Positions 1 to 64,000 of a stretch of DNA of 64,000 bases are shown here, one piece after another. The stretch lies in the sequence record OP352608; one strand, 5' to 3'. The number at the start of each line of letters is the position of its first letter. The stretch's first letter is position 1. The position numbers and the translations under genes were made by a program. The stretch is from Escherichia phage vB_EcoM_SP13. The notes beneath the pieces are model-generated. The model was not told the DNA's origin. It did no database searches and saw only the letters and a program-made list of their open reading frames with translations.

Positions 1-131
1 ATTTTAAAAACATTTATATTAATTTTTTTCATATCCTCATACTTATGTTAATTTATATATTTAACGTATCATCCGTAAGATATAAGTAAAAACAAAGACT
101 TGCGGCAATACGGATGATACGTCATGATACG
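1..131. repeat. AT-rich tract (1-60) followed by a perfect 14-bp inverted repeat ACGTATCATCCGTA, built from the same ATCCGTATC unit as the iteron locus near 16.1 kb
   Basis: Read directly: 64-77 acgtatcatccgta and 109-122 tacggatgatacgt (exact reverse complement); 1-60 is strongly A+T rich. Confidence 0.6.
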
Positions 132-360
132 CTTCAACCAGCCAGCAGCGGCTAAGTCGTTGATTTGCATAACAAGCGGCAAAAGGGATGGATTTCTTTT
201 ATACGTATCAAACAGTACACCACGCACCACGGTCCGTTATCCATTCAGCAATATGATTTGTGTACGTTTATAGCCATAATGAACATCAATCTGCACTTGA
301 ATATAATGTCCATCCATTGTATAATTCACACTATTAATTTGCACTATGGGATTTTGCACT

Positions 361-834
361 ATGAGTCAAGATTATGTAGCGATGCCTGAAGACTTTGAAG
401 ACCCGCGATTCGCAGAGCACAATCAGGCTTTATTCGATGAGTTCATTGACCTTGTTATTCAGGGTCATGACATGCGCGCAGCTTTTGCACTAGTATTTGG
501 AATGGAAGTTGCAACGGATAACTACACTGGCCAGCGAATCCTTTGCACGCAACGCAATCCATACTACAAGATGCGCTTCAAAAAGCGTATGGAAGAGATG
601 CCACTCAAGGATTTGTGGAGCGTAAAAGGTGCAATTCACAATTTGGTTAAGCTTGTTCGTGATCCAGAAGTCGCGGCGTCAGCCAAGCTTAATGCTATTC
701 GTGAACTGAATATCATCTACGGCATCACGATGATTGATGAAAACGGCAATAGTAAAATGGGCCGTTCCATGGACGATTTCTACAAGGATTTTGGAGAGGC
801 GGCCAAAGAAGGTGAGCAATTCTCCCGCCACTAG
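361..834 (+). CDS. hypothetical protein (about 158 aa)
   Basis: ORF 346..834 trimmed to the ATG at 361; an AATTTGCACTAT box ends on the start codon; no recognisable motif. Confidence 0.6.
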   Translation: MSQDYVAMPEDFEDPRFAEHNQALFDEFIDLVIQGHDMRAAFALVFGMEVATDNYTGQRILCTQRNPYYKMRFKKRMEEMPLKDLWSVKGAIHNLVKLVRDPEVAASAKLNAIRELNIIYGITMIDENGNSKMGRSMDDFYKDFGEAAKEGEQFSRH

Positions 835-948
835 CCAATTTGCACTATAAAACGGCCCTAGAACACATTTTCTCCAATTCTAGGGCCATCGGTAATACGA
901 CGGGGAAGGTTACAAACATAAACGCGTTAGAAAGTGTATTATTATAAG

Positions 949-1212
949 TCATCTTTTAGTCACCTTACGTAACAATTTACGACCTTCAACCGTCCAATCG
1001 AACGACTCCACCAGCAGATTCGCACTATAACCTAAGACGATGCGTCCCTTCTCGTTATCGACCCGCCAACAAGTCTCGAATAGCATTCGATTTGCACTAT
1101 TAACTATTGCCGCAACTCGCGTAGGATAAGCGCAATTTGAACTATGGTCGTAAAGGGATAAGGTGCGACCACTTCCGATGGACAACGTAGCGATGAGAAT
1201 GAGCGTATTCAT
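949..1212 (-). CDS. hypothetical small protein (coding status uncertain)
   Basis: 87-aa ORF with GGTGG RBS, but three AATTTGCACTAT-type boxes lie inside it on the opposite strand. Confidence 0.3.
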   Translation of the reverse strand: MNTLILIATLSIGSGRTLSLYDHSSNCAYPTRVAAIVNSANRMLFETCWRVDNEKGRIVLGYSANLLVESFDWTVEGRKLLRKVTKR

Positions 1213-1262
1213 AAGCCACCAATTTGCACTATGAAAAGCGACCCCGAAGGGCCGCCATTCGA

Positions 1263-1889
1263 TTAGATAATCTGGAAGGTATAGGATTTGTTGCCGAACT
1301 CAAAGTTCAAGCGCCCAGCTTCCTTAAGCTTCATGCGGAAGCGAATGTGCTTGCTATCCGGCAAGCCCAGCACGGCGAACGCTACGCGGACCGATTTGAA
1401 CTCGCCTACACCCTCGACCATAACGCCGTTACGGGTGAGACGCTTTTGCGCCACTTCCTTATTATCCCAACTTTTTGCAATACCTTCGCTATTCGAACGG
1501 CGATGGGAAGGAGTTCCATTTTGCACTACGCAATTTGCACTATCGTTTAGACCGCTCTTAACGAAGGCTTCATACTCTTCGTCGGTCATCGCGTCGAGTT
1601 CTTCCTGGGTCGGCTCGGCCTTTTTAACGACCGCACGCGCCTTATGCGTTTTTACATCGCTGGACACTTCCTCGCGCGACTTCGCTTCGGGGATGGGCGA
1701 TTCGTTGGACGGCTCATCGAGCGCGTTTAAGGACTCGATTAACGCGATTACGCGAGTCTCGGCGGTACGGCGGTCCGCAAATTTCTTAATCGGCTTCGAA
1801 CCGGAATTTGCATTATAAAATGCAACGAGGTCGGCGGTCTTAGTTGCGATAACGTCGCCGCTAGTCGAGAAACGATTTAAGCTAACCAT
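1263..1889 (-). CDS. hypothetical protein (208 aa)
   Basis: ORF with AGGAG RBS 7 nt before the ATG; GC-richer codon usage than most of the window; overlapping plus-strand ORFs judged less likely. Confidence 0.55.
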   Translation of the reverse strand: MVSLNRFSTSGDVIATKTADLVAFYNANSGSKPIKKFADRRTAETRVIALIESLNALDEPSNESPIPEAKSREEVSSDVKTHKARAVVKKAEPTQEELDAMTDEEYEAFVKSGLNDSANCVVQNGTPSHRRSNSEGIAKSWDNKEVAQKRLTRNGVMVEGVGEFKSVRVAFAVLGLPDSKHIRFRMKLKEAGRLNFEFGNKSYTFQII

Positions 1890-1969
1890 AATGAACTCCT
1901 ATTTGTTAGGGCGCTAGGCGCGAAAGAATTTTATTAAAGCGCCGCGCACGACGCTCTAAAAATCCTCTC

Positions 1970-2254
1970 TTACGCTTCGACGAGGGAGAAGGTCTCAAAT
2001 TCTTCTTCGCCCATAACGAGTAAGATGTTACCGATTTCGACCGCTTCGAAGAAGTATCCGTTAACGTTTACTTCGAAGGCTTCGCGGTCCGATTCCGGTA
2101 ACGCCGCGTAAAGTTTAAAAGCCTCGGCGACCGTTACCCCACCCGCCTCGATGGTCTGGTCTACGTTCGCGGCGTAGACTTCGGATAAAATTTGTTTTAC
2201 GCCGTAGTTCTCGACGATAGCGTTACGGATGGAAGAAACGTTAAGAATAGCCAT
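1970..2254 (-). CDS. small protein, paralog of the 2889..3179 product
   Basis: AGGAG RBS; shares VY-x-NVD-x-IE and VN-x-NG-F-x-E-IG segments with the 2889..3179 protein; preceded by promoter cassette copy A. Confidence 0.7.
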   Translation of the reverse strand: MAILNVSSIRNAIVENYGVKQILSEVYAANVDQTIEAGGVTVAEAFKLYAALPESDREAFEVNVNGYFFEAVEIGNILLVMGEEEFETFSLVEA

Positions 2255-2322
2255 TTTAAACTCCTAGTTGGGAGAGGCGTTAACGACCTATTCGCTAACT
2301 CATCCCGTCCCGATATGAGTAC

Positions 2323-2350
2323 ATTATAATATAGTGTAGAAAAAAGTAAA
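2323..2350 (-). promoter_or_regulatory. sigma70-like promoter (cassette copy A) for gene 1970..2254
   Basis: On minus strand: -35 TTTACT, 16-nt spacer, -10 TATAAT, then the conserved leader ATATCGGGACGGGATGAGTTAGCGAATAGGTCG shared with copies B and C. Confidence 0.55.
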
Positions 2351-2394
2351 GCACTTTTTCGATAAAAATGCGATAAATTATTTTATCTTTTTTC

Positions 2395-2422
2395 TTTACT
2401 TCTTCGTACACTCGCGTATACT
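2395..2422 (+). promoter_or_regulatory. sigma70-like promoter (cassette copy B) for gene 2479..2781
   Basis: -35 TTTACT (2395-2400), 16-nt spacer containing GTACACT, -10 TATACT (2417-2422), followed by TTGTTTATATCGAGACGGG. Confidence 0.55.
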
Positions 2423-2478
2423 TGTTTATATCGAGACGGGCGATGGCCCTTCCTTCTACTAGCATCGGGAGCTTTATT

Positions 2479-2781
2479 ATGACTACTTTAATCTCTTCCA
2501 TCCTTACTTACGACGAAGACCGTTTAACCGTTCGCTCTCTTATCGCCGCCGTTAACGCCGAACTAGAATCTAGCGCCATTAAGGTCCGCGCGGTTGCCTT
2601 CGTCGGTCTTTCCTTCGACGATATCAAGTACGCCGAACGTAGCGCCATCCGCTTCGCGAAGACCGACGACGAAGCCGTTACCCTTATCGAGACGGTTACT
2701 CCGCGCGGCGAAACGTTAATTATCGTCGAGTATATCGACGTAGAAGGCGATAAGGCTTATAAATATTTTATCGCAAAATAA
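2479..2781 (+). CDS. hypothetical small protein (100 aa)
   Basis: ORF 2422..2781 trimmed to ATG 2479 with GGGAG RBS; no recognisable motif. Confidence 0.65.
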   Translation: MTTLISSILTYDEDRLTVRSLIAAVNAELESSAIKVRAVAFVGLSFDDIKYAERSAIRFAKTDDEAVTLIETVTPRGETLIIVEYIDVEGDKAYKYFIAK

Positions 2782-2792
2782 CGAAAAAGTGC

Positions 2793-2821
2793 TTTACTTC
2801 TTAGTACACTAAGACTATAAT
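2793..2821 (+). promoter_or_regulatory. sigma70-like promoter (cassette copy C) with structured leader for gene 2889..3179
   Basis: -35 TTTACT (2793-2798), 17-nt spacer containing GTACACT, -10 TATAAT (2816-2821); leader 2837-2869 GGGATGAGGTAGCGAATAGGTCGCTACCCTCCC can form a stem-loop. Confidence 0.6.
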
Positions 2822-2888
2822 GTTTTATATCGAGAGGGGATGAGGTAGCGAATAGGTCGCTACCCTCCCGACTAACTAGGAGAATATT

Positions 2889-3179
2889 ATGATCACTTTA
2901 TCCGCTATCCGTGCCGCTCGCGTCGAAACTTCCGAAAACTCTAACGTATTTGGCGAAACCTTAGAGAGCGTTTATCTCTCTAACGTTGACGCGATTATCG
3001 AGTCTATTTATGAGCCGATCAACTTCCTCGACCTTTACAAGTATCGCGATGAGGACATCGTGTCCTACCGCGTAACGATTAACGGCTTCGTTTATACGAT
3101 TACCGAAATCGGCGGCGAATATCTCGCTGTACCGCAACTCGGCGGCGAAGTAACTTACTTTAAAATCGTAAGCCTTTAA
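2889..3179 (+). CDS. small protein, paralog of the 1970..2254 product
   Basis: AGGAGA RBS; paralogy visible in the translation. Confidence 0.75.
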   Translation: MITLSAIRAARVETSENSNVFGETLESVYLSNVDAIIESIYEPINFLDLYKYRDEDIVSYRVTINGFVYTITEIGGEYLAVPQLGGEVTYFKIVSL

Positions 3180-3190
3180 GGAGAAGAAAA

Positions 3191-3400
3191 ATGATTAATA
3201 TGAATAACTCTCTTAACGCGCGCGCCCATCGCACCGCCGTCATCGATATGTTCCGTGAGCTTAAGGACTTATGCGATAATATGAACGCGATGTTATCCAT
3301 CGGCGGCTGGGGATACGAAGAAGAAGTTAAATATGCGGTTATGCGTCGCCGTCGCGATAACGTCCTTGGGCAAATTAAACGCGCCGGATTATTCCTTTAA
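3191..3400 (+). CDS. hypothetical small protein (69 aa)
   Basis: AAGGAGAAG RBS; followed by a terminator. Confidence 0.65.
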   Translation: MINMNNSLNARAHRTAVIDMFRELKDLCDNMNAMLSIGGWGYEEEVKYAVMRRRRDNVLGQIKRAGLFL

Positions 3401-3426
3401 TTATAATCAACCACCGTTACTAATAG

Positions 3427-3451
3427 GCCGCGCTTAGTCGCGGCTTTTCTT
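3427..3451 (+). terminator. rho-independent terminator
   Basis: GCCGCG-cttagt-CGCGGC hairpin followed by TTTTCTT. Confidence 0.7.
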
Positions 3452-3570
3452 CGTCCCTATCTCGGTGCGCTCCTACGCGAAAACTCCTTTATCCTTCCCT
3501 TCGTCGTCGCATAATCTTCGTCGATATGCGCCTTAGTTCGCATAACAGGTATTACGTTAAATGGAGAACA

Positions 3571-3832
3571 TCGCGTAAGTCCTTGTTTTATATAGACACC
3601 TATATCGGACCGTTAGGGCGGGTCGCGTAAGTCGTTGTTTTATAAAGGCGCAAAACTTTCCCTTCGTTCCGAACTAAAACGAGGAATATGCCGACCCTTC
3701 GTCCGAAAATAGTACGCATGCGAAATTACATGCATCTAGAATAATCCCCACAGATATTATCCTACACGCAATCATTCGCTTTCGAATCATTATGCTTCAT
3801 ATTATTATGCGTCGAATCATTCGCTTTCGAAT
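3571..3832. repeat. Direct repeats in a roughly 700-bp non-coding stretch
   Basis: TCGCGTAAGTC(C/G)TTGTTTTATA at 3571-3592 and 3623-3644; AATCATTCGCTTTCGAAT at 3770-3787 and 3815-3832; no convincing ORF or tRNA cloverleaf found by eye. Confidence 0.5.
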
Positions 3833-3909
3833 TGTAACGCTGGAAACTGTAACGGCGATTGATTATTGCGTTCGTGTGGTTTTTATGGCATGGGTCTTTT
3901 TGGTGCGTT

Positions 3910-3938
3910 TTGCTACTTGATGGAATTTGCGGTACACT
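3910..3938 (+). promoter_or_regulatory. promoter-like element (-35 TTGCTA, 17 nt, -10 TACACT)
   Basis: Hexamers and spacing read directly; contains AATTTGCGGTACACT, related to the AATTTGCACTAT boxes; points into a minus-strand gene block. Confidence 0.35.
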
Positions 3939-4006
3939 AATCAAAATACGACACATTTAGTCTACTAACTTTTCAAAGAAAAAGTCCTGGACAGTACCGT
4001 ACTATT

Positions 4007-4035
4007 TTGTACCCACAGGAAATTTGCAGTACACT
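4007..4035 (+). promoter_or_regulatory. promoter-like element (-35 TTGTAC, 17 nt, -10 TACACT)
   Basis: Read directly; contains AATTTGCAGTACACT; followed by a short GC hairpin CCTGC-gcgcg-GCAGG at 4036-4050. Confidence 0.35.
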
Positions 4036-4115
4036 CCTGCGCGCGGCAGGCAAAATAAAGGGCCGCACCAAGCGACCCACGATTCACGATTCACGGTTAA
4101 AGCAACATCCACCCA

Positions 4116-4496
4116 CTATTCACTCTTATGGGCATCACCAAATCCATCAGCAATCTGGCTGATCAACGACTCAATGGACACAGTTTTACCAATTGATCGA
4201 GCGGTTATGGCGAGCATATTATCAATCAAACCATGATTGACACAATACTCTGGAGATTTAGAATCATCTTCAGAACAACCAAAAAGCTGGTCGCGCAGAC
4301 TTTCAAGAGAACGCTCAATATTTTCCAACTTCTCTTCTAAATCGGATTGGCGACGTAAAACCCATGTTAAGTCTCGGTTGCCGACTTCCAACCCATCAGA
4401 ATAGCAAGGTGGAGCGTCAATTTTGATGCTGGAACCAAAAGCAGTGCCGCTGCCTTTAGTATAAGTATGGCTCATAGAATCATTTTTATTTGACAT
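4116..4496 (-). CDS. hypothetical protein (about 126 aa)
   Basis: ORF 4116..4562 trimmed to the ATG with AAAGGT RBS. Confidence 0.55.
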   Translation of the reverse strand: MSNKNDSMSHTYTKGSGTAFGSSIKIDAPPCYSDGLEVGNRDLTWVLRRQSDLEEKLENIERSLESLRDQLFGCSEDDSKSPEYCVNHGLIDNMLAITARSIGKTVSIESLISQIADGFGDAHKSE

Positions 4497-4593
4497 ATCA
4501 TTACCTTTAATATTTGGGTGATTAACAATAACTATAATAAAGCCGCATAGCGCGGCATTCAAATCGATTTATTAATTGTGACGATTGGATTCA

Positions 4594-4788
4594 TCAATCG
4601 ATACCAACTGAGCCGATGTGCTGAAAGAACTCTGAATAAACTTCCTTCCAGTACTTACGCGCTGCTTTCTGGGCTTGTCCTTTGCGCTTGAAGCTTTTGC
4701 CTTGAAAGATGAAACGGTCGCTTGTCGCGCGATACTCCACCACACCTTCCAGCCATTGTAAGAATGCTACTGATTCATTTTTATTCAT
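4594..4788 (-). CDS. hypothetical small basic protein (64 aa)
   Basis: GAGGT RBS. Confidence 0.55.
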   Translation of the reverse strand: MNKNESVAFLQWLEGVVEYRATSDRFIFQGKSFKRKGQAQKAARKYWKEVYSEFFQHIGSVGID

Positions 4789-4795
4789 TTCAACC

Positions 4796-5194
4796 TCAAT
4801 ATTTTAATAAGAAAGCACCCAACCAACTTTCCTCAACCTCGCGGCCAGTAGCCACACGGTCGGTCTTGGCTATGGGTCTGGATTCGCCGCAGGGCAACCC
4901 GTCTTGTAGTTGTGTACTATTGCCAATTCTCACCAGAACCTTTCCATCAGGGTCGATATAAGCGCGACAACCCATGATTTCGAGTCGTTGTAGACACTGG
5001 CGAATCGTTTTCAGCTTCTCACCGGACCGGATAGAGCGCGGTCGCGACCGCTGACCGTTCTTATTTACTGTACGCTTGAAGACCGGAATATCATTGGTGC
5101 GTTGCGGCTTGGGTCGGTAGTAGGCTTCTTCGCCAGGAGTCGCACCTGGCGTCAATTCGCGCTTGAGCGCCTTTTCAATATCAATGATCATAAT
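4796..5194 (-). CDS. hypothetical basic protein, possibly nucleic-acid binding
   Basis: ORF trimmed to MIIDIEK start, which overlaps the stop of the upstream peptide gene (TAATG); Arg/Lys-rich centre. Confidence 0.5.
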   Translation of the reverse strand: MMIIDIEKALKRELTPGATPGEEAYYRPKPQRTNDIPVFKRTVNKNGQRSRPRSIRSGEKLKTIRQCLQRLEIMGCRAYIDPDGKVLVRIGNSTQLQDGLPCGESRPIAKTDRVATGREVEESWLGAFLLKY

Positions 5195-5292
5195 TATGCC
5201 GCAGCAGCGTGAATTATTGCGTAAACAATTCCTAACAGGGCGACAACGCAAACAGTGCCCCAAAATGCAAAGCGTCGTGCCTCTTTATCCAT
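5194..5292 (-). CDS. 32-aa single-pass membrane peptide
   Basis: MDKEARRFAFWGTVCVVALLGIVYAIIHAAAA; start overlaps the stop of gene 5285..5572 and stop overlaps the start of gene 4796..5194 (translational coupling). Confidence 0.4.
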   Translation of the reverse strand: MDKEARRFAFWGTVCVVALLGIVYAIIHAAAA

Positions 5293-5572
5293 TGTCCACC
5301 GCCCCAATATCCATGAAATTAAAAACCAATTTCGCCATTTCATCTTGTGAAATGACATTATAGTGCTTAGGCAAATCGCTTTCTGATAATACCTTCTGGG
5401 CTTCTTCTTTTGTCTCAAAGAGAGGGATGCACCAGTTTACTGCTTCACCAGATTCATTACTGTCTACTTGCTTTAAAAAGACCAAGCGGTTATCTTCAGG
5501 ATCAATGCCGCAGATGACGTATTTTGGCAATGCTTTTGCTTTTTGAGTCTTATCAATATCTTCAAATTTCAT
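5285..5572 (-). CDS. hypothetical protein (95 aa)
   Basis: ORF trimmed to MKFEDID with GAGGTG RBS. Confidence 0.6.
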   Translation of the reverse strand: MKFEDIDKTQKAKALPKYVICGIDPEDNRLVFLKQVDSNESGEAVNWCIPLFETKEEAQKVLSESDLPKHYNVISQDEMAKLVFNFMDIGAVDNG

Positions 5573-5653
5573 AATACACCTCACTTGTTAACGTATAATG
5601 AGTATAACTTAATAGCGCATAAAGTAAAGGCGCTTTTCAGCGCCTTGAGTGAA

Positions 5654-7963
5654 TTATTTTGCTGATTTCAGCGCGGCTATCTCTGCCTTGAGTTCACCTA
5701 TCTGATCCATGAGTGCAAGAATAGCCTCGTGGTGCAATGCCGCTGCCACTCCGTAAGTGTCGACTGATTTGACATCCTTGACCACGGTCCCATCAGCCAG
5801 TTCCATATCACCTGAAACAGAAACGGCTTCTGGGAAATCAACCTCAACATCTTGAGCCACGAATCCAAAACCTACTTTCGCGCCGTCAGTTTTCAATCGC
5901 CATGACACGCCATTAATCCTTTTCATCTTGGTCAATGGGTCTTGAATCTTGACAATCTCATCCTTGATTCTGACGTCTGAAGAAGTACCCCAACCGCCAG
6001 CGCAAACAGCATTACCTGCTTGCAGGAATTGGAAATACTTGTTGGTGCCTACACCGCCAGCAGTAGTGGTCATTATGGTCACATCGCCATTACGCTCAGA
6101 ATATACCCGACCATACGTTGCTGTGTTGGCACTGTTCTTAAAATCGATGAACGATTGGTTGTTGGTGTTTCCAATGAACGTCGCTTGACCGCCGCGAGTT
6201 ATCAACTGGCCTTTTGCATCAACGTTCCCAGAGCTGGTGATCAAGTTATTTGGCACAAGCAAGTTGCCGTTGTCGACAAAATCGAATGCCTGGCTGGCGG
6301 CAGTCGTCAAATTGGTAACGGTCAATCGCATGTAATAAGCGCCACCGATAACAGCGCGAATGCGCATGCGACCTTCAGCCTCAACAGCAGTCCCCACTCG
6401 ATACTCCGACATGACGCTGCCGCCGTCAGCGGTCGTGCCTGGACCTGGCATTGCCGTATCGCCGTTTATAACAGACCATTGCGTATTCGCCGCTGTGAAT
6501 CCACCGGATGCACGAATCACCCAAACGCCTGAAAAGTTGCGCGGCAATACTTCATCTGTTGCAAGGTTGTTACGACCGTAAGCTGGGCTTGAGTTAGAAG
6601 CTCTTAGCGCAACGCTTCCCAAAGAGTTCGCACCAGAACTTAAAAGCGAAACACCTCTTACATATCGCGGAATGGTGAATCCTTCTCCATTGATGAATGC
6701 GCCGCCAGCACCTGCGACAACCGTTCCTGATGCTGGTTCACTTGCAGGGCCGGACCCGTGGAAGTTGATGTTGCCAGTGATGTTTGGCAGGAAGGATTCC
6801 ATTATCATTCCGTCATTTGACGAGTTGCCGCCATCGCCACGGGCAAAAAGTGCACGAACACTTCCTGTCTGAACGCCGTTACGGTCTGGAACACGGAATG
6901 TTGTTGTTCCGTTGCCTAAAGAATACTTTCCGCGCTTCAGCGGGTCAGCCAACCAATCTGCATCAGCAATAGGCGTAAGCATTTGCGCATAAGCCCAAAG
7001 CTCAGGCCAGTCTGCACGGTTAAGCAATTGTCCGTCGGCAACAACTTCATACGACTGAATATAGGCGCGACTGTCGCGCAGGTGAAAGTCACCAACGCCA
7101 TAGTTCATTACGCCGTTCATGCTTGGGCCAACGGTGCCAGTATTTACTAAGTTCTCAACCCAACGCTTCGTCGCGGCATCATAATCATTGACGGGGTCGC
7201 CAGCCAGTGGTGTTGAGCCTTGTGGACGAATATTCAACCATGCTTGCGCATTGTCTGCTGATCCTGTGCCGCCCATGGAAGTTGGAACGATGCTCTGATC
7301 AGCAACAGGGCCAAATCCAAAGGCATCTTTCATTCCCTGAATAGTCGTTTGACCTGTGCCGCCGTTTGCAATTGGAATTGTGCTTTGTGAACTATAAATT
7401 TGCGCCCAAGGCGACCATGAAGATGTTTCAGCATTGTACCTTCTTTGGTACAAGTTATTTGAGTTGAATGTGGTGTATCTTTGAATGCAACTTTCCAAAG
7501 ATATGGCAGTCTGCAGGACTTCCAATATCCCAGCTTCCAAGGCTACTGGATAGTTGAGGGATGTCTGCGCAGCAGCATTTGAATATTGGTAATATTGCCC
7601 AAACCAAGTTCCAGTCAAAGAGTTCAGATTTATCCCCGACGGCAAAAGTCCAAAATTCCTGACAGTATTGGTCAAAGATGCGGCAGTTGTTCGAATGGAA
7701 AGCATGTCGCCTGCCGCCCATGCGCGCGCTGCAGTTCCTTCCTGTGCACGCTGCACAGTCAGGACGTTCCCAACCACGGCTGTTACAGTGATGATTTCAA
7801 ATTGGAGGCCTGTTGCAGCGTCGACGATTGTCGCCACTACACGCTCGTTTGCACCCAAGGTCGGAAAGCCCGACCCTGAGCGGATTGTGATTGTGGTGTC
7901 TGAAGTCGTCGCTGGCTGAGCGAGCGCGACCTCAAAGTTGTTTTTGAATATTAGCCTTGGCAT
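5654..7963 (-). CDS. tail fibre/tailspike protein with C-terminal self-cleaving intramolecular chaperone domain (peptidase S74-like)
   Basis: N-terminal TITIRSGSGF...VTAVVGNVLTVQRAQEGT fibre-anchor-like segment; Gly/Ser/Thr-rich repetitive body; C-terminal GGWGTSSDVRIKDEI ... FGFVAQDVE ... LKAEIAALK pattern as in endosialidase-type chaperone domains; CGAGGA RBS. Confidence 0.75.
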   Translation of the reverse strand: MPRLIFKNNFEVALAQPATTSDTTITIRSGSGFPTLGANERVVATIVDAATGLQFEIITVTAVVGNVLTVQRAQEGTAARAWAAGDMLSIRTTAASLTNTVRNFGLLPSGINLNSLTGTWFGQYYQYSNAAAQTSLNYPVALEAGILEVLQTAISLESCIQRYTTFNSNNLYQRRYNAETSSWSPWAQIYSSQSTIPIANGGTGQTTIQGMKDAFGFGPVADQSIVPTSMGGTGSADNAQAWLNIRPQGSTPLAGDPVNDYDAATKRWVENLVNTGTVGPSMNGVMNYGVGDFHLRDSRAYIQSYEVVADGQLLNRADWPELWAYAQMLTPIADADWLADPLKRGKYSLGNGTTTFRVPDRNGVQTGSVRALFARGDGGNSSNDGMIMESFLPNITGNINFHGSGPASEPASGTVVAGAGGAFINGEGFTIPRYVRGVSLLSSGANSLGSVALRASNSSPAYGRNNLATDEVLPRNFSGVWVIRASGGFTAANTQWSVINGDTAMPGPGTTADGGSVMSEYRVGTAVEAEGRMRIRAVIGGAYYMRLTVTNLTTAASQAFDFVDNGNLLVPNNLITSSGNVDAKGQLITRGGQATFIGNTNNQSFIDFKNSANTATYGRVYSERNGDVTIMTTTAGGVGTNKYFQFLQAGNAVCAGGWGTSSDVRIKDEIVKIQDPLTKMKRINGVSWRLKTDGAKVGFGFVAQDVEVDFPEAVSVSGDMELADGTVVKDVKSVDTYGVAAALHHEAILALMDQIGELKAEIAALKSAK

Positions 7964-8001
7964 TTTACGGTCCTCGTTTTGTCGACAACCGTATTATAAC
8001 C

Positions 8002-8343
8002 TTAATTTCTTTTGAGAGGAATATGACGGTGGCTGCCATTATTTGGTTTAATAATGAGCATAAAAACGATTAGAAAGATGATGGCTGATATACTTAATTC
8101 AATCAGCGCGGCTTGAGATATAGATTGATCTTCGTGATACTGCTTTTGCATTTCTGCTTTCTTCTGAGCGCAAACTTCAGGTGATATGTAATCGCCTTTT
8201 GAGTTGCCATAATAAATTTCGCCGTTTTCAGAAATCAGTCTGCCGCAAATATCCGTTTCAGCCTTTGCACTTGACATCATAATAACGGTGCCGATAATAG
8301 CGGCGATAGTCCAGATTAACAGTTGTGATAAAGTGTTGTTCAT
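8002..8343 (-). CDS. membrane or exported protein (signal-peptide-like N-terminus and C-terminal transmembrane helix)
   Basis: ORF trimmed to MNNTLSQ with AAGAGG RBS; hydrophobic LLIWTIAAIIGTVIMMSSAKA and ISAIIFLIVFMLII segments. Confidence 0.55.
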   Translation of the reverse strand: MNNTLSQLLIWTIAAIIGTVIMMSSAKAETDICGRLISENGEIYYGNSKGDYISPEVCAQKKAEMQKQYHEDQSISQAALIELSISAIIFLIVFMLIIKPNNGSHRHIPLKRN

Positions 8344-8539
8344 GATAACCTCTTTAAATTCCCTTCCCATATCGGGAAGGGTGATAATTATTTTACGCGA
8401 AAGAATAGGCGCGTGCCACACAGCGAGTCCCAACGGCCTTCACCATCCCATACCGACCCAACGCCAGCGGTGATGACACCAGCAGAATTGGCGGCATTGG
8501 CCCAGGCGAGTCGTTTCAGCTTCCAACTACACCAACGAT

Positions 8540-8773
8540 TCACAGTTCATCTCCAGATTGCAGAACAAGTCCCGCATAGAGGATTGCCAAGGCCAAAGGT
8601 GCACCACCACCAGCCTCTCTATTCTCTTTGATTTGAAGAGTATCCTTAAGGAATTGCAGCTGAACGTTGAATTCACTTTCAATTCCAAGCACTCTAGCCA
8701 ATTCTTTTACAGAATCTGCATATGCCTTGTCTAGCACTTCTTTTGGTACTGTTAAGGTTAATTCATTTGCCAT
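8540..8773 (-). CDS. hypothetical small protein
   Basis: ATG overlapping the upstream stop; GGAGTGG RBS. Confidence 0.5.
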   Translation of the reverse strand: MANELTLTVPKEVLDKAYADSVKELARVLGIESEFNVQLQFLKDTLQIKENREAGGGAPLALAILYAGLVLQSGDEL

Positions 8774-8984
8774 TTTCTTTCCACTCCACAAATGTGTTGC
8801 CGCTTGTTTCTCTGTTTAGCAGGTATCTGCCGCGCATCCCATGAAGGCTGAACTCAACCGTCGATGGATTAGATTTTGAAAGCCATATAGGCTGCCCGTC
8901 GAATGGACCGCCTACGCATGTATATTTCGCTTTTGGCTCACTCCTTTTGGGCCGTTTTGCCCGCTCTTTGATTGATAGTCTCAT
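8763..8984 (-). CDS. hypothetical small basic protein
   Basis: ATG overlaps the stop of gene 8984..9199 (ATGA). Confidence 0.5.
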   Translation of the reverse strand: MRLSIKERAKRPKRSEPKAKYTCVGGPFDGQPIWLSKSNPSTVEFSLHGMRGRYLLNRETSGNTFVEWKENGK

Positions 8985-9199
8985 CAGTCTTCACCTTGAG
9001 ATTCCAGACAAGTAAGGACAAGCCAAGTCATCGGAAGAATCAAAACCAGAGAAATGAGGGACCAGATAGACCAGCACAGGATGACAGACTTGAATGTGTG
9101 AACGTCGCCAAACGCAGCAGTAAAACAGAATCCCATTACAAATGCAATAGCGGTGGAATGGTTGTCTATGGCTTTGATGGCACGGTCGATGAGTTTCAT
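8984..9199 (-). CDS. small membrane protein with holin-like topology
   Basis: GGAGGT RBS; 71 aa with two or three hydrophobic helices; no adjacent lysin, so a holin role is speculative. Confidence 0.5.
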   Translation of the reverse strand: MKLIDRAIKAIDNHSTAIAFVMGFCFTAAFGDVHTFKSVILCWSIWSLISLVLILPMTWLVLTCLESQGED

Positions 9200-9348
9200 A
9201 TTACCTCCGGTTTTGAGTTAATATGATTATAACGCAGAGTCTCAGAAAGGCAAACTTTTTGTGAATTTTAATCAAAAAAAATGGCCAGAAAAAAATCTGG
9301 CCGAAAGATCACCCTTTATCCACTACTAAGCTGGAATCATAATTTTAC

Positions 9349-9378
9349 TTGATATAGCTTGTACAAGCAAACTATAAT
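9349..9378 (+). promoter_or_regulatory. promoter-like element upstream of the terminase gene
   Basis: -35 TTGATA, 18-nt spacer, -10 TATAAT abutting the ATG at 9379, which would favour the in-frame ATG at 9412 as the real start. Confidence 0.4.
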
Positions 9379-10839
9379 ATGAATAAAATATTAACACATA
9401 ATTGGAAATTCATGTACCAGTTGAATCCTGCTTTAAAAGAAGTCTGGAAGACAAAAGCGCGATACAAAGTAATATACGGCGGTCGTGCATCTTCCAAATC
9501 GCACGATGCCGCTGGTTTTGCTATTTATTTGGCGGCAAACTTCAAATTAAAATTCCTTTGCGTTCGACAATTCCAGAACAAAATTTCTGAATCTGTATAT
9601 ACTCTATTAAAAGACAAAATAGAGATTTCTGATTTCAAAGATGAGTTCAATTTATTAAAGAACTCTATTGAACATAAAAGAACTAAATCTGAATTTCTAT
9701 TTTACGGTATCGCACGTAACGTTGATGAAATTAAATCAACAGAAGGTGTTGACGTCCTTTGGCTGGAAGAAGCGCACGCGCTTACTGAAGAACAGTGGGA
9801 CATTATTGAGCCGACAATCCGTAAAGAAGGGTCCGAAATATGGATCATCTTTAACCCCGATGAAGAGGCCGATTTTGTCTACCAAAACTTTGTTATGCGA
9901 CCGCCGAAGAATGCCATTGTTAAAAAGATAAACTGGCAAGACAATCCATTTTTGTCGCAAACGATGCTGGACGTTATTGCAGGCATGTACGAGCGCGACC
10001 CGAAAAAGGCAGAGCACGTTTATGGCGGCGTGCCGAAGACTGGCGGCGATAAATCTGTAATCAACCGCGCATTCGTTAAGGCCGCGCTTAATCTCCACAA
10101 ACACCCTACGCTGGGATGGAGTTTGTCAGGGTCTAACCGTATAGGCTTTGACGTAGCGGACGATGGCGACGACCTTAACGCCACTGCATTCGTTACAGGA
10201 AACGTATTGCGCGGCATCAAGACATGGGAAGGTCTGGAAGATGAATTGTTAAAATCGGCAAGCGGAGTTTGGAAAGATGCGCTTACATTTGGCGCTTCTA
10301 TAACTTATGACGCCATCGGTGTCGGCGCTTTTGCTGGTTCAAAATTTGATGAACTGAACGAGTATGCAATACATGAAAATCCATCATTTCCAAGAATCGA
10401 ATTTAATGCGTTCAATGCGCAAGGGTCTGTTGATGATCCTGATGACGTTTTTCTTGAATTACCACACGTTGAAATACTCAATAAAGACCATTTCGCAAAC
10501 ATAAAAGCGCAAAAGTGGACTGAAATTGCAGAGAGATTCAGAAAGACATACGAATATGCAACTGGGCAAGCCGTATATCCGACTGATGAGTTGATTTCAA
10601 TCGACACCGATGGCATACCAGAACTTGGAATTCCAGCTTGGACTACTGAAGAGATTGAGACGTTTCTTTTTGAGATGTCAGCGCCGCGCAAAGATACGTC
10701 TGTTCTTGGCAAGTTCAAAGTTGAATCTAAAAAGGATATGGCAAAGCGTGGAGTCAAATCACCTAACAAAGCGGACGCGGCAATCATGGCATTAATGAAA
10801 CCAATCGTTGCAGCATCCGGCTTCTTCTCTAACCTTTAA
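9379..10839 (+). CDS. terminase large subunit
   Basis: N-terminal deviant P-loop RYKVIYGGRASSKSH typical of large terminases, acidic nuclease-type C-terminal half, position upstream of the portal; alternative start at 9412. Confidence 0.85.
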   Translation: MNKILTHNWKFMYQLNPALKEVWKTKARYKVIYGGRASSKSHDAAGFAIYLAANFKLKFLCVRQFQNKISESVYTLLKDKIEISDFKDEFNLLKNSIEHKRTKSEFLFYGIARNVDEIKSTEGVDVLWLEEAHALTEEQWDIIEPTIRKEGSEIWIIFNPDEEADFVYQNFVMRPPKNAIVKKINWQDNPFLSQTMLDVIAGMYERDPKKAEHVYGGVPKTGGDKSVINRAFVKAALNLHKHPTLGWSLSGSNRIGFDVADDGDDLNATAFVTGNVLRGIKTWEGLEDELLKSASGVWKDALTFGASITYDAIGVGAFAGSKFDELNEYAIHENPSFPRIEFNAFNAQGSVDDPDDVFLELPHVEILNKDHFANIKAQKWTEIAERFRKTYEYATGQAVYPTDELISIDTDGIPELGIPAWTTEEIETFLFEMSAPRKDTSVLGKFKVESKKDMAKRGVKSPNKADAAIMALMKPIVAASGFFSNL

Positions 10840-10842
10840 CAA

Positions 10843-11082
10843 TCAAAGCATTCCGTGCTGAAGGTCTAGTTTTCTTGCAGCAAATGACCTGGCACGGAAT
10901 CGCTTACCCGCCCTTACTGCCTGCCGAATCTTCTTTTGCATACACTTACGGTCAAAATCGTTGCGGTCAACGGCTTCGAGTAAATCCCGACGCAAAGCAC
11001 CTAGTGTCGCCTTTTCGGATAATTCTACGCCCAGCGCGGCTGCAACGTCTTTCAAAACATCGAGTTCGGTTAACGTTCTCAT
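10843..11082 (-). CDS. hypothetical small protein with basic C-terminus
   Basis: 79-aa ORF on the opposite strand between terminase and portal. Confidence 0.45.
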   Translation of the reverse strand: MRTLTELDVLKDVAAALGVELSEKATLGALRRDLLEAVDRNDFDRKCMQKKIRQAVRAGKRFRARSFAARKLDLQHGML

Positions 11083-11495
11083 TTGATAATCCCCTTGATG
11101 TCTGATTCTGCCATAAAGATTGGAGTGCCGCCGCCAGGAACAATCGAGCGCGTTACTTTGTCGAACATATCGTTTTCTTCAACTTGAATACGATAAAATT
11201 TATTCTTGGATGAAGATGGGCACAATTCCATAAATTTACCAATGCCGCGAACGCATTCATCTTCAAAGTATACTGTTTCACCTTGAATGGATTCGATGTT
11301 TTCAACCGGATACACCTTGCGACCTAAAAGCCATTCATCCATGGTCGCCTGCAACACGCTTCTCGCATCCAAAATCCAAGGGTCAACTGTGGCACCTTCA
11401 TATCGCGCAGCAGTGGCTTTTGCCAGCTCTTCATATTCGCATACGTTTACTACTTCGCCTTGATGAAGGACGACAAATACAATTGTTGTGCTCAT
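11079..11495 (-). CDS. hypothetical protein (138 aa)
   Basis: ORF on the opposite strand between terminase and portal; 4-nt overlap with the downstream gene. Confidence 0.5.
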   Translation of the reverse strand: MSTTIVFVVLHQGEVVNVCEYEELAKATAARYEGATVDPWILDARSVLQATMDEWLLGRKVYPVENIESIQGETVYFEDECVRGIGKFMELCPSSSKNKFYRIQVEENDMFDKVTRSIVPGGGTPIFMAESDIKGIIK

Positions 11496-11590
11496 TTCAA
11501 TCTCCTTTCGTTTGGTTAACTAAAATATAACTCAAAATGATACAAAAGCAAAATATTTTATGAACTATTTATGATTACTATACATATCAT

Positions 11591-11619
11591 TTGCTTACAA
11601 ACACATGAATATTTATAAT
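11591..11619 (+). promoter_or_regulatory. sigma70-like promoter upstream of the portal gene
   Basis: -35 TTGCTT, 17-nt spacer, -10 TATAAT in an AT-rich divergent intergenic region. Confidence 0.5.
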
Positions 11620-11657
11620 ATAGATTGATTCCCTTTCACTGTCAGGTGGCGTTAACA

Positions 11658-14033
11658 ATGAAAATTCTTGGCATAAAACTCTGGGAGAAGACGCGACCAG
11701 AAGCCGAACCAGCGGAGATGCCGCCAGGCGACCCATTGGCACCGTTTGAACGCCTTGAAAGGCGCGGCAGCGGTCAACGCTGGGAAAAGACTGAAAGCAA
11801 TCGACCGACCTTTAAAACGGTTGATGACTTCCCTTTATATGAGCCTGATATTAACGGGGACGGTGTTGCAATCATCAAAGGTCGCTCAGTAGATTCAGCA
11901 ACCGTATCCAAAAAAGTTATGGATAATGCCTTAAAGAACATCAGTTCAGAAGGGCAGGTGAATCCATACACAGTGCCTATTCAGTTGCAAAACTGGTACT
12001 TATCGCAATCATTTATCGGATATCAAGCTTGCGCCATCATCGCGCAGCACTGGCTAGTGAACAAGGCTTGTTCCATGGTAGGCCGCGATGCGGTCCGTAA
12101 AGGCTGGGAAGTCAAATCCAGTTCTGAGTCGGAATTGTCAGTACAGGCCAGCGAACGCTTAAAGCAAATTGATAAAGAATTTAACATCAAAGAGCACTTA
12201 GTTGAAGCCGAACGATTCAAGAATATTTTTGGCATCCGCGTCATCATATTTGATGTGCGCAGTGATGACCCAGAATATTATAGCAAACCTTTTAACATCG
12301 ATGGTGTGACAAAAGGGTCTTATAAGGGAATCATTCAGGTTGACCCTTATTGGATGATGCCATTCTTGACGTCTGAAAACACTGCAGACCCTGCGTCACA
12401 GCATTTCTATGATCCAGAATACTGGGTGATCAGCGGACAGCGTTATCATCGCAGCCACCTAATCATCTTGCGCAACGATGAGCCAGCTGATATTCTCAAG
12501 CCGACTTATATCTACGGCGGCATTCCTCTGACTCAGCAGATTTATGAACGTATCTATGCCGCTGAACGTACCGCTAACGAAGCGCCATTGCTGGCGATGT
12601 CTAAGCGTACAACCACGCTTCGGACCGACGTTGACAAGGCGATTGCCAATGAGCGGTCGTTTGCCGAACGTCTGATGATGTGGATTAAGTACCGCGACAA
12701 CTATGCAGTCAAAGTGCTTGGTCAGAAAGAAGAGATGGACCAGTTCGACATCAACTTGTCAGACTTCGACAGCATCATCATGAACCAGTACCAGCTGGTG
12801 GCCGCAATCGCAAAAGTTCCGTCGACAAAACTGTTAGGGACGTCACCTAAAGGCTTTAACGCCACTGGTGAGTTCGAAATGGTCAGCTATCACGAAGAAT
12901 TGGAGACTTGTCAACAGCACGATTTGACGAAGATTCTTGACCGCCACTATAAAATCCTTTTGAAGTCTGAAGGCGTGGAAGTCGACGTTAAAGTGGCATG
13001 GGAGCCAGTTGGTTCACTTACTGCTACTCAGCTTGCAGAGATTAACGACAAACGAGCGAATACTGGCAAGACTCTCATTGATGCTGGCGTAATCTCCCCT
13101 GATGAAGAGCGCGACCGCATCAAGGACGACAAAAACAGCGGCTACAACCGTTTGCCGGAAGATGCAGCAGAAGAAACCCCAGGGATGTCTCCAGAGAATA
13201 TGGCACTGCTTGGCAAGTCTGCTGGTGAAGTTCTGCAAGGCAAGGCCGATATTGAACAGGCCAAAGCTGATGTTGTCAAGATGGGCGGCCAGTTCTATAG
13301 CGAGACTGGTATTATGCCGGAAGGTGCCGCGCGTGGTGAGTTGGCGGAAAACCCTGACAGGGCACCAGTTGAGATTAACATGGATGATACCGATGACGAA
13401 TCAAGCCATCACGTTGATGTCCTAACGCAACTGAAAGAAGGTCTGGAGGGTATTGCTGACTATTACCTTAAAGAAGGTCAGGACGTGGATTTTGACCCTC
13501 AAAAAGATGCAAGGTCGGTGCAACCGTCTACGCTTCCAAGCGTAAAAGGAAATGTCGTGAACTTGCGACACAATGTAGGGAAGATGGATGCTGCATCGCT
13601 GCCTAAGATGAAGTTGCACGGGATGATTCTTGGTATTGAGAATCCTCGCAACAGCATTCGCAGGGGTAACAGCCTTGATGGTGAATGGGCAGTTAAGATG
13701 CCGCACCATTACGGATTTATCAAAGGCACCAAGGGCGCTGATGGTGATGAAGTCGACTGCTTTGTTGGACCAAACATGAAGTCGCCTAAAGTATTCATCA
13801 TTAACCAAAATGATAATTATTCTGGCGAATTTGATGAACACAAGTGTATGCTTGGATTTGATTCAGCAGAAGAAGCGAAAGAAGCTTATCAGGCGTCATT
13901 TGGTAACGGTTGGAACGGATTTGACTCAATCCACGAATTGGATGTAAACTCATTCAAGGAGTGGTTGAAGGGTGATTGCTCTCAAGCATATGGAGCACTC
14001 AACAATCCTACTAATTCACCGAAGCAAGGTTGA
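11658..14033 (+). CDS. portal protein (with extended C-terminal region)
   Basis: ORF trimmed to ATG 11658 after AGGTGG RBS; size and position between terminase and head-morphogenesis gene; no portal motif verified. Confidence 0.65.
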   Translation: MKILGIKLWEKTRPEAEPAEMPPGDPLAPFERLERRGSGQRWEKTESNRPTFKTVDDFPLYEPDINGDGVAIIKGRSVDSATVSKKVMDNALKNISSEGQVNPYTVPIQLQNWYLSQSFIGYQACAIIAQHWLVNKACSMVGRDAVRKGWEVKSSSESELSVQASERLKQIDKEFNIKEHLVEAERFKNIFGIRVIIFDVRSDDPEYYSKPFNIDGVTKGSYKGIIQVDPYWMMPFLTSENTADPASQHFYDPEYWVISGQRYHRSHLIILRNDEPADILKPTYIYGGIPLTQQIYERIYAAERTANEAPLLAMSKRTTTLRTDVDKAIANERSFAERLMMWIKYRDNYAVKVLGQKEEMDQFDINLSDFDSIIMNQYQLVAAIAKVPSTKLLGTSPKGFNATGEFEMVSYHEELETCQQHDLTKILDRHYKILLKSEGVEVDVKVAWEPVGSLTATQLAEINDKRANTGKTLIDAGVISPDEERDRIKDDKNSGYNRLPEDAAEETPGMSPENMALLGKSAGEVLQGKADIEQAKADVVKMGGQFYSETGIMPEGAARGELAENPDRAPVEINMDDTDDESSHHVDVLTQLKEGLEGIADYYLKEGQDVDFDPQKDARSVQPSTLPSVKGNVVNLRHNVGKMDAASLPKMKLHGMILGIENPRNSIRRGNSLDGEWAVKMPHHYGFIKGTKGADGDEVDCFVGPNMKSPKVFIINQNDNYSGEFDEHKCMLGFDSAEEAKEAYQASFGNGWNGFDSIHELDVNSFKEWLKGDCSQAYGALNNPTNSPKQG

Positions 14034-14034
14034 T

Positions 14035-14886
14035 ATGGCTTTTAAAGCTTCGAAAAAACGTGAACGCCGCTCACCCGATAGAATCGGGCGCGGCAGTCCG
14101 ATAATCCCATCCAACGCAATCGCGATGGCCTATCGTCGTGAGATGAAAGGTCTTTGCTATGCGATGATTGACGACTATCAAGAAGGAATTGCTGAGTGGC
14201 TTGAAAAGAAGCAGGTGAAAAAATTCTTTGCGCAAGACTCTGCTGATTCAACTTTTCAAACCTTGATGAAGCGACTGCAACTGAAATGGGCAAAAGCTTT
14301 CGCCCGTGTCGGGTCAAAGATTGCCGCAGATTTCATCAAGTCAGTTGAAAAGGGTGCCACTTCTGCTACATTTGCAAGTCTTAAATCTGCAGGAATAGAA
14401 GCGCCAAAAGCCACATATAATAAATTCGTTGAGAACACTCTTAAAACAAGCGAGACGTTCAACACGACTTTAGTGACTAAGGTTGGCGAGGATATTCACA
14501 ACAGGGTGTACGAAGCGGTGATGCTTTCGCTGACTTCGCCAGACCCAGCGCAACAAGGCACGTCCGGTATTCAGGCGGCATTAAGGAATGTAAAACACTT
14601 CTCTGCAAAGCGCGTAGACCTTATTGCAAAAGACCAAACGAGCAAACTTTATTGCGTATTAAGTGATGAAAGGATGCGACAGAATGGAGTCGAGGAATTT
14701 GAGTGGGCGCATTCAGGAGCAGGCAAAGAGCCGCGAATATCGCATGAGCATGTCGATGGAATGAGATTCAAGCTTGATGACAAACGCTTATGGGAAGTAG
14801 GTGGAGAACTTAAGTTCAAAAAGGGTGACATCGGTCCTCCTGGATGGGCGATACACTGCAAGTGCAGGAAAATACCAATTATCTGA
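14035..14886 (+). CDS. head morphogenesis protein (Mu F / SPP1 gp7-like minor head protein)
   Basis: C-terminal HEHVDG ... HCKCR pattern as in Mu F-like proteins; immediately after the portal. Confidence 0.65.
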   Translation: MAFKASKKRERRSPDRIGRGSPIIPSNAIAMAYRREMKGLCYAMIDDYQEGIAEWLEKKQVKKFFAQDSADSTFQTLMKRLQLKWAKAFARVGSKIAADFIKSVEKGATSATFASLKSAGIEAPKATYNKFVENTLKTSETFNTTLVTKVGEDIHNRVYEAVMLSLTSPDPAQQGTSGIQAALRNVKHFSAKRVDLIAKDQTSKLYCVLSDERMRQNGVEEFEWAHSGAGKEPRISHEHVDGMRFKLDDKRLWEVGGELKFKKGDIGPPGWAIHCKCRKIPII

Positions 14887-14893
14887 GGTCATT

Positions 14894-15814
14894 ATGACGA
14901 TACCAATCAACACATTCCCTCTATCTGGACAAACTCCAGTCTTGCCTGCGGTGTATGCTAATGGCTTGGCAATTGTCTCAGAATTCACTTCTGATAAAAA
15001 CTTGATTGTTCCACTGAGCCCGCCGCTTTCATCAGGGTATAACTCAGTAGGCCAGTTCTTTATGATTGGCAATGATGGCGATTCGACCAGCAAGCCTAAT
15101 CTGACATTGTCTGTACCTAAGATGAACATCACCGACGTTCAAACTGGCTTGACTGCATCAACAATCACCATTGCTTTTGGAGAAGCAGTGATTATAGGAA
15201 TGGAGTCTGGAGGGTCCAAGAATGCTGTCGCCGTTAAGGTAGTCAAATCCAGCGACAACCAATACACTTTACCAGCTGCGACGGCTTCCGTTCTCGGCGG
15301 CGTCAAAATAGGAAGCGGAATAAGCGTCGCAGGTGACGGTACAATTAGCGTAACTCAATACTCATTGCCGATTGCGTCAGCATCTACTTTAGGCGGCGTA
15401 AAGGTCGGTACAACTCTATCAATTGATGGTTCCGGTGTGCTTAACGCAGCAGCAAGCACCGTCCAGAATGCCACGAACAGTGTTAGCAATCCTCCAACCA
15501 CTTTGGTTAATCTGGCAACCTTAAACCTTCCTGCAGGAAAGTGGCTTGTGACGGCAAGCCAATTGACCGTTGCAACTGCAGGCATTCAAGCGAATACCGG
15601 AATCACTGTAAAATTATCAACAAGCAATTCAGATATTACGGATGATGCATTTACCATGTCAGCGGGTATTCGGGCTTCAGGACGTTTTGGCGGTAACGTC
15701 CCAACAAAAATGATTACTCTTGCCGCGCCTGGTAATGTGTATCTAAACTATCAGTGCACCGATGCGTTAACATCTACCGTTTACGGACAGATCACCGCAA
15801 TTAAGCTGAACTAA
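14894..15814 (+). CDS. virion protein with phage-fibre-type repeats (head fibre or decoration candidate)
   Basis: Two copies of LP-x-A-(S/T)-AS-x-LGGVK-(I/V)-G; Ser/Thr/Gly/Asn-rich composition; GAGGT RBS. Confidence 0.5.
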   Translation: MTIPINTFPLSGQTPVLPAVYANGLAIVSEFTSDKNLIVPLSPPLSSGYNSVGQFFMIGNDGDSTSKPNLTLSVPKMNITDVQTGLTASTITIAFGEAVIIGMESGGSKNAVAVKVVKSSDNQYTLPAATASVLGGVKIGSGISVAGDGTISVTQYSLPIASASTLGGVKVGTTLSIDGSGVLNAAASTVQNATNSVSNPPTTLVNLATLNLPAGKWLVTASQLTVATAGIQANTGITVKLSTSNSDITDDAFTMSAGIRASGRFGGNVPTKMITLAAPGNVYLNYQCTDALTSTVYGQITAIKLN

Positions 15815-15824
15815 AGAGGAAGTT

Positions 15825-15962
15825 ATGCAAAAGATTATTCAGTCACGTTATGTTAAAGTGCGAAATATTAATTGCAACTCTTTGCTTTCTTGGAAATGGG
15901 CTGTTTATGACTCGATGTTGATTGGCGTTTTAGTGGCAGGAGTGCTATTTAATATTCACTGA
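15825..15962 (+). CDS. 45-aa peptide with C-terminal hydrophobic helix
   Basis: Not in the ORF track (under 60 aa); strong AAGAGGA RBS 5 nt before the ATG; MLIGVLVAGVLF segment. Confidence 0.4.
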   Translation: MQKIIQSRYVKVRNINCNSLLSWKWAVYDSMLIGVLVAGVLFNIH

Positions 15963-16004
15963 ATTCATCGGCAAAGGATTGCCGCGAGTTTTATACGTAT
16001 AATG

Positions 16005-16270
16005 ACGTATCATCCGTATCAAGTAAGTTGTTGTTTTCAAAAGAATCTTACGGATGATACGGATGATACGCGTTGCCGCCGTACTATATAGGAATTCAAA
16101 TAAATTAATTTAAAATTATATATCTAATTTAATTTTATTTTTTTATAAACTCTTATATATATGAAAAGTATCCGTATCATCCGTATCATCCGTAGCACAC
16201 CAGTGATAGCGCGGCTTATACACCGATACGGATAAAAATACGCCTCATTTTATCCGTATCATCCGTATCA
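16005..16270. repeat. Iteron cluster (9-bp unit ATCCGTATC, direct and inverted) flanking an 85-bp AT-rich tract; candidate origin of replication or other protein-binding locus
   Basis: 16005-16020 direct; 16049-16072 inverted 2.5 units; 16081-16165 almost pure A+T; 16169-16194 direct 2.8 units; 16224-16233 inverted; 16251-16270 direct 2.2 units. Confidence 0.7.
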
Positions 16271-16385
16271 CACTAATAAAGGCGCGGCTATATCGGTTGT
16301 TATACATATTCAAACCATAATTATTGTTTGCCTAAGTTTTTTTCATTAGATATAATACACAATACTTATTTGAGGGTGGATGCGA

Positions 16386-17801
16386 ATGCAAACGGCACGC
16401 GAAATTGACAAAAATGGATTCTTGACGATTATGGGTTGTCCGATTTCGTCATTTGGCATTTTTGATTATTCTGCTGGTCAAGTTGGTCTTGATGGTGATC
16501 CGAATCGCATCGTAAAAGTCTATCGCCCTGAGTCAGCGGTGAAAGACCCCGAAGCGATAGATTCATTCAAAAATATCCCTTTCATCGACAATCACGAAAT
16601 GCTTTCTGGATTTGAAGGTGATGAGGATAACACAGCACCCGAAGAGTATGGCGTTGATGGCGTTCTGACTGGCAATGTTTATTATGACAAGCCATGGATG
16701 CGCGGCGACCTTAAAGTGTTTAGCCGTCGTCTGAAGAAGGCCATTGATTCTGGAAAGGTTGACTTGTCTTTGGGCTATGACTGTGAATTCATCATACAGT
16801 CTGGAGAGTTTGACGGGCAGCCGTATGAAGTGGTGCAGACAACTCTTCGCGGCAACCACATTGCTCTCGTGGACGTTGGTCGAGTACCAGGTGCACGGGT
16901 GCTGGATGGTCGTTGCTTTGACCATCTTTGTTTGACGACTGTAACACCATCCAACGAGGATTTAGACATGCCAAAACCGTTAAAAGGTAAAGCGCGTGAT
17001 AATGCTGTTGAACAGCTGAAATCACTGATCCCTGCGCTCGAACAATTTCTGAACGAAGAGAGTACTGAAGCTGCTCATCAGGACGAAGTTGAAGTGAAAG
17101 CAGAAGAGAAGGACTCAACCGAAAATCGTGAAGAAGTAATGGTTGATCCAGAAGTCAAGGCAGAAGCAGAAGAAACCCCAGAAGGTGAAGAGAAGTTTGA
17201 AGTTGAAACTGAATCTCACGCTGGCGGCGAACTTCCGCAATTGATCAGCCAAATCGAAGCACTTATTGCAAAACTGAAAGGTGGCGCGGTAGGTGATGAA
17301 GAAGAAGTTGAAGCCGAAGTCAAAGACGAAGAAGAAGTTGAAGTCAAGGCTGAAGATGTATCACCTTGCGACAAAGCTGAAGATGTGGTTAGCGGCCTGC
17401 AAAACAGCAACGTAAAGGGGGCTTCGGTCGAAAAAGATGACAAACCGACAAAAGCGGCGAAAGCGTCGCCAGGTCCAGCAAAAGGGGAACACTCAATGGC
17501 ATCTGATTCAGCAGTTGCTGCTTTCTACGCTGATTCTGCTCGTAAGAATAGCCTCTACCAGCGCCTGTCTAAAGTTGTTGGTGCCTTTGATCATGCAACT
17601 ATGGACTCCAAGTCCGTAGCGAAATATGGCGCTAAAAAGTTAGGCTTGAAGTGCGTTGATGGTGCTGAGTTTGACGTGGTGGATAATTATCTGCGCGGCG
17701 TTGAGCACGGTCAGAAACAGCGTGTAGTCGCAAAACAAAAGGCCGCTGCGGATTCTGCAGCAACTGACGAAGCATTTGAAGCTTGGTTGAAAGGGGAATA
17801 A
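16386..17801 (+). CDS. capsid scaffolding-like protein (N-terminal domain of unknown function plus acidic coiled-coil-like region)
   Basis: Position before the capsid gene; Glu/Lys/Ala-rich central third with EEVEVK-type repeats; start moved to ATG 16386 after GAGGGTGG. Confidence 0.5.
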   Translation: MQTAREIDKNGFLTIMGCPISSFGIFDYSAGQVGLDGDPNRIVKVYRPESAVKDPEAIDSFKNIPFIDNHEMLSGFEGDEDNTAPEEYGVDGVLTGNVYYDKPWMRGDLKVFSRRLKKAIDSGKVDLSLGYDCEFIIQSGEFDGQPYEVVQTTLRGNHIALVDVGRVPGARVLDGRCFDHLCLTTVTPSNEDLDMPKPLKGKARDNAVEQLKSLIPALEQFLNEESTEAAHQDEVEVKAEEKDSTENREEVMVDPEVKAEAEETPEGEEKFEVETESHAGGELPQLISQIEALIAKLKGGAVGDEEEVEAEVKDEEEVEVKAEDVSPCDKAEDVVSGLQNSNVKGASVEKDDKPTKAAKASPGPAKGEHSMASDSAVAAFYADSARKNSLYQRLSKVVGAFDHATMDSKSVAKYGAKKLGLKCVDGAEFDVVDNYLRGVEHGQKQRVVAKQKAAADSAATDEAFEAWLKGE

Positions 17802-17803
17802 AC

Positions 17804-18421
17804 ATGACTTTCCAAACTAGTGTAGGCCGTCAATATACAACTGGCTTTCCTGGCGACATCGTTCGCGACGGCCCACAGCGTGGGAAGCCAGGCCGAATCG
17901 TTAGCGCCAACGACGGTGCAAACGTAAACGCCATCAGCCGTGTGTTTGGTTTTAAGGCTGACGTGTCATTAATGGGTACTGGCCAGACCAAAACCTTGGG
18001 CGCGCAGGACTTTGAAGTTGAACTGGGCGGCACCAATTACTATGGCATCCTTGGCAACAGCAAGCGTTACGCTCTGTATGGCAACTCTACTGGTCCTTTG
18101 GGTGCCAGCATGGTTCTGCCTCAATATAGCGAAGGCGAGTTCTACGATATGTGCACGGGCCTCGTAGTTGAAGTGTTCAACCCAAGCACCAGTCCGCAGA
18201 CGCTGAACTACGGCGACCTGCTCGCTTATGTACCTAAAGGCATTTCCAGCGGTAACAACCCGAACAACTTGCCTATCGGTGCAATTATCGCCTATACTGG
18301 CTCACTGCCAACTGGCATGGTTGCCATTCCAGGCGGTATCGTGATTGACCCGACTGCTATTGCCCTTTCCGGCCCAAGCGTCCAGTCTTCCACTTATACC
18401 ATTGTACAATTGACTCGTTAA
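17804..18421 (+). CDS. hypothetical head protein
   Basis: ORF trimmed to ATG 17804 with AAAGGGGA RBS; Gly/Thr-rich; between scaffold and major capsid genes. Confidence 0.5.
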   Translation: MTFQTSVGRQYTTGFPGDIVRDGPQRGKPGRIVSANDGANVNAISRVFGFKADVSLMGTGQTKTLGAQDFEVELGGTNYYGILGNSKRYALYGNSTGPLGASMVLPQYSEGEFYDMCTGLVVEVFNPSTSPQTLNYGDLLAYVPKGISSGNNPNNLPIGAIIAYTGSLPTGMVAIPGGIVIDPTAIALSGPSVQSSTYTIVQLTR

Positions 18422-18435
18422 TAGGCAGGTGAATA

Positions 18436-19575
18436 ATGACTCGCATTAGCCAAACACACTCTCGCCTCCCAGCGAGCAAGGTGCGCCCTTTTGATATGCA
18501 ATCTGTTACCGACGCGGCTGTTTCCCAGCTTGCTCGTATCGGTATTGTGTTTGATTCCGCGATTGTGCGTGATCAGATTGAGCACTTAAACCGTGCAGGC
18601 GCTTTCCGCGTAGGTGACGCCGCGTTCACTGCACCGCAGACTACTCCGTCAATCCCGACCCCGCTGCAGTTCCTGCAGCAGTGGCTGCCTGGCTTCGTCA
18701 AAATCATGACCGCTGCTCGTAAAATCGACGAGCTGGTTGGTATTGATACCGTTGGTCAGTGGGAAGATGCAGAAATCGTTCAGGGTATCGTTGAACCAGC
18801 TGGCACCGCAGTTGAATATGGTGATTTCACCTCTATTCCTCTGGCAAGCTGGAACGTAAACTTTGAACGTCGTTCTATCGTTCGTGGCGAAATGGGCATG
18901 GCAGTTGGTATGCTGGAAGAAGGCCGCGCGTCTGCTATGCGTCTGAACTCCGCAGAAACCAAGCGCCAGCAGGCTGCTGTATCTCTGGAAATCATGCGTA
19001 ACGCAATCGGCTTCTATGGCTGGTACAACGGGAACAACCGCACATTCGGCTTCCTGAATGATCCAAACCTGCCAGCGGCGATGACTTCCAACACCACTTC
19101 CGGCTGGGCTACTGCGACTTTCCAACAGGTAACTGCAGACATCCGTTTGATGGTTCGTCAAATTCGTGTGAACTCTCAGGACCAGATTGATCCAGAGAAA
19201 GTTGACATGACTCTGGCGCTGCCGACTAACTCTATCGATTGGCTGTCCAACACCACTGACTTCGGTATTTCTGTACGTGACTGGATCACCCAGACCTATC
19301 CGAAGATGAAGATCAAATCTGCACCGGAACTCAACGGCGCACTTGGCAGTGACCCGACTTTCTTGAACGTGGCATACCTGTACGCTGATCACATCGATTC
19401 CTCAATCGATGGTTCAAGCGATGATGGTTCCGTATTCAGTCAGCTGGTTCAAACCAAGTTCATGACTCTGGGCGTTGAAAAGCGTGCTAAGAGCTACGTT
19501 GAAGACTACGCAAACGCAACAGCAGGCGTTCTGCTCAAGCGTCCGTTCGCAGTCGTCCGTATGACTGGCATTTAA
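18436..19575 (+). CDS. major capsid protein
   Basis: 379 aa; AGGTGA RBS; codon usage biased toward CGT/CTG/GGT/AAC as in highly expressed genes; followed by a strong hairpin; no capsid motif verified. Confidence 0.7.
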
Positions 19576-19600
19576 TTGCTGTGATTACACAGTAAAACAC

Positions 19601-19630
19601 ATGGGGCGTGGTCGAAAGGCTTCGCCCCAT
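19601..19630 (+). terminator. stem-loop after the capsid gene (terminator or RNA-stability element)
   Basis: ATGGGGCG-14 nt-CGCCCCAT perfect 8-bp stem; no T-tract follows. Confidence 0.4.
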
Positions 19631-19690
19631 ATCAATAGACCTCAAGGGCTGTAGGGGCTTATCTGAGGCTTATATAAATAGGACTACAAA

Positions 19691-20155
19691 ATGTCAAAAT
19701 ACATCGTTTCAACTATGTCTATGTCAGTTAACTACACTTTCTATACGGAAGTGAAAGAAAACCCGAATGCAAAAGCTGGTTCAGGCGCTCTTCCAAATAT
19801 TCGCAAACAGATTCTAATCAAGGGCGGCGCTGGTCTTACTTCAGCAACTTCCGGCTTTGGTGAAATGGCAAAAGGCGCTGACGGTGCACCTTTGTGGACT
19901 CCTGAAGGAATCGTCACCGTTGTAAGCGATGCAGATTTTGAGCATCTGAAAGATCATCACGTGTTTAAGCAGCATCTTGAAAAAGGTTTGGTGAAAGTCG
20001 TAAATCACGACATTGTTGGCAATCACAAAGCCGTCGCTAAAGAAGTTCGCAGCATGTCAGACGACCCGTTTGCGCCTATGACGCGCGAAACTGCTGACAA
20101 GCGCATCAAGGTAAAATTGAGCGGCGACCAAGAAGATGATTTGTTCCGCGTTTAA
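19691..20155 (+). CDS. hypothetical virion protein
   Basis: ORF in the head-to-tail joining region. Confidence 0.5.
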   Translation: MSKYIVSTMSMSVNYTFYTEVKENPNAKAGSGALPNIRKQILIKGGAGLTSATSGFGEMAKGADGAPLWTPEGIVTVVSDADFEHLKDHHVFKQHLEKGLVKVVNHDIVGNHKAVAKEVRSMSDDPFAPMTRETADKRIKVKLSGDQEDDLFRV

Positions 20156-20169
20156 ATAAGGTGAATGCC

Positions 20170-20625
20170 ATGTCATTAGATTACGAAAAGTTCAGAATTA
20201 AATTTCCACAGTTTGCTGATCAGGTTAAATTCCCTGACACAACACTTCAAGTATTCTATGACATGGCATGTGAATTTATTGAATCACAAGACAGTCCTTG
20301 TCGTGTTTTAAATGGCAGTAAATTGGAGCTGGCATTGGAATATATGACGGCTCATCTTTTATGCATAGCCGCAGACCAACAAGTGTCTGTGTCTTCTGGT
20401 GACGGAGTTGAACAAGGCGGCTTCGTGACTGGCGCAACAATTGGTGACATCACAGTGAACAAAGTCGCGCCGCCTGCGAGTGATGGCTGGGAATACTGGC
20501 TATCAAGCACTCCATATGGCATGGCGCTGTGGGCGCTTCTTCAAGCACTGGCCGTTGGCGGCTTGTCATTCGGCGGTCTTCCAGAGCGTGAAGGATTCCG
20601 TAAAATTGGTGGGGTATTCTGGTGA
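20170..20625 (+). CDS. hypothetical head-tail joining protein
   Basis: ORF trimmed to ATG 20170 after AAGGTG. Confidence 0.5.
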   Translation: MSLDYEKFRIKFPQFADQVKFPDTTLQVFYDMACEFIESQDSPCRVLNGSKLELALEYMTAHLLCIAADQQVSVSSGDGVEQGGFVTGATIGDITVNKVAPPASDGWEYWLSSTPYGMALWALLQALAVGGLSFGGLPEREGFRKIGGVFW

Positions 20626-21008
20626 GGATTCCTGGCGTAAACTTATATCGAGTTGCGACAAAGGTTATCGGTCGCCAACCGATTCAATATTACATGTACA
20701 AGGGGCGCACCCTTGATAAGATGCGCAACTATGTCACTACATATGAAGAACCAATCACCTTACTTGCTTCGGTGCAGGCTGTACTTCGAAACCAATACGT
20801 TGAGCTTGGTTTAGAGCTTCAAAAGAACTATGTCAAAATCTGGGTGGACAAAGACATTGTTGACCTTGACCGCGACGCTTCCGGCGACTATTTTGTGTTT
20901 GGTGGCAAAACATACAAGATGGAAGATGAAACGACATGGTTTGACCAAGATGGTTGGACGTCTTGCCTTGCCGTGGAAGTAAAACAAAGCTTTCCAGTGT
21001 CTACTTGA
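20622..21008 (+). CDS. hypothetical head-tail joining protein
   Basis: GTG start overlapping the upstream stop (GGTGA). Confidence 0.45.
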   Translation: MRIPGVNLYRVATKVIGRQPIQYYMYKGRTLDKMRNYVTTYEEPITLLASVQAVLRNQYVELGLELQKNYVKIWVDKDIVDLDRDASGDYFVFGGKTYKMEDETTWFDQDGWTSCLAVEVKQSFPVST

Positions 21009-21015
21009 GGTGTAT

Positions 21016-21591
21016 ATGACAGATGTCGACCTGATTGACATGCTGGCAACGCGAATTGAAGAAGGTCTGGCGGCGTATAGTCGTGCAGACCTTTCTGCTG
21101 TTCCGGTCCAGAAAAAATACCAACCGACTCAACAGGGCATTCCGACTGGTGATCAGATTTGGTTTAACCTTTTATTCTCAGTCCCATTCGGTTGGTCAAT
21201 GAGAAAGAATGAATTTGTCAATGATGAATCTCAATTCGTTAATGGCAAATTTAAAGATATTGAAGATCAGATATACGCAACACGTTTTCAAATTAGCGGC
21301 TTATTTCCAGAAGTTCCTGGCAATCCAGAAAAGCCTACGGCTAATGACGTTTTGACTTATTTAGCAAGATTCATAACCCACAAGGCTAATTTGAGGGATT
21401 GGTTTAAAAGGCATCAAGCTTCAGTATATAGAGTCGACATGAACAACAATGAAAAGTTCTATGACGACATGTCTCAGTTTGAATCGTTTCCTTCTTTTGA
21501 TTTGGTAATCCTTCACAGAAACGCAATTTCAATTGACACGCCTGCTGTTGCAAGAGCTGTTAATAACGATTTAGGCGATATTCCGGTGTGA
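21016..21591 (+). CDS. hypothetical neck/tail completion protein
   Basis: GAGGTG RBS; synteny. Confidence 0.5.
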   Translation: MTDVDLIDMLATRIEEGLAAYSRADLSAVPVQKKYQPTQQGIPTGDQIWFNLLFSVPFGWSMRKNEFVNDESQFVNGKFKDIEDQIYATRFQISGLFPEVPGNPEKPTANDVLTYLARFITHKANLRDWFKRHQASVYRVDMNNNEKFYDDMSQFESFPSFDLVILHRNAISIDTPAVARAVNNDLGDIPV

Positions 21592-21592
21592 T

Positions 21593-22078
21593 ATGACAAA
21601 ATCAAAAATGATAGAAAAACAGATAAAGGCGCTTCAATCGATGAAGGGTCTTACTGTTGAAGCAGGATGGTTTGATTCTACCAGATACCCTTCAGAAACT
21701 GGTGGGGAAGGCATGTTGGTGTCAGAAGTCGCGCGACTGAATGAATTTGGTCACATAGCCGTTTTGAACTTTGGGCAAGGGCCAGTCAGGGTAGAAGTGC
21801 CACCCAGACCATTCATGAGATATGCCTATGAATTATTCGTTAGTGAGCGCAGTGAAATAGAGAATAAAATTGCTAAAAAGATTTTTTCCGGTAAAATAGA
21901 CGCTAGACAGGCATTAGGTCAGATTGGGCTTGCGATGGAAGCAAAGATTGTCGAATCAATTAAAAACGGACCTTGGCAAAGAAACGCCAGATATACCGTG
22001 CGTGTGAAAGGATTCGACAAACCTTTAATTCACAGCAGCCTTATGTGGCAATCTGTCAACAGCCAAGTCATTAAATAA
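21593..22078 (+). CDS. hypothetical virion morphogenesis/tail completion protein
   Basis: Synteny immediately upstream of the sheath gene. Confidence 0.45.
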   Translation: MTKSKMIEKQIKALQSMKGLTVEAGWFDSTRYPSETGGEGMLVSEVARLNEFGHIAVLNFGQGPVRVEVPPRPFMRYAYELFVSERSEIENKIAKKIFSGKIDARQALGQIGLAMEAKIVESIKNGPWQRNARYTVRVKGFDKPLIHSSLMWQSVNSQVIK

Positions 22079-22090
22079 GAGGACACCGAC

Positions 22091-23629
22091 GTGATCAGTC
22101 AATCTCGTTATATTAAAATTGTATCAGGGGTCGGAGCAGGCGCGGCTGTTGCAGTTCGCAAACTGTCGCTTCGCATCATGACTTCCAATACAGTTCTGCC
22201 GCCAGGCATTGTAGCAGAATTTTCAACTGCTGATGCCGTTGGATCATATTTCGGTTTTTCTTCCGAAGAATACAAGCGTGCAGCACTGTATTTCGGATTC
22301 ATCAGCAAGCAAATCAACTCGCCTGATTCAATCAGCTTTTCTCGCGTTGTATCCACGGCGATTCCTGCAATGGTTATCGGCGACACTGAGCCTAAAACGC
22401 TTGCTACTTTCCAGGCATTCACTGGCGCTATCTTAAGCATCACTTATGACGGCACAGACTACCTGACTGACGCCATCAACCTTTCAGCGGCAACAAGTCT
22501 TGCCAACGTAGCGGAACTTTTGGAAACGGCAATCAACACCAAGTTTGCAGCAGAAGGTGGCACGTCGGTGCCTGCACTTGCTGATGCAGAAGTGTATTGG
22601 AATGCCAACACCCAGCAGTTCACTTTGGAAGCCGCTCCGTCGACCGCTGGTGCTGGAAACCTTTCGATTAACGTCACAGGTCAACCGACAGACCCATCTC
22701 AGGCGCTTGGTTGGACGACTACTGGCACCGTTACGGTTGCTGGACAGGGTGTAGCAAGTCCGGTAGAAGCCATCGCGGCATCTGTGGAGATTTCCAACAA
22801 CTTTGGCTCATTCCTTTTCGCTGGAGCAGACCGAACGCTGGAAGAAATCACAGCCGTTGCAGCTTGGACTCACTCGCAGAACAACATGTACATGTATCTG
22901 TTCTCGACTGCATTCGCCAACATCGGCTCATACTATACCGCGTTGAAAGGTTACTCAGGCGTTGGTATGATGATCCGTGCAACTAACCTCGCGAATGATT
23001 ACATCGACCAGGCGCCTGCTGAAATTCTTGCGGCGACAAACTATAACACTGTAAATGCAACTCAAAACTACATGTATTATCAGTTTGAAACGCGAAATGT
23101 AACCGTATCGACTGATTCACGCGCAGATACTGCTGATCAAAACCGTGCAAACTATATCGGTGCGACTCAGCAAGCTGGTCAAACTCTCGCGTTCTTCCAG
23201 CGTGGTGTTCTGATGGGCGGGTCTACCGCAGCAGTTGACATGAACACTTATGCCAACGAGATGTGGCTTAAATCTGCTATCACTTCTCAGCTGTTCAGCA
23301 TGTTCTTGAATCTTGGTCGCGTGCCTGCAAACGAAGAAGGCAAAGCGACTGTCCAAGCCATGATTCAAGTTGCTGTTGACAATGCGAAGGTTAACGGCAC
23401 CATCTCTGTCGGTAAGGCGCTGACGGAAATTCAGAAACAGTACATCACGCAAACCTCCGGTGACAACACTGCTTGGCGGCAGGTTGAGACTATCGGTTAT
23501 TGGTTGACTGTCGATTTTGACACTGAAACCACTTCCGATAACCGCACCGAATACTATGCAACATACACGCTAATCTACTCTAAAGATGATGCTGTGCGTC
23601 GCGTTGAAGGTCGTGACGTTCTTATTTAA
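22091..23629 (+). CDS. tail sheath-like protein
   Basis: 512 aa; AAGAGGA RBS with GTG start; placed just before the tube-like genes and tape measure; Ala/Thr/Gly-rich composition. Confidence 0.55.
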   Translation: MISQSRYIKIVSGVGAGAAVAVRKLSLRIMTSNTVLPPGIVAEFSTADAVGSYFGFSSEEYKRAALYFGFISKQINSPDSISFSRVVSTAIPAMVIGDTEPKTLATFQAFTGAILSITYDGTDYLTDAINLSAATSLANVAELLETAINTKFAAEGGTSVPALADAEVYWNANTQQFTLEAAPSTAGAGNLSINVTGQPTDPSQALGWTTTGTVTVAGQGVASPVEAIAASVEISNNFGSFLFAGADRTLEEITAVAAWTHSQNNMYMYLFSTAFANIGSYYTALKGYSGVGMMIRATNLANDYIDQAPAEILAATNYNTVNATQNYMYYQFETRNVTVSTDSRADTADQNRANYIGATQQAGQTLAFFQRGVLMGGSTAAVDMNTYANEMWLKSAITSQLFSMFLNLGRVPANEEGKATVQAMIQVAVDNAKVNGTISVGKALTEIQKQYITQTSGDNTAWRQVETIGYWLTVDFDTETTSDNRTEYYATYTLIYSKDDAVRRVEGRDVLI

Positions 23630-23636
23630 ATAATTG

Positions 23637-23654
23637 CCGCCGTAAATGGCGGCC
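23637..23654 (+). terminator. stem-loop between sheath and tube genes (attenuator candidate)
   Basis: GCCGCC-gtaaat-GGCGGC; no T-tract. Confidence 0.35.
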
Positions 23655-23676
23655 ATCTCTCTGAGAGGAATCTGTA

Positions 23677-24144
23677 ATGATTAACGTTTCCGGTTTTGGC
23701 GCTTCGATTCGTTTGGTAGCATCAAACACTTTTCCGAATGGTGTGACTCTTTCTGATTTTGCAGATGATGCTGATCCGATTGACGCGCCGGACCTGCAAA
23801 TCTCTGAGGCTGCAATGGGCCTTAACGGTGACTTAGTAGTATGGAACCGTGCAAACCCGCTTGAAGTAGGTGTGAACATCATCCCTACTTCTGAAAGTGA
23901 TGTCAACTTGGACGTTCTTGCAGCTGCAAACCGCGTAGGCAAGCGTAAGAACTCTGCAAAAGACGTGATCACACTTGTGCTGACTTATCCTTCTGGAATG
24001 GTTATCACGCTAAACAAAGGCACCTTGACAACTGGTTCAGTAATTCCTGGCATCCAGTCTCAAGGTCGTGTGAAAACACGTCAATATCGCTTCAAGTTTG
24101 AGAACGTAGTCAAAACTGGCGTGAGCAACCAAGAGATTTTATAA
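23677..24144 (+). CDS. tail tube-like protein, paralog 1
   Basis: 155 aa directly after the sheath gene; N-terminus MINVSGFGASIRLVASNTFPNGV mirrors the 25095..25592 product. Confidence 0.5.
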   Translation: MINVSGFGASIRLVASNTFPNGVTLSDFADDADPIDAPDLQISEAAMGLNGDLVVWNRANPLEVGVNIIPTSESDVNLDVLAAANRVGKRKNSAKDVITLVLTYPSGMVITLNKGTLTTGSVIPGIQSQGRVKTRQYRFKFENVVKTGVSNQEIL

Positions 24145-24473
24145 TGTATCAAATACCACTTGACAGCGTACCTAACCAGAATATCAGCTTTAACGTTGAC
24201 GGTGCATATTGGCAGTTGCACATTTTTGCCGCTATCGAGCACATGTGCGCCGACGTATACCGCAACGGTGAACTTTTGATTCAAGGGGTGCGCTGTTTTG
24301 GTGGTATCCCAATGGTGCCTTATAAGTATCTCATGATTGGGTACGGTAATTTCATTTTCGACAGCGTACCTGATTATGAAAGTTTTAACTCTGGCGGCTG
24401 TAATCTATATTACATGTCAGAATCTGAGTTGGCTGAATTCCAGGCAACTGCTGAAGCGGAGTTTGCAATTTGA
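24144..24473 (+). CDS. hypothetical tail protein
   Basis: Start overlaps the upstream stop (TAATG). Confidence 0.5.
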   Translation: MYQIPLDSVPNQNISFNVDGAYWQLHIFAAIEHMCADVYRNGELLIQGVRCFGGIPMVPYKYLMIGYGNFIFDSVPDYESFNSGGCNLYYMSESELAEFQATAEAEFAI

Positions 24474-24826
24474 CAACTCTAACAATTGAAGTTAACGAAA
24501 ATAATGACCTTTTTCTGCCTGATGGAAGAAACTTAAATATTCTTTCAGGAGAAAAAGCGATGGTGCAAGTAATCAAGGCCGCGCACCAGATGCGACTTGG
24601 TGAAGACTTGTACGATATAGAAAACGGTGTCGATTATTTGGGGACCGTTTTCAAGTCGCCCGTTGACGAAGACGGTGCGCGAAAGTCGATTGCAGATGCT
24701 ATTCTGAAGAAAGCAGACGTTGCCGGAATCGACTCGTTGACTGTCACCATCCAAAACGGTATCCTTGGATTCACTGCAGAAGTGGTGACTATTTATGGCG
24801 AACGTATAAAGGTGAGTAATCAATAA
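24470..24826 (+). CDS. hypothetical tail protein
   Basis: ORF with overlapping start. Confidence 0.5.
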   Translation: MTTLTIEVNENNDLFLPDGRNLNILSGEKAMVQVIKAAHQMRLGEDLYDIENGVDYLGTVFKSPVDEDGARKSIADAILKKADVAGIDSLTVTIQNGILGFTAEVVTIYGERIKVSNQ

Positions 24827-25092
24827 TGGCACAAGTAATTCATTTTGCAAATGGCGTCATGAAATTTGGCGAAAAATTTGAAGACGCATCAGAGCTGTTT
24901 AATAAGAAGGTTGATCCTGTTGCAGAAATCAAAGAGCAGGTCGAAGAAAAATCCGTTGAACAAAAACTAGATTTTGATTCCATGAGCGTTTCAGAATTGA
25001 AGTCTTATGCTAAAGAAAATGGCATTGACATCAAGGGTCTTTCTTATAAGGATGAAATTCTTGCTGCAGTTAAATCTGCATCTGCGGAGTAA
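24826..25092 (+). CDS. small protein with C-terminal SAP/Rho-N-like helix-hairpin-helix motif
   Basis: SVSELKSYAKENGIDIKGLSYKDEILAAV resembles SAP-type motifs. Confidence 0.45.
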   Translation: MAQVIHFANGVMKFGEKFEDASELFNKKVDPVAEIKEQVEEKSVEQKLDFDSMSVSELKSYAKENGIDIKGLSYKDEILAAVKSASAE

Positions 25093-25094
25093 AC

Positions 25095-25592
25095 ATGGTC
25101 AATATTAGTGGATTTGGCACAAGCATTAGAATTGTCGCTCTTCAATCTTTTCCTGTTGGGCTGAATATCAGTTCTTTGTCTGATGACCAGGATTCGCTAA
25201 TCATTGAGGAAGTTGAATCAGTAGGTTATCAACTTACTTACGACGGCGGCATTTGCATATACGACAAAGCCGCCGTCGTTCGCGTATCCATTGCGGTCAT
25301 TCCAAACACTGAAGACGACATAAATCTTAAGCTTTTATTATCTGCCCGTAAAGGTGGATTCAAGTGGTTGCCAATTCAGGATGTGACATCGATGCTCATT
25401 ACATATCCTGACGGTGGAAGGGTGGCATTCTCTAACGGAACGATAATCAGCGGTCCGCTTGGTGACTCCATAGAGCAATCAGGCCGTCGCAAGACAAACC
25501 GATACACATTTGTGTTTGCCAGCTACGGTGGCGCACAGAGCACGTCTCAAATTGCCAAGGGCGTGGTGCAGAGCATATTGGGGTCCATTTAA
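25095..25592 (+). CDS. tail tube-like protein, paralog 2
   Basis: N-terminus MVNISGFGTSIRIVALQSFPVGL and central ITYPDGG segment parallel the 23677..24144 product. Confidence 0.45.
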   Translation: MVNISGFGTSIRIVALQSFPVGLNISSLSDDQDSLIIEEVESVGYQLTYDGGICIYDKAAVVRVSIAVIPNTEDDINLKLLLSARKGGFKWLPIQDVTSMLITYPDGGRVAFSNGTIISGPLGDSIEQSGRRKTNRYTFVFASYGGAQSTSQIAKGVVQSILGSI

Positions 25593-26125
25593 TGGCTATC
25601 GATTTACTGTCATATAGTCTATCAAACAGAAGCTTCACGATAAAGAGCTTCAACCTTGGAGAAGTATCCACGCTTGGATGGGCCATAGTCAACGTCAAAA
25701 TAAGACTCCAAGCAAAGATATTCAAAAACCAAAGGGAAGACGGCAGCTATATTGTCGATGGCAGAGTAAAGATGCCGCGAATACTCACTGTCACCGTGAT
25801 AGCTCAGACGAAAAGCGCATCAGATGCAATAGCTAAGATGTTGCAAAACAGGTCGACTATATACACAATTAATTCCCGTGGTCTAATATTCGAACGTATG
25901 GTGCTGCAAAATAACAACTTCAGCCAGGACGCTGACAATATAACGTCTCAGCCCATACAATTGGTCTTCCATGAGATATTAACACAGCAGGATGTGTCTA
26001 TTCAAACAGCGCAGGCAGGCGACTCAACAGTAATAGAGCGCGGCATTGCATACATAAAAGAAACTTCTGCCAGCGTCACCGGCGTCGCTACAAAGGTGAT
26101 GAATGGTATCAAGGGGATGTTCTGA
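25592..26125 (+). CDS. hypothetical tail protein
   Basis: ORF in the tail module. Confidence 0.5.
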   Translation: MAIDLLSYSLSNRSFTIKSFNLGEVSTLGWAIVNVKIRLQAKIFKNQREDGSYIVDGRVKMPRILTVTVIAQTKSASDAIAKMLQNRSTIYTINSRGLIFERMVLQNNNFSQDADNITSQPIQLVFHEILTQQDVSIQTAQAGDSTVIERGIAYIKETSASVTGVATKVMNGIKGMF

Positions 26126-26685
26126 TGGACTTCGTTTCGATTCTGCTTTCTGGTCAATCTTTGACCATAACGAATGAGTCAACAGGTCTTCCTGTCTGGA
26201 CAAGGCTTTCACCTGTTTCTGCAGAAATAACATCCCCAGCAGAAACAACTCAATTCCCTCTTGCTGGCACAGCCATGCAGGTTGTCGAAGTATCAAGCAC
26301 GTCATCAGTAAGCAATTTACAGGCAGCAAAGGTTGTAATGCCAGCCCATATGGCGTTAAACGTAATTTGCAATGACCAGTCTACAATTGAAAATATCATA
26401 AATTCATTTGATGATGACGAAGTCACATTTTCAATAACTTCTCGAAGCATCATTGCCAGTAAAATGTCGATGTCCGACGTTGAAATAACCCAGTCAGAAG
26501 AAAACTTGAATGGAGTCTCAATAGTAATAACTTTCGAGCAAACGTCATTTAGCATTCAAGGAAGCTTCGACCCTAAACAATCTGCAGACGAATCATCAAA
26601 TGGTGTTGCTATTAAAGAACCAGTCAGTTTGACTACAACTGTGAGTTCGTTATATAATAAAATAAAATCAACAGTAGGAATATAA
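26125..26685 (+). CDS. hypothetical tail protein (Ser/Thr-rich)
   Basis: ORF in the tail module. Confidence 0.5.
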   Translation: MDFVSILLSGQSLTITNESTGLPVWTRLSPVSAEITSPAETTQFPLAGTAMQVVEVSSTSSVSNLQAAKVVMPAHMALNVICNDQSTIENIINSFDDDEVTFSITSRSIIASKMSMSDVEITQSEENLNGVSIVITFEQTSFSIQGSFDPKQSADESSNGVAIKEPVSLTTTVSSLYNKIKSTVGI

Positions 26686-26686
26686 A

Positions 26687-27103
26687 ATGAAGATCACCAA
26701 CAAACAAACTGGTCGTACAGTAGAAATTAAAATCAGCAAAATGACTGCGATGGAAGGCTGGAATATTCAGCGTCGCTTTGTCGAATTTGCAATGTCGAAA
26801 GACCCTGCGTTTCGTTCAGAGTATACGATGGAAGTGTTGAGCTTCGCAAAAGTCGAGCTTGATGTGGGTCAAGAAATCCCATTAAGCACTGGTGCACTAA
26901 TTGACAACCATCTTGGTGACTGGGAAAACCTTAAAGAAGTCTTCGAAGCAGTCCTCATGGAGAACGGTATAAACCCAGATACTCACGCCGAGCGTGAAGG
27001 CTACTGGGAACAAGCTGGCGGCGAAATGGCTGCAGCATTCATCGGCGAATCGATGCGATTAATCGCGCCATTCCTCAGCGGCGAGACTCCAAACAAGGGG
27101 TAA
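26687..27103 (+). CDS. tail assembly chaperone candidate
   Basis: Position immediately upstream of the tape measure gene; same reading frame as the tape measure, so no frameshift product is evident. Confidence 0.4.
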   Translation: MKITNKQTGRTVEIKISKMTAMEGWNIQRRFVEFAMSKDPAFRSEYTMEVLSFAKVELDVGQEIPLSTGALIDNHLGDWENLKEVFEAVLMENGINPDTHAEREGYWEQAGGEMAAAFIGESMRLIAPFLSGETPNKG

Positions 27104-27106
27104 ACT

Positions 27107-29287
27107 GTGTCTGACTCATTAGAAAAATTTGTGCTTCAATATACGGTGGACTTGAAAGAGTCCATCAATCGTCTTGAGCAATTGCAAGATAAAGTTGATC
27201 AGACAAACAAAAAGGCGAAATCCGCTGGAAAAGATTTCTCTGGAGCATTCAAAGATGTTTTTGGCGAGCTAAAGCCGCTCACTGGTGAGCTAGGGTCAAT
27301 CGACGGAATACTTGCGCGGCTGACATATCGTTTTGCCGCGCTTGTTCCTGTGGTAGCAGGATTGGCTGTCGTTGTCAAATCCATCGTTGATGTTCGAAAA
27401 GAATACGAAGCGCAAAGAAAGCTTGGTTTTGAAGCCGGACTCTCTCCAATGGGTGTCGAACAACTACAACGACAGTTGAATGAAAGTTCAGGTGGCATCC
27501 TTGGCGCACAGGGGTCGCGCGATTTAATCAGCAAAGCTTCTAATTTGGCATTCAATGCATACACCAACCCTGATGTGATGAACAAGGACAACTTGTTGCT
27601 GAACAAGATGGGGACAAGTCCTTTCAATAGTAACGGCGGCATCAAAGACACGAATCAGCTGCTTGATGAAATTGGAACAAAGCTGAGAAGTGTTAATGAG
27701 CAAACCGCTCGTGCCATTGGTGCTCTGGCAGGATTCACGGCTGATGAAGTCCGCGCCCTTCGTGAGCGCAACCAGTCTGTGAAAGAAAGCACGCGCATAA
27801 GTGACGAAGAAACCGCGAAGCTGCAAAGACAGCAAGCTGCTCTTGAGACTATACGAAATAGTATGGGGCAAATTCAAGAAGATTGGCGGCGTATTGAACT
27901 GGTCATCGGTGAAAACGTTATGCCTGCATTCTCGACGCTTGTCAGCAAAACCGCCGATACAGTCGAAGGATTCCAGATGATGTTCCAAAGAATGTCCGAT
28001 GGGTGGTCTGAATTCGTCGACAATTTCATCGCTGACTTGAAACATCCGTTCGACAAGCAGGCCGCTGTCAACGAGCGTCACGAGCGTGCCGTTGATAGAT
28101 GGATCACGCAGATGGCAGACGGCGATGTGAAACGCCAGAGGAACCAGGAGCAAAACGCTGCTGAACAACGCTCTGCACAGGCTCTTTTTACTCGCGATAT
28201 CAACCTGTTTTCAAGTGCCGTTTCAACCTTTGCTGGCGTGATTGATGAGCGTCAAGCTTGGGCGGCATGGGCAGGTGAAATCGGGCGCAGCGCAGGGCAA
28301 TCCGCGATGCCTGGAACACCAGCATTGAATACTGGCGCGACCGTAGGGAATAATCTTGGGTCAGGGAATCCGACAGCATACGACTCAATATATGAGGAAG
28401 CTTCAAAACGCTATGGTATACCTGTTGCGATGATGAAGGCCGTAACAGAAGTCGAATCTGGATTCAACCCCAATGCCGTAAGCGGAGCAGGTGCGACCGG
28501 ACTGATGCAAATCATGCCTTCCAACTTCAAGGGTCTTGGTATCACAGACGGCAACGACCCTAGACAAAACATTATGGGCGGCGCTCAACTGTTGAAAGAG
28601 TATTTAAACGCTGCCAACGGCGATTGGAATCTTGCGCTGACGATGTATCACGGTGGCTACGACCGCAGCGGCTGGGGCAAGAATACACGCGCTTATCCTG
28701 GAAAGGTCATGGCAGCTCTCGACCGACAATCCAATGGTGAGTATGCCACGGCAGCGCCGCAAGGTGCACCAGTTACTCCAGTACTTAGCGGTAGCGGAGC
28801 GGAAGCACCAAAGGGCCGTTATGCACCAGTACAAGGTCAATCGCGCCAAACGGTGCAATACAGGCAATTGCAAGAAGCCATTGCAGGATACCTGAACGTA
28901 CCAGTTGAGCAGTTGATGCAGGGACAAGTCAACAAAGGTGATATTGACTTTGCTCAAACTTACCTTAAGCTTGGAACGCAAAGGGATTATATTAAAAACA
29001 TGCAACTGGCTTCAACTCCAGGTGTAAGACCGAACATTCAAGCCGAAGCGATGAAAAACGCTCGTCTTGCTGCATTCCAACTTGAAGCATTCCAGAAATA
29101 CGGCGGCGACCTTTCCGCGAATAGTCGACCTGGTGGGCGTGATATTACTATGGGTCAGAAAAACGTTGTCATCAACGTCAACGGCGCTCAAGACCCACGC
29201 AGCACGGCATTCGAAACGAAACGAGTGCTTGAACAAGATGATATCAACGACATAAACAACCTTACTGCTACACCTTTGAAGTGGTGA
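27107..29287 (+). CDS. tail tape measure protein with lytic transglycosylase (SLT) domain
   Basis: 726 aa; coiled-coil-like N-terminal half; AMMKAVTEVESGFNPNAVSGAGATGLMQIMPSNF matches the SLT-domain E-S ... GLMQ pattern. Confidence 0.8.
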   Translation: MSDSLEKFVLQYTVDLKESINRLEQLQDKVDQTNKKAKSAGKDFSGAFKDVFGELKPLTGELGSIDGILARLTYRFAALVPVVAGLAVVVKSIVDVRKEYEAQRKLGFEAGLSPMGVEQLQRQLNESSGGILGAQGSRDLISKASNLAFNAYTNPDVMNKDNLLLNKMGTSPFNSNGGIKDTNQLLDEIGTKLRSVNEQTARAIGALAGFTADEVRALRERNQSVKESTRISDEETAKLQRQQAALETIRNSMGQIQEDWRRIELVIGENVMPAFSTLVSKTADTVEGFQMMFQRMSDGWSEFVDNFIADLKHPFDKQAAVNERHERAVDRWITQMADGDVKRQRNQEQNAAEQRSAQALFTRDINLFSSAVSTFAGVIDERQAWAAWAGEIGRSAGQSAMPGTPALNTGATVGNNLGSGNPTAYDSIYEEASKRYGIPVAMMKAVTEVESGFNPNAVSGAGATGLMQIMPSNFKGLGITDGNDPRQNIMGGAQLLKEYLNAANGDWNLALTMYHGGYDRSGWGKNTRAYPGKVMAALDRQSNGEYATAAPQGAPVTPVLSGSGAEAPKGRYAPVQGQSRQTVQYRQLQEAIAGYLNVPVEQLMQGQVNKGDIDFAQTYLKLGTQRDYIKNMQLASTPGVRPNIQAEAMKNARLAAFQLEAFQKYGGDLSANSRPGGRDITMGQKNVVINVNGAQDPRSTAFETKRVLEQDDINDINNLTATPLKW

Positions 29288-29291
29288 TAAT

Positions 29292-30164
29292 TTGAAAAAG
29301 AGAATCCTTAAAGTCACCTTATCTATGCCGGATGGCACAAGCCAAGTGCTTGATGAAGGATTGATGCTTAGATGCCGAATCAAAAAGGCAGCACTTTCCG
29401 TGCAAAATAAGGCCACAATCGAAGTCGCAGGATTGACAGGGTACTTGAGAGAGTACCTGCTTTCCAACTTCACCGCATTCAACAAACGTCTGCGTGATCA
29501 AGGTCAATTGGCGGCGAATTATGTCAACGTAACAATTGAAGCTGGATATAGAGAAGGCAACGTTGTTAGTAGCAACTTAGTCTACAAGGGGCAAGTCACA
29601 ACGGTCGAGATAACAGCGCCGCCGCCGAACATCGTCATACGCATCACTTGCTACACCAACCAGATAAACAGGACTAAGTTTATCACTCAAGCTGCACCGT
29701 CAAACCCAACATTCAAAGAGTTTGTGGAGTGGTCGGCAAAGCAAATGGATATTGATACTGTTATATGCGATACTTCGATTAACAATCAGCGCCTTGTTAA
29801 CCCAGGCCGCACAACATATGTTGCAGCCGCCTTGTTGCTTGAGATTCAGAACTATCAAAGGAACTCTATTGCGGCATATATCGATGATGATACGCTCATC
29901 GTCAAGGATAAAGACAAAATTCTGAATCCAGAACAGATAACGGTGATTGAGGAATTTGTCGGAATACCGATGTGGAACGAGTGGGGCGCTGACTTCACTT
30001 GCATGTATAACGCGGATTTGAAGCTTGCCCAAGGTGTGAAATTCAAATCAGTCTTAAACCCAAGCTTGAACGACACCACATTCGTCATCATGCAACTTGA
30101 ATATGATTTAGCAAGTCGTGATGACATATTTACGGTGACGGGCGGCGTTGCACCATCGGCCTAA
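29292..30164 (+). CDS. baseplate/distal tail protein candidate
   Basis: Synteny after the tape measure; TTG start as in the ORF track, alternative ATG at 29324. Confidence 0.45.
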   Translation: MKKRILKVTLSMPDGTSQVLDEGLMLRCRIKKAALSVQNKATIEVAGLTGYLREYLLSNFTAFNKRLRDQGQLAANYVNVTIEAGYREGNVVSSNLVYKGQVTTVEITAPPPNIVIRITCYTNQINRTKFITQAAPSNPTFKEFVEWSAKQMDIDTVICDTSINNQRLVNPGRTTYVAAALLLEIQNYQRNSIAAYIDDDTLIVKDKDKILNPEQITVIEEFVGIPMWNEWGADFTCMYNADLKLAQGVKFKSVLNPSLNDTTFVIMQLEYDLASRDDIFTVTGGVAPSA

Positions 30165-30166
30165 AT

Positions 30167-30688
30167 ATGAGAAAGAATAAAGTAATTGATTTGTTTGGAG
30201 TTACTTATGAAATACATCAATTCAGCGCAATAGATGCGTTTGAAATGGTTGATGCGATAAGCATATTAACTCCACTTGAATTATTAAGTGAATGTCATGT
30301 TATTAAATATGACGGAACTAAAGTCAGATTAAATTCTGAGAAGGCCATCAGTGAAGAAGTGAAAAGTGTGCCAAATCACTTGCCGCCCAACCTTGTATTG
30401 AAAGTTCTAATGGAAGCGGTAAAGAAGCACAATTTTGGATTCCTCAGTGATTGGAAAGGCACTAAGATTCCAAATAGATTCTTGGCTGACGTTCCGACCG
30501 TGGAGCCTAATTATCTTGAGCCGATGGTTGCAAGCCTAATAAACAATGGTCTTGCTTCGTTAAAAGAATTGGAAGAATATTATTCATTGCGTGATGCATT
30601 CGCTATGTTTGATGGACTAATAGCAAAATCACTTAATGAAGCCTACTCAAACGAAGCTGCCATTAAAGAATCAAAGTCAAATCGCTAA
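30167..30688 (+). CDS. hypothetical tail protein
   Basis: ORF; lower GC than its neighbours. Confidence 0.45.
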   Translation: MRKNKVIDLFGVTYEIHQFSAIDAFEMVDAISILTPLELLSECHVIKYDGTKVRLNSEKAISEEVKSVPNHLPPNLVLKVLMEAVKKHNFGFLSDWKGTKIPNRFLADVPTVEPNYLEPMVASLINNGLASLKELEEYYSLRDAFAMFDGLIAKSLNEAYSNEAAIKESKSNR

Positions 30689-30745
30689 AATATTGCTTAT
30701 AGACTCCTTATAGATTATAATTTGTTGATCAGATATAAGGAGTCT

Positions 30746-31474
30746 ATGATGGCAGAAAAGTTAACCCAACTTACAAGCCCCAACCAAACTGACAAATCAA
30801 GTATGTTTGCCGCGCTGCAGGGAATGCTGGACCGTGGCAAGTATACCACTGACGGCATGATTCCTGCACAAGTAATATCTTATGACCGCAAACAGAATTT
30901 AGCAGTCATAAAGCCTGTTATTCATTTCGTAAGTCTTGATGATAAACCAGTGGAGCGTCAACCCCTGGTGTCAATTCCTGTGTTGGCAATCGGCGGCGGC
31001 GGCTTTGTAATCAACTTTCCTCTGAAAGAGGGTGATTTGGGCTGGATATTCGCTGGCGACCGCGAGTTGTCGACATTCCTTGAAGAATTGAAGCCGACCG
31101 CGCCTACCAATGGTCGCGCGAAAACTTTCGCTGATGGACTGTTCATACCGGATGTATTTCGAAAATACACCATAAGCGGAGAGGATGCAGGCTCAATGGT
31201 AATCCAGTCACTCAGCGGCGCTGTCCGCATTGCATTAAGTGATGACTCGATAAACATAACTGCATCCGCTGGAGTAAATGTGAAAACACCAATAACCACT
31301 ATCGACCAACAATTGATAGTTAATGGAAAGGCAACGTTCAATGGTGGTATAGAAGGGAAAGAAGGAACGACGGCAACGCTTCCGACTGGCACAACAATCG
31401 GCGGCATAAATGTATCCACTCACGGTCACATAGGTAACGGACCTGGAAACAGAACTGGGGATATGATAGAATGA
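30746..31474 (+). CDS. baseplate central spike/hub protein candidate (gpV / gp138-N-like)
   Basis: ORF trimmed to MMAEK after AAGGAG RBS; synteny before the baseplate J-like gene. Confidence 0.45.
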   Translation: MMAEKLTQLTSPNQTDKSSMFAALQGMLDRGKYTTDGMIPAQVISYDRKQNLAVIKPVIHFVSLDDKPVERQPLVSIPVLAIGGGGFVINFPLKEGDLGWIFAGDRELSTFLEELKPTAPTNGRAKTFADGLFIPDVFRKYTISGEDAGSMVIQSLSGAVRIALSDDSINITASAGVNVKTPITTIDQQLIVNGKATFNGGIEGKEGTTATLPTGTTIGGINVSTHGHIGNGPGNRTGDMIE

Positions 31475-32742
31475 GTGCACAATATTCTTACATAGTAAGC
31501 ACTGGTGTAATAACCATCGACACAGCCGATTTGCTGGCTGACGTTCAAAGTGAATGGATTGAGTCATTAGGGGTCGGGCTTGACGTTGATGCATCGACAC
31601 CGCAAGGCACCCTAATCGCGACAGAGACTTTGGCAAGAACTTCAGTCATGAAGAACAACGCCGAGCTGGGAAGTCTCATCAACCCTAATTATTCATATGG
31701 CGTATACCTTGATGCCATCGCGGCATTGCTTGGTATTGAGCGAACGAAAAACATCAGCACGATGTTGAAAGGAATTACCGCAGAAGGAACGCCGCTGTTG
31801 GAAATTCCTGCTGGAAGTTTGCTGACGGATTCAAACGGCACATACTGGTATGTTCTTGAAGACGTTCAAATCACTTCGACTGGCAAGACAAGCAACATGA
31901 CTCTTGCATCAAAAGATTATGGCTCATTTACTGTTGCCCCTGATGAAGAGTTTACAGTGGTGCAAGGATATGACGTCATCGGATGGTCAAGAACGTATTC
32001 AACATCAGCAACGACGACCGTACCAGGTACGCAATACATGGGCGACGGAGCGTTAAAGGCCGCTCGCGTAAAGCGCCTTTACCAGCAGGGAATTGCATCG
32101 CTTGGTGCTATTCGCGCTCGCGCCATGTCGGTCGACGGCGTGGAATCGGTGATGGTCGTGGAGAACGACACGGGATTGCCTGGAACGGTGCGCGGCATCA
32201 CCTTTTCAACGCCTAACGGTGTCTGGGTGTGCGCAAGCGGAACGTTCGATAAGCAAGTTTTTGCTGAGACTATTTTCAAGGCAAAGATGGGCGGCCAGCC
32301 GTGGGACTTTGGTGCTACCAACCAGGGTGATCCAGTCAACTCGCCTGATGGAATAGAAGTTGTCGACGAAGAATCGCAACTGTCTTATTTCGTAAAGTTC
32401 AACACTGCTGTCATATATGACTTGTATGTCGATATTACTGTTGTAAGAGGCACCGCAACCGCCGATGCCGAATCTATTATTGCCGCTGTGTTGAATTACG
32501 GTAATGGAAATTTTAACGGCGAGCAAGGATATGCAGTGGGCCAATCTCAATCTTCTTTTGAGATTGCTTCAGCAGTGTCTTGCGAGTATCCAGGTCTGTA
32601 CATTAAAGATTGCAAAATTGCAGCAGTAAAAAGCGGACAGGCAGCGCCAAATTATCCATCCGATTACGGCAGCGAGTGGATTGCCAATCCTTGGGATAAG
32701 GCTAATACTATGCGCGGCTTCATCAACGTTAAATTTGTGTGA
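31471..32742 (+). CDS. baseplate J-like wedge protein
   Basis: 423 aa; synteny; N-terminal region pattern resembles baseplate J family proteins (unverified). Confidence 0.5.
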   Translation: MSAQYSYIVSTGVITIDTADLLADVQSEWIESLGVGLDVDASTPQGTLIATETLARTSVMKNNAELGSLINPNYSYGVYLDAIAALLGIERTKNISTMLKGITAEGTPLLEIPAGSLLTDSNGTYWYVLEDVQITSTGKTSNMTLASKDYGSFTVAPDEEFTVVQGYDVIGWSRTYSTSATTTVPGTQYMGDGALKAARVKRLYQQGIASLGAIRARAMSVDGVESVMVVENDTGLPGTVRGITFSTPNGVWVCASGTFDKQVFAETIFKAKMGGQPWDFGATNQGDPVNSPDGIEVVDEESQLSYFVKFNTAVIYDLYVDITVVRGTATADAESIIAAVLNYGNGNFNGEQGYAVGQSQSSFEIASAVSCEYPGLYIKDCKIAAVKSGQAAPNYPSDYGSEWIANPWDKANTMRGFINVKFV

Positions 32743-32748
32743 GGAACT

Positions 32749-35487
32749 ATGCAAAAGTTTGACACAAACCTGTTGCAAAACCTTAAGTGGATGCAGAACA
32801 ATGCGCCAAACATTACATCTTTGGTGCAAAAGAAAAGTGACTGGTATGAAAGATACCAAGATCAGTTTTGGACTGACTGGTACAATAACATTTTTAACAT
32901 TGACACTTGTGATGCAATGGGCATTTATATTTGGTGCGACATTCTTTGCATACCAAGAGACTTTGTGGACTTAAGCAATTATGAGCACAACTGGGCGTTT
33001 GGACCGACGCGCGACAACTTTGAAGGTGCGGACAACATCGGCGGCAACTTCTTTGGTGCTGGCGGGAAGGTTGTAAAGAATATCGAAGAAGCGCGCATAC
33101 TTCTTAAGCTTCGTTATCTGACGCTTACAAGTGATGGCCGCATCGAAAGTATCAATCGCATGCTTAAGTGGATTTTCAACCGTGGAGAGGCTTGGGATTA
33201 CTCTTCATCACGCTACGCATATGTGACCGACAATACTCAAGGCGCAGTGTCTTCGTCTGAATCAACCAATGGCTCATTCCTTCTGTACGACTGGCAAGGG
33301 TCAACTGAGATTCAGCACGATTATAAGCAGATACTTTTAAGCCATGGCAACAACGCCGGACTGACCATCAGCGGAGTATCAGGCACCGTGTCACGGATGG
33401 CGCATCCAGATTGGTACTCATGGGGGAATGGCTCCGGCACAGGTCTTGTCGGCGGCGACACCAGACAGTATGGCGGCCCTGATTACTATGGACAGTTGTG
33501 TGGTGATTACCCAGGCGAGGCCATAGAGAATTTTGCCAACGCAGTAAGGGTAGTCAAGACTGCTTCAAGCGGTGAGCCTGTGTATTCTTTGGCAGATAAT
33601 CCAAGCGCCCAATCCATTGCGCTTCCTTCGCAGGCTGGCGTTAACGTTTGTTATAGCTTCTACATAAAGGTGCTTTCTGAAAATGTCGCTTCTGTTTCGG
33701 TTACAGAGAATAGTGATGCATCTAGTAATGGAAAGTTGTTTGACCCAGTCACTGGGCAGTTCAACTTGGACCCGTATTTGAGCTATTTCATCACAGGCAA
33801 ATTCGATGGAGTAAGAAGGGAATCAAGCCGTGGTGGCATCAAAGCAATCGGCGGCGATTGGTATCGAATCTGGATTGTAGAGCAGACGGCAACCGCTGCG
33901 TCTGGAGTAAGTACCAGCTTTTCAATAGAGTTGAAGGCGACTGCCGCTGGATCAACTCAAACTCGTGAATTGCCTGAAGGGTCTGATGCACTTCTTTTTG
34001 GATACTCGATTTGCGTCTGCGACCCTGTTCAGAATCCAAATGGACCTGAGCCTTATTTTTATGGAACGCAAAACCCTCCTTCTGACGGAACAGCAATACT
34101 GTCTGTAACGGCGGGAACGCTCAACAACATCTCCTGTGCAAACGGACCGCTGACGACAAGAAACGGTGTGGTTGGCGAGTCATTCATGCAACCTGGCTCA
34201 TCACTTGCATACTCTGGCTCAATCGGCGGCTACCCGTACCCAGGGAACGCCACATTGATTGCAGAGACTGACGGCATCAGACGCTCATGGAACGTTAGCA
34301 GGCTTGATGGAGTACCGCCGCCGCCGACCGCTGACTATTACATGGAATACGTCATCGGACCTTATTTCGCCAACAACCTGTCAGACAACTTTAAGACGCT
34401 AGTTGGCGACAGGGATGAAGGATTCTTGCCAGCAAATGCCGGAATACGCTGGCAGCTTTACCAAGAAGTCGCAGACTTATCTGATATTGATTTGACTGTC
34501 AGCAACATAACAGACACGCGAGTAGGATTTGAAACGGAAGGTGTTGCTTGGATTAACACTGACGGTATCATCAGAGTTGGCGGCATTAACGAGTGGCCGC
34601 TGAACAACTTCAACGGTGTGATACGCCAGCTTGAATCTTTGAAAGGTGTAAACCAGGTCATCGACGGCGCGCTTGTCAACGACTATTCAATCTCAAAAGC
34701 ATCAAGAGATGACTTTGGTCGTGAAATCCCACGTGCCGCAATCACTAACTACTGGAGATACACACAGCCCAATGACGGCACATCTTTTGGCAATATCATT
34801 GAGGATGGCGCAAACACGGTCACAGCGACGCCAATCAGCGGTGTACCCAACCAGTTCCCATCATTCAAGCTTTCCGCTACAATAGGGACTGTGCCAGCGT
34901 CCGGTTATGCACGCGCTGTACTTGCTACTAAATACACTGGCACCCTGACTGGTCCTTTATCATTCATTGCGGTAGTCAAAAACAACACGGTTAACGGTCA
35001 AAAACTTTTTGTAACTGTACCGGATGGGATGGGTGGCTATATCCCTAAATTCTACAACATAGGCGCAGGTGATTTGCAACGTATCGAAATTGACCTTGCC
35101 GCTGAGATTGTTGAAGGCGCTACCTGGGATGGATCAACAGGCGGCATCAGCATCGGTTTGATATCAGGGAAAGACTTGCCGACCGAAGTTGGTACGACTC
35201 TTGAACTTGATATTTTAAGCTTGATGCTTGTGTCTGGTAATACGATGAATGCGCTTGCAATTTCAACAAGCGAAGATTTCGCAAAGAAGACTGCGACTTC
35301 TATATACATCAAAAACCCAGGATCACTTGCCACTGGAGTTCAATTGATTGCTTCTAATGGTGATGTTGTAGCAACAGTAAACTTTCCGAGAAGTGCTGCT
35401 GGTGGTTATGTTTCAAGCATGAACATAACTGACTTAACTGGTGATTGGGCATCAACCCTTTTATCAAAAATTAAATACATCGTGTAG
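32749..35487 (+). CDS. tail fibre / baseplate wedge protein
   Basis: 912 aa; Gly/Ser/Thr/Asn-rich; GAGGAA RBS; synteny. Confidence 0.55.
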   Translation: MQKFDTNLLQNLKWMQNNAPNITSLVQKKSDWYERYQDQFWTDWYNNIFNIDTCDAMGIYIWCDILCIPRDFVDLSNYEHNWAFGPTRDNFEGADNIGGNFFGAGGKVVKNIEEARILLKLRYLTLTSDGRIESINRMLKWIFNRGEAWDYSSSRYAYVTDNTQGAVSSSESTNGSFLLYDWQGSTEIQHDYKQILLSHGNNAGLTISGVSGTVSRMAHPDWYSWGNGSGTGLVGGDTRQYGGPDYYGQLCGDYPGEAIENFANAVRVVKTASSGEPVYSLADNPSAQSIALPSQAGVNVCYSFYIKVLSENVASVSVTENSDASSNGKLFDPVTGQFNLDPYLSYFITGKFDGVRRESSRGGIKAIGGDWYRIWIVEQTATAASGVSTSFSIELKATAAGSTQTRELPEGSDALLFGYSICVCDPVQNPNGPEPYFYGTQNPPSDGTAILSVTAGTLNNISCANGPLTTRNGVVGESFMQPGSSLAYSGSIGGYPYPGNATLIAETDGIRRSWNVSRLDGVPPPPTADYYMEYVIGPYFANNLSDNFKTLVGDRDEGFLPANAGIRWQLYQEVADLSDIDLTVSNITDTRVGFETEGVAWINTDGIIRVGGINEWPLNNFNGVIRQLESLKGVNQVIDGALVNDYSISKASRDDFGREIPRAAITNYWRYTQPNDGTSFGNIIEDGANTVTATPISGVPNQFPSFKLSATIGTVPASGYARAVLATKYTGTLTGPLSFIAVVKNNTVNGQKLFVTVPDGMGGYIPKFYNIGAGDLQRIEIDLAAEIVEGATWDGSTGGISIGLISGKDLPTEVGTTLELDILSLMLVSGNTMNALAISTSEDFAKKTATSIYIKNPGSLATGVQLIASNGDVVATVNFPRSAAGGYVSSMNITDLTGDWASTLLSKIKYIV

Positions 35488-35497
35488 AGGAACGGCA

Positions 35498-37282
35498 ATG
35501 CCAACACTTATTAACAGACCTTTCGCGCAAAGCGGTGATGTATCCGTGGTGCCGGATGCAAGTCCAAGCGGTTATGTGAACTTCCAGCGCGGCTACACCC
35601 CTGACTATGCACTTGCGCTGGAAGCCGGAAACGTCGCCGCGAAAGCAGTTGAACGTGAGTCGATGAACTGGTTGCTGAATCTGATCACCGACAACCTTAT
35701 GTTCATCCAGGACCACGGCGCTCAACAGTATTTCTCGTCTGACTTGAAGCCAGATGGATACCCGAAAAATGCCATCGTTGTCAGCAACTCTGGCACCCCT
35801 TCAGCGCCTGAATGGCGCATTTTCCAGAGTGTGGTAGACGGCAACACCAGCGCAGTCCCAGCTAACGGCGAAACGGAATCTTGGCAGGAATTGACGCTGC
35901 CTAGCGAAGCGAGAAAATATATTCCTATGCCTGCTGGCGGCGATGCGCAAAACCCGTATTTTGTTCGCGGACTGATTTCAAACTTTGTGGACTTTGATAA
36001 TATCACGACTTCCACAACTATTGTCATTCAATCTGATGCCGTTGCCGCTCTCTGCTCTAACATCCCGAACGCGGTTGGTGCGACGAAGGTTGCAGGTCGT
36101 CTCCAGGTTTGCGCTTGGCAGGTTGATGCGCAGACTTTCGCCCTGCAACAATACACGTCAATGAACGGATATGTTTTCACCCGCTCTTATACTTCTGGTG
36201 CTTGGAGTGCTTGGATTCAAAATGCAACTGTTCAAGACGTGCAAATCGGCACGCCGAATCTTGCATCAGGTAAAGGCGCACAAGATATAATCCTTACCGT
36301 TCCGGCAGGTTATGCATGGCCGCCGTCAGCAGGTAGTCGCCTGACAATTGTCAATGATGTAACGACTACCGGACCTGTTACCGTGACCATTGGTGCAAAC
36401 AAAGTTGCAGTCCTTGGATTCGACGGCGGCGAGCTGCCAGCAGGGTCCATCGTCGGTCTTCTTCCTTTTACTATTATTTATGACGGCACCGTTTGGCGTC
36501 TTCTTCAAGCATTCGGCGCGGCGCAAATCGGTGTCGATGCTAGTGAGCCGCAACAGTTTGTTACAAAGCGCCAACTCGATGCTTTGGCTGCGAAATTGAT
36601 AACTATGGGTGATGTATTCGAAGTCGGTGAGACTCGATTCTTGACTAATGGCACTAACCCAAATACTAAACTGGGCGCTTATGGACAGGTTTGGACCAGA
36701 TTGCCTGACAACATGGTCATCAGGACATCTGGCACAGCAAGAAACGGCCTTGCCACTGGCGGCGCGGACTCTGTTACTCTTACCGCCGCCATGCTTCCTC
36801 TGCACAATCACAGCGTGAACATAACTACGCGACAGAGCGGTCCATGGTCCAATACCACTGGAGGCGCAGGCAACCATAACCACACAGGCGATACCAGTCA
36901 AAACGGCGCTCACGTGCACGGAATGGATGCTGCTGGTAATCATCATCACGACAGTGGCTGGGGTGAGGCTTATGCAGACCAGGCTAGATACGGGGTGTAT
37001 GATGGCACGCACAATAACCTTGGAAGTGCAAGGTCTGATTATGACAACTACAAATACAACACCTCGACTAACGGTAGCCACGTCCACAATATTCAATCTT
37101 CTGGGTCACACACCCATGGGTTGAATATAAATTTCGCTGGCAATCACAGCCATAGCTATACCCTTCCCGCTCACACTCACGATGTGGTCGGTAACACTGG
37201 CAATGCAGGGCAGTCCGTCCCAACGGCTGTTTCAACTCTGCCGCGATATGTCGTCTTGAACGGCTGGTACAGAAGCGCATAA
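35498..37282 (+). CDS. tail fibre protein with His-x-His repeat-rich C-terminal tip
   Basis: ORF trimmed to MPTLINRP after GAGGAACGG; C-terminal 150 aa carry many HNH / HxH triplets, reminiscent of metal-binding HxH tips of T4-type fibres. Confidence 0.7.
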   Translation: MPTLINRPFAQSGDVSVVPDASPSGYVNFQRGYTPDYALALEAGNVAAKAVERESMNWLLNLITDNLMFIQDHGAQQYFSSDLKPDGYPKNAIVVSNSGTPSAPEWRIFQSVVDGNTSAVPANGETESWQELTLPSEARKYIPMPAGGDAQNPYFVRGLISNFVDFDNITTSTTIVIQSDAVAALCSNIPNAVGATKVAGRLQVCAWQVDAQTFALQQYTSMNGYVFTRSYTSGAWSAWIQNATVQDVQIGTPNLASGKGAQDIILTVPAGYAWPPSAGSRLTIVNDVTTTGPVTVTIGANKVAVLGFDGGELPAGSIVGLLPFTIIYDGTVWRLLQAFGAAQIGVDASEPQQFVTKRQLDALAAKLITMGDVFEVGETRFLTNGTNPNTKLGAYGQVWTRLPDNMVIRTSGTARNGLATGGADSVTLTAAMLPLHNHSVNITTRQSGPWSNTTGGAGNHNHTGDTSQNGAHVHGMDAAGNHHHDSGWGEAYADQARYGVYDGTHNNLGSARSDYDNYKYNTSTNGSHVHNIQSSGSHTHGLNINFAGNHSHSYTLPAHTHDVVGNTGNAGQSVPTAVSTLPRYVVLNGWYRSA

Positions 37283-37290
37283 GGTGATTT

Positions 37291-37935
37291 ATGATTAATG
37301 CAAACGTAATATCTAAAGGGACCGGATGCAGCATGGATGTTGCTGAAAAATGGGTCGACCCCTTCAAGCAGGCTTGTGAGCACTACGGAATCAAAAGCAA
37401 GAATGCCATCGCGGCGTTGCTTGCAAACGTAGGAGTAGAAACAGGCAGTATGAAGACTTTTGTGGAGAACTTGAATTACTCCGCTCAAGGTCTTGCGAAT
37501 ACATGGCCTAGCCGTTACAGCGCCAGCGGTCGTTTCGGTGGCGCACCAAACTCCTTGGCATTGTCTATTGCCCGTAAACCAATGGAAATCGCCAATAATA
37601 CATATGCAAACCGAATGGGCAATGGTTCGGTAGCATCTGGCGACGGTTGGAAGTACCGTGGCCGTGGTGCCATTCAGCTGACTGGAAAGGCTAACTATGC
37701 AGAGTATTCAAAGCAATCAGGGTATGATGCATTGAATAACCCTGACATTTTGACTGAGCCGAAACACATCGCTGACAGCGCGGCATGGTTCTTCAAGAAC
37801 AGCGGTTGCATCCCACTTGCTGATGCTGGCGCATTTGATTCGACTGTGAAGCGGATTAACGGGGCCGCGCCGAATACGGCTAACCATGGAGATTTGCGAC
37901 GGAAGCGTTACAAGGATGCACTAGCAGTTATGTAA
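37291..37935 (+). CDS. endolysin, glycoside hydrolase family 19 (chitinase-like)
   Basis: AALLANVGVETGS and KYRGRGAIQLTGKANY match the two conserved GH19 catalytic-region segments; no transmembrane segment. Confidence 0.85.
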   Translation: MINANVISKGTGCSMDVAEKWVDPFKQACEHYGIKSKNAIAALLANVGVETGSMKTFVENLNYSAQGLANTWPSRYSASGRFGGAPNSLALSIARKPMEIANNTYANRMGNGSVASGDGWKYRGRGAIQLTGKANYAEYSKQSGYDALNNPDILTEPKHIADSAAWFFKNSGCIPLADAGAFDSTVKRINGAAPNTANHGDLRRKRYKDALAVM

Positions 37936-37937
37936 GA

Positions 37938-37967
37938 AAAAGGCCCATATGGGCCTTTGTTTATTTT
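37938..37967. terminator. bidirectional rho-independent terminator
   Basis: AAAGGCCCATATGGGCCTTT perfect hairpin followed by GTTTATTTTA; lies between convergent genes. Confidence 0.8.
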
Positions 37968-38173
37968 ACGGCTTCAACCTGGACGGGCGGCGCGGAACTT
38001 GTATCAATGTCTGGCAAGTCGAAGTAATACCCCGCCATGCCAATCACGCCAACAATCGCGGCCCGTGCCACCTTGTTGCTGATTGACTCCCCAATAAGCT
38101 TTACCAACAGGGACAAGATTTGAGACGTCAAAGCCTTTTTCAGCCTTTTGTTTTCTTCCAAATCTTTCTGCAT
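37961..38173 (-). CDS. small membrane protein (single transmembrane helix)
   Basis: ORF trimmed to MQKDLEEN after GGTGG; hydrophobic AIVGVIGMAGYYF segment. Confidence 0.5.
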   Translation of the reverse strand: MQKDLEENKRLKKALTSQILSLLVKLIGESISNKVARAAIVGVIGMAGYYFDLPDIDTSSAPPVQVEAVK

Positions 38174-38187
38174 AACTACCACCCATG

Positions 38188-38730
38188 TCAACGCACTTCC
38201 TGTGTCTTAACATTACCTGAAGCATCTCTTAAGGGCAGTGGATAGTAGGCCATTTGGTAGTCTGATACGCCTTCAACATGATAAAACACGATTACGTCTT
38301 TGCTGTTGATGAGCATGTTAACGACATCTGATTTATCTTCTGGAGTGAGTATGAGTGCGCCGCCTGTCCTGCTGTCTACTGCAACAGGGTATGTCTTATC
38401 GACAAGGCCGCTGTCCAATGTATTATACCTGACAACGATTTCAGGGGCATCAACTTTTGCAATTGACATTCCGAACACAAACGACACGACTTGGCGACCG
38501 CGATCATTCATTACGCACATCTTTTCCTTATCAAACCTTTCCTTTATCACATCATATTTGTTCCAACAAAATTCGAACGATTGGCCGTTGTTAAAATATC
38601 TCGTTAATACTTTTGCATTGCTGTTTGGCGGCGTAAACATACTTTCAGCCGCTGCACTTTTGGTGAAGAACAAAACTGTCAGCATAGCCATGATGATGAT
38701 CAAAACAATCTTTAAGTTTTTCGATTTCAT
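38188..38730 (-). CDS. secreted/periplasmic protein with N-terminal signal peptide
   Basis: AAAGGTG RBS; MKSKNLKIVLIIIMAMLTVLFFTKSAAAE signal-peptide-like N-terminus. Confidence 0.6.
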   Translation of the reverse strand: MKSKNLKIVLIIIMAMLTVLFFTKSAAAESMFTPPNSNAKVLTRYFNNGQSFEFCWNKYDVIKERFDKEKMCVMNDRGRQVVSFVFGMSIAKVDAPEIVVRYNTLDSGLVDKTYPVAVDSRTGGALILTPEDKSDVVNMLINSKDVIVFYHVEGVSDYQMAYYPLPLRDASGNVKTQEVR

Positions 38731-38813
38731 TATAATTCACCTTTTGATTACGAATATTAATAGTATAGGCCGAAGGTTTTGAAAGTAAATAAGGCGAAAG
38801 GTAAATAAAAGAA

Positions 38814-38833
38814 AAGCCGGAGATTTCCGGCTT
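38814..38833 (-). terminator. rho-independent terminator for the minus-strand unit ending with the ligase gene
   Basis: AAGCCGGAGATTTCCGGCTT hairpin; on the minus strand it is followed by a T-rich run. Confidence 0.65.
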
Positions 38834-38906
38834 TATGTATACACTGTATATTAAATTCTATAAAACGACGAGATAGATTATCCGCACCAATTATTTATCT
38901 AGTGTC

Positions 38907-39884
38907 TTAGAAATACTCCATATCGGTAATATCACGGAAGCATTTATACAAAGCAGAGCGCGGCACGTCAACGATGCCAAAGTTAAAGAATTTATACGTA
39001 AGGTATTTATCGCGATAGTTTTCGCGATTCTCCCAAAGCATTTTACGCTCTGCCATAGGCATTGAACCAGCGGAGACGCGGAAAGGAATCATTTCACCTT
39101 TCTCATCCACATATTTTGGATTGACGACTACGAATGAGCCAAGGTATCCTTTCGCAACTAAACCTTCAGCCTCTTTTGAACGCTTGGTGCGACCCAATTC
39201 GTCAATGAATGCTTCGTTGTTGTTCTCCATCATCTCAACGAAGTCTATGATCAATCCTTCTTCATCGGTCCACGGCTTGTCCTTCCACACATCACGTGAC
39301 TTCGGCGTCGCGCGGCCATGCTTGTATTTGCCCGTCCAAGACTTGCCATACAAGCCTTCATATCCAAGCTGGTCCGCTTCGATTTGCATCGCCGCGTACT
39401 GTTCCATATTTTCGATGTTTCGATATTCGAGAGCGCGAAGGAATGGGCGTCGACCATGGTTGATGAGATGTTGATTAACTTCAGCAACTCTAGCTCGATA
39501 GTTCGCATAACGCTTTTCAAAAGGCAAATCAGGGTCGCTGAAGTCATCAAACACCCACCATGTAAAGTTAGTGATTGCATCAGTATTCATGCACGCAGTA
39601 TAGGCCTGTTGCATGACGTTCTTGTCATTTGGATTGCCGTCGATTAGCTCTCCATCAAGTCCGTGAATTAGTTCACCCAAAAAGAGGAATTCTTTTTTGA
39701 TTTGAACGTTTCTCAGCGCCATGCCGGACGTGCCCATTGGCAAGTTGTCATACGCCATTGCGCGTATTCCATCGACCTTGAATGACAATCCGCAAGGCAG
39801 CGGCACGTCTTCGCCGCGCTCGATTATTTGCTTACGCTGGCAACCCTTCATTGGTTTTAATGCTTTGATTTCTCCTGCCATCAC
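38907..39884 (-). CDS. ATP-dependent DNA ligase
   Basis: Nucleotidyltransferase motif I FKVDGIR (KxDGxR) and motif IV-like EGLVAK; start overlaps the upstream stop. Confidence 0.8.
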   Translation of the reverse strand: MMAGEIKALKPMKGCQRKQIIERGEDVPLPCGLSFKVDGIRAMAYDNLPMGTSGMALRNVQIKKEFLFLGELIHGLDGELIDGNPNDKNVMQQAYTACMNTDAITNFTWWVFDDFSDPDLPFEKRYANYRARVAEVNQHLINHGRRPFLRALEYRNIENMEQYAAMQIEADQLGYEGLYGKSWTGKYKHGRATPKSRDVWKDKPWTDEEGLIIDFVEMMENNNEAFIDELGRTKRSKEAEGLVAKGYLGSFVVVNPKYVDEKGEMIPFRVSAGSMPMAERKMLWENRENYRDKYLTYKFFNFGIVDVPRSALYKCFRDITDMEYF

Positions 39885-40474
39885 TCAAACTCCTTATTCA
39901 TCACTTGTTCCAGCGCATAGGCGTAAGCCTGATCAGTAGATTTGATGAACGTTCCGTTGTACATGACACCTTTGCGGTCCTTGATGTCTTCGTAGGCCGC
40001 TTGCGCACAGTCGGATAAGCGAAGGCCATAATCATGAGCTACGCCGGAAAGGTAATCGACTGCGGCCATGATGGTGACGTCAATATCCATGGTCTGATTC
40101 TTAGCAATAGCATCACCAAGCCGTCCAAGGGTCTTTGCCAGGCGAAGGATGAATGAATGAGGGTGAGCGCCTTTATCAGCACAACCGCCGCCATTAATGT
40201 TTTCGATTTCAGTACCGTTTTGCGCCGCCAGGATGGTCAACACAACAAGACAATCGCCAATGTCGTCCTTGATTGCAGCTTGCAAGTCACAGATGGCCTG
40301 CTCTGTATATCCAATTTCAGGGTCGAAGAACACAAGGTCATGGAGTTGATCAACGTGGTCGGTTAACTCCCCAAACTCGCTGATAAGCTTCGGGTATTGG
40401 TCCTTAAGGTCGCAACCTTGGATGATGTTACGGTCAGAAGCCCACTGGCGAATGTTTGCATAAATCTGTTTCAT
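39881..40474 (-). CDS. MazG-like nucleoside triphosphate pyrophosphohydrolase candidate
   Basis: 197 aa acidic helical protein with EFGEL-type segment; assignment tentative. Confidence 0.35.
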   Translation of the reverse strand: MKQIYANIRQWASDRNIIQGCDLKDQYPKLISEFGELTDHVDQLHDLVFFDPEIGYTEQAICDLQAAIKDDIGDCLVVLTILAAQNGTEIENINGGGCADKGAHPHSFILRLAKTLGRLGDAIAKNQTMDIDVTIMAAVDYLSGVAHDYGLRLSDCAQAAYEDIKDRKGVMYNGTFIKSTDQAYAYALEQVMNKEFE

Positions 40475-40990
40475 TTATTTTTCCTTTGATGCATTGAATT
40501 GATCGATTTTTATTTTAGCCTGATTATAAGTATCAATCAAGCTATTAACTTTCTCTTTTAATCGATTTGTTTCTGCGGCGAACTGAACAAGAAATCTGAC
40601 ATCCTCTTCTGATAGTCCACAGTTTCCTTCTGGGATAGAGAGGCGTCCAGTGGTCGCAGAGTCGGGCACACTCCTGAGTAACTCACGGGAGCAGCTGAGT
40701 TGCTCGCGCAACTTGACATTCCCAGACTTGTAACGAGCAATAGTGTCATCAGCAACCAGTTGCGCTTCCTGGCGACCCTTCTCATATGCCGATGCCGATT
40801 CAACCTGTAAAGTTGCAATTTGCTCTTCGAGTGCATTTATCTTGTCCTTACGCTCATTAAGCGATGTCAGATATTGATTATCCTTGGCCAGTGATGCGTT
40901 GGTTTGCTGCAGGTCTTCAACGTATGATCCAGCGGCAAACGCGCCAACAAGGGCCAGAATCTTCAGGAGCGGTACAATTCTTTCTATCAT
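40475..40990 (-). CDS. i-spanin (Rz-like)
   Basis: N-terminal transmembrane helix IVPLLKILALVGAFAAGSYV followed by coiled-coil-like region; contains an embedded lipoprotein ORF in another frame. Confidence 0.55.
   Translation of the reverse strand: MIERIVPLLKILALVGAFAAGSYVEDLQQTNASLAKDNQYLTSLNERKDKINALEEQIATLQVESASAYEKGRQEAQLVADDTIARYKSGNVKLREQLSCSRELLRSVPDSATTGRLSIPEGNCGLSEEDVRFLVQFAAETNRLKEKVNSLIDTYNQAKIKIDQFNASKEK
40558..40785 (-). CDS. o-spanin (Rz1-like outer-membrane lipoprotein) embedded within the i-spanin gene
   Basis: MRRVARKRNWLLMTLLLVTSLGMSSC: basic n-region, hydrophobic core, lipobox-like MSSC; short Pro-containing mature part with a second Cys. Confidence 0.55.
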   Translation of the reverse strand: MRRVARKRNWLLMTLLLVTSLGMSSCASNSAAPVSYSGVCPTLRPLDASLSQKETVDYQKRMSDFLFSSPQKQID

Positions 40991-41000
40991 GATGCACCAG

Positions 41001-41030
41001 ATAAATAAAAGGCCGCCAATCGGCAGCCTT
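41001..41030 (-). terminator. rho-independent terminator
   Basis: AAGGCCGCC-aatc-GGCAGCCTT hairpin (one mismatch); T-rich on the minus strand after it. Confidence 0.6.
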
Positions 41031-41047
41031 GTTGATTTGATTGTCGA

Positions 41048-41908
41048 TTAAAACTCTTCTGCGTCGGTCGGAGTTTCATTGACAGGGCCAGCGGCACCGC
41101 TTGCTTCTTCCTGCTTGCTGCGGTCAATGTTAACGTTGCCGCCAACTACGTCGTTGTGGAATGCCTTGGCGACTTCGTACAGACCTTTGTCCTGCACCAG
41201 ACCTTCCAGCTCAAACTTCAGAACTGACCATGTATTGCCGTCTTTGGACTGGGATGCAGTGCCCATGCGAACGATGTTCATAAAGGTCGGCGGCGTTTTC
41301 AGACCCTGCGGAGTCTGAACTTTCTTCTGCTGCAGAGCTGTCATCAGCATGCGAGACGGCTTGATCATGGAAGAAGTCAGAGACAGCATTGCGCTACCAA
41401 ATTCACCAGTTTCTTCGTTCAACAGAATTACGAAGTGGTTACGTGTATCTGCGTAGTAAGGCGATTTCTTCTCGTGCACCTTGCCGTTTTCGTCCGGCAC
41501 AAACACTTTACCGTTGATCTCAACAGCGCGCCCTGCCGCGACTTCTGCATCAACGTGCTCTTTGGTGAATTCACCTTTAAAGCCTTTATCGTCGGACTCG
41601 CGACCGCCCCAAAGGATGAAGGTGCGTTTGAATGCACAAGGGATGATCTGCACGCCTTTCTTGCCGTCATACAACTCACCAGTGACGGTGTTGTAAAGCA
41701 TGCCAGCTTTTGCGCCAGGAACGTGTTTCGGATCATCTTCGTCGACCATAGGTGACATCTTCTGCAGGACGACGATAAAAGGAATGGCATACGCATCGGC
41801 ATCGGCACCTTCAAAACCAGCGCCAAAATCGGTCATGTCGACAAAATCGGCCATAGCGGACATCTGGGTGTTTTTCACTGCAACTTCGGTGGTTTCTTTC
41901 TTAGACAT
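41048..41908 (-). CDS. ssDNA-binding protein candidate (T7 gp2.5-like acidic C-terminal tail)
   Basis: C-terminus NETPTDAEEF is acidic and ends in Phe, the hallmark of gp2.5-type SSB tails; otherwise unverified. Confidence 0.35.
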   Translation of the reverse strand: MSKKETTEVAVKNTQMSAMADFVDMTDFGAGFEGADADAYAIPFIVVLQKMSPMVDEDDPKHVPGAKAGMLYNTVTGELYDGKKGVQIIPCAFKRTFILWGGRESDDKGFKGEFTKEHVDAEVAAGRAVEINGKVFVPDENGKVHEKKSPYYADTRNHFVILLNEETGEFGSAMLSLTSSMIKPSRMLMTALQQKKVQTPQGLKTPPTFMNIVRMGTASQSKDGNTWSVLKFELEGLVQDKGLYEVAKAFHNDVVGGNVNIDRSKQEEASGAAGPVNETPTDAEEF

Positions 41909-41967
41909 TTGATATTTTCCTATAGTATCAAGTTTCGTGGCAACCTGATTTCAAGATAAAGGTTAAA

Positions 41968-42525
41968 TTACTTTTTGCTTTTAGGCAAGGTTATTTTAGC
42001 TTCTTTGTATTCAAAAACGCTAATATCTTCACTAACTGGATTGCCTGCTTCCAGCTGTTCTTTTACAAATGACTTCAGTGTAGCAGAATGAACGCCTTGT
42101 TTCAATGTGGCTTCAACGCCATCTTCACGCAGCGCGGCAACAATCTCTTGCGCCTGTTCGATTTCTTCGCGACCGAACTCAGCCGTGACGCTGGACTTGA
42201 TCAAGCCGCCGTAACCGTTGTTGACAAGCCAATCGAAAACTTTTAATTCGTTTTCTTTCTTGATTGAAGCATTCACCTTGGACTCGACCTTGATTTTGGT
42301 CTTGTCCTCAAGCTTGATTTCAGACACACCAAGCTCATCCATTACGCCAGGAAGCAAAACAGTTTTGATTTCACTGATGCGCTGCTTTTGCATATCAGCT
42401 TCATCTTCAAGCTCTGTCAAAGCTTCTTGACGTTCTGCAAGTTCAGATACTAAGCGCGCAAGGCGCTCTTGAATGCTCTCAGGAGCGACCTGCGGCAAAT
42501 CATCTTCCCAATTAATATTGCTCAT
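41968..42525 (-). CDS. hypothetical acidic coiled-coil protein
   Basis: ORF in the replication module. Confidence 0.55.
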   Translation of the reverse strand: MSNINWEDDLPQVAPESIQERLARLVSELAERQEALTELEDEADMQKQRISEIKTVLLPGVMDELGVSEIKLEDKTKIKVESKVNASIKKENELKVFDWLVNNGYGGLIKSSVTAEFGREEIEQAQEIVAALREDGVEATLKQGVHSATLKSFVKEQLEAGNPVSEDISVFEYKEAKITLPKSKK

Positions 42526-42785
42526 ATTTTACCTTCTTGCATTAGCCCTTCAACACGGGTCATTTGATAACGTTCAGGTTTCCAAGCCGCCAAAGCCTTC
42601 TCAGCGCCTTTTAAGGTTTTATATGCCTTGATGCCAGGCACAATAACGGTATTCACCCCAGCGCCGTTGCCATAATCAAACTCTTTAACAACGCGGAACA
42701 TCCCGTCAATTTCTTTGACCAAAAGACGTTTGAAAGCGATTGCGCCAGTAGCTTCATTTTTGTAACGTTCAAGGATGCGTACCAT
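42522..42785 (-). CDS. hypothetical small protein
   Basis: AGAGGA RBS; conserved upstream element at 42805-42830. Confidence 0.55.
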   Translation of the reverse strand: MVRILERYKNEATGAIAFKRLLVKEIDGMFRVVKEFDYGNGAGVNTVIVPGIKAYKTLKGAEKALAAWKPERYQMTRVEGLMQEGKI

Positions 42786-42804
42786 TTTGTGTTCCTCTGT
42801 TTCG

Positions 42805-42830
42805 TTTCGATGAAGTAATTATGACTCATC
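42805..42830 (-). promoter_or_regulatory. conserved element TTTCGATGA(A/G)GTAA(A/T)TAT(A/G)ACTCATC, copy 1
   Basis: Near-identical to the element at 49636-49669; both sit just upstream of a minus-strand gene start. Confidence 0.4.
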
Positions 42831-42859
42831 TTCCATGACAAGTCAAATTATTTTTGATA

Positions 42860-44383
42860 TTAATTCATCTTTTTGCCGTCGAGGATGTGATCAGCAAGCA
42901 TAGATTTCATGCTCAGTGAACGCTGAATTTCTTCATCGATGGTATCAACACCAATAAAATCAACATACAACACACTTGATTTGGTGCCGATGCGGTGATT
43001 TCGGTCTTCGGATTGCTTGCGCAGCTCGTTGTCATAGTTGCAAGAATAATAGATTGCCAAGTCGGCGGCGGTAAGCGTGATTCCGATGCCTGCCGCTGCA
43101 GCGTGGCAAACCAAAACTTGTGTTCCACCGTTCTCGACTGTGTTTTTCTGGAAGTCATCAATCAAGAACTCTCGCTGCTCTTTCGACGTTTCACCGTTGT
43201 ATACACCAGTGACCACGCCTTCAGACTCAAGCCAATCCTTAATCTGGTTCATCTCTTCCTTAAAGATGGCCCACACAATGAATTTGCGCTCTGGGTCGTC
43301 TTCCAGCACCCCTTCCACATAGTCCTTAAAGGCCGTGAATCGTGGGTTGTCTTCCATGTAGACCATCTCATCATACACCTTAACAAAGCCTGATGTCACC
43401 TGCTTCATCTTGGTGCGAGATGCGATCATCTCAAACTTAACGTTTTCTTCTTCGCCTTTGTACTCCATCAGATAGTTGTACTCATTCTTGAGTTCATCAT
43501 ATACATCGCGCTGCTTAGGCGACAACTCGAAGTCGATAAACTTGTACACCTTCTCTGGAAGGTCCGGCAAGTATTCCGCTTTTGTCGCGCGGAAATAGTG
43601 CGGTTCCATCAGCCGGATAAGCTTGTCAAGGTTCTTGTACATCGGTCGGCCAAACTGGTCTTTGCGAGGCACTTGCGGAATGCCATAACCGTTGCCGCCG
43701 ATTTTCTTGAGAATGGCCTGCATCTCTGGGTCGTGCGCTTCAAGCAGGACTGTAAATTCAGAGTTGAATGCACGGAACGATTTGGTGCCAAGCAAGCCAG
43801 CTTCAAGGAAGTGATATTGCATGTAAATATCAGCAGGCGAGCGCGGCAGCGGCGTACCGGAAAGGATTCGACGGGCCTTTGCCAGCCGTCCCAATTCCAC
43901 AACCTTGATGGAGCGTTTGGCTGTGTTATTTTTGATACGCGTCGATTCATCAATGATCATCAAACAGCGGTATTTCTTCAAGACCGACTCAATGTGTTGA
44001 TAACCGACTGGTGTGTTGACGGTATCAATGTTGAATGAGAAGATGCGCGCAGGCACTTCGCCTTCAGGGTAGTGATCAGCAAACATCTTCTCCCAAATCG
44101 CCTTGCCCTTTTTAGTCTTCATCTTGTCATTGCCGCGCCAGTAATGCCCAATCCACTTGATGGAAAGGTGTTCTGGTGCTTCACGACGAATCCAGTTTGA
44201 GTGCACACCGTTAGGAGCGATGACAACCATGGCATCAAATGCGCCAGCGGCGAAGTGTTTTTCAAACTCTGCCAAAGCAGTCCAGGTTTTGCCAAGACCC
44301 TGCTCCATAAAATAAGCAAAGTATTTTCTGCGGCCTGCTTTATCAAGCGCCAATAATTGGTGGCGCATTCCTTGTGTTTTCAT
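42860..44383 (-). CDS. SNF2-family DNA helicase/translocase
   Basis: Motif I MEQGLGKTW and motif II IIDESTRIKN, with C-terminal helicase domain. Confidence 0.8.
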   Translation of the reverse strand: MKTQGMRHQLLALDKAGRRKYFAYFMEQGLGKTWTALAEFEKHFAAGAFDAMVVIAPNGVHSNWIRREAPEHLSIKWIGHYWRGNDKMKTKKGKAIWEKMFADHYPEGEVPARIFSFNIDTVNTPVGYQHIESVLKKYRCLMIIDESTRIKNNTAKRSIKVVELGRLAKARRILSGTPLPRSPADIYMQYHFLEAGLLGTKSFRAFNSEFTVLLEAHDPEMQAILKKIGGNGYGIPQVPRKDQFGRPMYKNLDKLIRLMEPHYFRATKAEYLPDLPEKVYKFIDFELSPKQRDVYDELKNEYNYLMEYKGEEENVKFEMIASRTKMKQVTSGFVKVYDEMVYMEDNPRFTAFKDYVEGVLEDDPERKFIVWAIFKEEMNQIKDWLESEGVVTGVYNGETSKEQREFLIDDFQKNTVENGGTQVLVCHAAAAGIGITLTAADLAIYYSCNYDNELRKQSEDRNHRIGTKSSVLYVDFIGVDTIDEEIQRSLSMKSMLADHILDGKKMN

Positions 44384-44802
44384 GACAATTCCTCTAAATA
44401 CTTGATGATGTGATGAATAGTTCCCTTCACGATTATCTCACGTTGAACGTCTGCAGTATTATAACGCTTTAATTCAATAGAAGGGTGGACTAAATAAAAC
44501 ATCTTCTCAGAATCAACCTTAAGCAGAACAAATGATGGGTATTTCCAATCATTCCACGAAGAAAGAAAGCTGCATTGGCCTTTCTCAAATGCATTTCTGA
44601 AAGGTGCAGTGGTGGCCCTTGCAGGCCACGATTCAAAGAACTTCATTTCAAGCCAAAAGCCGCGCCCTTTCCGGTTGGTGCCGATTACGTCCGGCACGCC
44701 ATCACCAGTCATCGACTCGATTCGTTGAAGCTTCAATACCGATTCTGAATGCTTCTTCAAAGGCACGAATATGTATTTCTGCTCACGGTTATTTGTTGCC
44801 AT
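44380..44802 (-). CDS. VRR-NUC-type PD-(D/E)xK nuclease
   Basis: GVPDVIG ... FWLEMKF fits the PD ... E-x-K signature; typical partner of SNF2 helicases in phages. Confidence 0.6.
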   Translation of the reverse strand: MATNNREQKYIFVPLKKHSESVLKLQRIESMTGDGVPDVIGTNRKGRGFWLEMKFFESWPARATTAPFRNAFEKGQCSFLSSWNDWKYPSFVLLKVDSEKMFYLVHPSIELKRYNTADVQREIIVKGTIHHIIKYLEELS

Positions 44803-47686
44803 CTGGATACACCTGTTTGATCACGTCAACGATGAACATGTCAATGCCTTCAAGCTTACGACCTTTCATCAGGAAGAATGCGCCGTTCCCGACGTTTTCA
44901 GCGATGTACTTCCCGTACTTCTGGAATTTCTCTGGACGAATCCTGAAGCGCATTGGCGAGTCGGTCGAGTCATCCTTGCACATAAGGTCGATGAACTGAG
45001 TCTCAAGCTTGTTCCCGTACTGGTCAAACTCTGCGTAGCGGCCATCAGCTTGAAGACCCTTTTTAAGCTTGCCGTGCTTTGTATAGATGCCGCGCTCAAG
45101 TCGTTTACGGATGCGTGTTGCTTCGTTCTCGTCCGCAAGCACTTTCTTTGTCAACTTGCCGATTACTATTGCGCGCTCGTCATCACCGACTTCCTTCATC
45201 TGGCGTATTGAAGCGCCGGACGTCACGCCAATCAGATAAGGGTCATTATATGCCCATCCGAACTTTGTGTGCATCTCTGTCAGGTCGCCATATTTAACTT
45301 CAGCATTGGCCAATGCATCCTTCTGCTTTTGCGTTAAGGTTCCGGCTTCACGCGCTTCGATATATTTCATCGCCTTCACCATGCCGTACCCTTTCGCGTT
45401 CATGATGCCGCCGATTAGCTTTCCGTTCGCGATGGTCCAGTTCATTGAAGAGTGATCAGGGTCGATTGGCACATAATCCACGCCTTCCTTCGCAAGTTCA
45501 CGTAATATCGCAATCGTCTGGTCTTCGTCCTTAGCAGCGCGTAAGCAGGCTGCGGCAAATTCCAACGGGTAGTGTCGCTTAAGCCACAAGGTCCAGTAGG
45601 TCACGACCGCGTATGACACGGAGTGTGACTTGTTAAAGCCCCATGACCCGAACGTGGCCATCGCTTGCCAAAGCTTTCTTGCATCCGCTTCCGGTACGCC
45701 ATTATTTATTGCGCCTGCAACAAAGTCCTCTCCAAGCTTGTTAAAGTATTCTTCACCCTTACGGCCTGACATTGCCTTACGTACAGCGGATGTTTTCGCC
45801 CAGTCGAATGAACCAATCTCTTTAACCACGGCCATGATTTGCTCTTGGTAAAGAAACACGCCGTAAGTCTCTTTTAGGTACGGCTCAATCTGCGGCACGT
45901 CGTACTCAATCGGCGCACGCCCTGCCGCGCGTTCAATGTATTTCTGGGCCATACCGGATGACAACGGGCCAGGTCGACCCAAAGCCGTCAGGTTGTCGAT
46001 TTTGTTAAAGTTATCGACGTGCACAAAGTTTGTTACTGAGCGTACAGCGTCGCCTTCAAACTGGAAGATGCCTGACATCTTGTTTTCGTTAAGAATGTCA
46101 AGGACGCTTTGATCATCAAGCTTGATGCCGTAGAGCGTTTCAGCATCAATAACGCCTGTATCAGAAATAATTCCGAGAGTACGAAGGCCCAACGCATCAA
46201 GCTTCAAAAGGTTAAGGTATTCGCTGTCAGGCTTATCAATTTGTGCAATCCCTTCTGCAGTTACAGTACAGTAATCAGAGATTGGGTCATTACACACAAT
46301 GATTCCCGCTGCGTGAACACCTGTGTGGGACGGGTGAATCTCAAGGTCGCCCATGCAACGCGCGGCATCAGGATATTTGGCCACGAACTCTTGACCCGTG
46401 GTTGTTGTTGCAAAGGTATCCTCCAGGCCGTGACCATAACGGGCGTCACCGGATGAGTATTCAAGCAGTGCGTTTTTAATGTTGGCCGTTTCGTGGTATC
46501 CAATGTTGAACTTCTTACCAACCTGCGCCATTACTGAGTTGGCCTTAAGCGTGTTGATGTTGCCAAGCTTTGCAACGTTCATTTCGCCGTATTTCTCTTT
46601 AAGGTAATCAAACACCATGTAGCGTTTGGTATCTTCAAAGTCGATGTCGATGTCAGGAAGGTCGGCGCGGCTTACGTCGATGAATCGGGCAAACAGCAGC
46701 TTATACGGGATTGGGTCCACTTCCGTGATGCCAAGGCAATAGCAAACAAGTGAACCAGCCGATGAGCCGCGAGCAGGACCGACGAGCATTTTTGTTTTTG
46801 CGAATCGTACAAGGTCCGCTACTACCAGAAAGTATGAGTCGAAATCTTTCAGCTGAATCTGGTGAATTTCTTCGTTGAAGCGGTCCTCATATTCCTGAGT
46901 CCATTCTTTGATGTGACCTGCTTTGAGACGGTACTCCATCCCCTCACGCGCAAGCTTTACCATATCACCAGCAAGGTGAATAATCGGTGCCTTGCGTAAT
47001 TTCAGGTCAAGTCCGACTATGCCGTTTGCTATGTCAACAGCATTGGCCGTTGCCTGATTCAGCTCATCTTCCGTCAAGATGCCTTTAAGCTGTTTGCGCA
47101 AGTCTTCCGCGTCAACGATGCAGTGCGGCTTGACCGTGTCGCGCACTTCCCAAGCATAAGCAAAGTCAACGTGCTCAGGTGAAGGCATGTGGTTGTATCC
47201 GGTTAAAACCAGCGGCCTTCCGTTGCTGCGGTGAGCCAACACCTGGCGCTTAGCCAAAAGGAACGATGATGGGTTGACGTCTATATAATCGTAGTCCTCT
47301 GGCCGCAGCAACTCCACGGCACCGCCACAGAATTTAACGACGCCATCGAGCGCACCGAACTCTGCACGGGTAAGCCCGCCGCGCTGCGTTGAAAGTGTTG
47401 TAGCGTTGTAAAAAGATTTTAAGTCAAGGGCCAATATCCAAGCCTTCGGTTTGAATCCCTTTTTCGGGTCCGCATCAGGGTCGATGATTGGAATCTCCAT
47501 CCCAAACATAGGCTTAATATCATTTTTCTGGCATTCCTTTTCCCAGCGAACGTGACCCCATGTATTGTTATCAACTAATGCCGCGACTTCGCAGCCCAAC
47601 TCTTTGAGCCGTGCTATAATTTCAGGATGCCGTCCATAAACTTCTTTGAACGTGTAACCGCTGCGAACTCTCAATTGTGGAAACAT
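44789..47686 (-). CDS. DNA polymerase III alpha-like (DnaE/C-family) replicative polymerase
   Basis: 965 aa; catalytic ADLPDIDIDFE segment matching the DnaE PDxDxDF active site; N-terminal PHP-like domain with degenerate histidines (QLRVRSGYTF). Confidence 0.85.
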   Translation of the reverse strand: MFPQLRVRSGYTFKEVYGRHPEIIARLKELGCEVAALVDNNTWGHVRWEKECQKNDIKPMFGMEIPIIDPDADPKKGFKPKAWILALDLKSFYNATTLSTQRGGLTRAEFGALDGVVKFCGGAVELLRPEDYDYIDVNPSSFLLAKRQVLAHRSNGRPLVLTGYNHMPSPEHVDFAYAWEVRDTVKPHCIVDAEDLRKQLKGILTEDELNQATANAVDIANGIVGLDLKLRKAPIIHLAGDMVKLAREGMEYRLKAGHIKEWTQEYEDRFNEEIHQIQLKDFDSYFLVVADLVRFAKTKMLVGPARGSSAGSLVCYCLGITEVDPIPYKLLFARFIDVSRADLPDIDIDFEDTKRYMVFDYLKEKYGEMNVAKLGNINTLKANSVMAQVGKKFNIGYHETANIKNALLEYSSGDARYGHGLEDTFATTTTGQEFVAKYPDAARCMGDLEIHPSHTGVHAAGIIVCNDPISDYCTVTAEGIAQIDKPDSEYLNLLKLDALGLRTLGIISDTGVIDAETLYGIKLDDQSVLDILNENKMSGIFQFEGDAVRSVTNFVHVDNFNKIDNLTALGRPGPLSSGMAQKYIERAAGRAPIEYDVPQIEPYLKETYGVFLYQEQIMAVVKEIGSFDWAKTSAVRKAMSGRKGEEYFNKLGEDFVAGAINNGVPEADARKLWQAMATFGSWGFNKSHSVSYAVVTYWTLWLKRHYPLEFAAACLRAAKDEDQTIAILRELAKEGVDYVPIDPDHSSMNWTIANGKLIGGIMNAKGYGMVKAMKYIEAREAGTLTQKQKDALANAEVKYGDLTEMHTKFGWAYNDPYLIGVTSGASIRQMKEVGDDERAIVIGKLTKKVLADENEATRIRKRLERGIYTKHGKLKKGLQADGRYAEFDQYGNKLETQFIDLMCKDDSTDSPMRFRIRPEKFQKYGKYIAENVGNGAFFLMKGRKLEGIDMFIVDVIKQVYPDGNK

Positions 47687-48228
47687 TATTTACTCCAGAT
47701 GTCATATACGCCAATTTGTTGGCAGACTTTGTGCAGTAATATTACGTCGTCTAATGCACGGTGCTTCTGTTCATATTTTCCGAAATATAATTCATACAAC
47801 TCTTGAAGCTTAACTCTTCGGCCAAAAATAGGCAAGGTTTGCTCAACTGTACATATGTTTATTTCTGGAAAATTAACATCATCAAGCGTAAGTCCTTCGC
47901 GCTGTAGTGCATAATCAAGAATGTTTTTATCGAACGCATGGTTGTGCGCGATAGTTGCATCAGTCTTCTTGAAGATTTCTTTTAGCTGCGGGACGAAATT
48001 GATGAACGGTGGATTGCACTCAAGGTCTTCATTTGTTAATCCGGTAATCTTTGTGATGATTTCTTCGATCACAATTTCAGGATTAATTATGAATTCAAAA
48101 GTTTCAAGAATCTCTTTGCCGTCTGTCAACAGACCTGCAAATTCAATAGGGCGCGGCTGCATCCCAAGCGGCGCTTTCGGGTGCACTGTCAATCCGGTTG
48201 TTTCGAAGTCATAAGGGAGAAATAACAC
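47686..48228 (-). CDS. DnaQ-like 3'-5' proofreading exonuclease (DEDD family)
   Basis: Exo I YDFETTG, Exo II HNHAFD, Exo III HRALDD; AGGAGG RBS. Confidence 0.85.
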   Translation of the reverse strand: MLFLPYDFETTGLTVHPKAPLGMQPRPIEFAGLLTDGKEILETFEFIINPEIVIEEIITKITGLTNEDLECNPPFINFVPQLKEIFKKTDATIAHNHAFDKNILDYALQREGLTLDDVNFPEINICTVEQTLPIFGRRVKLQELYELYFGKYEQKHRALDDVILLHKVCQQIGVYDIWSK

Positions 48229-48240
48229 ATTAGCCTCCTA

Positions 48241-48268
48241 CAAAAAGGCCGCCCATTAGGACGGCCAC
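48241..48268 (-). terminator. rho-independent terminator closing the flavoenzyme operon
   Basis: GGCCGCCC-atta-GGACGGCC hairpin (one mismatch); TTTTTG on the minus strand after it. Confidence 0.65.
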
Positions 48269-48282
48269 AGATTCACGATTCG

Positions 48283-48834
48283 TTATACAGTGTACGGAGT
48301 ACCGTCTTGATTCAAGCGCACGATAAACTTCAAATCAACGCCGATGATTTCACGCGTATCAAAGATCACATAGTTGTAACGACGTTGACCAGCAATGTTC
48401 GGGTTGGTATGAGAGTCAGTTACAACTTCCTGTGCAACCTGAATACCTTCTTCTTTAAAGAACTTACGCCATTCAGCAAGTTCAGCGGCAGTCACGTGCA
48501 TGCCAAGGTGGCTGACCTGATTGTCATGCGCATCGATATATTCGATGTTTTCGTTAATCCAGTTGCAGCCCATTGTGTAGTCAAGGATTTCAAGCTCAAG
48601 AGGCTTACCAGCGCCGCCATCAGTACCGTTGCCAGCCTGATAGTTGAAGCGCAAGTCAGCTTCATTGGTGCAATCGTCGCGACGACCTTTAAAGTCATCA
48701 GCTTCAAATACGCGACCAGTAGCAACAACATGATCATGGAACCATTCTGTCAGGCCGATTTTAGCCAAGAAATCCTGTGCGCGCTGAGCATCTGGAATTG
48801 ACAGGGCGATTTGTTCAATTTTAAAATGTGGCAT
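48283..48834 (-). CDS. VOC-family (glyoxalase/dioxygenase-like) protein candidate
   Basis: Two beta-alpha-beta-type modules starting IEQIALSIPDAQRAQDFLAKIGL and VSHLGMHVTAAELAEWRKFFKEEG resemble VOC repeats; tentative. Confidence 0.35.
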   Translation of the reverse strand: MPHFKIEQIALSIPDAQRAQDFLAKIGLTEWFHDHVVATGRVFEADDFKGRRDDCTNEADLRFNYQAGNGTDGGAGKPLELEILDYTMGCNWINENIEYIDAHDNQVSHLGMHVTAAELAEWRKFFKEEGIQVAQEVVTDSHTNPNIAGQRRYNYVIFDTREIIGVDLKFIVRLNQDGTPYTV

Positions 48835-48930
48835 TTTGTTTCCTTAATTAAATATTATTGATTAATTACTGCGTTGTCTTCGTCCTGTTTCTTTTCAGGA
48901 GCGGGTGTGACAACTTCAAGTGTTCGTGAT

Positions 48931-49614
48931 TTATTTACCAAATGGAATATCAGTGCCAGACATAAAGCGCCATGCGCCCGTAATTAAGATATGGCGAATG
49001 AAGTCAGCAATTACTTGCGGCTCAGTCTCCAATCCATTCATCAGTGCCTTTTTCTGGTATTCAGCGGCGTATTCAGGAGTCCAGCCGCGAGTCGCGCAAA
49101 CGGCATCTTCAATCTGTTTAGACATGCCAGTGCCGCGCAACTTGTTAGGACTAATAGAGAATACCGTGATGCCGTACTTAGGCGTAAGTTCGTGAGCCAT
49201 CTGCTTGCTGATCATAAGCGCAGCGGCCTTGGATGCATTATAACACAAGCTGGACGTCATAGGAATATGCGCAGCATTTGAAACGATGTTGATCACAAAA
49301 CCTTTGTTTTCGATAAGACCTTTCAGCGCGGCCTGAGTCGTGTTAACGAAAGAGAATGCATTGGTGTGCATAACGCGGTTAAACTCTTCATAGTTTACAT
49401 CTTCAAACCAATTGTTAGAGTTGACACCAGCACAGTTGATCAAGCCTTCAACATCATATGGGCTTAAAATTTCTTTCATCTGTTTAGCATCGCGGACGTC
49501 ATATCCGTATGCTGAATCGATGCCAAGCACGTTATGACCGTAAGCGCCAAGGGTGTCAAAAATAGATTTACCAAGACCGGAATTGGAACCTGTTACAACA
49601 ATTACTTTTTTCAT
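48931..49614 (-). CDS. short-chain dehydrogenase/reductase (classical SDR)
   Basis: Cofactor motif VTGSNSGLGKS (TGxxxGxG), NAAH, catalytic YNASK (YxxxK). Confidence 0.8.
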   Translation of the reverse strand: MKKVIVVTGSNSGLGKSIFDTLGAYGHNVLGIDSAYGYDVRDAKQMKEILSPYDVEGLINCAGVNSNNWFEDVNYEEFNRVMHTNAFSFVNTTQAALKGLIENKGFVINIVSNAAHIPMTSSLCYNASKAAALMISKQMAHELTPKYGITVFSISPNKLRGTGMSKQIEDAVCATRGWTPEYAAEYQKKALMNGLETEPQVIADFIRHILITGAWRFMSGTDIPFGK

Positions 49615-49635
49615 TTATTTATCCTTTTTGGACTT

Positions 49636-49669
49636 CGTTTCGATGAGGTAAATATAACTCATCGAAACG
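49636..49669 (-). promoter_or_regulatory. perfect 12-bp palindrome CGTTTCGATGAG-10 nt-CTCATCGAAACG, copy 2 of the conserved element
   Basis: Read directly; lies between the HAD and SDR genes. Confidence 0.45.
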
Positions 49670-49679
49670 AACAAGTAAA

Positions 49680-50552
49680 CTATTTATTGAAATTAATATT
49701 ATGGGTGTTTACAAGACGTTCACACATGGCGCTATAAACACCATCGTCGTGTATTGAGTCTTCGTGCTTCAGGCCGCTGATTGCGAAGCGTGTAAGCTTG
49801 ACAATCTTAAGCTCGAACAGATGCCACATGTGGTAGTCTTCCGGCGTTTTCAACGTTACGCCATTAGGGAAAAGCACCTGCATAACCTGACCTACCATCA
49901 CAGCGTTATCGCCATAGACAGCGTTGCGCTCACGGAAGGTCGCTGCCATTGCATCAAGAATATCGGCGGCAGTTGCCGGAGATTGTTCAACTTCCACAGC
50001 CTTAGTCTCTTCTTGCCCTGTTGCGCTTGGATCAATTGCTAATTGTTGCACCACTTCACCTGCTTTGCAAAGATTAAATGTAAAAGCGATTTTATTTTGA
50101 GCAACGGAGTTATAATACAATGCTTCATCTTGCATCCGCGCGAGTACGTCTTGTCGGTCGTCGAATACATTGATGATTCGATAATCGCCGTGCCGCAAAG
50201 CGTGCGATAGCCATGCAGATTTCATAATAGTTGATGGACGTTTGTCGCCATAGTCTCTCATCTTGATTGTAAATTCATCAAAAGGGAAAACATTGTCCAG
50301 ACGTTCAAAAGTCACTTGTCTGTATTTTTCTGGCCTTGCAGTCCAATATTCAACCGCCTCACCGCGAAGAGATGCCGACTCTACTGCTGATGCAATGTGA
50401 GGATAGAACTGATCATAACCAATACCGCTGTGATAGTCATCATAGTCTGACAACGGACCTGCCACCTTGATGCGGTCTAAGCGCCAACGGTCATCAAACA
50501 GAGTTCCGTCAAGGTCGAATACGTTTAAGATTTGGTTATTTTTGATACTCAT
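49680..50552 (-). CDS. HAD-superfamily phosphatase
   Basis: Motif I FDLDGTLFDD (DxDGT) and a downstream VFDDRQD (DD) motif; no kinase P-loop. Confidence 0.55.
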   Translation of the reverse strand: MSIKNNQILNVFDLDGTLFDDRWRLDRIKVAGPLSDYDDYHSGIGYDQFYPHIASAVESASLRGEAVEYWTARPEKYRQVTFERLDNVFPFDEFTIKMRDYGDKRPSTIMKSAWLSHALRHGDYRIINVFDDRQDVLARMQDEALYYNSVAQNKIAFTFNLCKAGEVVQQLAIDPSATGQEETKAVEVEQSPATAADILDAMAATFRERNAVYGDNAVMVGQVMQVLFPNGVTLKTPEDYHMWHLFELKIVKLTRFAISGLKHEDSIHDDGVYSAMCERLVNTHNINFNK

Positions 50553-51352
50553 CCTTTTGATACTCCATCTTTGGCAACCGGATTATTGGTGATTGGCATC
50601 GCATCCCAAAACTGGATGCGCAACTCTTCTTGCTGTGCAGTGGTATCCATCCAATCACGATACCAAGGGCAATGGGCCTTGCCATGGCGAGGGAATGCGC
50701 ACTTGCCCATACCGATGCATTGCGGCTGTAGTAAAGGATTAGCCCACGGGTGCACCTTGAGGACTTCCGCTACCATCGCACGGAAAACTTCCTGATACTC
50801 GCCTTGAGTACGCGTGCACAAGCGGTTAGAGGCCATTTGTTGTAGAGTGCGCAAGTTGAACTTTGCCATGATATGCGTTTGCATATTAGAAGGCAACACG
50901 GCACGTGCATCTTGAATCTCTGCGCCAGCCGCGCGAAGTTCTTGGTATAGGGCGTCAATGGTTGCCATTGCATCATCCCATTTCTCTGCCAGTTCAGCAG
51001 CCTTCTCGTCATGACGAGTCCATCCCTTTGGATCATCCTCTGGGTAAGTGAATTTGGCAGGACGAATCGCATCAAACGCTGACGACTCCTGAGCGCGGCT
51101 TGTTCGTTCTTGATATGCACCTGTTCGTGTGCGCACCATCTGATGAGTCATATTCTTTGATACATCAGTGATGTCAAAGATATAGTCAACAAAGTCGAAA
51201 GGTGACTTTATGGTGTCAAGCATGTAGCGCCAGTGCTCTTGCTTCTCTGATTCTGTCATCTCAGAGACTGGCTTACCAGCCATGCGCGTATTCTTTGTTT
51301 CCAGCAGAAGGTCAAGTGCATCTTGGGTGTATCGAATTAATTCAACTTTCAT
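50549..51352 (-). CDS. ThyX-family flavin-dependent thymidylate-synthase-like protein with divergent signature motif
   Basis: SPFDFVDYIF ... RTRTGAYQERTSR aligns by eye to the ThyX HETPFEH ... RHR-x7-S region but with His->Thr and Ser->Thr; downstream QDARAVLPSN ... NLRTL retains ThyX-like segments; Cys/His-rich C-terminal extension. Confidence 0.7.
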   Translation of the reverse strand: MKVELIRYTQDALDLLLETKNTRMAGKPVSEMTESEKQEHWRYMLDTIKSPFDFVDYIFDITDVSKNMTHQMVRTRTGAYQERTSRAQESSAFDAIRPAKFTYPEDDPKGWTRHDEKAAELAEKWDDAMATIDALYQELRAAGAEIQDARAVLPSNMQTHIMAKFNLRTLQQMASNRLCTRTQGEYQEVFRAMVAEVLKVHPWANPLLQPQCIGMGKCAFPRHGKAHCPWYRDWMDTTAQQEELRIQFWDAMPITNNPVAKDGVSKG

Positions 51353-51365
51353 TTTAATTATCCTA

Positions 51366-51812
51366 TTAACGGTAGTTAACTAGTTGCTGATCACCAGAGA
51401 AGGTGCAATGATAAACGAATTGTGCGTTATAAAGCAACTGAAAACTTTTCTTTGGTTCATTATTAGAACTCATTGATGTAAAGATTTCTGCACCAGAACG
51501 GTTTTCACCAATCAGGTTGATAAAGCCGCCAGTTGAACGAGGCTGAACGAAAGTGAAACGTTGCATCCACGGAGTGCGGTTGGCACCTTTCCCTGTGAAT
51601 CCTTGAATCTGAATATTCAGGCCTTCTTGCTCGTTCACACCGATGTAAGTGGTAATTGTTGCGCCAGTCGTTGCTGCAGTCTTGCCGTCCATCGCTTCGC
51701 AATCGTAAACAGCGATTGAATCGGAAGTACGGACAGCGGCTTCAGTCGCTTCCATATACATGGTTCCGAGAATAGCAGTTGCGGCAAGCGCGATTCCAGT
51801 GATTCGTTTCAT
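51366..51812 (-). CDS. exported protein of unknown function (signal peptide)
   Basis: MKRITGIALAATAILGTMYMEATEA signal-peptide-like N-terminus. Confidence 0.55.
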   Translation of the reverse strand: MKRITGIALAATAILGTMYMEATEAAVRTSDSIAVYDCEAMDGKTAATTGATITTYIGVNEQEGLNIQIQGFTGKGANRTPWMQRFTFVQPRSTGGFINLIGENRSGAEIFTSMSSNNEPKKSFQLLYNAQFVYHCTFSGDQQLVNYR

Positions 51813-51832
51813 TTTCGTTTCCTCTATGAGTT

Positions 51833-51869
51833 CTGCTTCAATGATTAAAGTATACGCCCATTGAAGCAG
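51833..51869 (-). promoter_or_regulatory. intercistronic stem-loop (10-bp perfect stem, 17-nt loop)
   Basis: CTGCTTCAAT ... ATTGAAGCAG; no T-tract, so more likely a processing or stability element than a terminator. Confidence 0.3.
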
Positions 51870-51877
51870 AAAGCAAA

Positions 51878-52873
51878 TTATTTATTAGCAATATAAGCAA
51901 ATTTTTGATAGTTATTTGCTTTGATGAGTTTTTCAACTTCAACAAGGTCATGAGCAACGTCATCAAGCAAAATGTTTCGCCAAGTAGCAAAGCGACCGAC
52001 ACTAAATACGTTCAAATCCATGGTCAGCTGTAGGAGTAGAGCGTGTCGCAAGTCTTTCGGAATGTCGACAATCTTGCCATACTTCTGGTCGACCTTTTCA
52101 ACTTCTTCGAGATCGATGTCACTCCATGATAGGCCAAAGGCTGTCAATACTTCGTCAACTTCTGCACGCAACTTAATGTCACGGTAACGAGTAATGCCGC
52201 CAGCGGCTTCAACTGCGGCTTCACTTACGCTAACCAAAGGAATTGTTTCAATGATCAGTGTGTCACCAGTGATTGATGCGCGGTAAGTTCTGACGGAGTA
52301 GTCAGGAAAGTAAATGGTTTGATACAGTGCACACTTGCGCTTAATCTTAAAGCGGTAAACACGAATGTTTGCCTTATCGAATGAGAAATCAATCTTTTGA
52401 TCAATCCCAGCAAGCTTCATCATGACTGGCAGCGGCGACGTGTTGATGATTGGCGTCTCGCTATAGCCGCAAAGAGTATCAACAGGAGTATTAAAGAATA
52501 TGCGGTCACCCAGTTTGTCGACAAGCTGATCATAAAAGTCATCAGGCGCAATATAACGCGTTGCAGTTTTAAGCTTCATGATTGAGCGGCTACCGAATTG
52601 ATTAGTGACCTTCATGGAATACATATTGGCAAGGTTGATTGGGCAATGGTCGTGGTAGTAGTTGCCGCGAAAATACACAGCCTTGTCAACTGTCACGGCC
52701 TTAAAAGGGATTCCGGTAATACGGCTTACTTCTTCGCCGCGAAATCGTAGCAAAGCCTTGTGCTGTGGCGCTCGTTCCCCTGCTTCGTACACAATGGAGT
52801 TCGGGAAGTGACACGCGGTAATAAGTCCTGCCAAACCGCCGCCGATAATCATTACAGGTTGTTTCATGTTCAT
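51878..52873 (-). CDS. FAD/NAD(P)-binding oxidoreductase (UDP-galactopyranose-mutase-like flavoenzyme candidate)
   Basis: N-terminal dinucleotide-binding VMIIGGGLAGL; C-terminal FSVGRFATWRNILLDDVAHD resembles the G-R-x-A-x-Y ... D segment of the UGM/amine-oxidase superfamily; subfamily tentative. Confidence 0.55.
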   Translation of the reverse strand: MNMKQPVMIIGGGLAGLITACHFPNSIVYEAGERAPQHKALLRFRGEEVSRITGIPFKAVTVDKAVYFRGNYYHDHCPINLANMYSMKVTNQFGSRSIMKLKTATRYIAPDDFYDQLVDKLGDRIFFNTPVDTLCGYSETPIINTSPLPVMMKLAGIDQKIDFSFDKANIRVYRFKIKRKCALYQTIYFPDYSVRTYRASITGDTLIIETIPLVSVSEAAVEAAGGITRYRDIKLRAEVDEVLTAFGLSWSDIDLEEVEKVDQKYGKIVDIPKDLRHALLLQLTMDLNVFSVGRFATWRNILLDDVAHDLVEVEKLIKANNYQKFAYIANK

Positions 52874-52897
52874 TTGTCCTTTGTGGGTGATATGAGA

Positions 52898-52926
52898 AGT
52901 ATAATAGCTAAATTATTTTACAGCAA
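52898..52926 (-). promoter_or_regulatory. sigma70-like promoter for the flavoenzyme operon
   Basis: On the minus strand: -35 TTGCTG, 17-nt spacer, -10 TATACT, about 25 nt before the ATG at 52873. Confidence 0.5.
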
Positions 52927-52950
52927 CAAGTCATTTCTATTTAGTACAGA

Positions 52951-52978
52951 CGAAAAAGACCCACAACAAGTGTGGGTC
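52951..52978 (-). terminator. rho-independent terminator after the Lys/Ala/Glu-rich gene
   Basis: GACCCACA-acaag-TGTGGGTC perfect hairpin followed on the minus strand by TTTTTCG. Confidence 0.75.
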
Positions 52979-53006
52979 AATTACCGCTATATAACCGTCC
53001 TACAGG

Positions 53007-53852
53007 TTATTCCGCTTGATCACCGTCTTCGGCATTGTCGTTGGATTCAACATCGACAAACTCGATGTGGCCCATCTCTTCCAGCTTGCTCAGGTAGGAG
53101 CGAACGGAAGCGCCAAACAGTTGATCTTTAACTTTTTCGCCCAGCTCATCGATAGACTGCGCCACGCCAACTTCGCCTTCTTTGATCGCCGCCAGAACGC
53201 GTCCACGGGTGGAATGCTCTTGCGGCTGGCTCAGGCCATTGCCGGTGTAGATGAAGTGAGTGGCTTTTGCACGACGCTGACCGTTTGCCTTTTTAGCAGC
53301 CTTGCGCTCTGCGATGGCTTTGCGACGTTCTTCAGCTTCTTTCTTACGCTGTTCTTTCTGCTGTTCTGCAGCTTCTTTAGCCGCAATCTTAGCAGCTTCA
53401 CGCTCTGCCTTGCGTTTCGCTTTAGCTTCTTCTTTGGCCTTCTCTTTTTCGGCCTTCGCTGCAGCACGGGCTTGATCACGCTCTGCTTTCTTGGCCGCAG
53501 CCTGCTCAGCTTTCAGGCGCTTGGCTTCTTCTTTAGCCTTTGCCTTTTCGATTTCTTTTGCTGCTTTAGCGGCTTCACGCTCTGCTTTCTTAGCAGCAGC
53601 CTTTTCTGCACGCTCTTTAGCTTTCTTAGCTGCTTCTTCAGCACGCTTCTGCGCCTTCTCATCAGCAGCCTGCTTGCGTTTCAGCGCAGCTTCTTCACGC
53701 TTGGCTTGTTTTTCCTGCTCACGCTTCTGGCGCTTCTCTTCGGCTTCTTTCTTTTTAGCCAGGCGTTTTTCTTCAGCCACGCGACGACGTTCTGCTGCGG
53801 CTGCTTGTTTTTCTTCTTTAGATAATACTTTGATTGCTTCGGCCATATTCAC
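53007..53852 (-). CDS. Lys/Ala/Glu-rich low-complexity protein with a globular C-terminal domain
   Basis: About 200 aa of KAEEAAKKAKERAEK-type repeats (TolA-, histone-H1- or IF2-like composition) followed by an 80-aa non-repetitive tail. Confidence 0.6.
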   Translation of the reverse strand: MNMAEAIKVLSKEEKQAAAAERRRVAEEKRLAKKKEAEEKRQKREQEKQAKREEAALKRKQAADEKAQKRAEEAAKKAKERAEKAAAKKAEREAAKAAKEIEKAKAKEEAKRLKAEQAAAKKAERDQARAAAKAEKEKAKEEAKAKRKAEREAAKIAAKEAAEQQKEQRKKEAEERRKAIAERKAAKKANGQRRAKATHFIYTGNGLSQPQEHSTRGRVLAAIKEGEVGVAQSIDELGEKVKDQLFGASVRSYLSKLEEMGHIEFVDVESNDNAEDGDQAE

Positions 53853-54005
53853 AGTCCTTAAATAAATTAGTTTATTTTATATTCCCCGTTTGGGATAACT
53901 TAATTATGCCTTCAGTTGCCGCCAGTAGCAACTAAAAACTATGGCGGCAATGCCACTTTAATTAAACTGATTTTCAGTTTTATTTTTCGTAAATTTACGT
54001 CAACA

Positions 54006-55190
54006 TTAACGCGCTTTCAAATCACGGTACACGGTCAGATTCTTCTTAGCACGGGTGATAGCGGTGTACATCATCTTGGAGTACGGAACGCCGCGCAAGA
54101 TTTCTTCCAGCACGCACACATTATCCCACTCGCTGCCTTGCGATTTGTGCACCGTGATGACATAGCCATAGTCCATCCCGCCAACAGCGCGTTGCGCTTC
54201 TTTGCGCACTTCCTGATCAGTAGAGAAGGAAAGAGGATTGATCTTCACCTTTATATCTTTACCATCAGTTAATGAACGCAAGTTGACATACATTATTTCA
54301 TTCGACTCATCTTCATCCCTTTCAAAGTCCGGCACTGGCTCATAGCTAATAACAATCCCTTGCTCGCCATTACAGAATCCTGGACCGTGTTGGTTGAATG
54401 TGCAAATAACCTTCTCGCCGATTCCTGGCATTGGCGTTATACGTCCGCTCACTTGCCGTAATAATGAATTCCATTTATCTTTGGTGCTATTATAGGAGCA
54501 AATAATTTGATCATCTTCGCCCATGAATTTCTTCAATGCAGTAACGCGCGGCGATTCTGCCAATACTTTGACGTCATCGTATTCACGCGGGGGAAGGCGG
54601 TTGCCTTGGCGCACGAAGAAGGAGGCGCGGATTATATTGGACTCTTTCCCTTGCCGCATGATTTCGGTTAACAGCACGTCAACGGCATCTTCAGTAAAGT
54701 AGGCGGCGGCTTTTACCGGAGGGACTTGTCCAATGTCGCCTAATGCCAGGACAGGGATGCGGTGATCAAGAAGGCGCTCTGTGTCCCACTCGCCAACCAT
54801 CGACGCTTCATCGAGTACAACAAGGTGCGGCCTTTCATCCAGCTTTGACTTTCTCGAAAAGATTGGCTCATTGTCGTCATTTACGCCGCGCACGTTATAG
54901 ATGAACTGGTGAAGGGTCTTAGCGCCACGACAGCCTTTTTGCTTTAATCGGCTTGCAGCCTTTCCGGTCGGCGCAATATAGATAGCTCCATACTCACCGA
55001 CACAACGGCGCACAATCTCGCGAGCAATAGAGGTTTTACCAGTCCCTGCATAGCCAGCGATGAAAAACACGCGCTTCGTCGTTTTACCGTCCTGCAATCG
55101 CTTGTACCATGCAACGGCTTTCTCGATGGCGTCGATTTGTTGCGCGTTAAACTGAATCACTGGCTCATCATTAAATTCTGGAATGTTCAT
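54006..55190 (-). CDS. Dda/RecD-like SF1 DNA helicase
   Basis: Walker A AGYAGTGKTS, Walker B VVLDEASMV, and the C-terminal VITVHKSQGSEWDNV motif typical of RecD/Dda/Pif1 helicases. Confidence 0.8.
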   Translation of the reverse strand: MNIPEFNDEPVIQFNAQQIDAIEKAVAWYKRLQDGKTTKRVFFIAGYAGTGKTSIAREIVRRCVGEYGAIYIAPTGKAASRLKQKGCRGAKTLHQFIYNVRGVNDDNEPIFSRKSKLDERPHLVVLDEASMVGEWDTERLLDHRIPVLALGDIGQVPPVKAAAYFTEDAVDVLLTEIMRQGKESNIIRASFFVRQGNRLPPREYDDVKVLAESPRVTALKKFMGEDDQIICSYNSTKDKWNSLLRQVSGRITPMPGIGEKVICTFNQHGPGFCNGEQGIVISYEPVPDFERDEDESNEIMYVNLRSLTDGKDIKVKINPLSFSTDQEVRKEAQRAVGGMDYGYVITVHKSQGSEWDNVCVLEEILRGVPYSKMMYTAITRAKKNLTVYRDLKAR

Positions 55191-55516
55191 TATAACTCCA
55201 CTACGCTTTCAAGGTCCAGATATACTGGAATAAAATGGCAATCTTCTTTTCGTTCAAACATCTCACCATCAACATGGCTGAAGAAAACAGTTGTGTTTGG
55301 TATCTTCCATCCTTTCTCGTCGCGCACTAAGTACGCCATGGATTCAACAGGGATGTACAGCGATACCGGATTTGCGGCAAAAATAAATTTGATTCTGTCT
55401 GGTTGGCCCAGAAATCGCATGATTGTTAGGCTTGAATTCAATCTTGTATTAAGGAAGGACTCAACGATTCCGACGTGTGTTGCACGTTCGCGTTGCTTCG
55501 TCTCTTTTTCGTTCAT
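55190..55516 (-). CDS. hypothetical protein (108 aa), first gene of the minus-strand unit
   Basis: ORF; 1-nt overlap with the helicase gene. Confidence 0.55.
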   Translation of the reverse strand: MNEKETKQRERATHVGIVESFLNTRLNSSLTIMRFLGQPDRIKFIFAANPVSLYIPVESMAYLVRDEKGWKIPNTTVFFSHVDGEMFERKEDCHFIPVYLDLESVVEL

Positions 55517-55554
55517 TTCAGGCGACCTTTGTTAGTGCGGAAATATTTTCTGAT

Positions 55555-55583
55555 AGTATAATTGCAGATATAGTATAAAGCAA
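55555..55583 (-). promoter_or_regulatory. sigma70-like promoter for the minus-strand replication unit
   Basis: On the minus strand: -35 TTGCTT, 17 nt, -10 TATACT; divergent from the primase promoter. Confidence 0.45.
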
Positions 55584-55619
55584 AGTAAATCGAAATTGTG
55601 AACTAAATGGTAAATATTG

Positions 55620-55647
55620 TTGACTTTGTATCACTCAATATTATACT
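55620..55647 (+). promoter_or_regulatory. sigma70-like promoter for the primase unit
   Basis: -35 TTGACT, 16-nt spacer, -10 TATACT, then AAAGGAAAGAAAG RBS and ATG 55677. Confidence 0.55.
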
Positions 55648-55676
55648 GCAGGTATTGATCACCAAAGGAAAGAAAG

Positions 55677-56759
55677 ATGGCTAGTTTAAGAGAAGAAGCA
55701 AAAATAATTGAAGAGTTTTTAACAGAACTCCAGAGAGGCATCCCAGAAGATGAGCGCGTCATGACGGTGTTTGCTCCTGAAGCAACGGTGCAGACTGACG
55801 AGCGCGGAAAGAAGATTAACAGCAGCTTCTGGCCTAAGCCTTGGAAGTTGGGCAAGCCGCTCATGCAGCACCAAAACGGCTATGCTTGCATCAGTTCAAT
55901 GCGTAAGTCTCCCAACCCAAAGACGGGTGAGATGCGATACTGGCGTACAGAGTCGGCCTTTGGTCACGGTATGGCGATGATGGTCGACGACATCGGTCAC
56001 GGTAAAGGGTCCAAAGGCGATTTAGATTTGGAATTCTTTTTTGAGCGACTGAAGCCGACTGTCATCGTCGAGACTTCACCGAACAACCACCAGCTTTGGT
56101 ACTTCTTTAAAGAACCGATTGACCATCTTATTCAGTTCAAAGCGTTCCTTGGGTCTTTCGTTAACATGGTACTCAAGAAGGGCGGCGACAACACGATTAA
56201 AGACGTAACGCGCGTGGGCCGTGTTCCTGGGTGCATCAATAACAAGCGTGTGACTCACGACGGCCCCTATAAATATGTCGATGAGAACGGCGACCCGTTC
56301 CGCTGCCGACTTGTCCATGCAGACTACTCCTTGCGCTACACCATCGAAGACATTTGTCACGCATTTGGCTTTCACGTCGTCATGCCGCAAAAGCGTGAGA
56401 TTCAAATTGACGTCGATGAATACAAGTATGATGCCGTTTGGTATAAAATAGCCCAGCAGATTCTGGCGCGCAACAAGATGGGTGAAGGGTCTGATGGCGA
56501 CGTCATCGAGAATATGTCAGGCAAGTGCCGCATAATCTGTCCTTGGGGTGAAGAGCACACCAACGGCGACCCGTATGGCGCGTACTTTCGCGGCCCTATC
56601 CCTGGTGCAGAACATGAATTTGTGTTCGGTTGCGCCCACGACTGTCACCGGAAAGGGGAAGGCAAGAAAGGTTGGACTGCTTTTGTTGAAGCAATCGTCA
56701 TGCCTTATATTGAGAATCAACTTGACATGATAAATCGTCGTGCAGGTGGCATAAAATAG
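55677..56759 (+). CDS. DNA primase, archaeo-eukaryotic (AEP / prim-pol) type, with C-terminal zinc-binding region
   Basis: AMMVDDIGHG, ETSPNNHQLWYFF (S-x-x-H-x-W motif) and VGRVPGCINNK segments resemble AEP motifs I-III; C-terminal CPWGEEH ... CAHDCH. Confidence 0.6.
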   Translation: MASLREEAKIIEEFLTELQRGIPEDERVMTVFAPEATVQTDERGKKINSSFWPKPWKLGKPLMQHQNGYACISSMRKSPNPKTGEMRYWRTESAFGHGMAMMVDDIGHGKGSKGDLDLEFFFERLKPTVIVETSPNNHQLWYFFKEPIDHLIQFKAFLGSFVNMVLKKGGDNTIKDVTRVGRVPGCINNKRVTHDGPYKYVDENGDPFRCRLVHADYSLRYTIEDICHAFGFHVVMPQKREIQIDVDEYKYDAVWYKIAQQILARNKMGEGSDGDVIENMSGKCRIICPWGEEHTNGDPYGAYFRGPIPGAEHEFVFGCAHDCHRKGEGKKGWTAFVEAIVMPYIENQLDMINRRAGGIK

Positions 56760-56817
56760 TTTGCTTTTATTTTCATAGCAACTATAATCATTTTATGAAC
56801 TGAAGCAGAGGTGATTT

Positions 56818-56964
56818 ATGCAAAGCGAAGAATTGAACATCGAGGTTGAAGGACTGTTAAAGTCGTTAGAACCTAAACCAGTAGAGCTTCCGACCCTTCA
56901 AGGCGTCATGGCTCACCATCAATCGGCTGCGGCCCAACACTACTCTGAATTTGTTAAGGAATAA
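56818..56964 (+). CDS. 48-aa hypothetical protein
   Basis: Not in the ORF track; GCAGAGGTGA RBS 6 nt before the ATG. Confidence 0.4.
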   Translation: MQSEELNIEVEGLLKSLEPKPVELPTLQGVMAHHQSAAAQHYSEFVKE

Positions 56965-56966
56965 AA

Positions 56967-57257
56967 ATGAACGAACCAAAAATGATGACCGTTGAAGAAG
57001 CACAAAAGCTTCGTGTTGAAAACGAGCTTAAGCTTGTCAACCAGATTCTTCCTTTGTTTGCAGGCTACGCAGTGGAGGAAGTTGTTGGGGCAATCCTTAA
57101 CGTATCCACGCATGTCGCTATGAATCTTCAGGCCGAGCGATTCAACACACTGCTGACTATTAAAGACCTTACCGTCAGCGCAACGTTCACTGTTGAGCCA
57201 GTCAATTTTGACGAAGCTTCAGCCGCGATTCAACAGCAAAGAGATCAAGAGGTGTAG
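56967..57257 (+). CDS. hypothetical protein (96 aa)
   Basis: ORF with AAGGAA RBS. Confidence 0.55.
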   Translation: MNEPKMMTVEEAQKLRVENELKLVNQILPLFAGYAVEEVVGAILNVSTHVAMNLQAERFNTLLTIKDLTVSATFTVEPVNFDEASAAIQQQRDQEV

Positions 57258-57258
57258 C

Positions 57259-57522
57259 ATGGGCGCTTTCCGTAACGAGTTCACCTGGAACGTTACCAGC
57301 AATCTCTCGACTTGTCCTAACTGTGCAAGCGATGTTATCAAGGTGCGGCAGCATCGCAACGCGGAGGAAGGTGCCTGGGAAGATGGCGACCTTGTAGAGT
57401 GCCAGTGCTGCTCTCATGAAGGTGTTGTTGAGCTTCAAGCTGGTGAAGGTTGCCCACCAGCAGAGCGCACAGCACGCGTTGAATGGGATGCAACAGACTC
57501 CATTGGTGATCCTCAACAGTAA
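57259..57522 (+). CDS. small zinc-ribbon protein
   Basis: ORF 57193..57522 trimmed to ATG 57259 after AAGAGGTG; CPNCAS and CQCCSHEG cysteine clusters. Confidence 0.5.
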   Translation: MGAFRNEFTWNVTSNLSTCPNCASDVIKVRQHRNAEEGAWEDGDLVECQCCSHEGVVELQAGEGCPPAERTARVEWDATDSIGDPQQ

Positions 57523-57540
57523 ATTTAGGTATAGATACTT

Positions 57541-57645
57541 ATGAAAGCCGTAAAGAAATACACATTAATCATTTCCCTTGTCATCATCCTGGGGCTATTA
57601 TATGTATTGGATATGGCATATTATTTGGCAGGGGTGAGTGGATGA
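57541..57645 (+). CDS. 34-aa hydrophobic membrane peptide
   Basis: MKAVKKYTLIISLVIILGLLYVLDMAYYLAGVSG; stop overlaps the start of the next gene (ATGA). Confidence 0.35.
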   Translation: MKAVKKYTLIISLVIILGLLYVLDMAYYLAGVSG

Positions 57646-57932
57646 ATATTGTAATTCTTTATGGTGAAAATATCAGCGATGACGACATCGAAGTTGCCGT
57701 TGATGTTTACGGTATCGATGAGGTGAAACGTGTTGAAGAAATTAGTGGCGCAAATCTCAATGAGATTGTCAAAGAAGCTTGCTGCCCTTCGGAAGAGATT
57801 CTGGTGGTTACTAACGATGACCTGTCTTCTATGGATCATTTGCGCCGCATCTTCACCGATTGCCAATACCTTCATGCTGTTCAATCAGTAAACAAATTGA
57901 GAAAGGCATACGCCAACCAATTTCCTTGCTGA
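57642..57932 (+). CDS. hypothetical acidic protein (96 aa)
   Basis: ORF. Confidence 0.5.
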   Translation: MNIVILYGENISDDDIEVAVDVYGIDEVKRVEEISGANLNEIVKEACCPSEEILVVTNDDLSSMDHLRRIFTDCQYLHAVQSVNKLRKAYANQFPC

Positions 57933-58068
57933 TAGTTCACCAGTTATATTGCTTTAAATTGAGTTTTACTATATTAATATACAACGCCAGATTTCTGGCG
58001 TTTATTTACCGCACCCTGAAAGGATATATCCATGCAACAATATAACAAAGCCGTATCAGGAGGATTAA

Positions 58069-59739
58069 ATGTCAATTAATAATGACAATCTTCCAGAGGA
58101 TACAGGTGATGAATTTGGTGCAATCTTTGACGAAATTCAAGATGCAGGCGTTTCGGAAGAAATGCAGGCAGCAGAGCAGCAAGGCACCAGAGCTAAAATC
58201 AGCCTTCAACATAAAGCCGTTGAAAAAGATTCAGAGCGCATGGAATGCTACGGTGAAGAAGACTTGGTTGAAAGAGCACGCTTGCTCGCCTCACTTCAGG
58301 TAATCAAGTTCCCTCACTACAAGCCGACCAAAGATGACTTCGTTCTACAGGCAGACCGGACGAGTGACATGAACCGTTATGCGGTTTTCGACGCGTTGTT
58401 TGATAAGGGAAGTGGCGTTGTTCCATTCCCTCACAAAGATACTTTTCGTGGGCGCTTAGTCGACCATCGCGGCGAAACATTCACCGACCGTACTTTGGAA
58501 GTCACAGAGATAGTTGCCGCTGTCGACGCAGCAGGATTGTCCAACCCAAACTCACGTCAGGTCGCTCAATCCTATAAGGAATGGGCCATGCGTTATCAGC
58601 GCGACGACCTGATGGACTTCTTCTACAAGAAGCTGCCTGAATGGGACGGTACTGCGCGCATCGAGAAATACCTTATCGAGCTATTCCGACCGTTCGATAC
58701 AGAGTTAAACCGACAAATCGGTGTGTATTTTTGGCTATCGCTCTACAACCGCCTGACCAACCCTGGCTGTCAAGCGCCAATTTCTATCGCGCTCATCGGC
58801 GGCCAGAACGCAGGGAAGAGTTATTTTAGCAAGCTGCTTTGCGAAGCTATTATGAACGACCGCCACGCAACACCGATTCCGTTGAACTTAGCCGCGCAAA
58901 ACTTCAACCCGTTCTTGCGAGCTATTACGGGTCGCTCAATTATCGCGAACGTTGGCGAGATGACAGGCTTTAAAAAGGCCGACATCGAAAACATGAAAGC
59001 ATTCCTGACTAAGACGGAAGATGACCTGGACTTCAAATTTGAAGATACGCAGGTTAAACCACGCCAGTGGATTGCGATAATGGACGGCAACGAATACGCA
59101 GGTATGCAGCGTGATGACACGGGCAACCGTCGTGTGTATCCTATCTTTGTTGGCCAACTCGCCGACAAGGACGGGCAACCGAACTGGTCGAAAGACTTCC
59201 AAGCTGACCTTTCCACTTTGAAAGAAGACGTTTGGCAATTGATGGCTGAGTGCGCTGCTTGGATGGAGAAGCACGGCGAAGCAGGTTACAACGCGTTTGT
59301 TGGTGAAACATCTCGCATGCTCACTGAGTTTAGTAAGAACGAAATGGAACGTGCACGCGGCGTTATTCGTGATGAGATGGTTGACAACGACCTTGTTGAA
59401 GTCGTCATTACCGCGCCTTATGACCGACATCACAGCGGACGCTGGCACATAACCAGTGGTGCTATTGCTATGGGATTCAGAGCGAAGTGCGGCAAGTCGC
59501 CTTTCTCTCGTACCCTTGCGCCGCACATGTCGAAGCTTGGTTTTGAGCCTGCAACCTATCGCAACCAGCGCGGTTACTTTACGCCGCTGATTAAGAATGA
59601 AGCAGGAGAATACATTTCTGATTTGATGACCATCTTAGCGTATCTTATCCGCGATGAGTCTGACCCTGAAGATATTGAATTCTTGAAGAAGGTTATTGAG
59701 CGTAAACGTTCTTTGGGAAGAGATAAGGATGAATTCTGA
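58069..59739 (+). CDS. P-loop NTPase, VirE/D5-like primase-associated helicase candidate
   Basis: Walker A IALIGGQNAGKSYFSKLL; strong AGGAGG RBS; synteny with the AEP primase. Confidence 0.55.
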   Translation: MSINNDNLPEDTGDEFGAIFDEIQDAGVSEEMQAAEQQGTRAKISLQHKAVEKDSERMECYGEEDLVERARLLASLQVIKFPHYKPTKDDFVLQADRTSDMNRYAVFDALFDKGSGVVPFPHKDTFRGRLVDHRGETFTDRTLEVTEIVAAVDAAGLSNPNSRQVAQSYKEWAMRYQRDDLMDFFYKKLPEWDGTARIEKYLIELFRPFDTELNRQIGVYFWLSLYNRLTNPGCQAPISIALIGGQNAGKSYFSKLLCEAIMNDRHATPIPLNLAAQNFNPFLRAITGRSIIANVGEMTGFKKADIENMKAFLTKTEDDLDFKFEDTQVKPRQWIAIMDGNEYAGMQRDDTGNRRVYPIFVGQLADKDGQPNWSKDFQADLSTLKEDVWQLMAECAAWMEKHGEAGYNAFVGETSRMLTEFSKNEMERARGVIRDEMVDNDLVEVVITAPYDRHHSGRWHITSGAIAMGFRAKCGKSPFSRTLAPHMSKLGFEPATYRNQRGYFTPLIKNEAGEYISDLMTILAYLIRDESDPEDIEFLKKVIERKRSLGRDKDEF

Positions 59740-60386
59740 TGAATAAAGCAATCAACATCGCTAAATTCTTTCAACATCTTGGTGAACTGAACAAAGAAAG
59801 TGACGTTCACGGCGAAGAAATGAACCGGATGATTTCAACCGTGTTGCGTGGCTTTGGTTATGATAAGGACTCCATCACTTGCAAGCGTACAAAACTTGTC
59901 GATGAGTCTTATCTTTACTACGTAGAGCTGCGCATTGGTAAAGATGTAATGATTATTGACCCTAAACTGGAAGGGGCGCACTGTTTTGGCGCTCATCCTC
60001 GTGCGAGTGAATTCAAGGGTCGCGGTCGCAACCGAATCCAGAAGCTTGATGACGCAGGCGACTTGAACATTGCCATGTTCCTCAAAGAGTTCCTTGCGCT
60101 ACCGAAGGTTGCATCATCCACTGGCCGTGATGACCCTTGCAAGATTGGATTCAGAACTAAAGATTTGCGCAATGCGCTACGCAAGAAGGGATTTGTGCCT
60201 TCTTATGACAACGTCGCCGCGCTGATGGCTTCAATGGAGGAAGCTGAAGCGATGGACAAGGTGCGCGGCTATTTCCTGAATACAGGCTTCACCATGTATG
60301 AATGGCACACGAAGGGATTGACTGTCGCCGACTTCATCTATTCATTAGAGCAGAAGTATGTACGCAATATGCAGGCCACAGGATAA
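59739..60386 (+). CDS. hypothetical protein (215 aa)
   Basis: Start overlaps the upstream stop (TGATG). Confidence 0.55.
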   Translation: MNKAINIAKFFQHLGELNKESDVHGEEMNRMISTVLRGFGYDKDSITCKRTKLVDESYLYYVELRIGKDVMIIDPKLEGAHCFGAHPRASEFKGRGRNRIQKLDDAGDLNIAMFLKEFLALPKVASSTGRDDPCKIGFRTKDLRNALRKKGFVPSYDNVAALMASMEEAEAMDKVRGYFLNTGFTMYEWHTKGLTVADFIYSLEQKYVRNMQATG

Positions 60387-60425
60387 TTATCATCAAAATA
60401 TTTGCTTTTCTGACGAGGTGATATT

Positions 60426-60650
60426 ATGATTAATTTAGACAGGATTGAGTTAGCACTTAGTACCTTAATCAAATATTACCAGTTTGCTTTTAAGGCTAGT
60501 TTGTTTGGCTTGTTCAATCCTCATCAAGCAGCAAAGGCGAGAAGCAATGCCAACCGCCTGCGCTGCACTGGTATAGTTATCCACGACCGGATATTGACAG
60601 AGGGTAGATTCAGCCATGAATACACAGGGGAGAATAACAAATCAACGTAG
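60426..60650 (+). CDS. hypothetical small protein
   Basis: GAGGTGA RBS. Confidence 0.45.
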   Translation: MINLDRIELALSTLIKYYQFAFKASLFGLFNPHQAAKARSNANRLRCTGIVIHDRILTEGRFSHEYTGENNKST

Positions 60651-60825
60651 GGCTTTACAAGTCCTCATCCACTACCTGTCACGCCTTTATCCAACGGCGC
60701 ACGAGCAGAATCCAGCGACTGGTAATCTGTTTAAGCGCCGTAACCTTTCGTTAAAAACATTCGCTTTAATCCAATATGACCGCTACCTGGACGGGCGCTA
60801 CTGCGGCCCGAAGGATTCTCTATGA
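60616..60825 (+). CDS. hypothetical small basic protein
   Basis: ORF overlapping the previous one by 35 nt; either may be the real gene. Confidence 0.35.
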   Translation: MNTQGRITNQRRALQVLIHYLSRLYPTAHEQNPATGNLFKRRNLSLKTFALIQYDRYLDGRYCGPKDSL

Positions 60826-61100
60826 TTACTACATACAAAGTATTCTTTGTCAAGTGCACATCATCTATTGATGACCAATTTACTGCTGGCAAGAATTATC
60901 CCGTGATTTCTGAGTCAAAGCTAGATATAATCTTGAACGATCATGAAATCTATGAGCCGATGCCAGCGACTGCGTTTGATGTTATCGGTCACGTTCGGAT
61001 CAAGACGAATGTTGAGACGATGCATGACCCGTTGTTCAAGAAGCAAATCAAGAATGCCATGCAAGACTTTTGCGCGGCCATGTTTAAATATTATAAGTGA
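60822..61100 (+). CDS. hypothetical protein (92 aa)
   Basis: ORF with overlapping start. Confidence 0.5.
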   Translation: MITTYKVFFVKCTSSIDDQFTAGKNYPVISESKLDIILNDHEIYEPMPATAFDVIGHVRIKTNVETMHDPLFKKQIKNAMQDFCAAMFKYYK

Positions 61101-61107
61101 GTTGAAG

Positions 61108-61329
61108 ATGAGCAAGAAAACCCTTAAGGCTGGCGACCGTATCCGTTGGATGTCAGGACAGAATATGCGCGCAGGCACCATCCTTGAGCTGGACCAGTAC
61201 CTTACCGATTCACGCGGTCGCAATCATTACCGCGTTCGAATCGATACAGTAAAAGAAGATGACAAGTCACTGGTTGGTGAAGTCGTCATCGTAACTCCAC
61301 GTCAAATCAAGGCGGCTTGTGAAGCGTGA
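61108..61329 (+). CDS. hypothetical small protein (73 aa)
   Basis: ORF 60943..61329 trimmed to the ATG at 61108 after GAGTTGAAG. Confidence 0.5.
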   Translation: MSKKTLKAGDRIRWMSGQNMRAGTILELDQYLTDSRGRNHYRVRIDTVKEDDKSLVGEVVIVTPRQIKAACEA

Positions 61330-61481
61330 ATAAATATCAATTTAACGATAATAAAATCAGTAAGGCAGACGCAATCAAGCAGCTTCGTCGCGTACTTGAA
61401 GCCAGCGGTCACACGAAAGAGCGTGCACGCGTCCTGGCCAAAGAGCATTATAAACGTTTTGTGTCACAAATCAGAGGTTAA
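61326..61481 (+). CDS. 51-aa hypothetical protein (GTG start)
   Basis: Not in the ORF track; GTG overlapping the upstream stop fills the gap to the next gene. Confidence 0.3.
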   Translation: MNKYQFNDNKISKADAIKQLRRVLEASGHTKERARVLAKEHYKRFVSQIRG

Positions 61482-61483
61482 TT

Positions 61484-61966
61484 ATGATCATCCATCGCCC
61501 TTTAATGTTAAGTAAAACAGAAGCAGCAATTATTTTAGCGGCAGCAAGTCAATGTAACGTTCCAATTCCATTAAGGATGAAAATAAATAAATTCATCGAC
61601 AGCGAGTTTGCAGATGTTGAGTCATTCGATATTTTACCGCCAACCAAAAGGCATGTTGAAAGACTTGTACATCACCAATCACGTTGCGCAAAAGTTCCTA
61701 TTCAAACTTATGTTGATAAAAAGCCGCGCCTTAAACCTGTTCCGGCTGATAAGATAGAAGTTGGTGACGTTATTGTTTGCGTATATTACGGCAGTCAGAT
61801 TTTCAATGCTGTTGTAGTAAGGCGATACAGCATGAACGGTTGCCAATACATGGAAGTGACGAACGCAAAGAAAGAACCTGGCAGCTTGAACGTGGCTTAC
61901 GCATTAAGGGAATTCAGCAGTCCTTCTTGCACTCTTTATAAGGTACTCGACCATGGCTCATGTTAA
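61484..61966 (+). CDS. hypothetical protein (160 aa)
   Basis: CAGAGGT RBS. Confidence 0.55.
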   Translation: MIIHRPLMLSKTEAAIILAAASQCNVPIPLRMKINKFIDSEFADVESFDILPPTKRHVERLVHHQSRCAKVPIQTYVDKKPRLKPVPADKIEVGDVIVCVYYGSQIFNAVVVRRYSMNGCQYMEVTNAKKEPGSLNVAYALREFSSPSCTLYKVLDHGSC

Positions 61967-62300
61967 AGACGAAGTGTTGTTTGGCGCAGAGATTAAGAAA
62001 CGTGTCAGAGAAATGGCAGGAGAAGAAAGAGTGAAGTCGCTGCGAAAAGGTTTTGATCACATCAATGGTGTATCCGGCACGAAGGAGATGGGCGTGTTGG
62101 TAAAAGACATTCGCATTGGCGATGTCATGGTCATCGACCGACAAGCACGAGTCGTTATCCAGGTGCAACCGAACGATGATGAAGGATGTGTCCTATTGAA
62201 GCTGAAGAAGCTTTCATCCAGCCCAGCAAAAGCCGTCATCAAGAAGGTCTGGCCCGAAGGATTACGCAAACTCATTCGTCGACCCGTGGAGAATGTATAA
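61953..62300 (+). CDS. hypothetical protein (115 aa)
   Basis: ORF with overlapping start. Confidence 0.5.
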   Translation: MAHVKDEVLFGAEIKKRVREMAGEERVKSLRKGFDHINGVSGTKEMGVLVKDIRIGDVMVIDRQARVVIQVQPNDDEGCVLLKLKKLSSSPAKAVIKKVWPEGLRKLIRRPVENV

Positions 62301-62536
62301 TGGAAGATTATATCAATGCGATGTACATGGCATTCTATGTCGTGCAACTTCCCAATGGCGCGGTATTTTATGGCGAGTATACCTTTGACGTTCAATATGA
62401 CGTTTCAGAGCGTACAGTGTTAACAAGGGAGTTGATTGCGGACCTTAAGGACGACATAAAACGCGTCGCGCGGCAGCAGTTCAATTTGGATGACACCGTC
62501 ATCGTTCGAATTACCGGAATAACAGAGGTGCAGTGA
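62300..62536 (+). CDS. hypothetical small protein (78 aa)
   Basis: ORF 62186..62536 trimmed to the ATG overlapping the upstream stop (TAATG). Confidence 0.45.
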   Translation: MEDYINAMYMAFYVVQLPNGAVFYGEYTFDVQYDVSERTVLTRELIADLKDDIKRVARQQFNLDDTVIVRITGITEVQ

Positions 62537-62865
62537 TGACCCGTGATCAGATACTCGCCGCGCATGAGCGTGAGAAGGTGAAAGAGATTTGTAAAAGGCA
62601 CGCATTATTTGCTGACTCTTATGTGTTCTTAAAGTCTTGCATCAAACAAAACGCAAGGATGGATAACACTGTATTGACATTCAACCTTTTGTCTAACGGA
62701 GCAAAGCTTGATGCAATATGCGGGTGCAGAATTGCCAGCATGACGTTTGAACGAGGTGCTCACAAAGACTCTTTCTTCTATCAATTCTCCCACCGGACGG
62801 GTGATACAAAGATAACAAGGACAAGGCACGAGATAGAGATTGACCTACTCCACTATGTAAAATGA
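62533..62865 (+). CDS. hypothetical protein (110 aa)
   Basis: ORF with overlapping start. Confidence 0.5.
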   Translation: MMTRDQILAAHEREKVKEICKRHALFADSYVFLKSCIKQNARMDNTVLTFNLLSNGAKLDAICGCRIASMTFERGAHKDSFFYQFSHRTGDTKITRTRHEIEIDLLHYVK

Positions 62866-62881
62866 ATGTCAAAGGTGATTT

Positions 62882-63076
62882 ATGAGTGTTAAACTAGACA
62901 TACAGAAAACTCTTGATAAGGCCGCTGCAATAAAGAACTTCATGGATTGTTATGCCAGTTGCACGCTTTATGGAAGCGTGCCAAACGGCGACGTAAGGCC
63001 GGAAAGCATGCTTGAGTGGCTTGTTGAACATCGTTACATCATCGACATAGTTGATGAATACATAAAGCAGAAATGA
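62882..63076 (+). CDS. hypothetical small protein (64 aa)
   Basis: AAAGGTGA RBS. Confidence 0.5.
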   Translation: MSVKLDIQKTLDKAAAIKNFMDCYASCTLYGSVPNGDVRPESMLEWLVEHRYIIDIVDEYIKQK

Positions 63077-63160
63077 ATATCAAAAAGGTGAGCTAAATGC
63101 TTGCCTTTTCTTTTATCAATACTTATACTCTTTTCATCAAGACGAAAAGTGAGGTGAATT

Positions 63161-63478
63161 ATGATTTACTTAGGCATCGACAAGGAACAAGACGAGCGGT
63201 TAGGAAGCGTGTTAAACGTAGACTTGAACACAGCTGTACACATCAAGCCTTGGCCAGATGGCCACCCCGACGTAGTTGTACCCGTTGCGCCTTGGACGCG
63301 TTACGTTGCCATTGACAATAACGGCCTTGTTCATTGTTATTCAGAAAGGCCAACGTATTTCGAGATGTACCGCGAATGGCTCATGACTGGATGGGCAAAG
63401 GTGCGCTGTTGCGGCGAAGTCGGTCTGGATGGCTGGAGCTTCGAGGCTAGTGAATCGTGTGTCGAGGTGCAATTATGA
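63161..63478 (+). CDS. hypothetical protein (105 aa)
   Basis: GTGAGGTGA RBS. Confidence 0.55.
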   Translation: MIYLGIDKEQDERLGSVLNVDLNTAVHIKPWPDGHPDVVVPVAPWTRYVAIDNNGLVHCYSERPTYFEMYREWLMTGWAKVRCCGEVGLDGWSFEASESCVEVQL

Positions 63479-63693
63479 ATGGCGCGCTGGGTAAGTTGTC
63501 TTTCAACAAGCGTAATGAGCTGCGCATGGTGTCGCGCTTTCAGTTTGTATTGAACGCAATGTCGAATATTGCCATCACGATGCTTCGCGCTGATTGCCCT
63601 GCTGAAAAGCGTGAGACTTTATTTGAACGTCACAACCAATTACGAAAGGCTGCTTATAAGCTGCAGCAATATGCTATGGAGTATGCAAAATGA
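63475..63693 (+). CDS. hypothetical small protein (72 aa)
   Basis: ORF 63457..63693 trimmed to the ATG overlapping the upstream stop. Confidence 0.45.
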   Translation: MNGALGKLSFNKRNELRMVSRFQFVLNAMSNIAITMLRADCPAEKRETLFERHNQLRKAAYKLQQYAMEYAK

Positions 63694-64000
63694 GAATGAA
63701 GCGTTGCCCTTACTGCCACGATGTGATGCACCTTCCACACGAAGAGTTTGTGCAGCACATGACTAACTGTGATAAGAATCCTAATAGCGAAAGCCAGCTT
63801 GAAGAAAGAATGTTCTTGGTGTCATTCAAAGCTTCTGCTTATGAAGTGCAACGTTCTTACGGCGCACCAAGTACGATTTACTGTCCAACAACATTGAGAA
63901 GTGATATCGACTCAATTCAGCTTGCTGCCTGGATTAACGTTAAGGAAGGAATCACGCCGCACTTTATTGCGCGCATCCAATCTCAGATTCTACAAATGAA
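63690..64000 (+). CDS. zinc-ribbon-containing protein, 3'-truncated by the window edge
   Basis: ATG overlapping the upstream stop (ATGA); N-terminal CPYCHD ... H ... C cluster; frame stays open to position 64000. Confidence 0.4.
   Translation, partial: MRMKRCPYCHDVMHLPHEEFVQHMTNCDKNPNSESQLEERMFLVSFKASAYEVQRSYGAPSTIYCPTTLRSDIDSIQLAAWINVKEGITPHFIARIQSQILQM

What the first reader, a model, noticed from the sequence alone, without database searches (positions are those of the whole stretch)
53007..53852. Lys/Ala/Glu-repeat protein with a small globular C-terminal domain, transcribed as its own unit
About 200 residues of KAEEAAKKAKERAEK-type low-complexity repeats resemble the TolA central domain, histone H1 tails or IF2 N-termini. 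The gene is isolated by a terminator downstream and sits next to the helicase gene. It could be a DNA-condensing or nucleoid-targeting protein, or an injected internal protein.
Basis: partly seen in the sequence, partly recalled or inferred. Interest (0 to 1): 0.45.

Follow-up and report, generated by a model that had tools for sequence, protein, structure and literature searches.

The report
Abundant phage helix-plus-winged-helix protein
This is a real, strongly expressed phage gene for a roughly 26-nm charged rod joined to a small winged-helix domain and an acidic tail; it is not TolA, most likely coats or organises DNA, and has never been tested experimentally.

Summary
The window is a Wifcevirus, 100% identical to Escherichia phage F13 over the queried stretch. 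A 279-aa gene lies on the minus strand at 53007-53846, starting at ATG 53846 rather than GTG 53852. It has its own sigma70-like promoter and an intrinsic terminator, and this layout recurs in all seven relatives examined.

The "low-complexity" part is highly ordered. AlphaFold predicts one unbroken helix over residues 10-185. It keeps a continuous 11-residue register, with K/R on one face and D/E on the opposite face. That stripe is present in most family members analysed but absent from E. coli TolA. Five Wifcevirus genes show 28 variable codons in this N-terminal region (residues 1-185), all synonymous.

The C-terminal domain is a winged helix with no sequence relative outside this phage lineage; only 38 clusters were found among 1.84 billion proteins. 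Codon bias equals that of the major capsid gene. Published mass spectrometry found the near-identical protein in CsCl-purified virions, strongly in one phage and as a trace in another.

The TolA, H1 and IF2 resemblances are compositional only. My best reading is an abundant DNA-binding architectural protein, analogous to the KER helix, winged helix and acidic region of CAF-1. DNA binding is inferred, not shown.

The parts
53007..53846 (-). Coding sequence of the 279-aa protein; the stop codon is 53007-53009 and the start is ATG 53846
   Evidence: ORF list and sequence. 97-100% identical genes of the same length occur in 28 Wifcevirus records. PHROG 4765 matches at E = 1e-83. Peptides were found by MS in vB_Eco4M-7 and ECML-117.
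53292..53819 (-). Residues 10-185: a single predicted alpha-helix of 176 residues (about 26 nm). It keeps an 11-residue register that puts K/R on one face and D/E on the opposite face; net charge is +24
   Evidence: AlphaFold2 gives an unbroken helix with block-mean pLDDT mostly 84-97, lower at both ends. K/R fall at hendecad positions 1, 4, 8 and 11, and D/E at 3, 6, 9 and 10. Basic period 3.68 (z 10.8), with the acidic stripe 176-184 degrees away. Only 6% bulky hydrophobic residues. Internal DNA repeats spaced 96-102 nt correspond to three hendecads. All 28 variable codons in residues 1-185 are synonymous.
53262..53291 (-). Residues 186-195: basic linker KANGQRRAKA containing the invariant RR
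   Evidence: R191, R192 and A195 are invariant in alignment A1. pLDDT dips here.
53055..53261 (-). Residues 196-264: winged-helix domain with topology strand-H1-strand-H2-H3-strand; it is the conserved core of the family
53010..53054 (-). Residues 265-279: disordered acidic tail (7 D/E, no K/R)
   Evidence: Composition; pLDDT below 50. An acidic tail of about 10-45 residues is present in nearly all homologues. It holds the only amino-acid changes seen within the genus.
53855..53859 (-). Shine-Dalgarno AAGGA, 8 nt before the ATG
   Evidence: Read directly from the sequence.
53903..53931 (-). Sigma70-type promoter TTGCTA-17 nt-CATAAT; the -10 element ends 56 nt before the ATG
   Evidence: Consensus scan. 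The same type of site, TTGCxx/TTCCCT-17-xAxAAT, is the best match at the same position (-10 end 49-75 nt before the ATG) in JG024, BcepF1, Gekk3-15, FoX7 and SMP. Prediction only.
52948..52978 (-). Intrinsic terminator: 8-bp GC-rich stem, 5-nt loop, then TTTTTCGTCT
   Evidence: -15.3 kcal/mol for the 46-nt segment holding the hairpin. Annotated in WFC and WFH. Equivalent terminators follow the gene in JG024, Pa193, phiKTN6, BcepF1, Gekk3-15, FoX7 and SMP.
53941..53956 (-). Weak hairpin plus T-run just after the helicase gene; a possible partial insulator upstream of the promoter
   Evidence: BcepF1 and Gekk3-15 show clearer hairpin-plus-T structures at the same place.

Best explanation
The gene encodes an abundant architectural protein that binds nucleic acid, most likely double-stranded DNA, non-specifically.

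Shown by computation or by published data:
- It is transcribed as its own unit, with a host-type promoter and an intrinsic terminator.
- Its codon bias matches that of the major capsid gene.
- The near-identical protein is made and co-purifies with CsCl-banded virions.
- It is predicted to be a rigid helix of about 26 nm whose K/R residues form one continuous stripe, with D/E on the opposite face.
- A winged-helix domain with an invariant helix 3 follows, then an acidic tail.

Inferred:
- The basic stripe lies along the DNA backbone over tens of base pairs, as the K/E/R-rich single-helix DNA-binding domain of CAF-1 does.
- The winged helix supplies a second, more specific contact, either to DNA or to a conserved replication-module partner.
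- The acidic tail folds back on the basic surfaces or recruits partners, tuning binding as in CAF-1, HMGB1 and phage SSBs.
- The result would be coating or organisation of phage DNA during the very fast infection cycle, with some protein carried into or onto virions with the DNA.
For: Expression and transcription:
- Monocistronic layout with promoter and terminator conserved in seven relatives spanning six genera or groups.
- Fraction of optimal codons is 0.74-0.79, against 0.76-0.77 for the major capsid gene and 0.48-0.56 for six replication-module genes.
- MS on CsCl-purified vB_Eco4M-7 gave 7 peptides, 25.8% coverage and score 1197.6, sixth of 33 and above the portal and capsid proteins (PMC7048862).

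The helix:
- Single helix over residues 10-185, block-mean pLDDT mostly 84-97, with almost no hydrophobic seam.
- Hendecad register with a basic stripe (z 10.8) and an acidic stripe about 180 degrees away.
- The stripe is kept in most family members analysed (z up to 20) although the sequences cannot be aligned.
- Within the genus, all 28 variable codons in residues 1-185 are synonymous and there are no indels.

The C-terminal domain and context:
- Winged-helix fold. Its helix-2/helix-3 region resembles, from memory, the sequence pattern of DNA-binding wHTH proteins, and R249, S250, S253 and K254 are invariant.
- Constant position in the replication and nucleotide-metabolism module.

Precedent:
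- The CAF-1 KER is a long single helix with basic residues biased to one face. It binds DNA at nM affinity, cooperates with a winged-helix domain, and that winged helix is autoinhibited by an acidic region (PMC10335832).
Against: - No DNA-binding assay exists for any family member.
- The acidic face and 23% D/E make the helix only moderately cationic, and net charge in many homologues is just +2 to +10.
- The myosin 7a single helix, of similar composition, does not bind DNA (PMC10335832).
- The optimal-codon list came from memory.
- The virion MS signal is about 40-fold lower relative to capsid protein in ECML-117.
- The protein was not reported among 31 proteins of DNA-free ghost particles of the Pbunavirus SCUT-S1.
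Confidence: 0.45

Rival explanations
1. It is a substitute for a single-stranded-DNA-binding protein, or a replisome organiser. The protein would coat ssDNA at the fork, and its acidic tail would recruit the adjacent Dda-like helicase or the polymerase, as the acidic tails of T4 gp32 and T7 gp2.5 do.
For: - No SSB is recognisable in the replication arm, either by Pfam or PHROGs or in the curated Bas99 annotation.
- The gene sits immediately after the Dda-like helicase in seven relatives spanning six genera or groups.
- An own promoter and terminator plus high codon bias resemble T4 gene 32 (from my own knowledge).
- A conserved acidic C-terminal tail is present.
- Abundant DNA-binding proteins such as an SSB are known to turn up in virion MS preparations (PMC9151335).
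Against: - There is no OB fold; the only globular domain is a winged helix.
- The distant homologue P0040 keeps its position next to the phrog_4828 and ThyX genes without any Dda helicase upstream.
- The host SSB could serve the phage.
- I know of no precedent for ssDNA binding by a rigid charged helix.
Confidence: 0.2
2. It is a genuine virion-internal protein, packaged with the genome and possibly injected with it, that protects or organises the incoming DNA. This does not exclude the best explanation.
For: - It is detected in CsCl-purified virions of two Wifceviruses, with a high score in one.
- Homologues are annotated 'structural protein' in Pbunavirus records, including one from the laboratory that did the PB1-group virion proteomics.
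- It is absent from DNA-free ghost particles of SCUT-S1, as expected for a DNA-bound passenger.
- A helix about 1 nm wide with an 8-kDa head is thin enough to pass a tail tube (inference).
Against: - The signal varies about 40-fold relative to capsid protein between two near-identical phages, which fits an adventitious passenger better than a stoichiometric component.
- The gene has a host-type promoter inside the replication arm rather than the late structural arm.
- Neither the main text nor the abstract consulted for the Pa193 and E217 cryo-EM studies mentions it.
- The original PB1-group proteomics paper could not be read.
Confidence: 0.2
3. It is a protein-protein tether or ruler. The winged helix would bind a conserved protein, such as the phrog_4828 neighbour, a replisome component or a host factor, while the rigid helix holds it at a fixed distance or bundles with other copies through its complementary charged faces.
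For: - The winged-helix surface is near neutral with many invariant polar residues.
- Fold neighbours include protein-binding winged helices (RPA32C, Scc1-C, ScpB) and peptide-binding RRE domains.
- Helix length clusters around 165-190 residues in many diverged lineages.
- Opposite basic and acidic faces could zip helices together side by side (inference).
- The downstream neighbour is co-conserved even in the most distant homologue found.
Against: - Capsid-level codon bias is unusual for an adaptor.
- Distant members lack the helix altogether.
- A net positive stripe kept across most of the family points to a polyanion partner.
- No partner has been identified.
Confidence: 0.12
4. It is a TolA-like envelope-spanning protein, as many database records label it.
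For: The composition of the helix resembles TolA domain II: A/K/E-rich, with TolA at A 40%, K 19% and E 15%. Several GenBank records use the label 'TolA protein'.
Against: - There is no hydrophobic segment: the maximum 19-residue Kyte-Doolittle mean is 0.61, against 2.45 for the TolA anchor.
- There is no Pfam match at all, including the TolA C-terminal domain.
- The C-terminal fold is a winged helix.
- TolA domain II has no 3.67-residue charge periodicity (z -1.3 against +10.8).
- No tolQ, tolR or pal genes lie nearby.
Confidence: 0.02

Closest known systems
CAF-1 large subunit (yeast Cac1 / human p150): KER single-alpha-helix DNA-binding domain, acidic ED region and winged-helix domain
   Same: Both have a long solvent-exposed single helix rich in K, E and R, with basic residues biased to one face and a net positive charge. 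Both carry a winged-helix domain in the same polypeptide and an acidic segment able to mask a DNA-binding surface. In CAF-1 the helix binds DNA non-specifically at nM affinity and its length sets the DNA length recognised (PMC10335832).
   Different: There is no sequence homology; the only profile hit to CAF-1 is compositional (E = 4). The domain order differs: here the acidic part is a C-terminal tail rather than lying between helix and winged helix. The phage helix is Ala-rich (30%), about twice as long as the yeast KER, and follows a strict hendecad register. There is no histone-chaperone context. DNA binding is untested here.
E. coli TolA (domain II)
   Same: Both contain a long Ala/Lys/Glu-rich, presumably helical, extended region. 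This is the source of the 'TolA protein' label in databases.
   Different: The phage protein has no membrane anchor, no TolA domain III, no tol-pal context and no shared periodic charge pattern. The resemblance is compositional only.
Linker histone H1/H5 and bacterial H1-like proteins (my own knowledge of AlgP and Hc1)
   Same: Both combine a small winged-helix-type globular domain with a long Lys/Ala-rich region. One weak Foldseek match was to the yeast H1 globular domain (E = 3.1).
   Different: H1 tails are disordered, Pro/Ser-rich and nearly free of acidic residues. Here the region is a predicted rigid helix with 23% D/E in an ordered stripe. There is no Pfam linker-histone match, and the order is reversed, with the basic region N-terminal.
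Phage histone-like and early DNA-coating proteins (phi29 p6, SPO1 TF1, T4 gp32; from my own knowledge)
   Same: These are abundant early or middle phage proteins encoded in the replication region that coat DNA. Some have acidic C-terminal tails and their own transcription units.
   Different: The folds are unrelated (p6 fold, HU fold, OB fold). None has a long single helix or a winged helix.
Classical ER/K single alpha helices (myosin VI/VIIa/X, caldesmon)
   Same: Both are isolated, highly charged helices without a hydrophobic seam that act as rigid spacers.
   Different: Classical SAHs are near neutral, with E and K interleaved for i/i+4 salt bridges. Here like charges are segregated onto opposite faces in an 11-residue register. 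The myosin 7a SAH does not bind DNA.

Membership tests
TolA (Tol-Pal system) | N-terminal transmembrane anchor (domain I) | tested here: not met
   The maximum 19-residue Kyte-Doolittle mean is 0.61, and it lies inside the winged helix. E. coli TolA reaches 2.45 at residue 14.
TolA (Tol-Pal system) | C-terminal domain III (Pfam TolA C-terminal family) | tested here: not met
   No Pfam family matches the whole protein at E <= 1 or the C-terminal domain at E <= 10, apart from two chance-level unrelated hits. The predicted fold is a winged helix.
TolA (Tol-Pal system) | Long Ala/Lys/Glu-rich helical domain II | tested here: inconclusive
   Composition is similar. The charge pattern differs: periodicity z is 10.8 here and -1.3 in TolA.
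TolA (Tol-Pal system) | Genomic association with tolQ, tolR, tolB and pal | tested here: not met
   The neighbours are the Dda-like helicase, the phrog_4828 protein, ThyX, a PNKP-like protein and FabG.
Linker histone H1/H5 | Globular domain belonging to the linker-histone winged-helix family | tested here: not met
   No Pfam match. The only structural link is a non-significant Foldseek hit to Hho1p GII (E = 3.1, TM 0.27).
Linker histone H1/H5 | Disordered, strongly basic, acid-poor Lys/Ala/Pro tails | tested here: not met
   The region is a predicted continuous helix with no proline and 23% D/E.
IF2 N-terminal region | Attached translational GTPase core | tested here: not met
   No GTPase or any other Pfam domain is present, and the protein is only 279 aa.
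Winged-helix (wHTH) fold superfamily | Three-helix bundle with a small beta-sheet, and structural similarity to known winged helices | tested here: met
Single alpha helix (SAH / ER-K) domains | Long isolated helix, highly charged, without a hydrophobic seam | tested here: met
   The 176-residue helix has block-mean pLDDT mostly 84-97. Bulky hydrophobic residues are 6% and show no heptad periodicity. This is a prediction only; the oligomeric state was not tested.
Single alpha helix (SAH / ER-K) domains | Interleaved acid-to-base i/i+4 salt-bridge pattern | tested here: inconclusive
   Base-to-acid at i+4 is enriched (z 3.2), but acid-to-base at i+4 is not (z -0.5). Like charges instead segregate onto opposite faces.
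CAF-1 KER-type SAH DNA-binding domain (functional class) | Net positive helix with basic residues biased to one face | tested here: met
   Net charge is +24. K/R period is 3.68 with z 10.8 and a resultant vector of 0.39. The stripe is kept in most of the family.
CAF-1 KER-type SAH DNA-binding domain (functional class) | Direct, sequence-independent DNA binding | not testable with these tools
   This needs a gel-shift or anisotropy assay with purified protein.
OB-fold single-stranded-DNA-binding proteins | OB-fold core | tested here: not met
   There is no SSB or OB family match in Pfam or PHROGs. The model contains only a helix and a winged helix.
Phage scaffolding proteins | Gene located in the head-assembly module next to the portal, protease and capsid genes | tested here: not met
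   The gene lies in the replication arm about 34 kb from the capsid gene. In Pa193 the scaffold-like helix was assigned to gp24 in the head module.

The most novel reading that the evidence does not exclude
The family is a new kind of phage chromatin protein. In this reading a roughly 26-nm 'charge-Janus' single helix lies along double-stranded DNA and is clamped by a winged helix. It is loaded onto the genome in capsid-protein amounts, travels with it into the virion and through the tail tube, and shields the entering DNA. That would explain the so far unexplained resistance of Wifceviruses to most restriction-modification systems tested, and might contribute to their very short latent period.
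Probability: 0.1. Interest if true: 0.8.

Novelty: new variant of a known kind. Interest (0 to 1): 0.5.

Why it matters
The family is conserved in Pbunavirus, among the Pseudomonas phages most used in therapy, and in the very fast-replicating Wifceviruses. It appears to be made at capsid-protein levels, yet it is mislabelled 'TolA' or 'structural protein' and has no known function.

If the striped helix binds DNA, it would be the first phage or bacterial-world example of a single-alpha-helix DNA-binding domain, a class defined only in 2023 for eukaryotic CAF-1. It would also be a candidate for the missing genome-protection or SSB function of these phages.

The result further shows that an apparently low-complexity region can carry a strict, selected 11-residue code.

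Tried and rejected
Searches that gave no family or function:
- Pfam on the whole protein and on the C-terminal domain alone gave nothing above chance.
- A PDB sequence-profile search gave only compositional hits at E >= 2.6.
- Foldseek against the PDB gave nothing below E = 0.3.
- Foldseek against BFVD returned, below E = 0.001, only four proteins (three named phage homologues and one uncharacterised phage protein).
- The afdb50 library was unavailable.
- Word-indexed homologue searches gave only 2 and 8 hits. The exhaustive profile search was needed to see the whole family of 38 cluster representatives.

Analyses that led nowhere:
- I looked for iterons or repeated binding motifs near the gene and in the divergent intergenic region. 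Only the internal coding repeats and chance pairs appeared.
- The GC-skew minimum at about 55.2-55.4 kb coincides with the strand switch of transcription and was not pursued.

Literature that could not be reached:
- The original PB1-group virion proteomics (Ceyssens 2009, Environ Microbiol) is not held.
- Supplements of the Pa193, FoX and ONT-cappable-seq papers are not held.
- The 14-1 transcriptome papers give no per-gene data for this gene.
- The HiBiT-tagging study of vB_Eco4M-7 did not tag this gene.

Readings considered and rejected: TolA, H1 and IF2 membership (see membership tests); coiled coil (no hydrophobic seam); and scaffolding protein (wrong module, and the scaffold is already assigned elsewhere).
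Full report
**What is there.** The stretch 52900-54000 is 100% identical to Escherichia phage F13 and 97-99% identical to 27 other Wifcevirus records. The flagged ORF lies on the minus strand. The GTG at 53852 is only the first possible start. The ATG at 53846 has an AAGGA Shine-Dalgarno 8 nt upstream and is the start used in all annotated relatives. The product is 279 aa.

- Residues 10-200 are A 30%, K 24%, E 20% and R 12%.
- Residues ~196-264 are compositionally ordinary.
- The last 15 residues are acidic.
- A textbook intrinsic terminator follows the stop codon.
- The Dda/RecD-like helicase gene lies directly upstream.

The 269-aa ORF on the opposite strand is a composition shadow.

**It is a real, constrained and expressed gene.** PHROG 4765 (unknown function) matches end to end at E = 1e-83. 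A tblastn search with the C-terminal 97 residues finds 356 phage records. These are Pbunavirus (293 Pseudomonas phage records), Wifcevirus, Serratia Myosmarvirus, Burkholderia BcepF1, Xanthomonas Carpasinavirus, and Pantoea, Salmonella and Aeromonas phages. Five Wifcevirus genes have exactly the same length. Their region covering residues 1-185 has 28 variable codons, every one synonymous, and the only amino-acid changes are at 268, 270 and 271 in the acidic tail. Necel et al. analysed CsCl-banded virions by mass spectrometry (PMC7048862). They detected the orthologue of vB_Eco4M-7 (98.5% DNA identity) with 7 peptides, 25.8% coverage and score 1197.6, sixth of 33 proteins. They detected the ECML-117 orthologue with 2 peptides and score 3.21.

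**Its own transcription unit, conserved.** A sigma70-type site, TTGCTA-17-CATAAT, lies at 53931..53903. In JG024, BcepF1, Gekk3-15, FoX7 and SMP the best sigma70-like match has the same form and the same position, with the -10 element ending 49-75 nt before the ATG. A GC-rich hairpin plus T-run follows the gene in the window and in all seven relatives examined: JG024, Pa193, phiKTN6, BcepF1, Gekk3-15, FoX7 and SMP. The promoters are predictions. Their positional conservation is the supporting evidence.

**Likely abundance.** I scored codons against a list of E. coli optimal codons recalled from memory. The fraction of optimal codons is 0.74, or 0.79 when K, E and A are excluded. The major capsid gene scores 0.77 and 0.76, the sheath gene 0.66 and 0.61, and six replication-module genes 0.48-0.56. 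All 25 arginines use CGT or CGC. This points to a stoichiometric role rather than a catalytic or regulatory one.

**The "low-complexity" region is a patterned helix.**

- *Prediction.* AlphaFold2, with a 10-sequence alignment, gives a single unbroken helix over residues 10-185, with block-mean pLDDT mostly 84-97. That is 176 residues, or about 26 nm at 0.15 nm per residue.
- *Not a coiled coil.* Bulky hydrophobic residues make up 6% and there is no heptad signal.
- *The register.* Written in rows of 11, K/R occupy positions 1, 4, 8 and 11 in 11, 12, 9 and 10 of the 16 rows. D/E occupy positions 3, 6, 9 and 10, and Ala fills much of the rest.
- *Statistics.* The K/R period is 3.68 residues; none of 1000 shuffles reached the observed power, and z is 10.8. 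The D/E period is 3.66. The two mean vectors lie 176-184 degrees apart.
- *Meaning.* The helix has a continuous basic face and an opposite acidic face, with a net charge of +24.
- *Evolution.* Imperfect DNA repeats spaced 96-102 nt, or three hendecads, suggest growth by in-register duplication.
- *Conservation.* The basic-stripe period of 3.65-3.70 recurs in most family members analysed, with z up to 20, although their helices cannot be aligned. Helix lengths range from about 60 to 190 residues, with many lineages near 165-190.
- *Control.* E. coli TolA domain II, of similar composition, shows no such periodicity (z -1.3).

An exhaustive profile search of 1.84 billion cluster representatives finds only 38 proteins, with the matched domain C-terminal in all full-length members. 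Twenty-six positions are invariant in alignment A3, including R191 and R192 before strand 1, the G..S.PQ loop, S212-x-R214-G215 at the start of H1, and VRSxLSKLEExGH on H3. From memory, the H2-H3 sequence resembles the pattern of DNA-binding wHTH proteins. However, the region (residues 186-264) is nearly neutral, with 11 K/R against 10 D/E, so a protein partner cannot be excluded.

The four most distant members (P0039-P0042) replace the charged helix with a different N-terminal region. One of them, P0040, still sits in front of the same neighbours: a phrog_4828 homologue (39% identity), then ThyX, a PNKP-like gene, a short-chain reductase, an exonuclease and Pol III alpha. It has no Dda helicase upstream. 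The winged helix is therefore the ancestral core, and the striped helix is a lineage addition that has since been kept.

**Comparison with known systems.**

- *TolA.* The label fails three of four defining features: no anchor, no domain III and no tol-pal context. It matches on composition only.
- *Histone H1.* Both tested features fail.
- *IF2.* There is no GTPase domain.
- *CAF-1.* The closest functional analogue I found is the CAF-1 large subunit. Its K/E/R-rich region is a long single alpha helix with basic residues biased to one face. It binds DNA non-specifically at nM affinity, and its length sets the DNA length recognised. It cooperates with a winged-helix DNA-binding domain that is autoinhibited by an acidic region. 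A myosin 7a single helix of similar composition does not bind DNA, so the basic face is what matters (PMC10335832). The phage protein has all three elements, without any homology.
- *Phage precedents.* From my own knowledge, phi29 p6, SPO1 TF1 and T4 gp32 are abundant early DNA-coating phage proteins.

**Most likely mechanism, and what is inferred.**

Shown by computation or by published data:
- the separate transcription unit;
- strong purifying selection;
- capsid-like codon bias;
- expression, and presence in CsCl-purified particles;
- a predicted 26-nm helix with segregated charge faces;
- a winged-helix fold and an acidic tail.

Inferred:
- the basic stripe binds the DNA backbone over tens of base pairs;
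- the winged helix adds a second contact;
- the tail modulates binding or recruits partners;
- the protein coats or organises phage DNA.

I put this at about 0.45.

**Rivals.**

- *SSB substitute or replisome organiser.* No SSB is recognisable in the genome.
- *Genuinely packaged or injected protein.* The virion signal differs about 40-fold relative to capsid protein between two near-identical phages. The protein was not among the 31 proteins of DNA-free ghost particles of a Pbunavirus.
- *Protein tether or ruler.*

These rivals partly overlap with the best explanation.

[quoted passage not shown] An abundant DNA-coating protein is one candidate explanation, but nothing here tests it.

**Verdict.** The finding is real and more structured than it looked. 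The database label 'TolA' is wrong. The function is unproven. I rate it of moderate interest, as an uncharacterised, conserved and probably abundant protein with an unusual, testable architecture in therapeutically relevant phages.

Noticed in passing
window 51878-52873 (-): The gene immediately downstream encodes a 331-aa protein with an N-terminal GxGxxG dinucleotide-binding-like motif (MKQPVMIIGGGLAGL). It matches PHROG 4828 (unknown function) and has no Pfam or PDB sequence match. It accompanies the winged-helix gene in all seven relatives examined and, at 39% identity, even in the most distant homologue's contig, always just before ThyX.
   Followed up: partly
window ~38000-57000 (replication arm); Bas99 record PQ850618: No single-stranded-DNA-binding protein is recognisable in the replication module by Pfam or PHROGs, or in the curated Bas99 annotation. 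Polymerase, exonuclease, two helicases, two primases and a ligase are all present.
   Followed up: partly
P0006-P0010, P0018, P0024, P0025, P0033; L004 3605-4270 (BcepF1); L008 3485-4375 (Gekk3-15): Many family members outside Wifcevirus and Pbunavirus begin with a short His-rich peptide, such as MSHGHHAHESGNHQHG or MHKHHNHDHN, ahead of the charged helix. It may bind metal. The window protein lacks it.
   Followed up: no
window 53284-53753: Imperfect internal DNA repeats spaced 96, 99 and 102 nt (32-34 codons, or three hendecads) suggest the helix grew by in-register duplications.
   Followed up: partly
window 53016-53825 (+): A 269-aa ORF lies antisense to the gene and encodes a Leu/Phe/Ser-rich product. 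It is a shadow of the biased codon composition, not a gene.
   Followed up: yes
window 41048-41908 (-), 41968-42525 (-), 48283-48834 (-): Three genes inside the 'replication' arm gave high MS scores (518-718) in CsCl-purified vB_Eco4M-7 virions, as gp70, gp71 and gp77. They are Pam3 gp34-like, Pam3 gp33-like (DUF7307) and a weak glyoxalase-family match. Two of them recurred in ECML-117. At least the first two may be displaced structural genes.
   Followed up: partly
window 53847-53902 (-) and the equivalent 5' leaders in L003, L004, L008, L009, L010: A short hairpin lies about 8-12 nt after the predicted -10 element in the window, SMP, Gekk3-15 and JG024 leaders. A CACAGG/CACC-like motif appears near the predicted start site in five of six lineages. 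The window leader is then very AU-rich up to the Shine-Dalgarno. This could be a stabilising or regulatory 5' element.
   Followed up: partly
P0039-P0042; L016 6001-6594: The most distant family members keep the winged helix but replace the charged helix with a different N-terminal region that weakly matches PHROG 4730 (unknown function). They sit in a phage contig with the same ThyX, PNKP, reductase, exonuclease and Pol III alpha order but no Dda helicase.
   Followed up: partly
window 51366-51812 (-): A 148-aa ORF between the phrog_4828 gene and thyX begins with a signal-peptide-like hydrophobic segment (MKRITGIALAATAILGTMY). It matches no Pfam or PHROG family.
   Followed up: no
window 55516-55677: A divergent intergenic region lies between the helicase-side and primase-side gene blocks. 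It coincides with the local minimum of cumulative GC skew and a GC dip to 39-40%. It could hold divergent promoters and possibly an origin.
   Followed up: no
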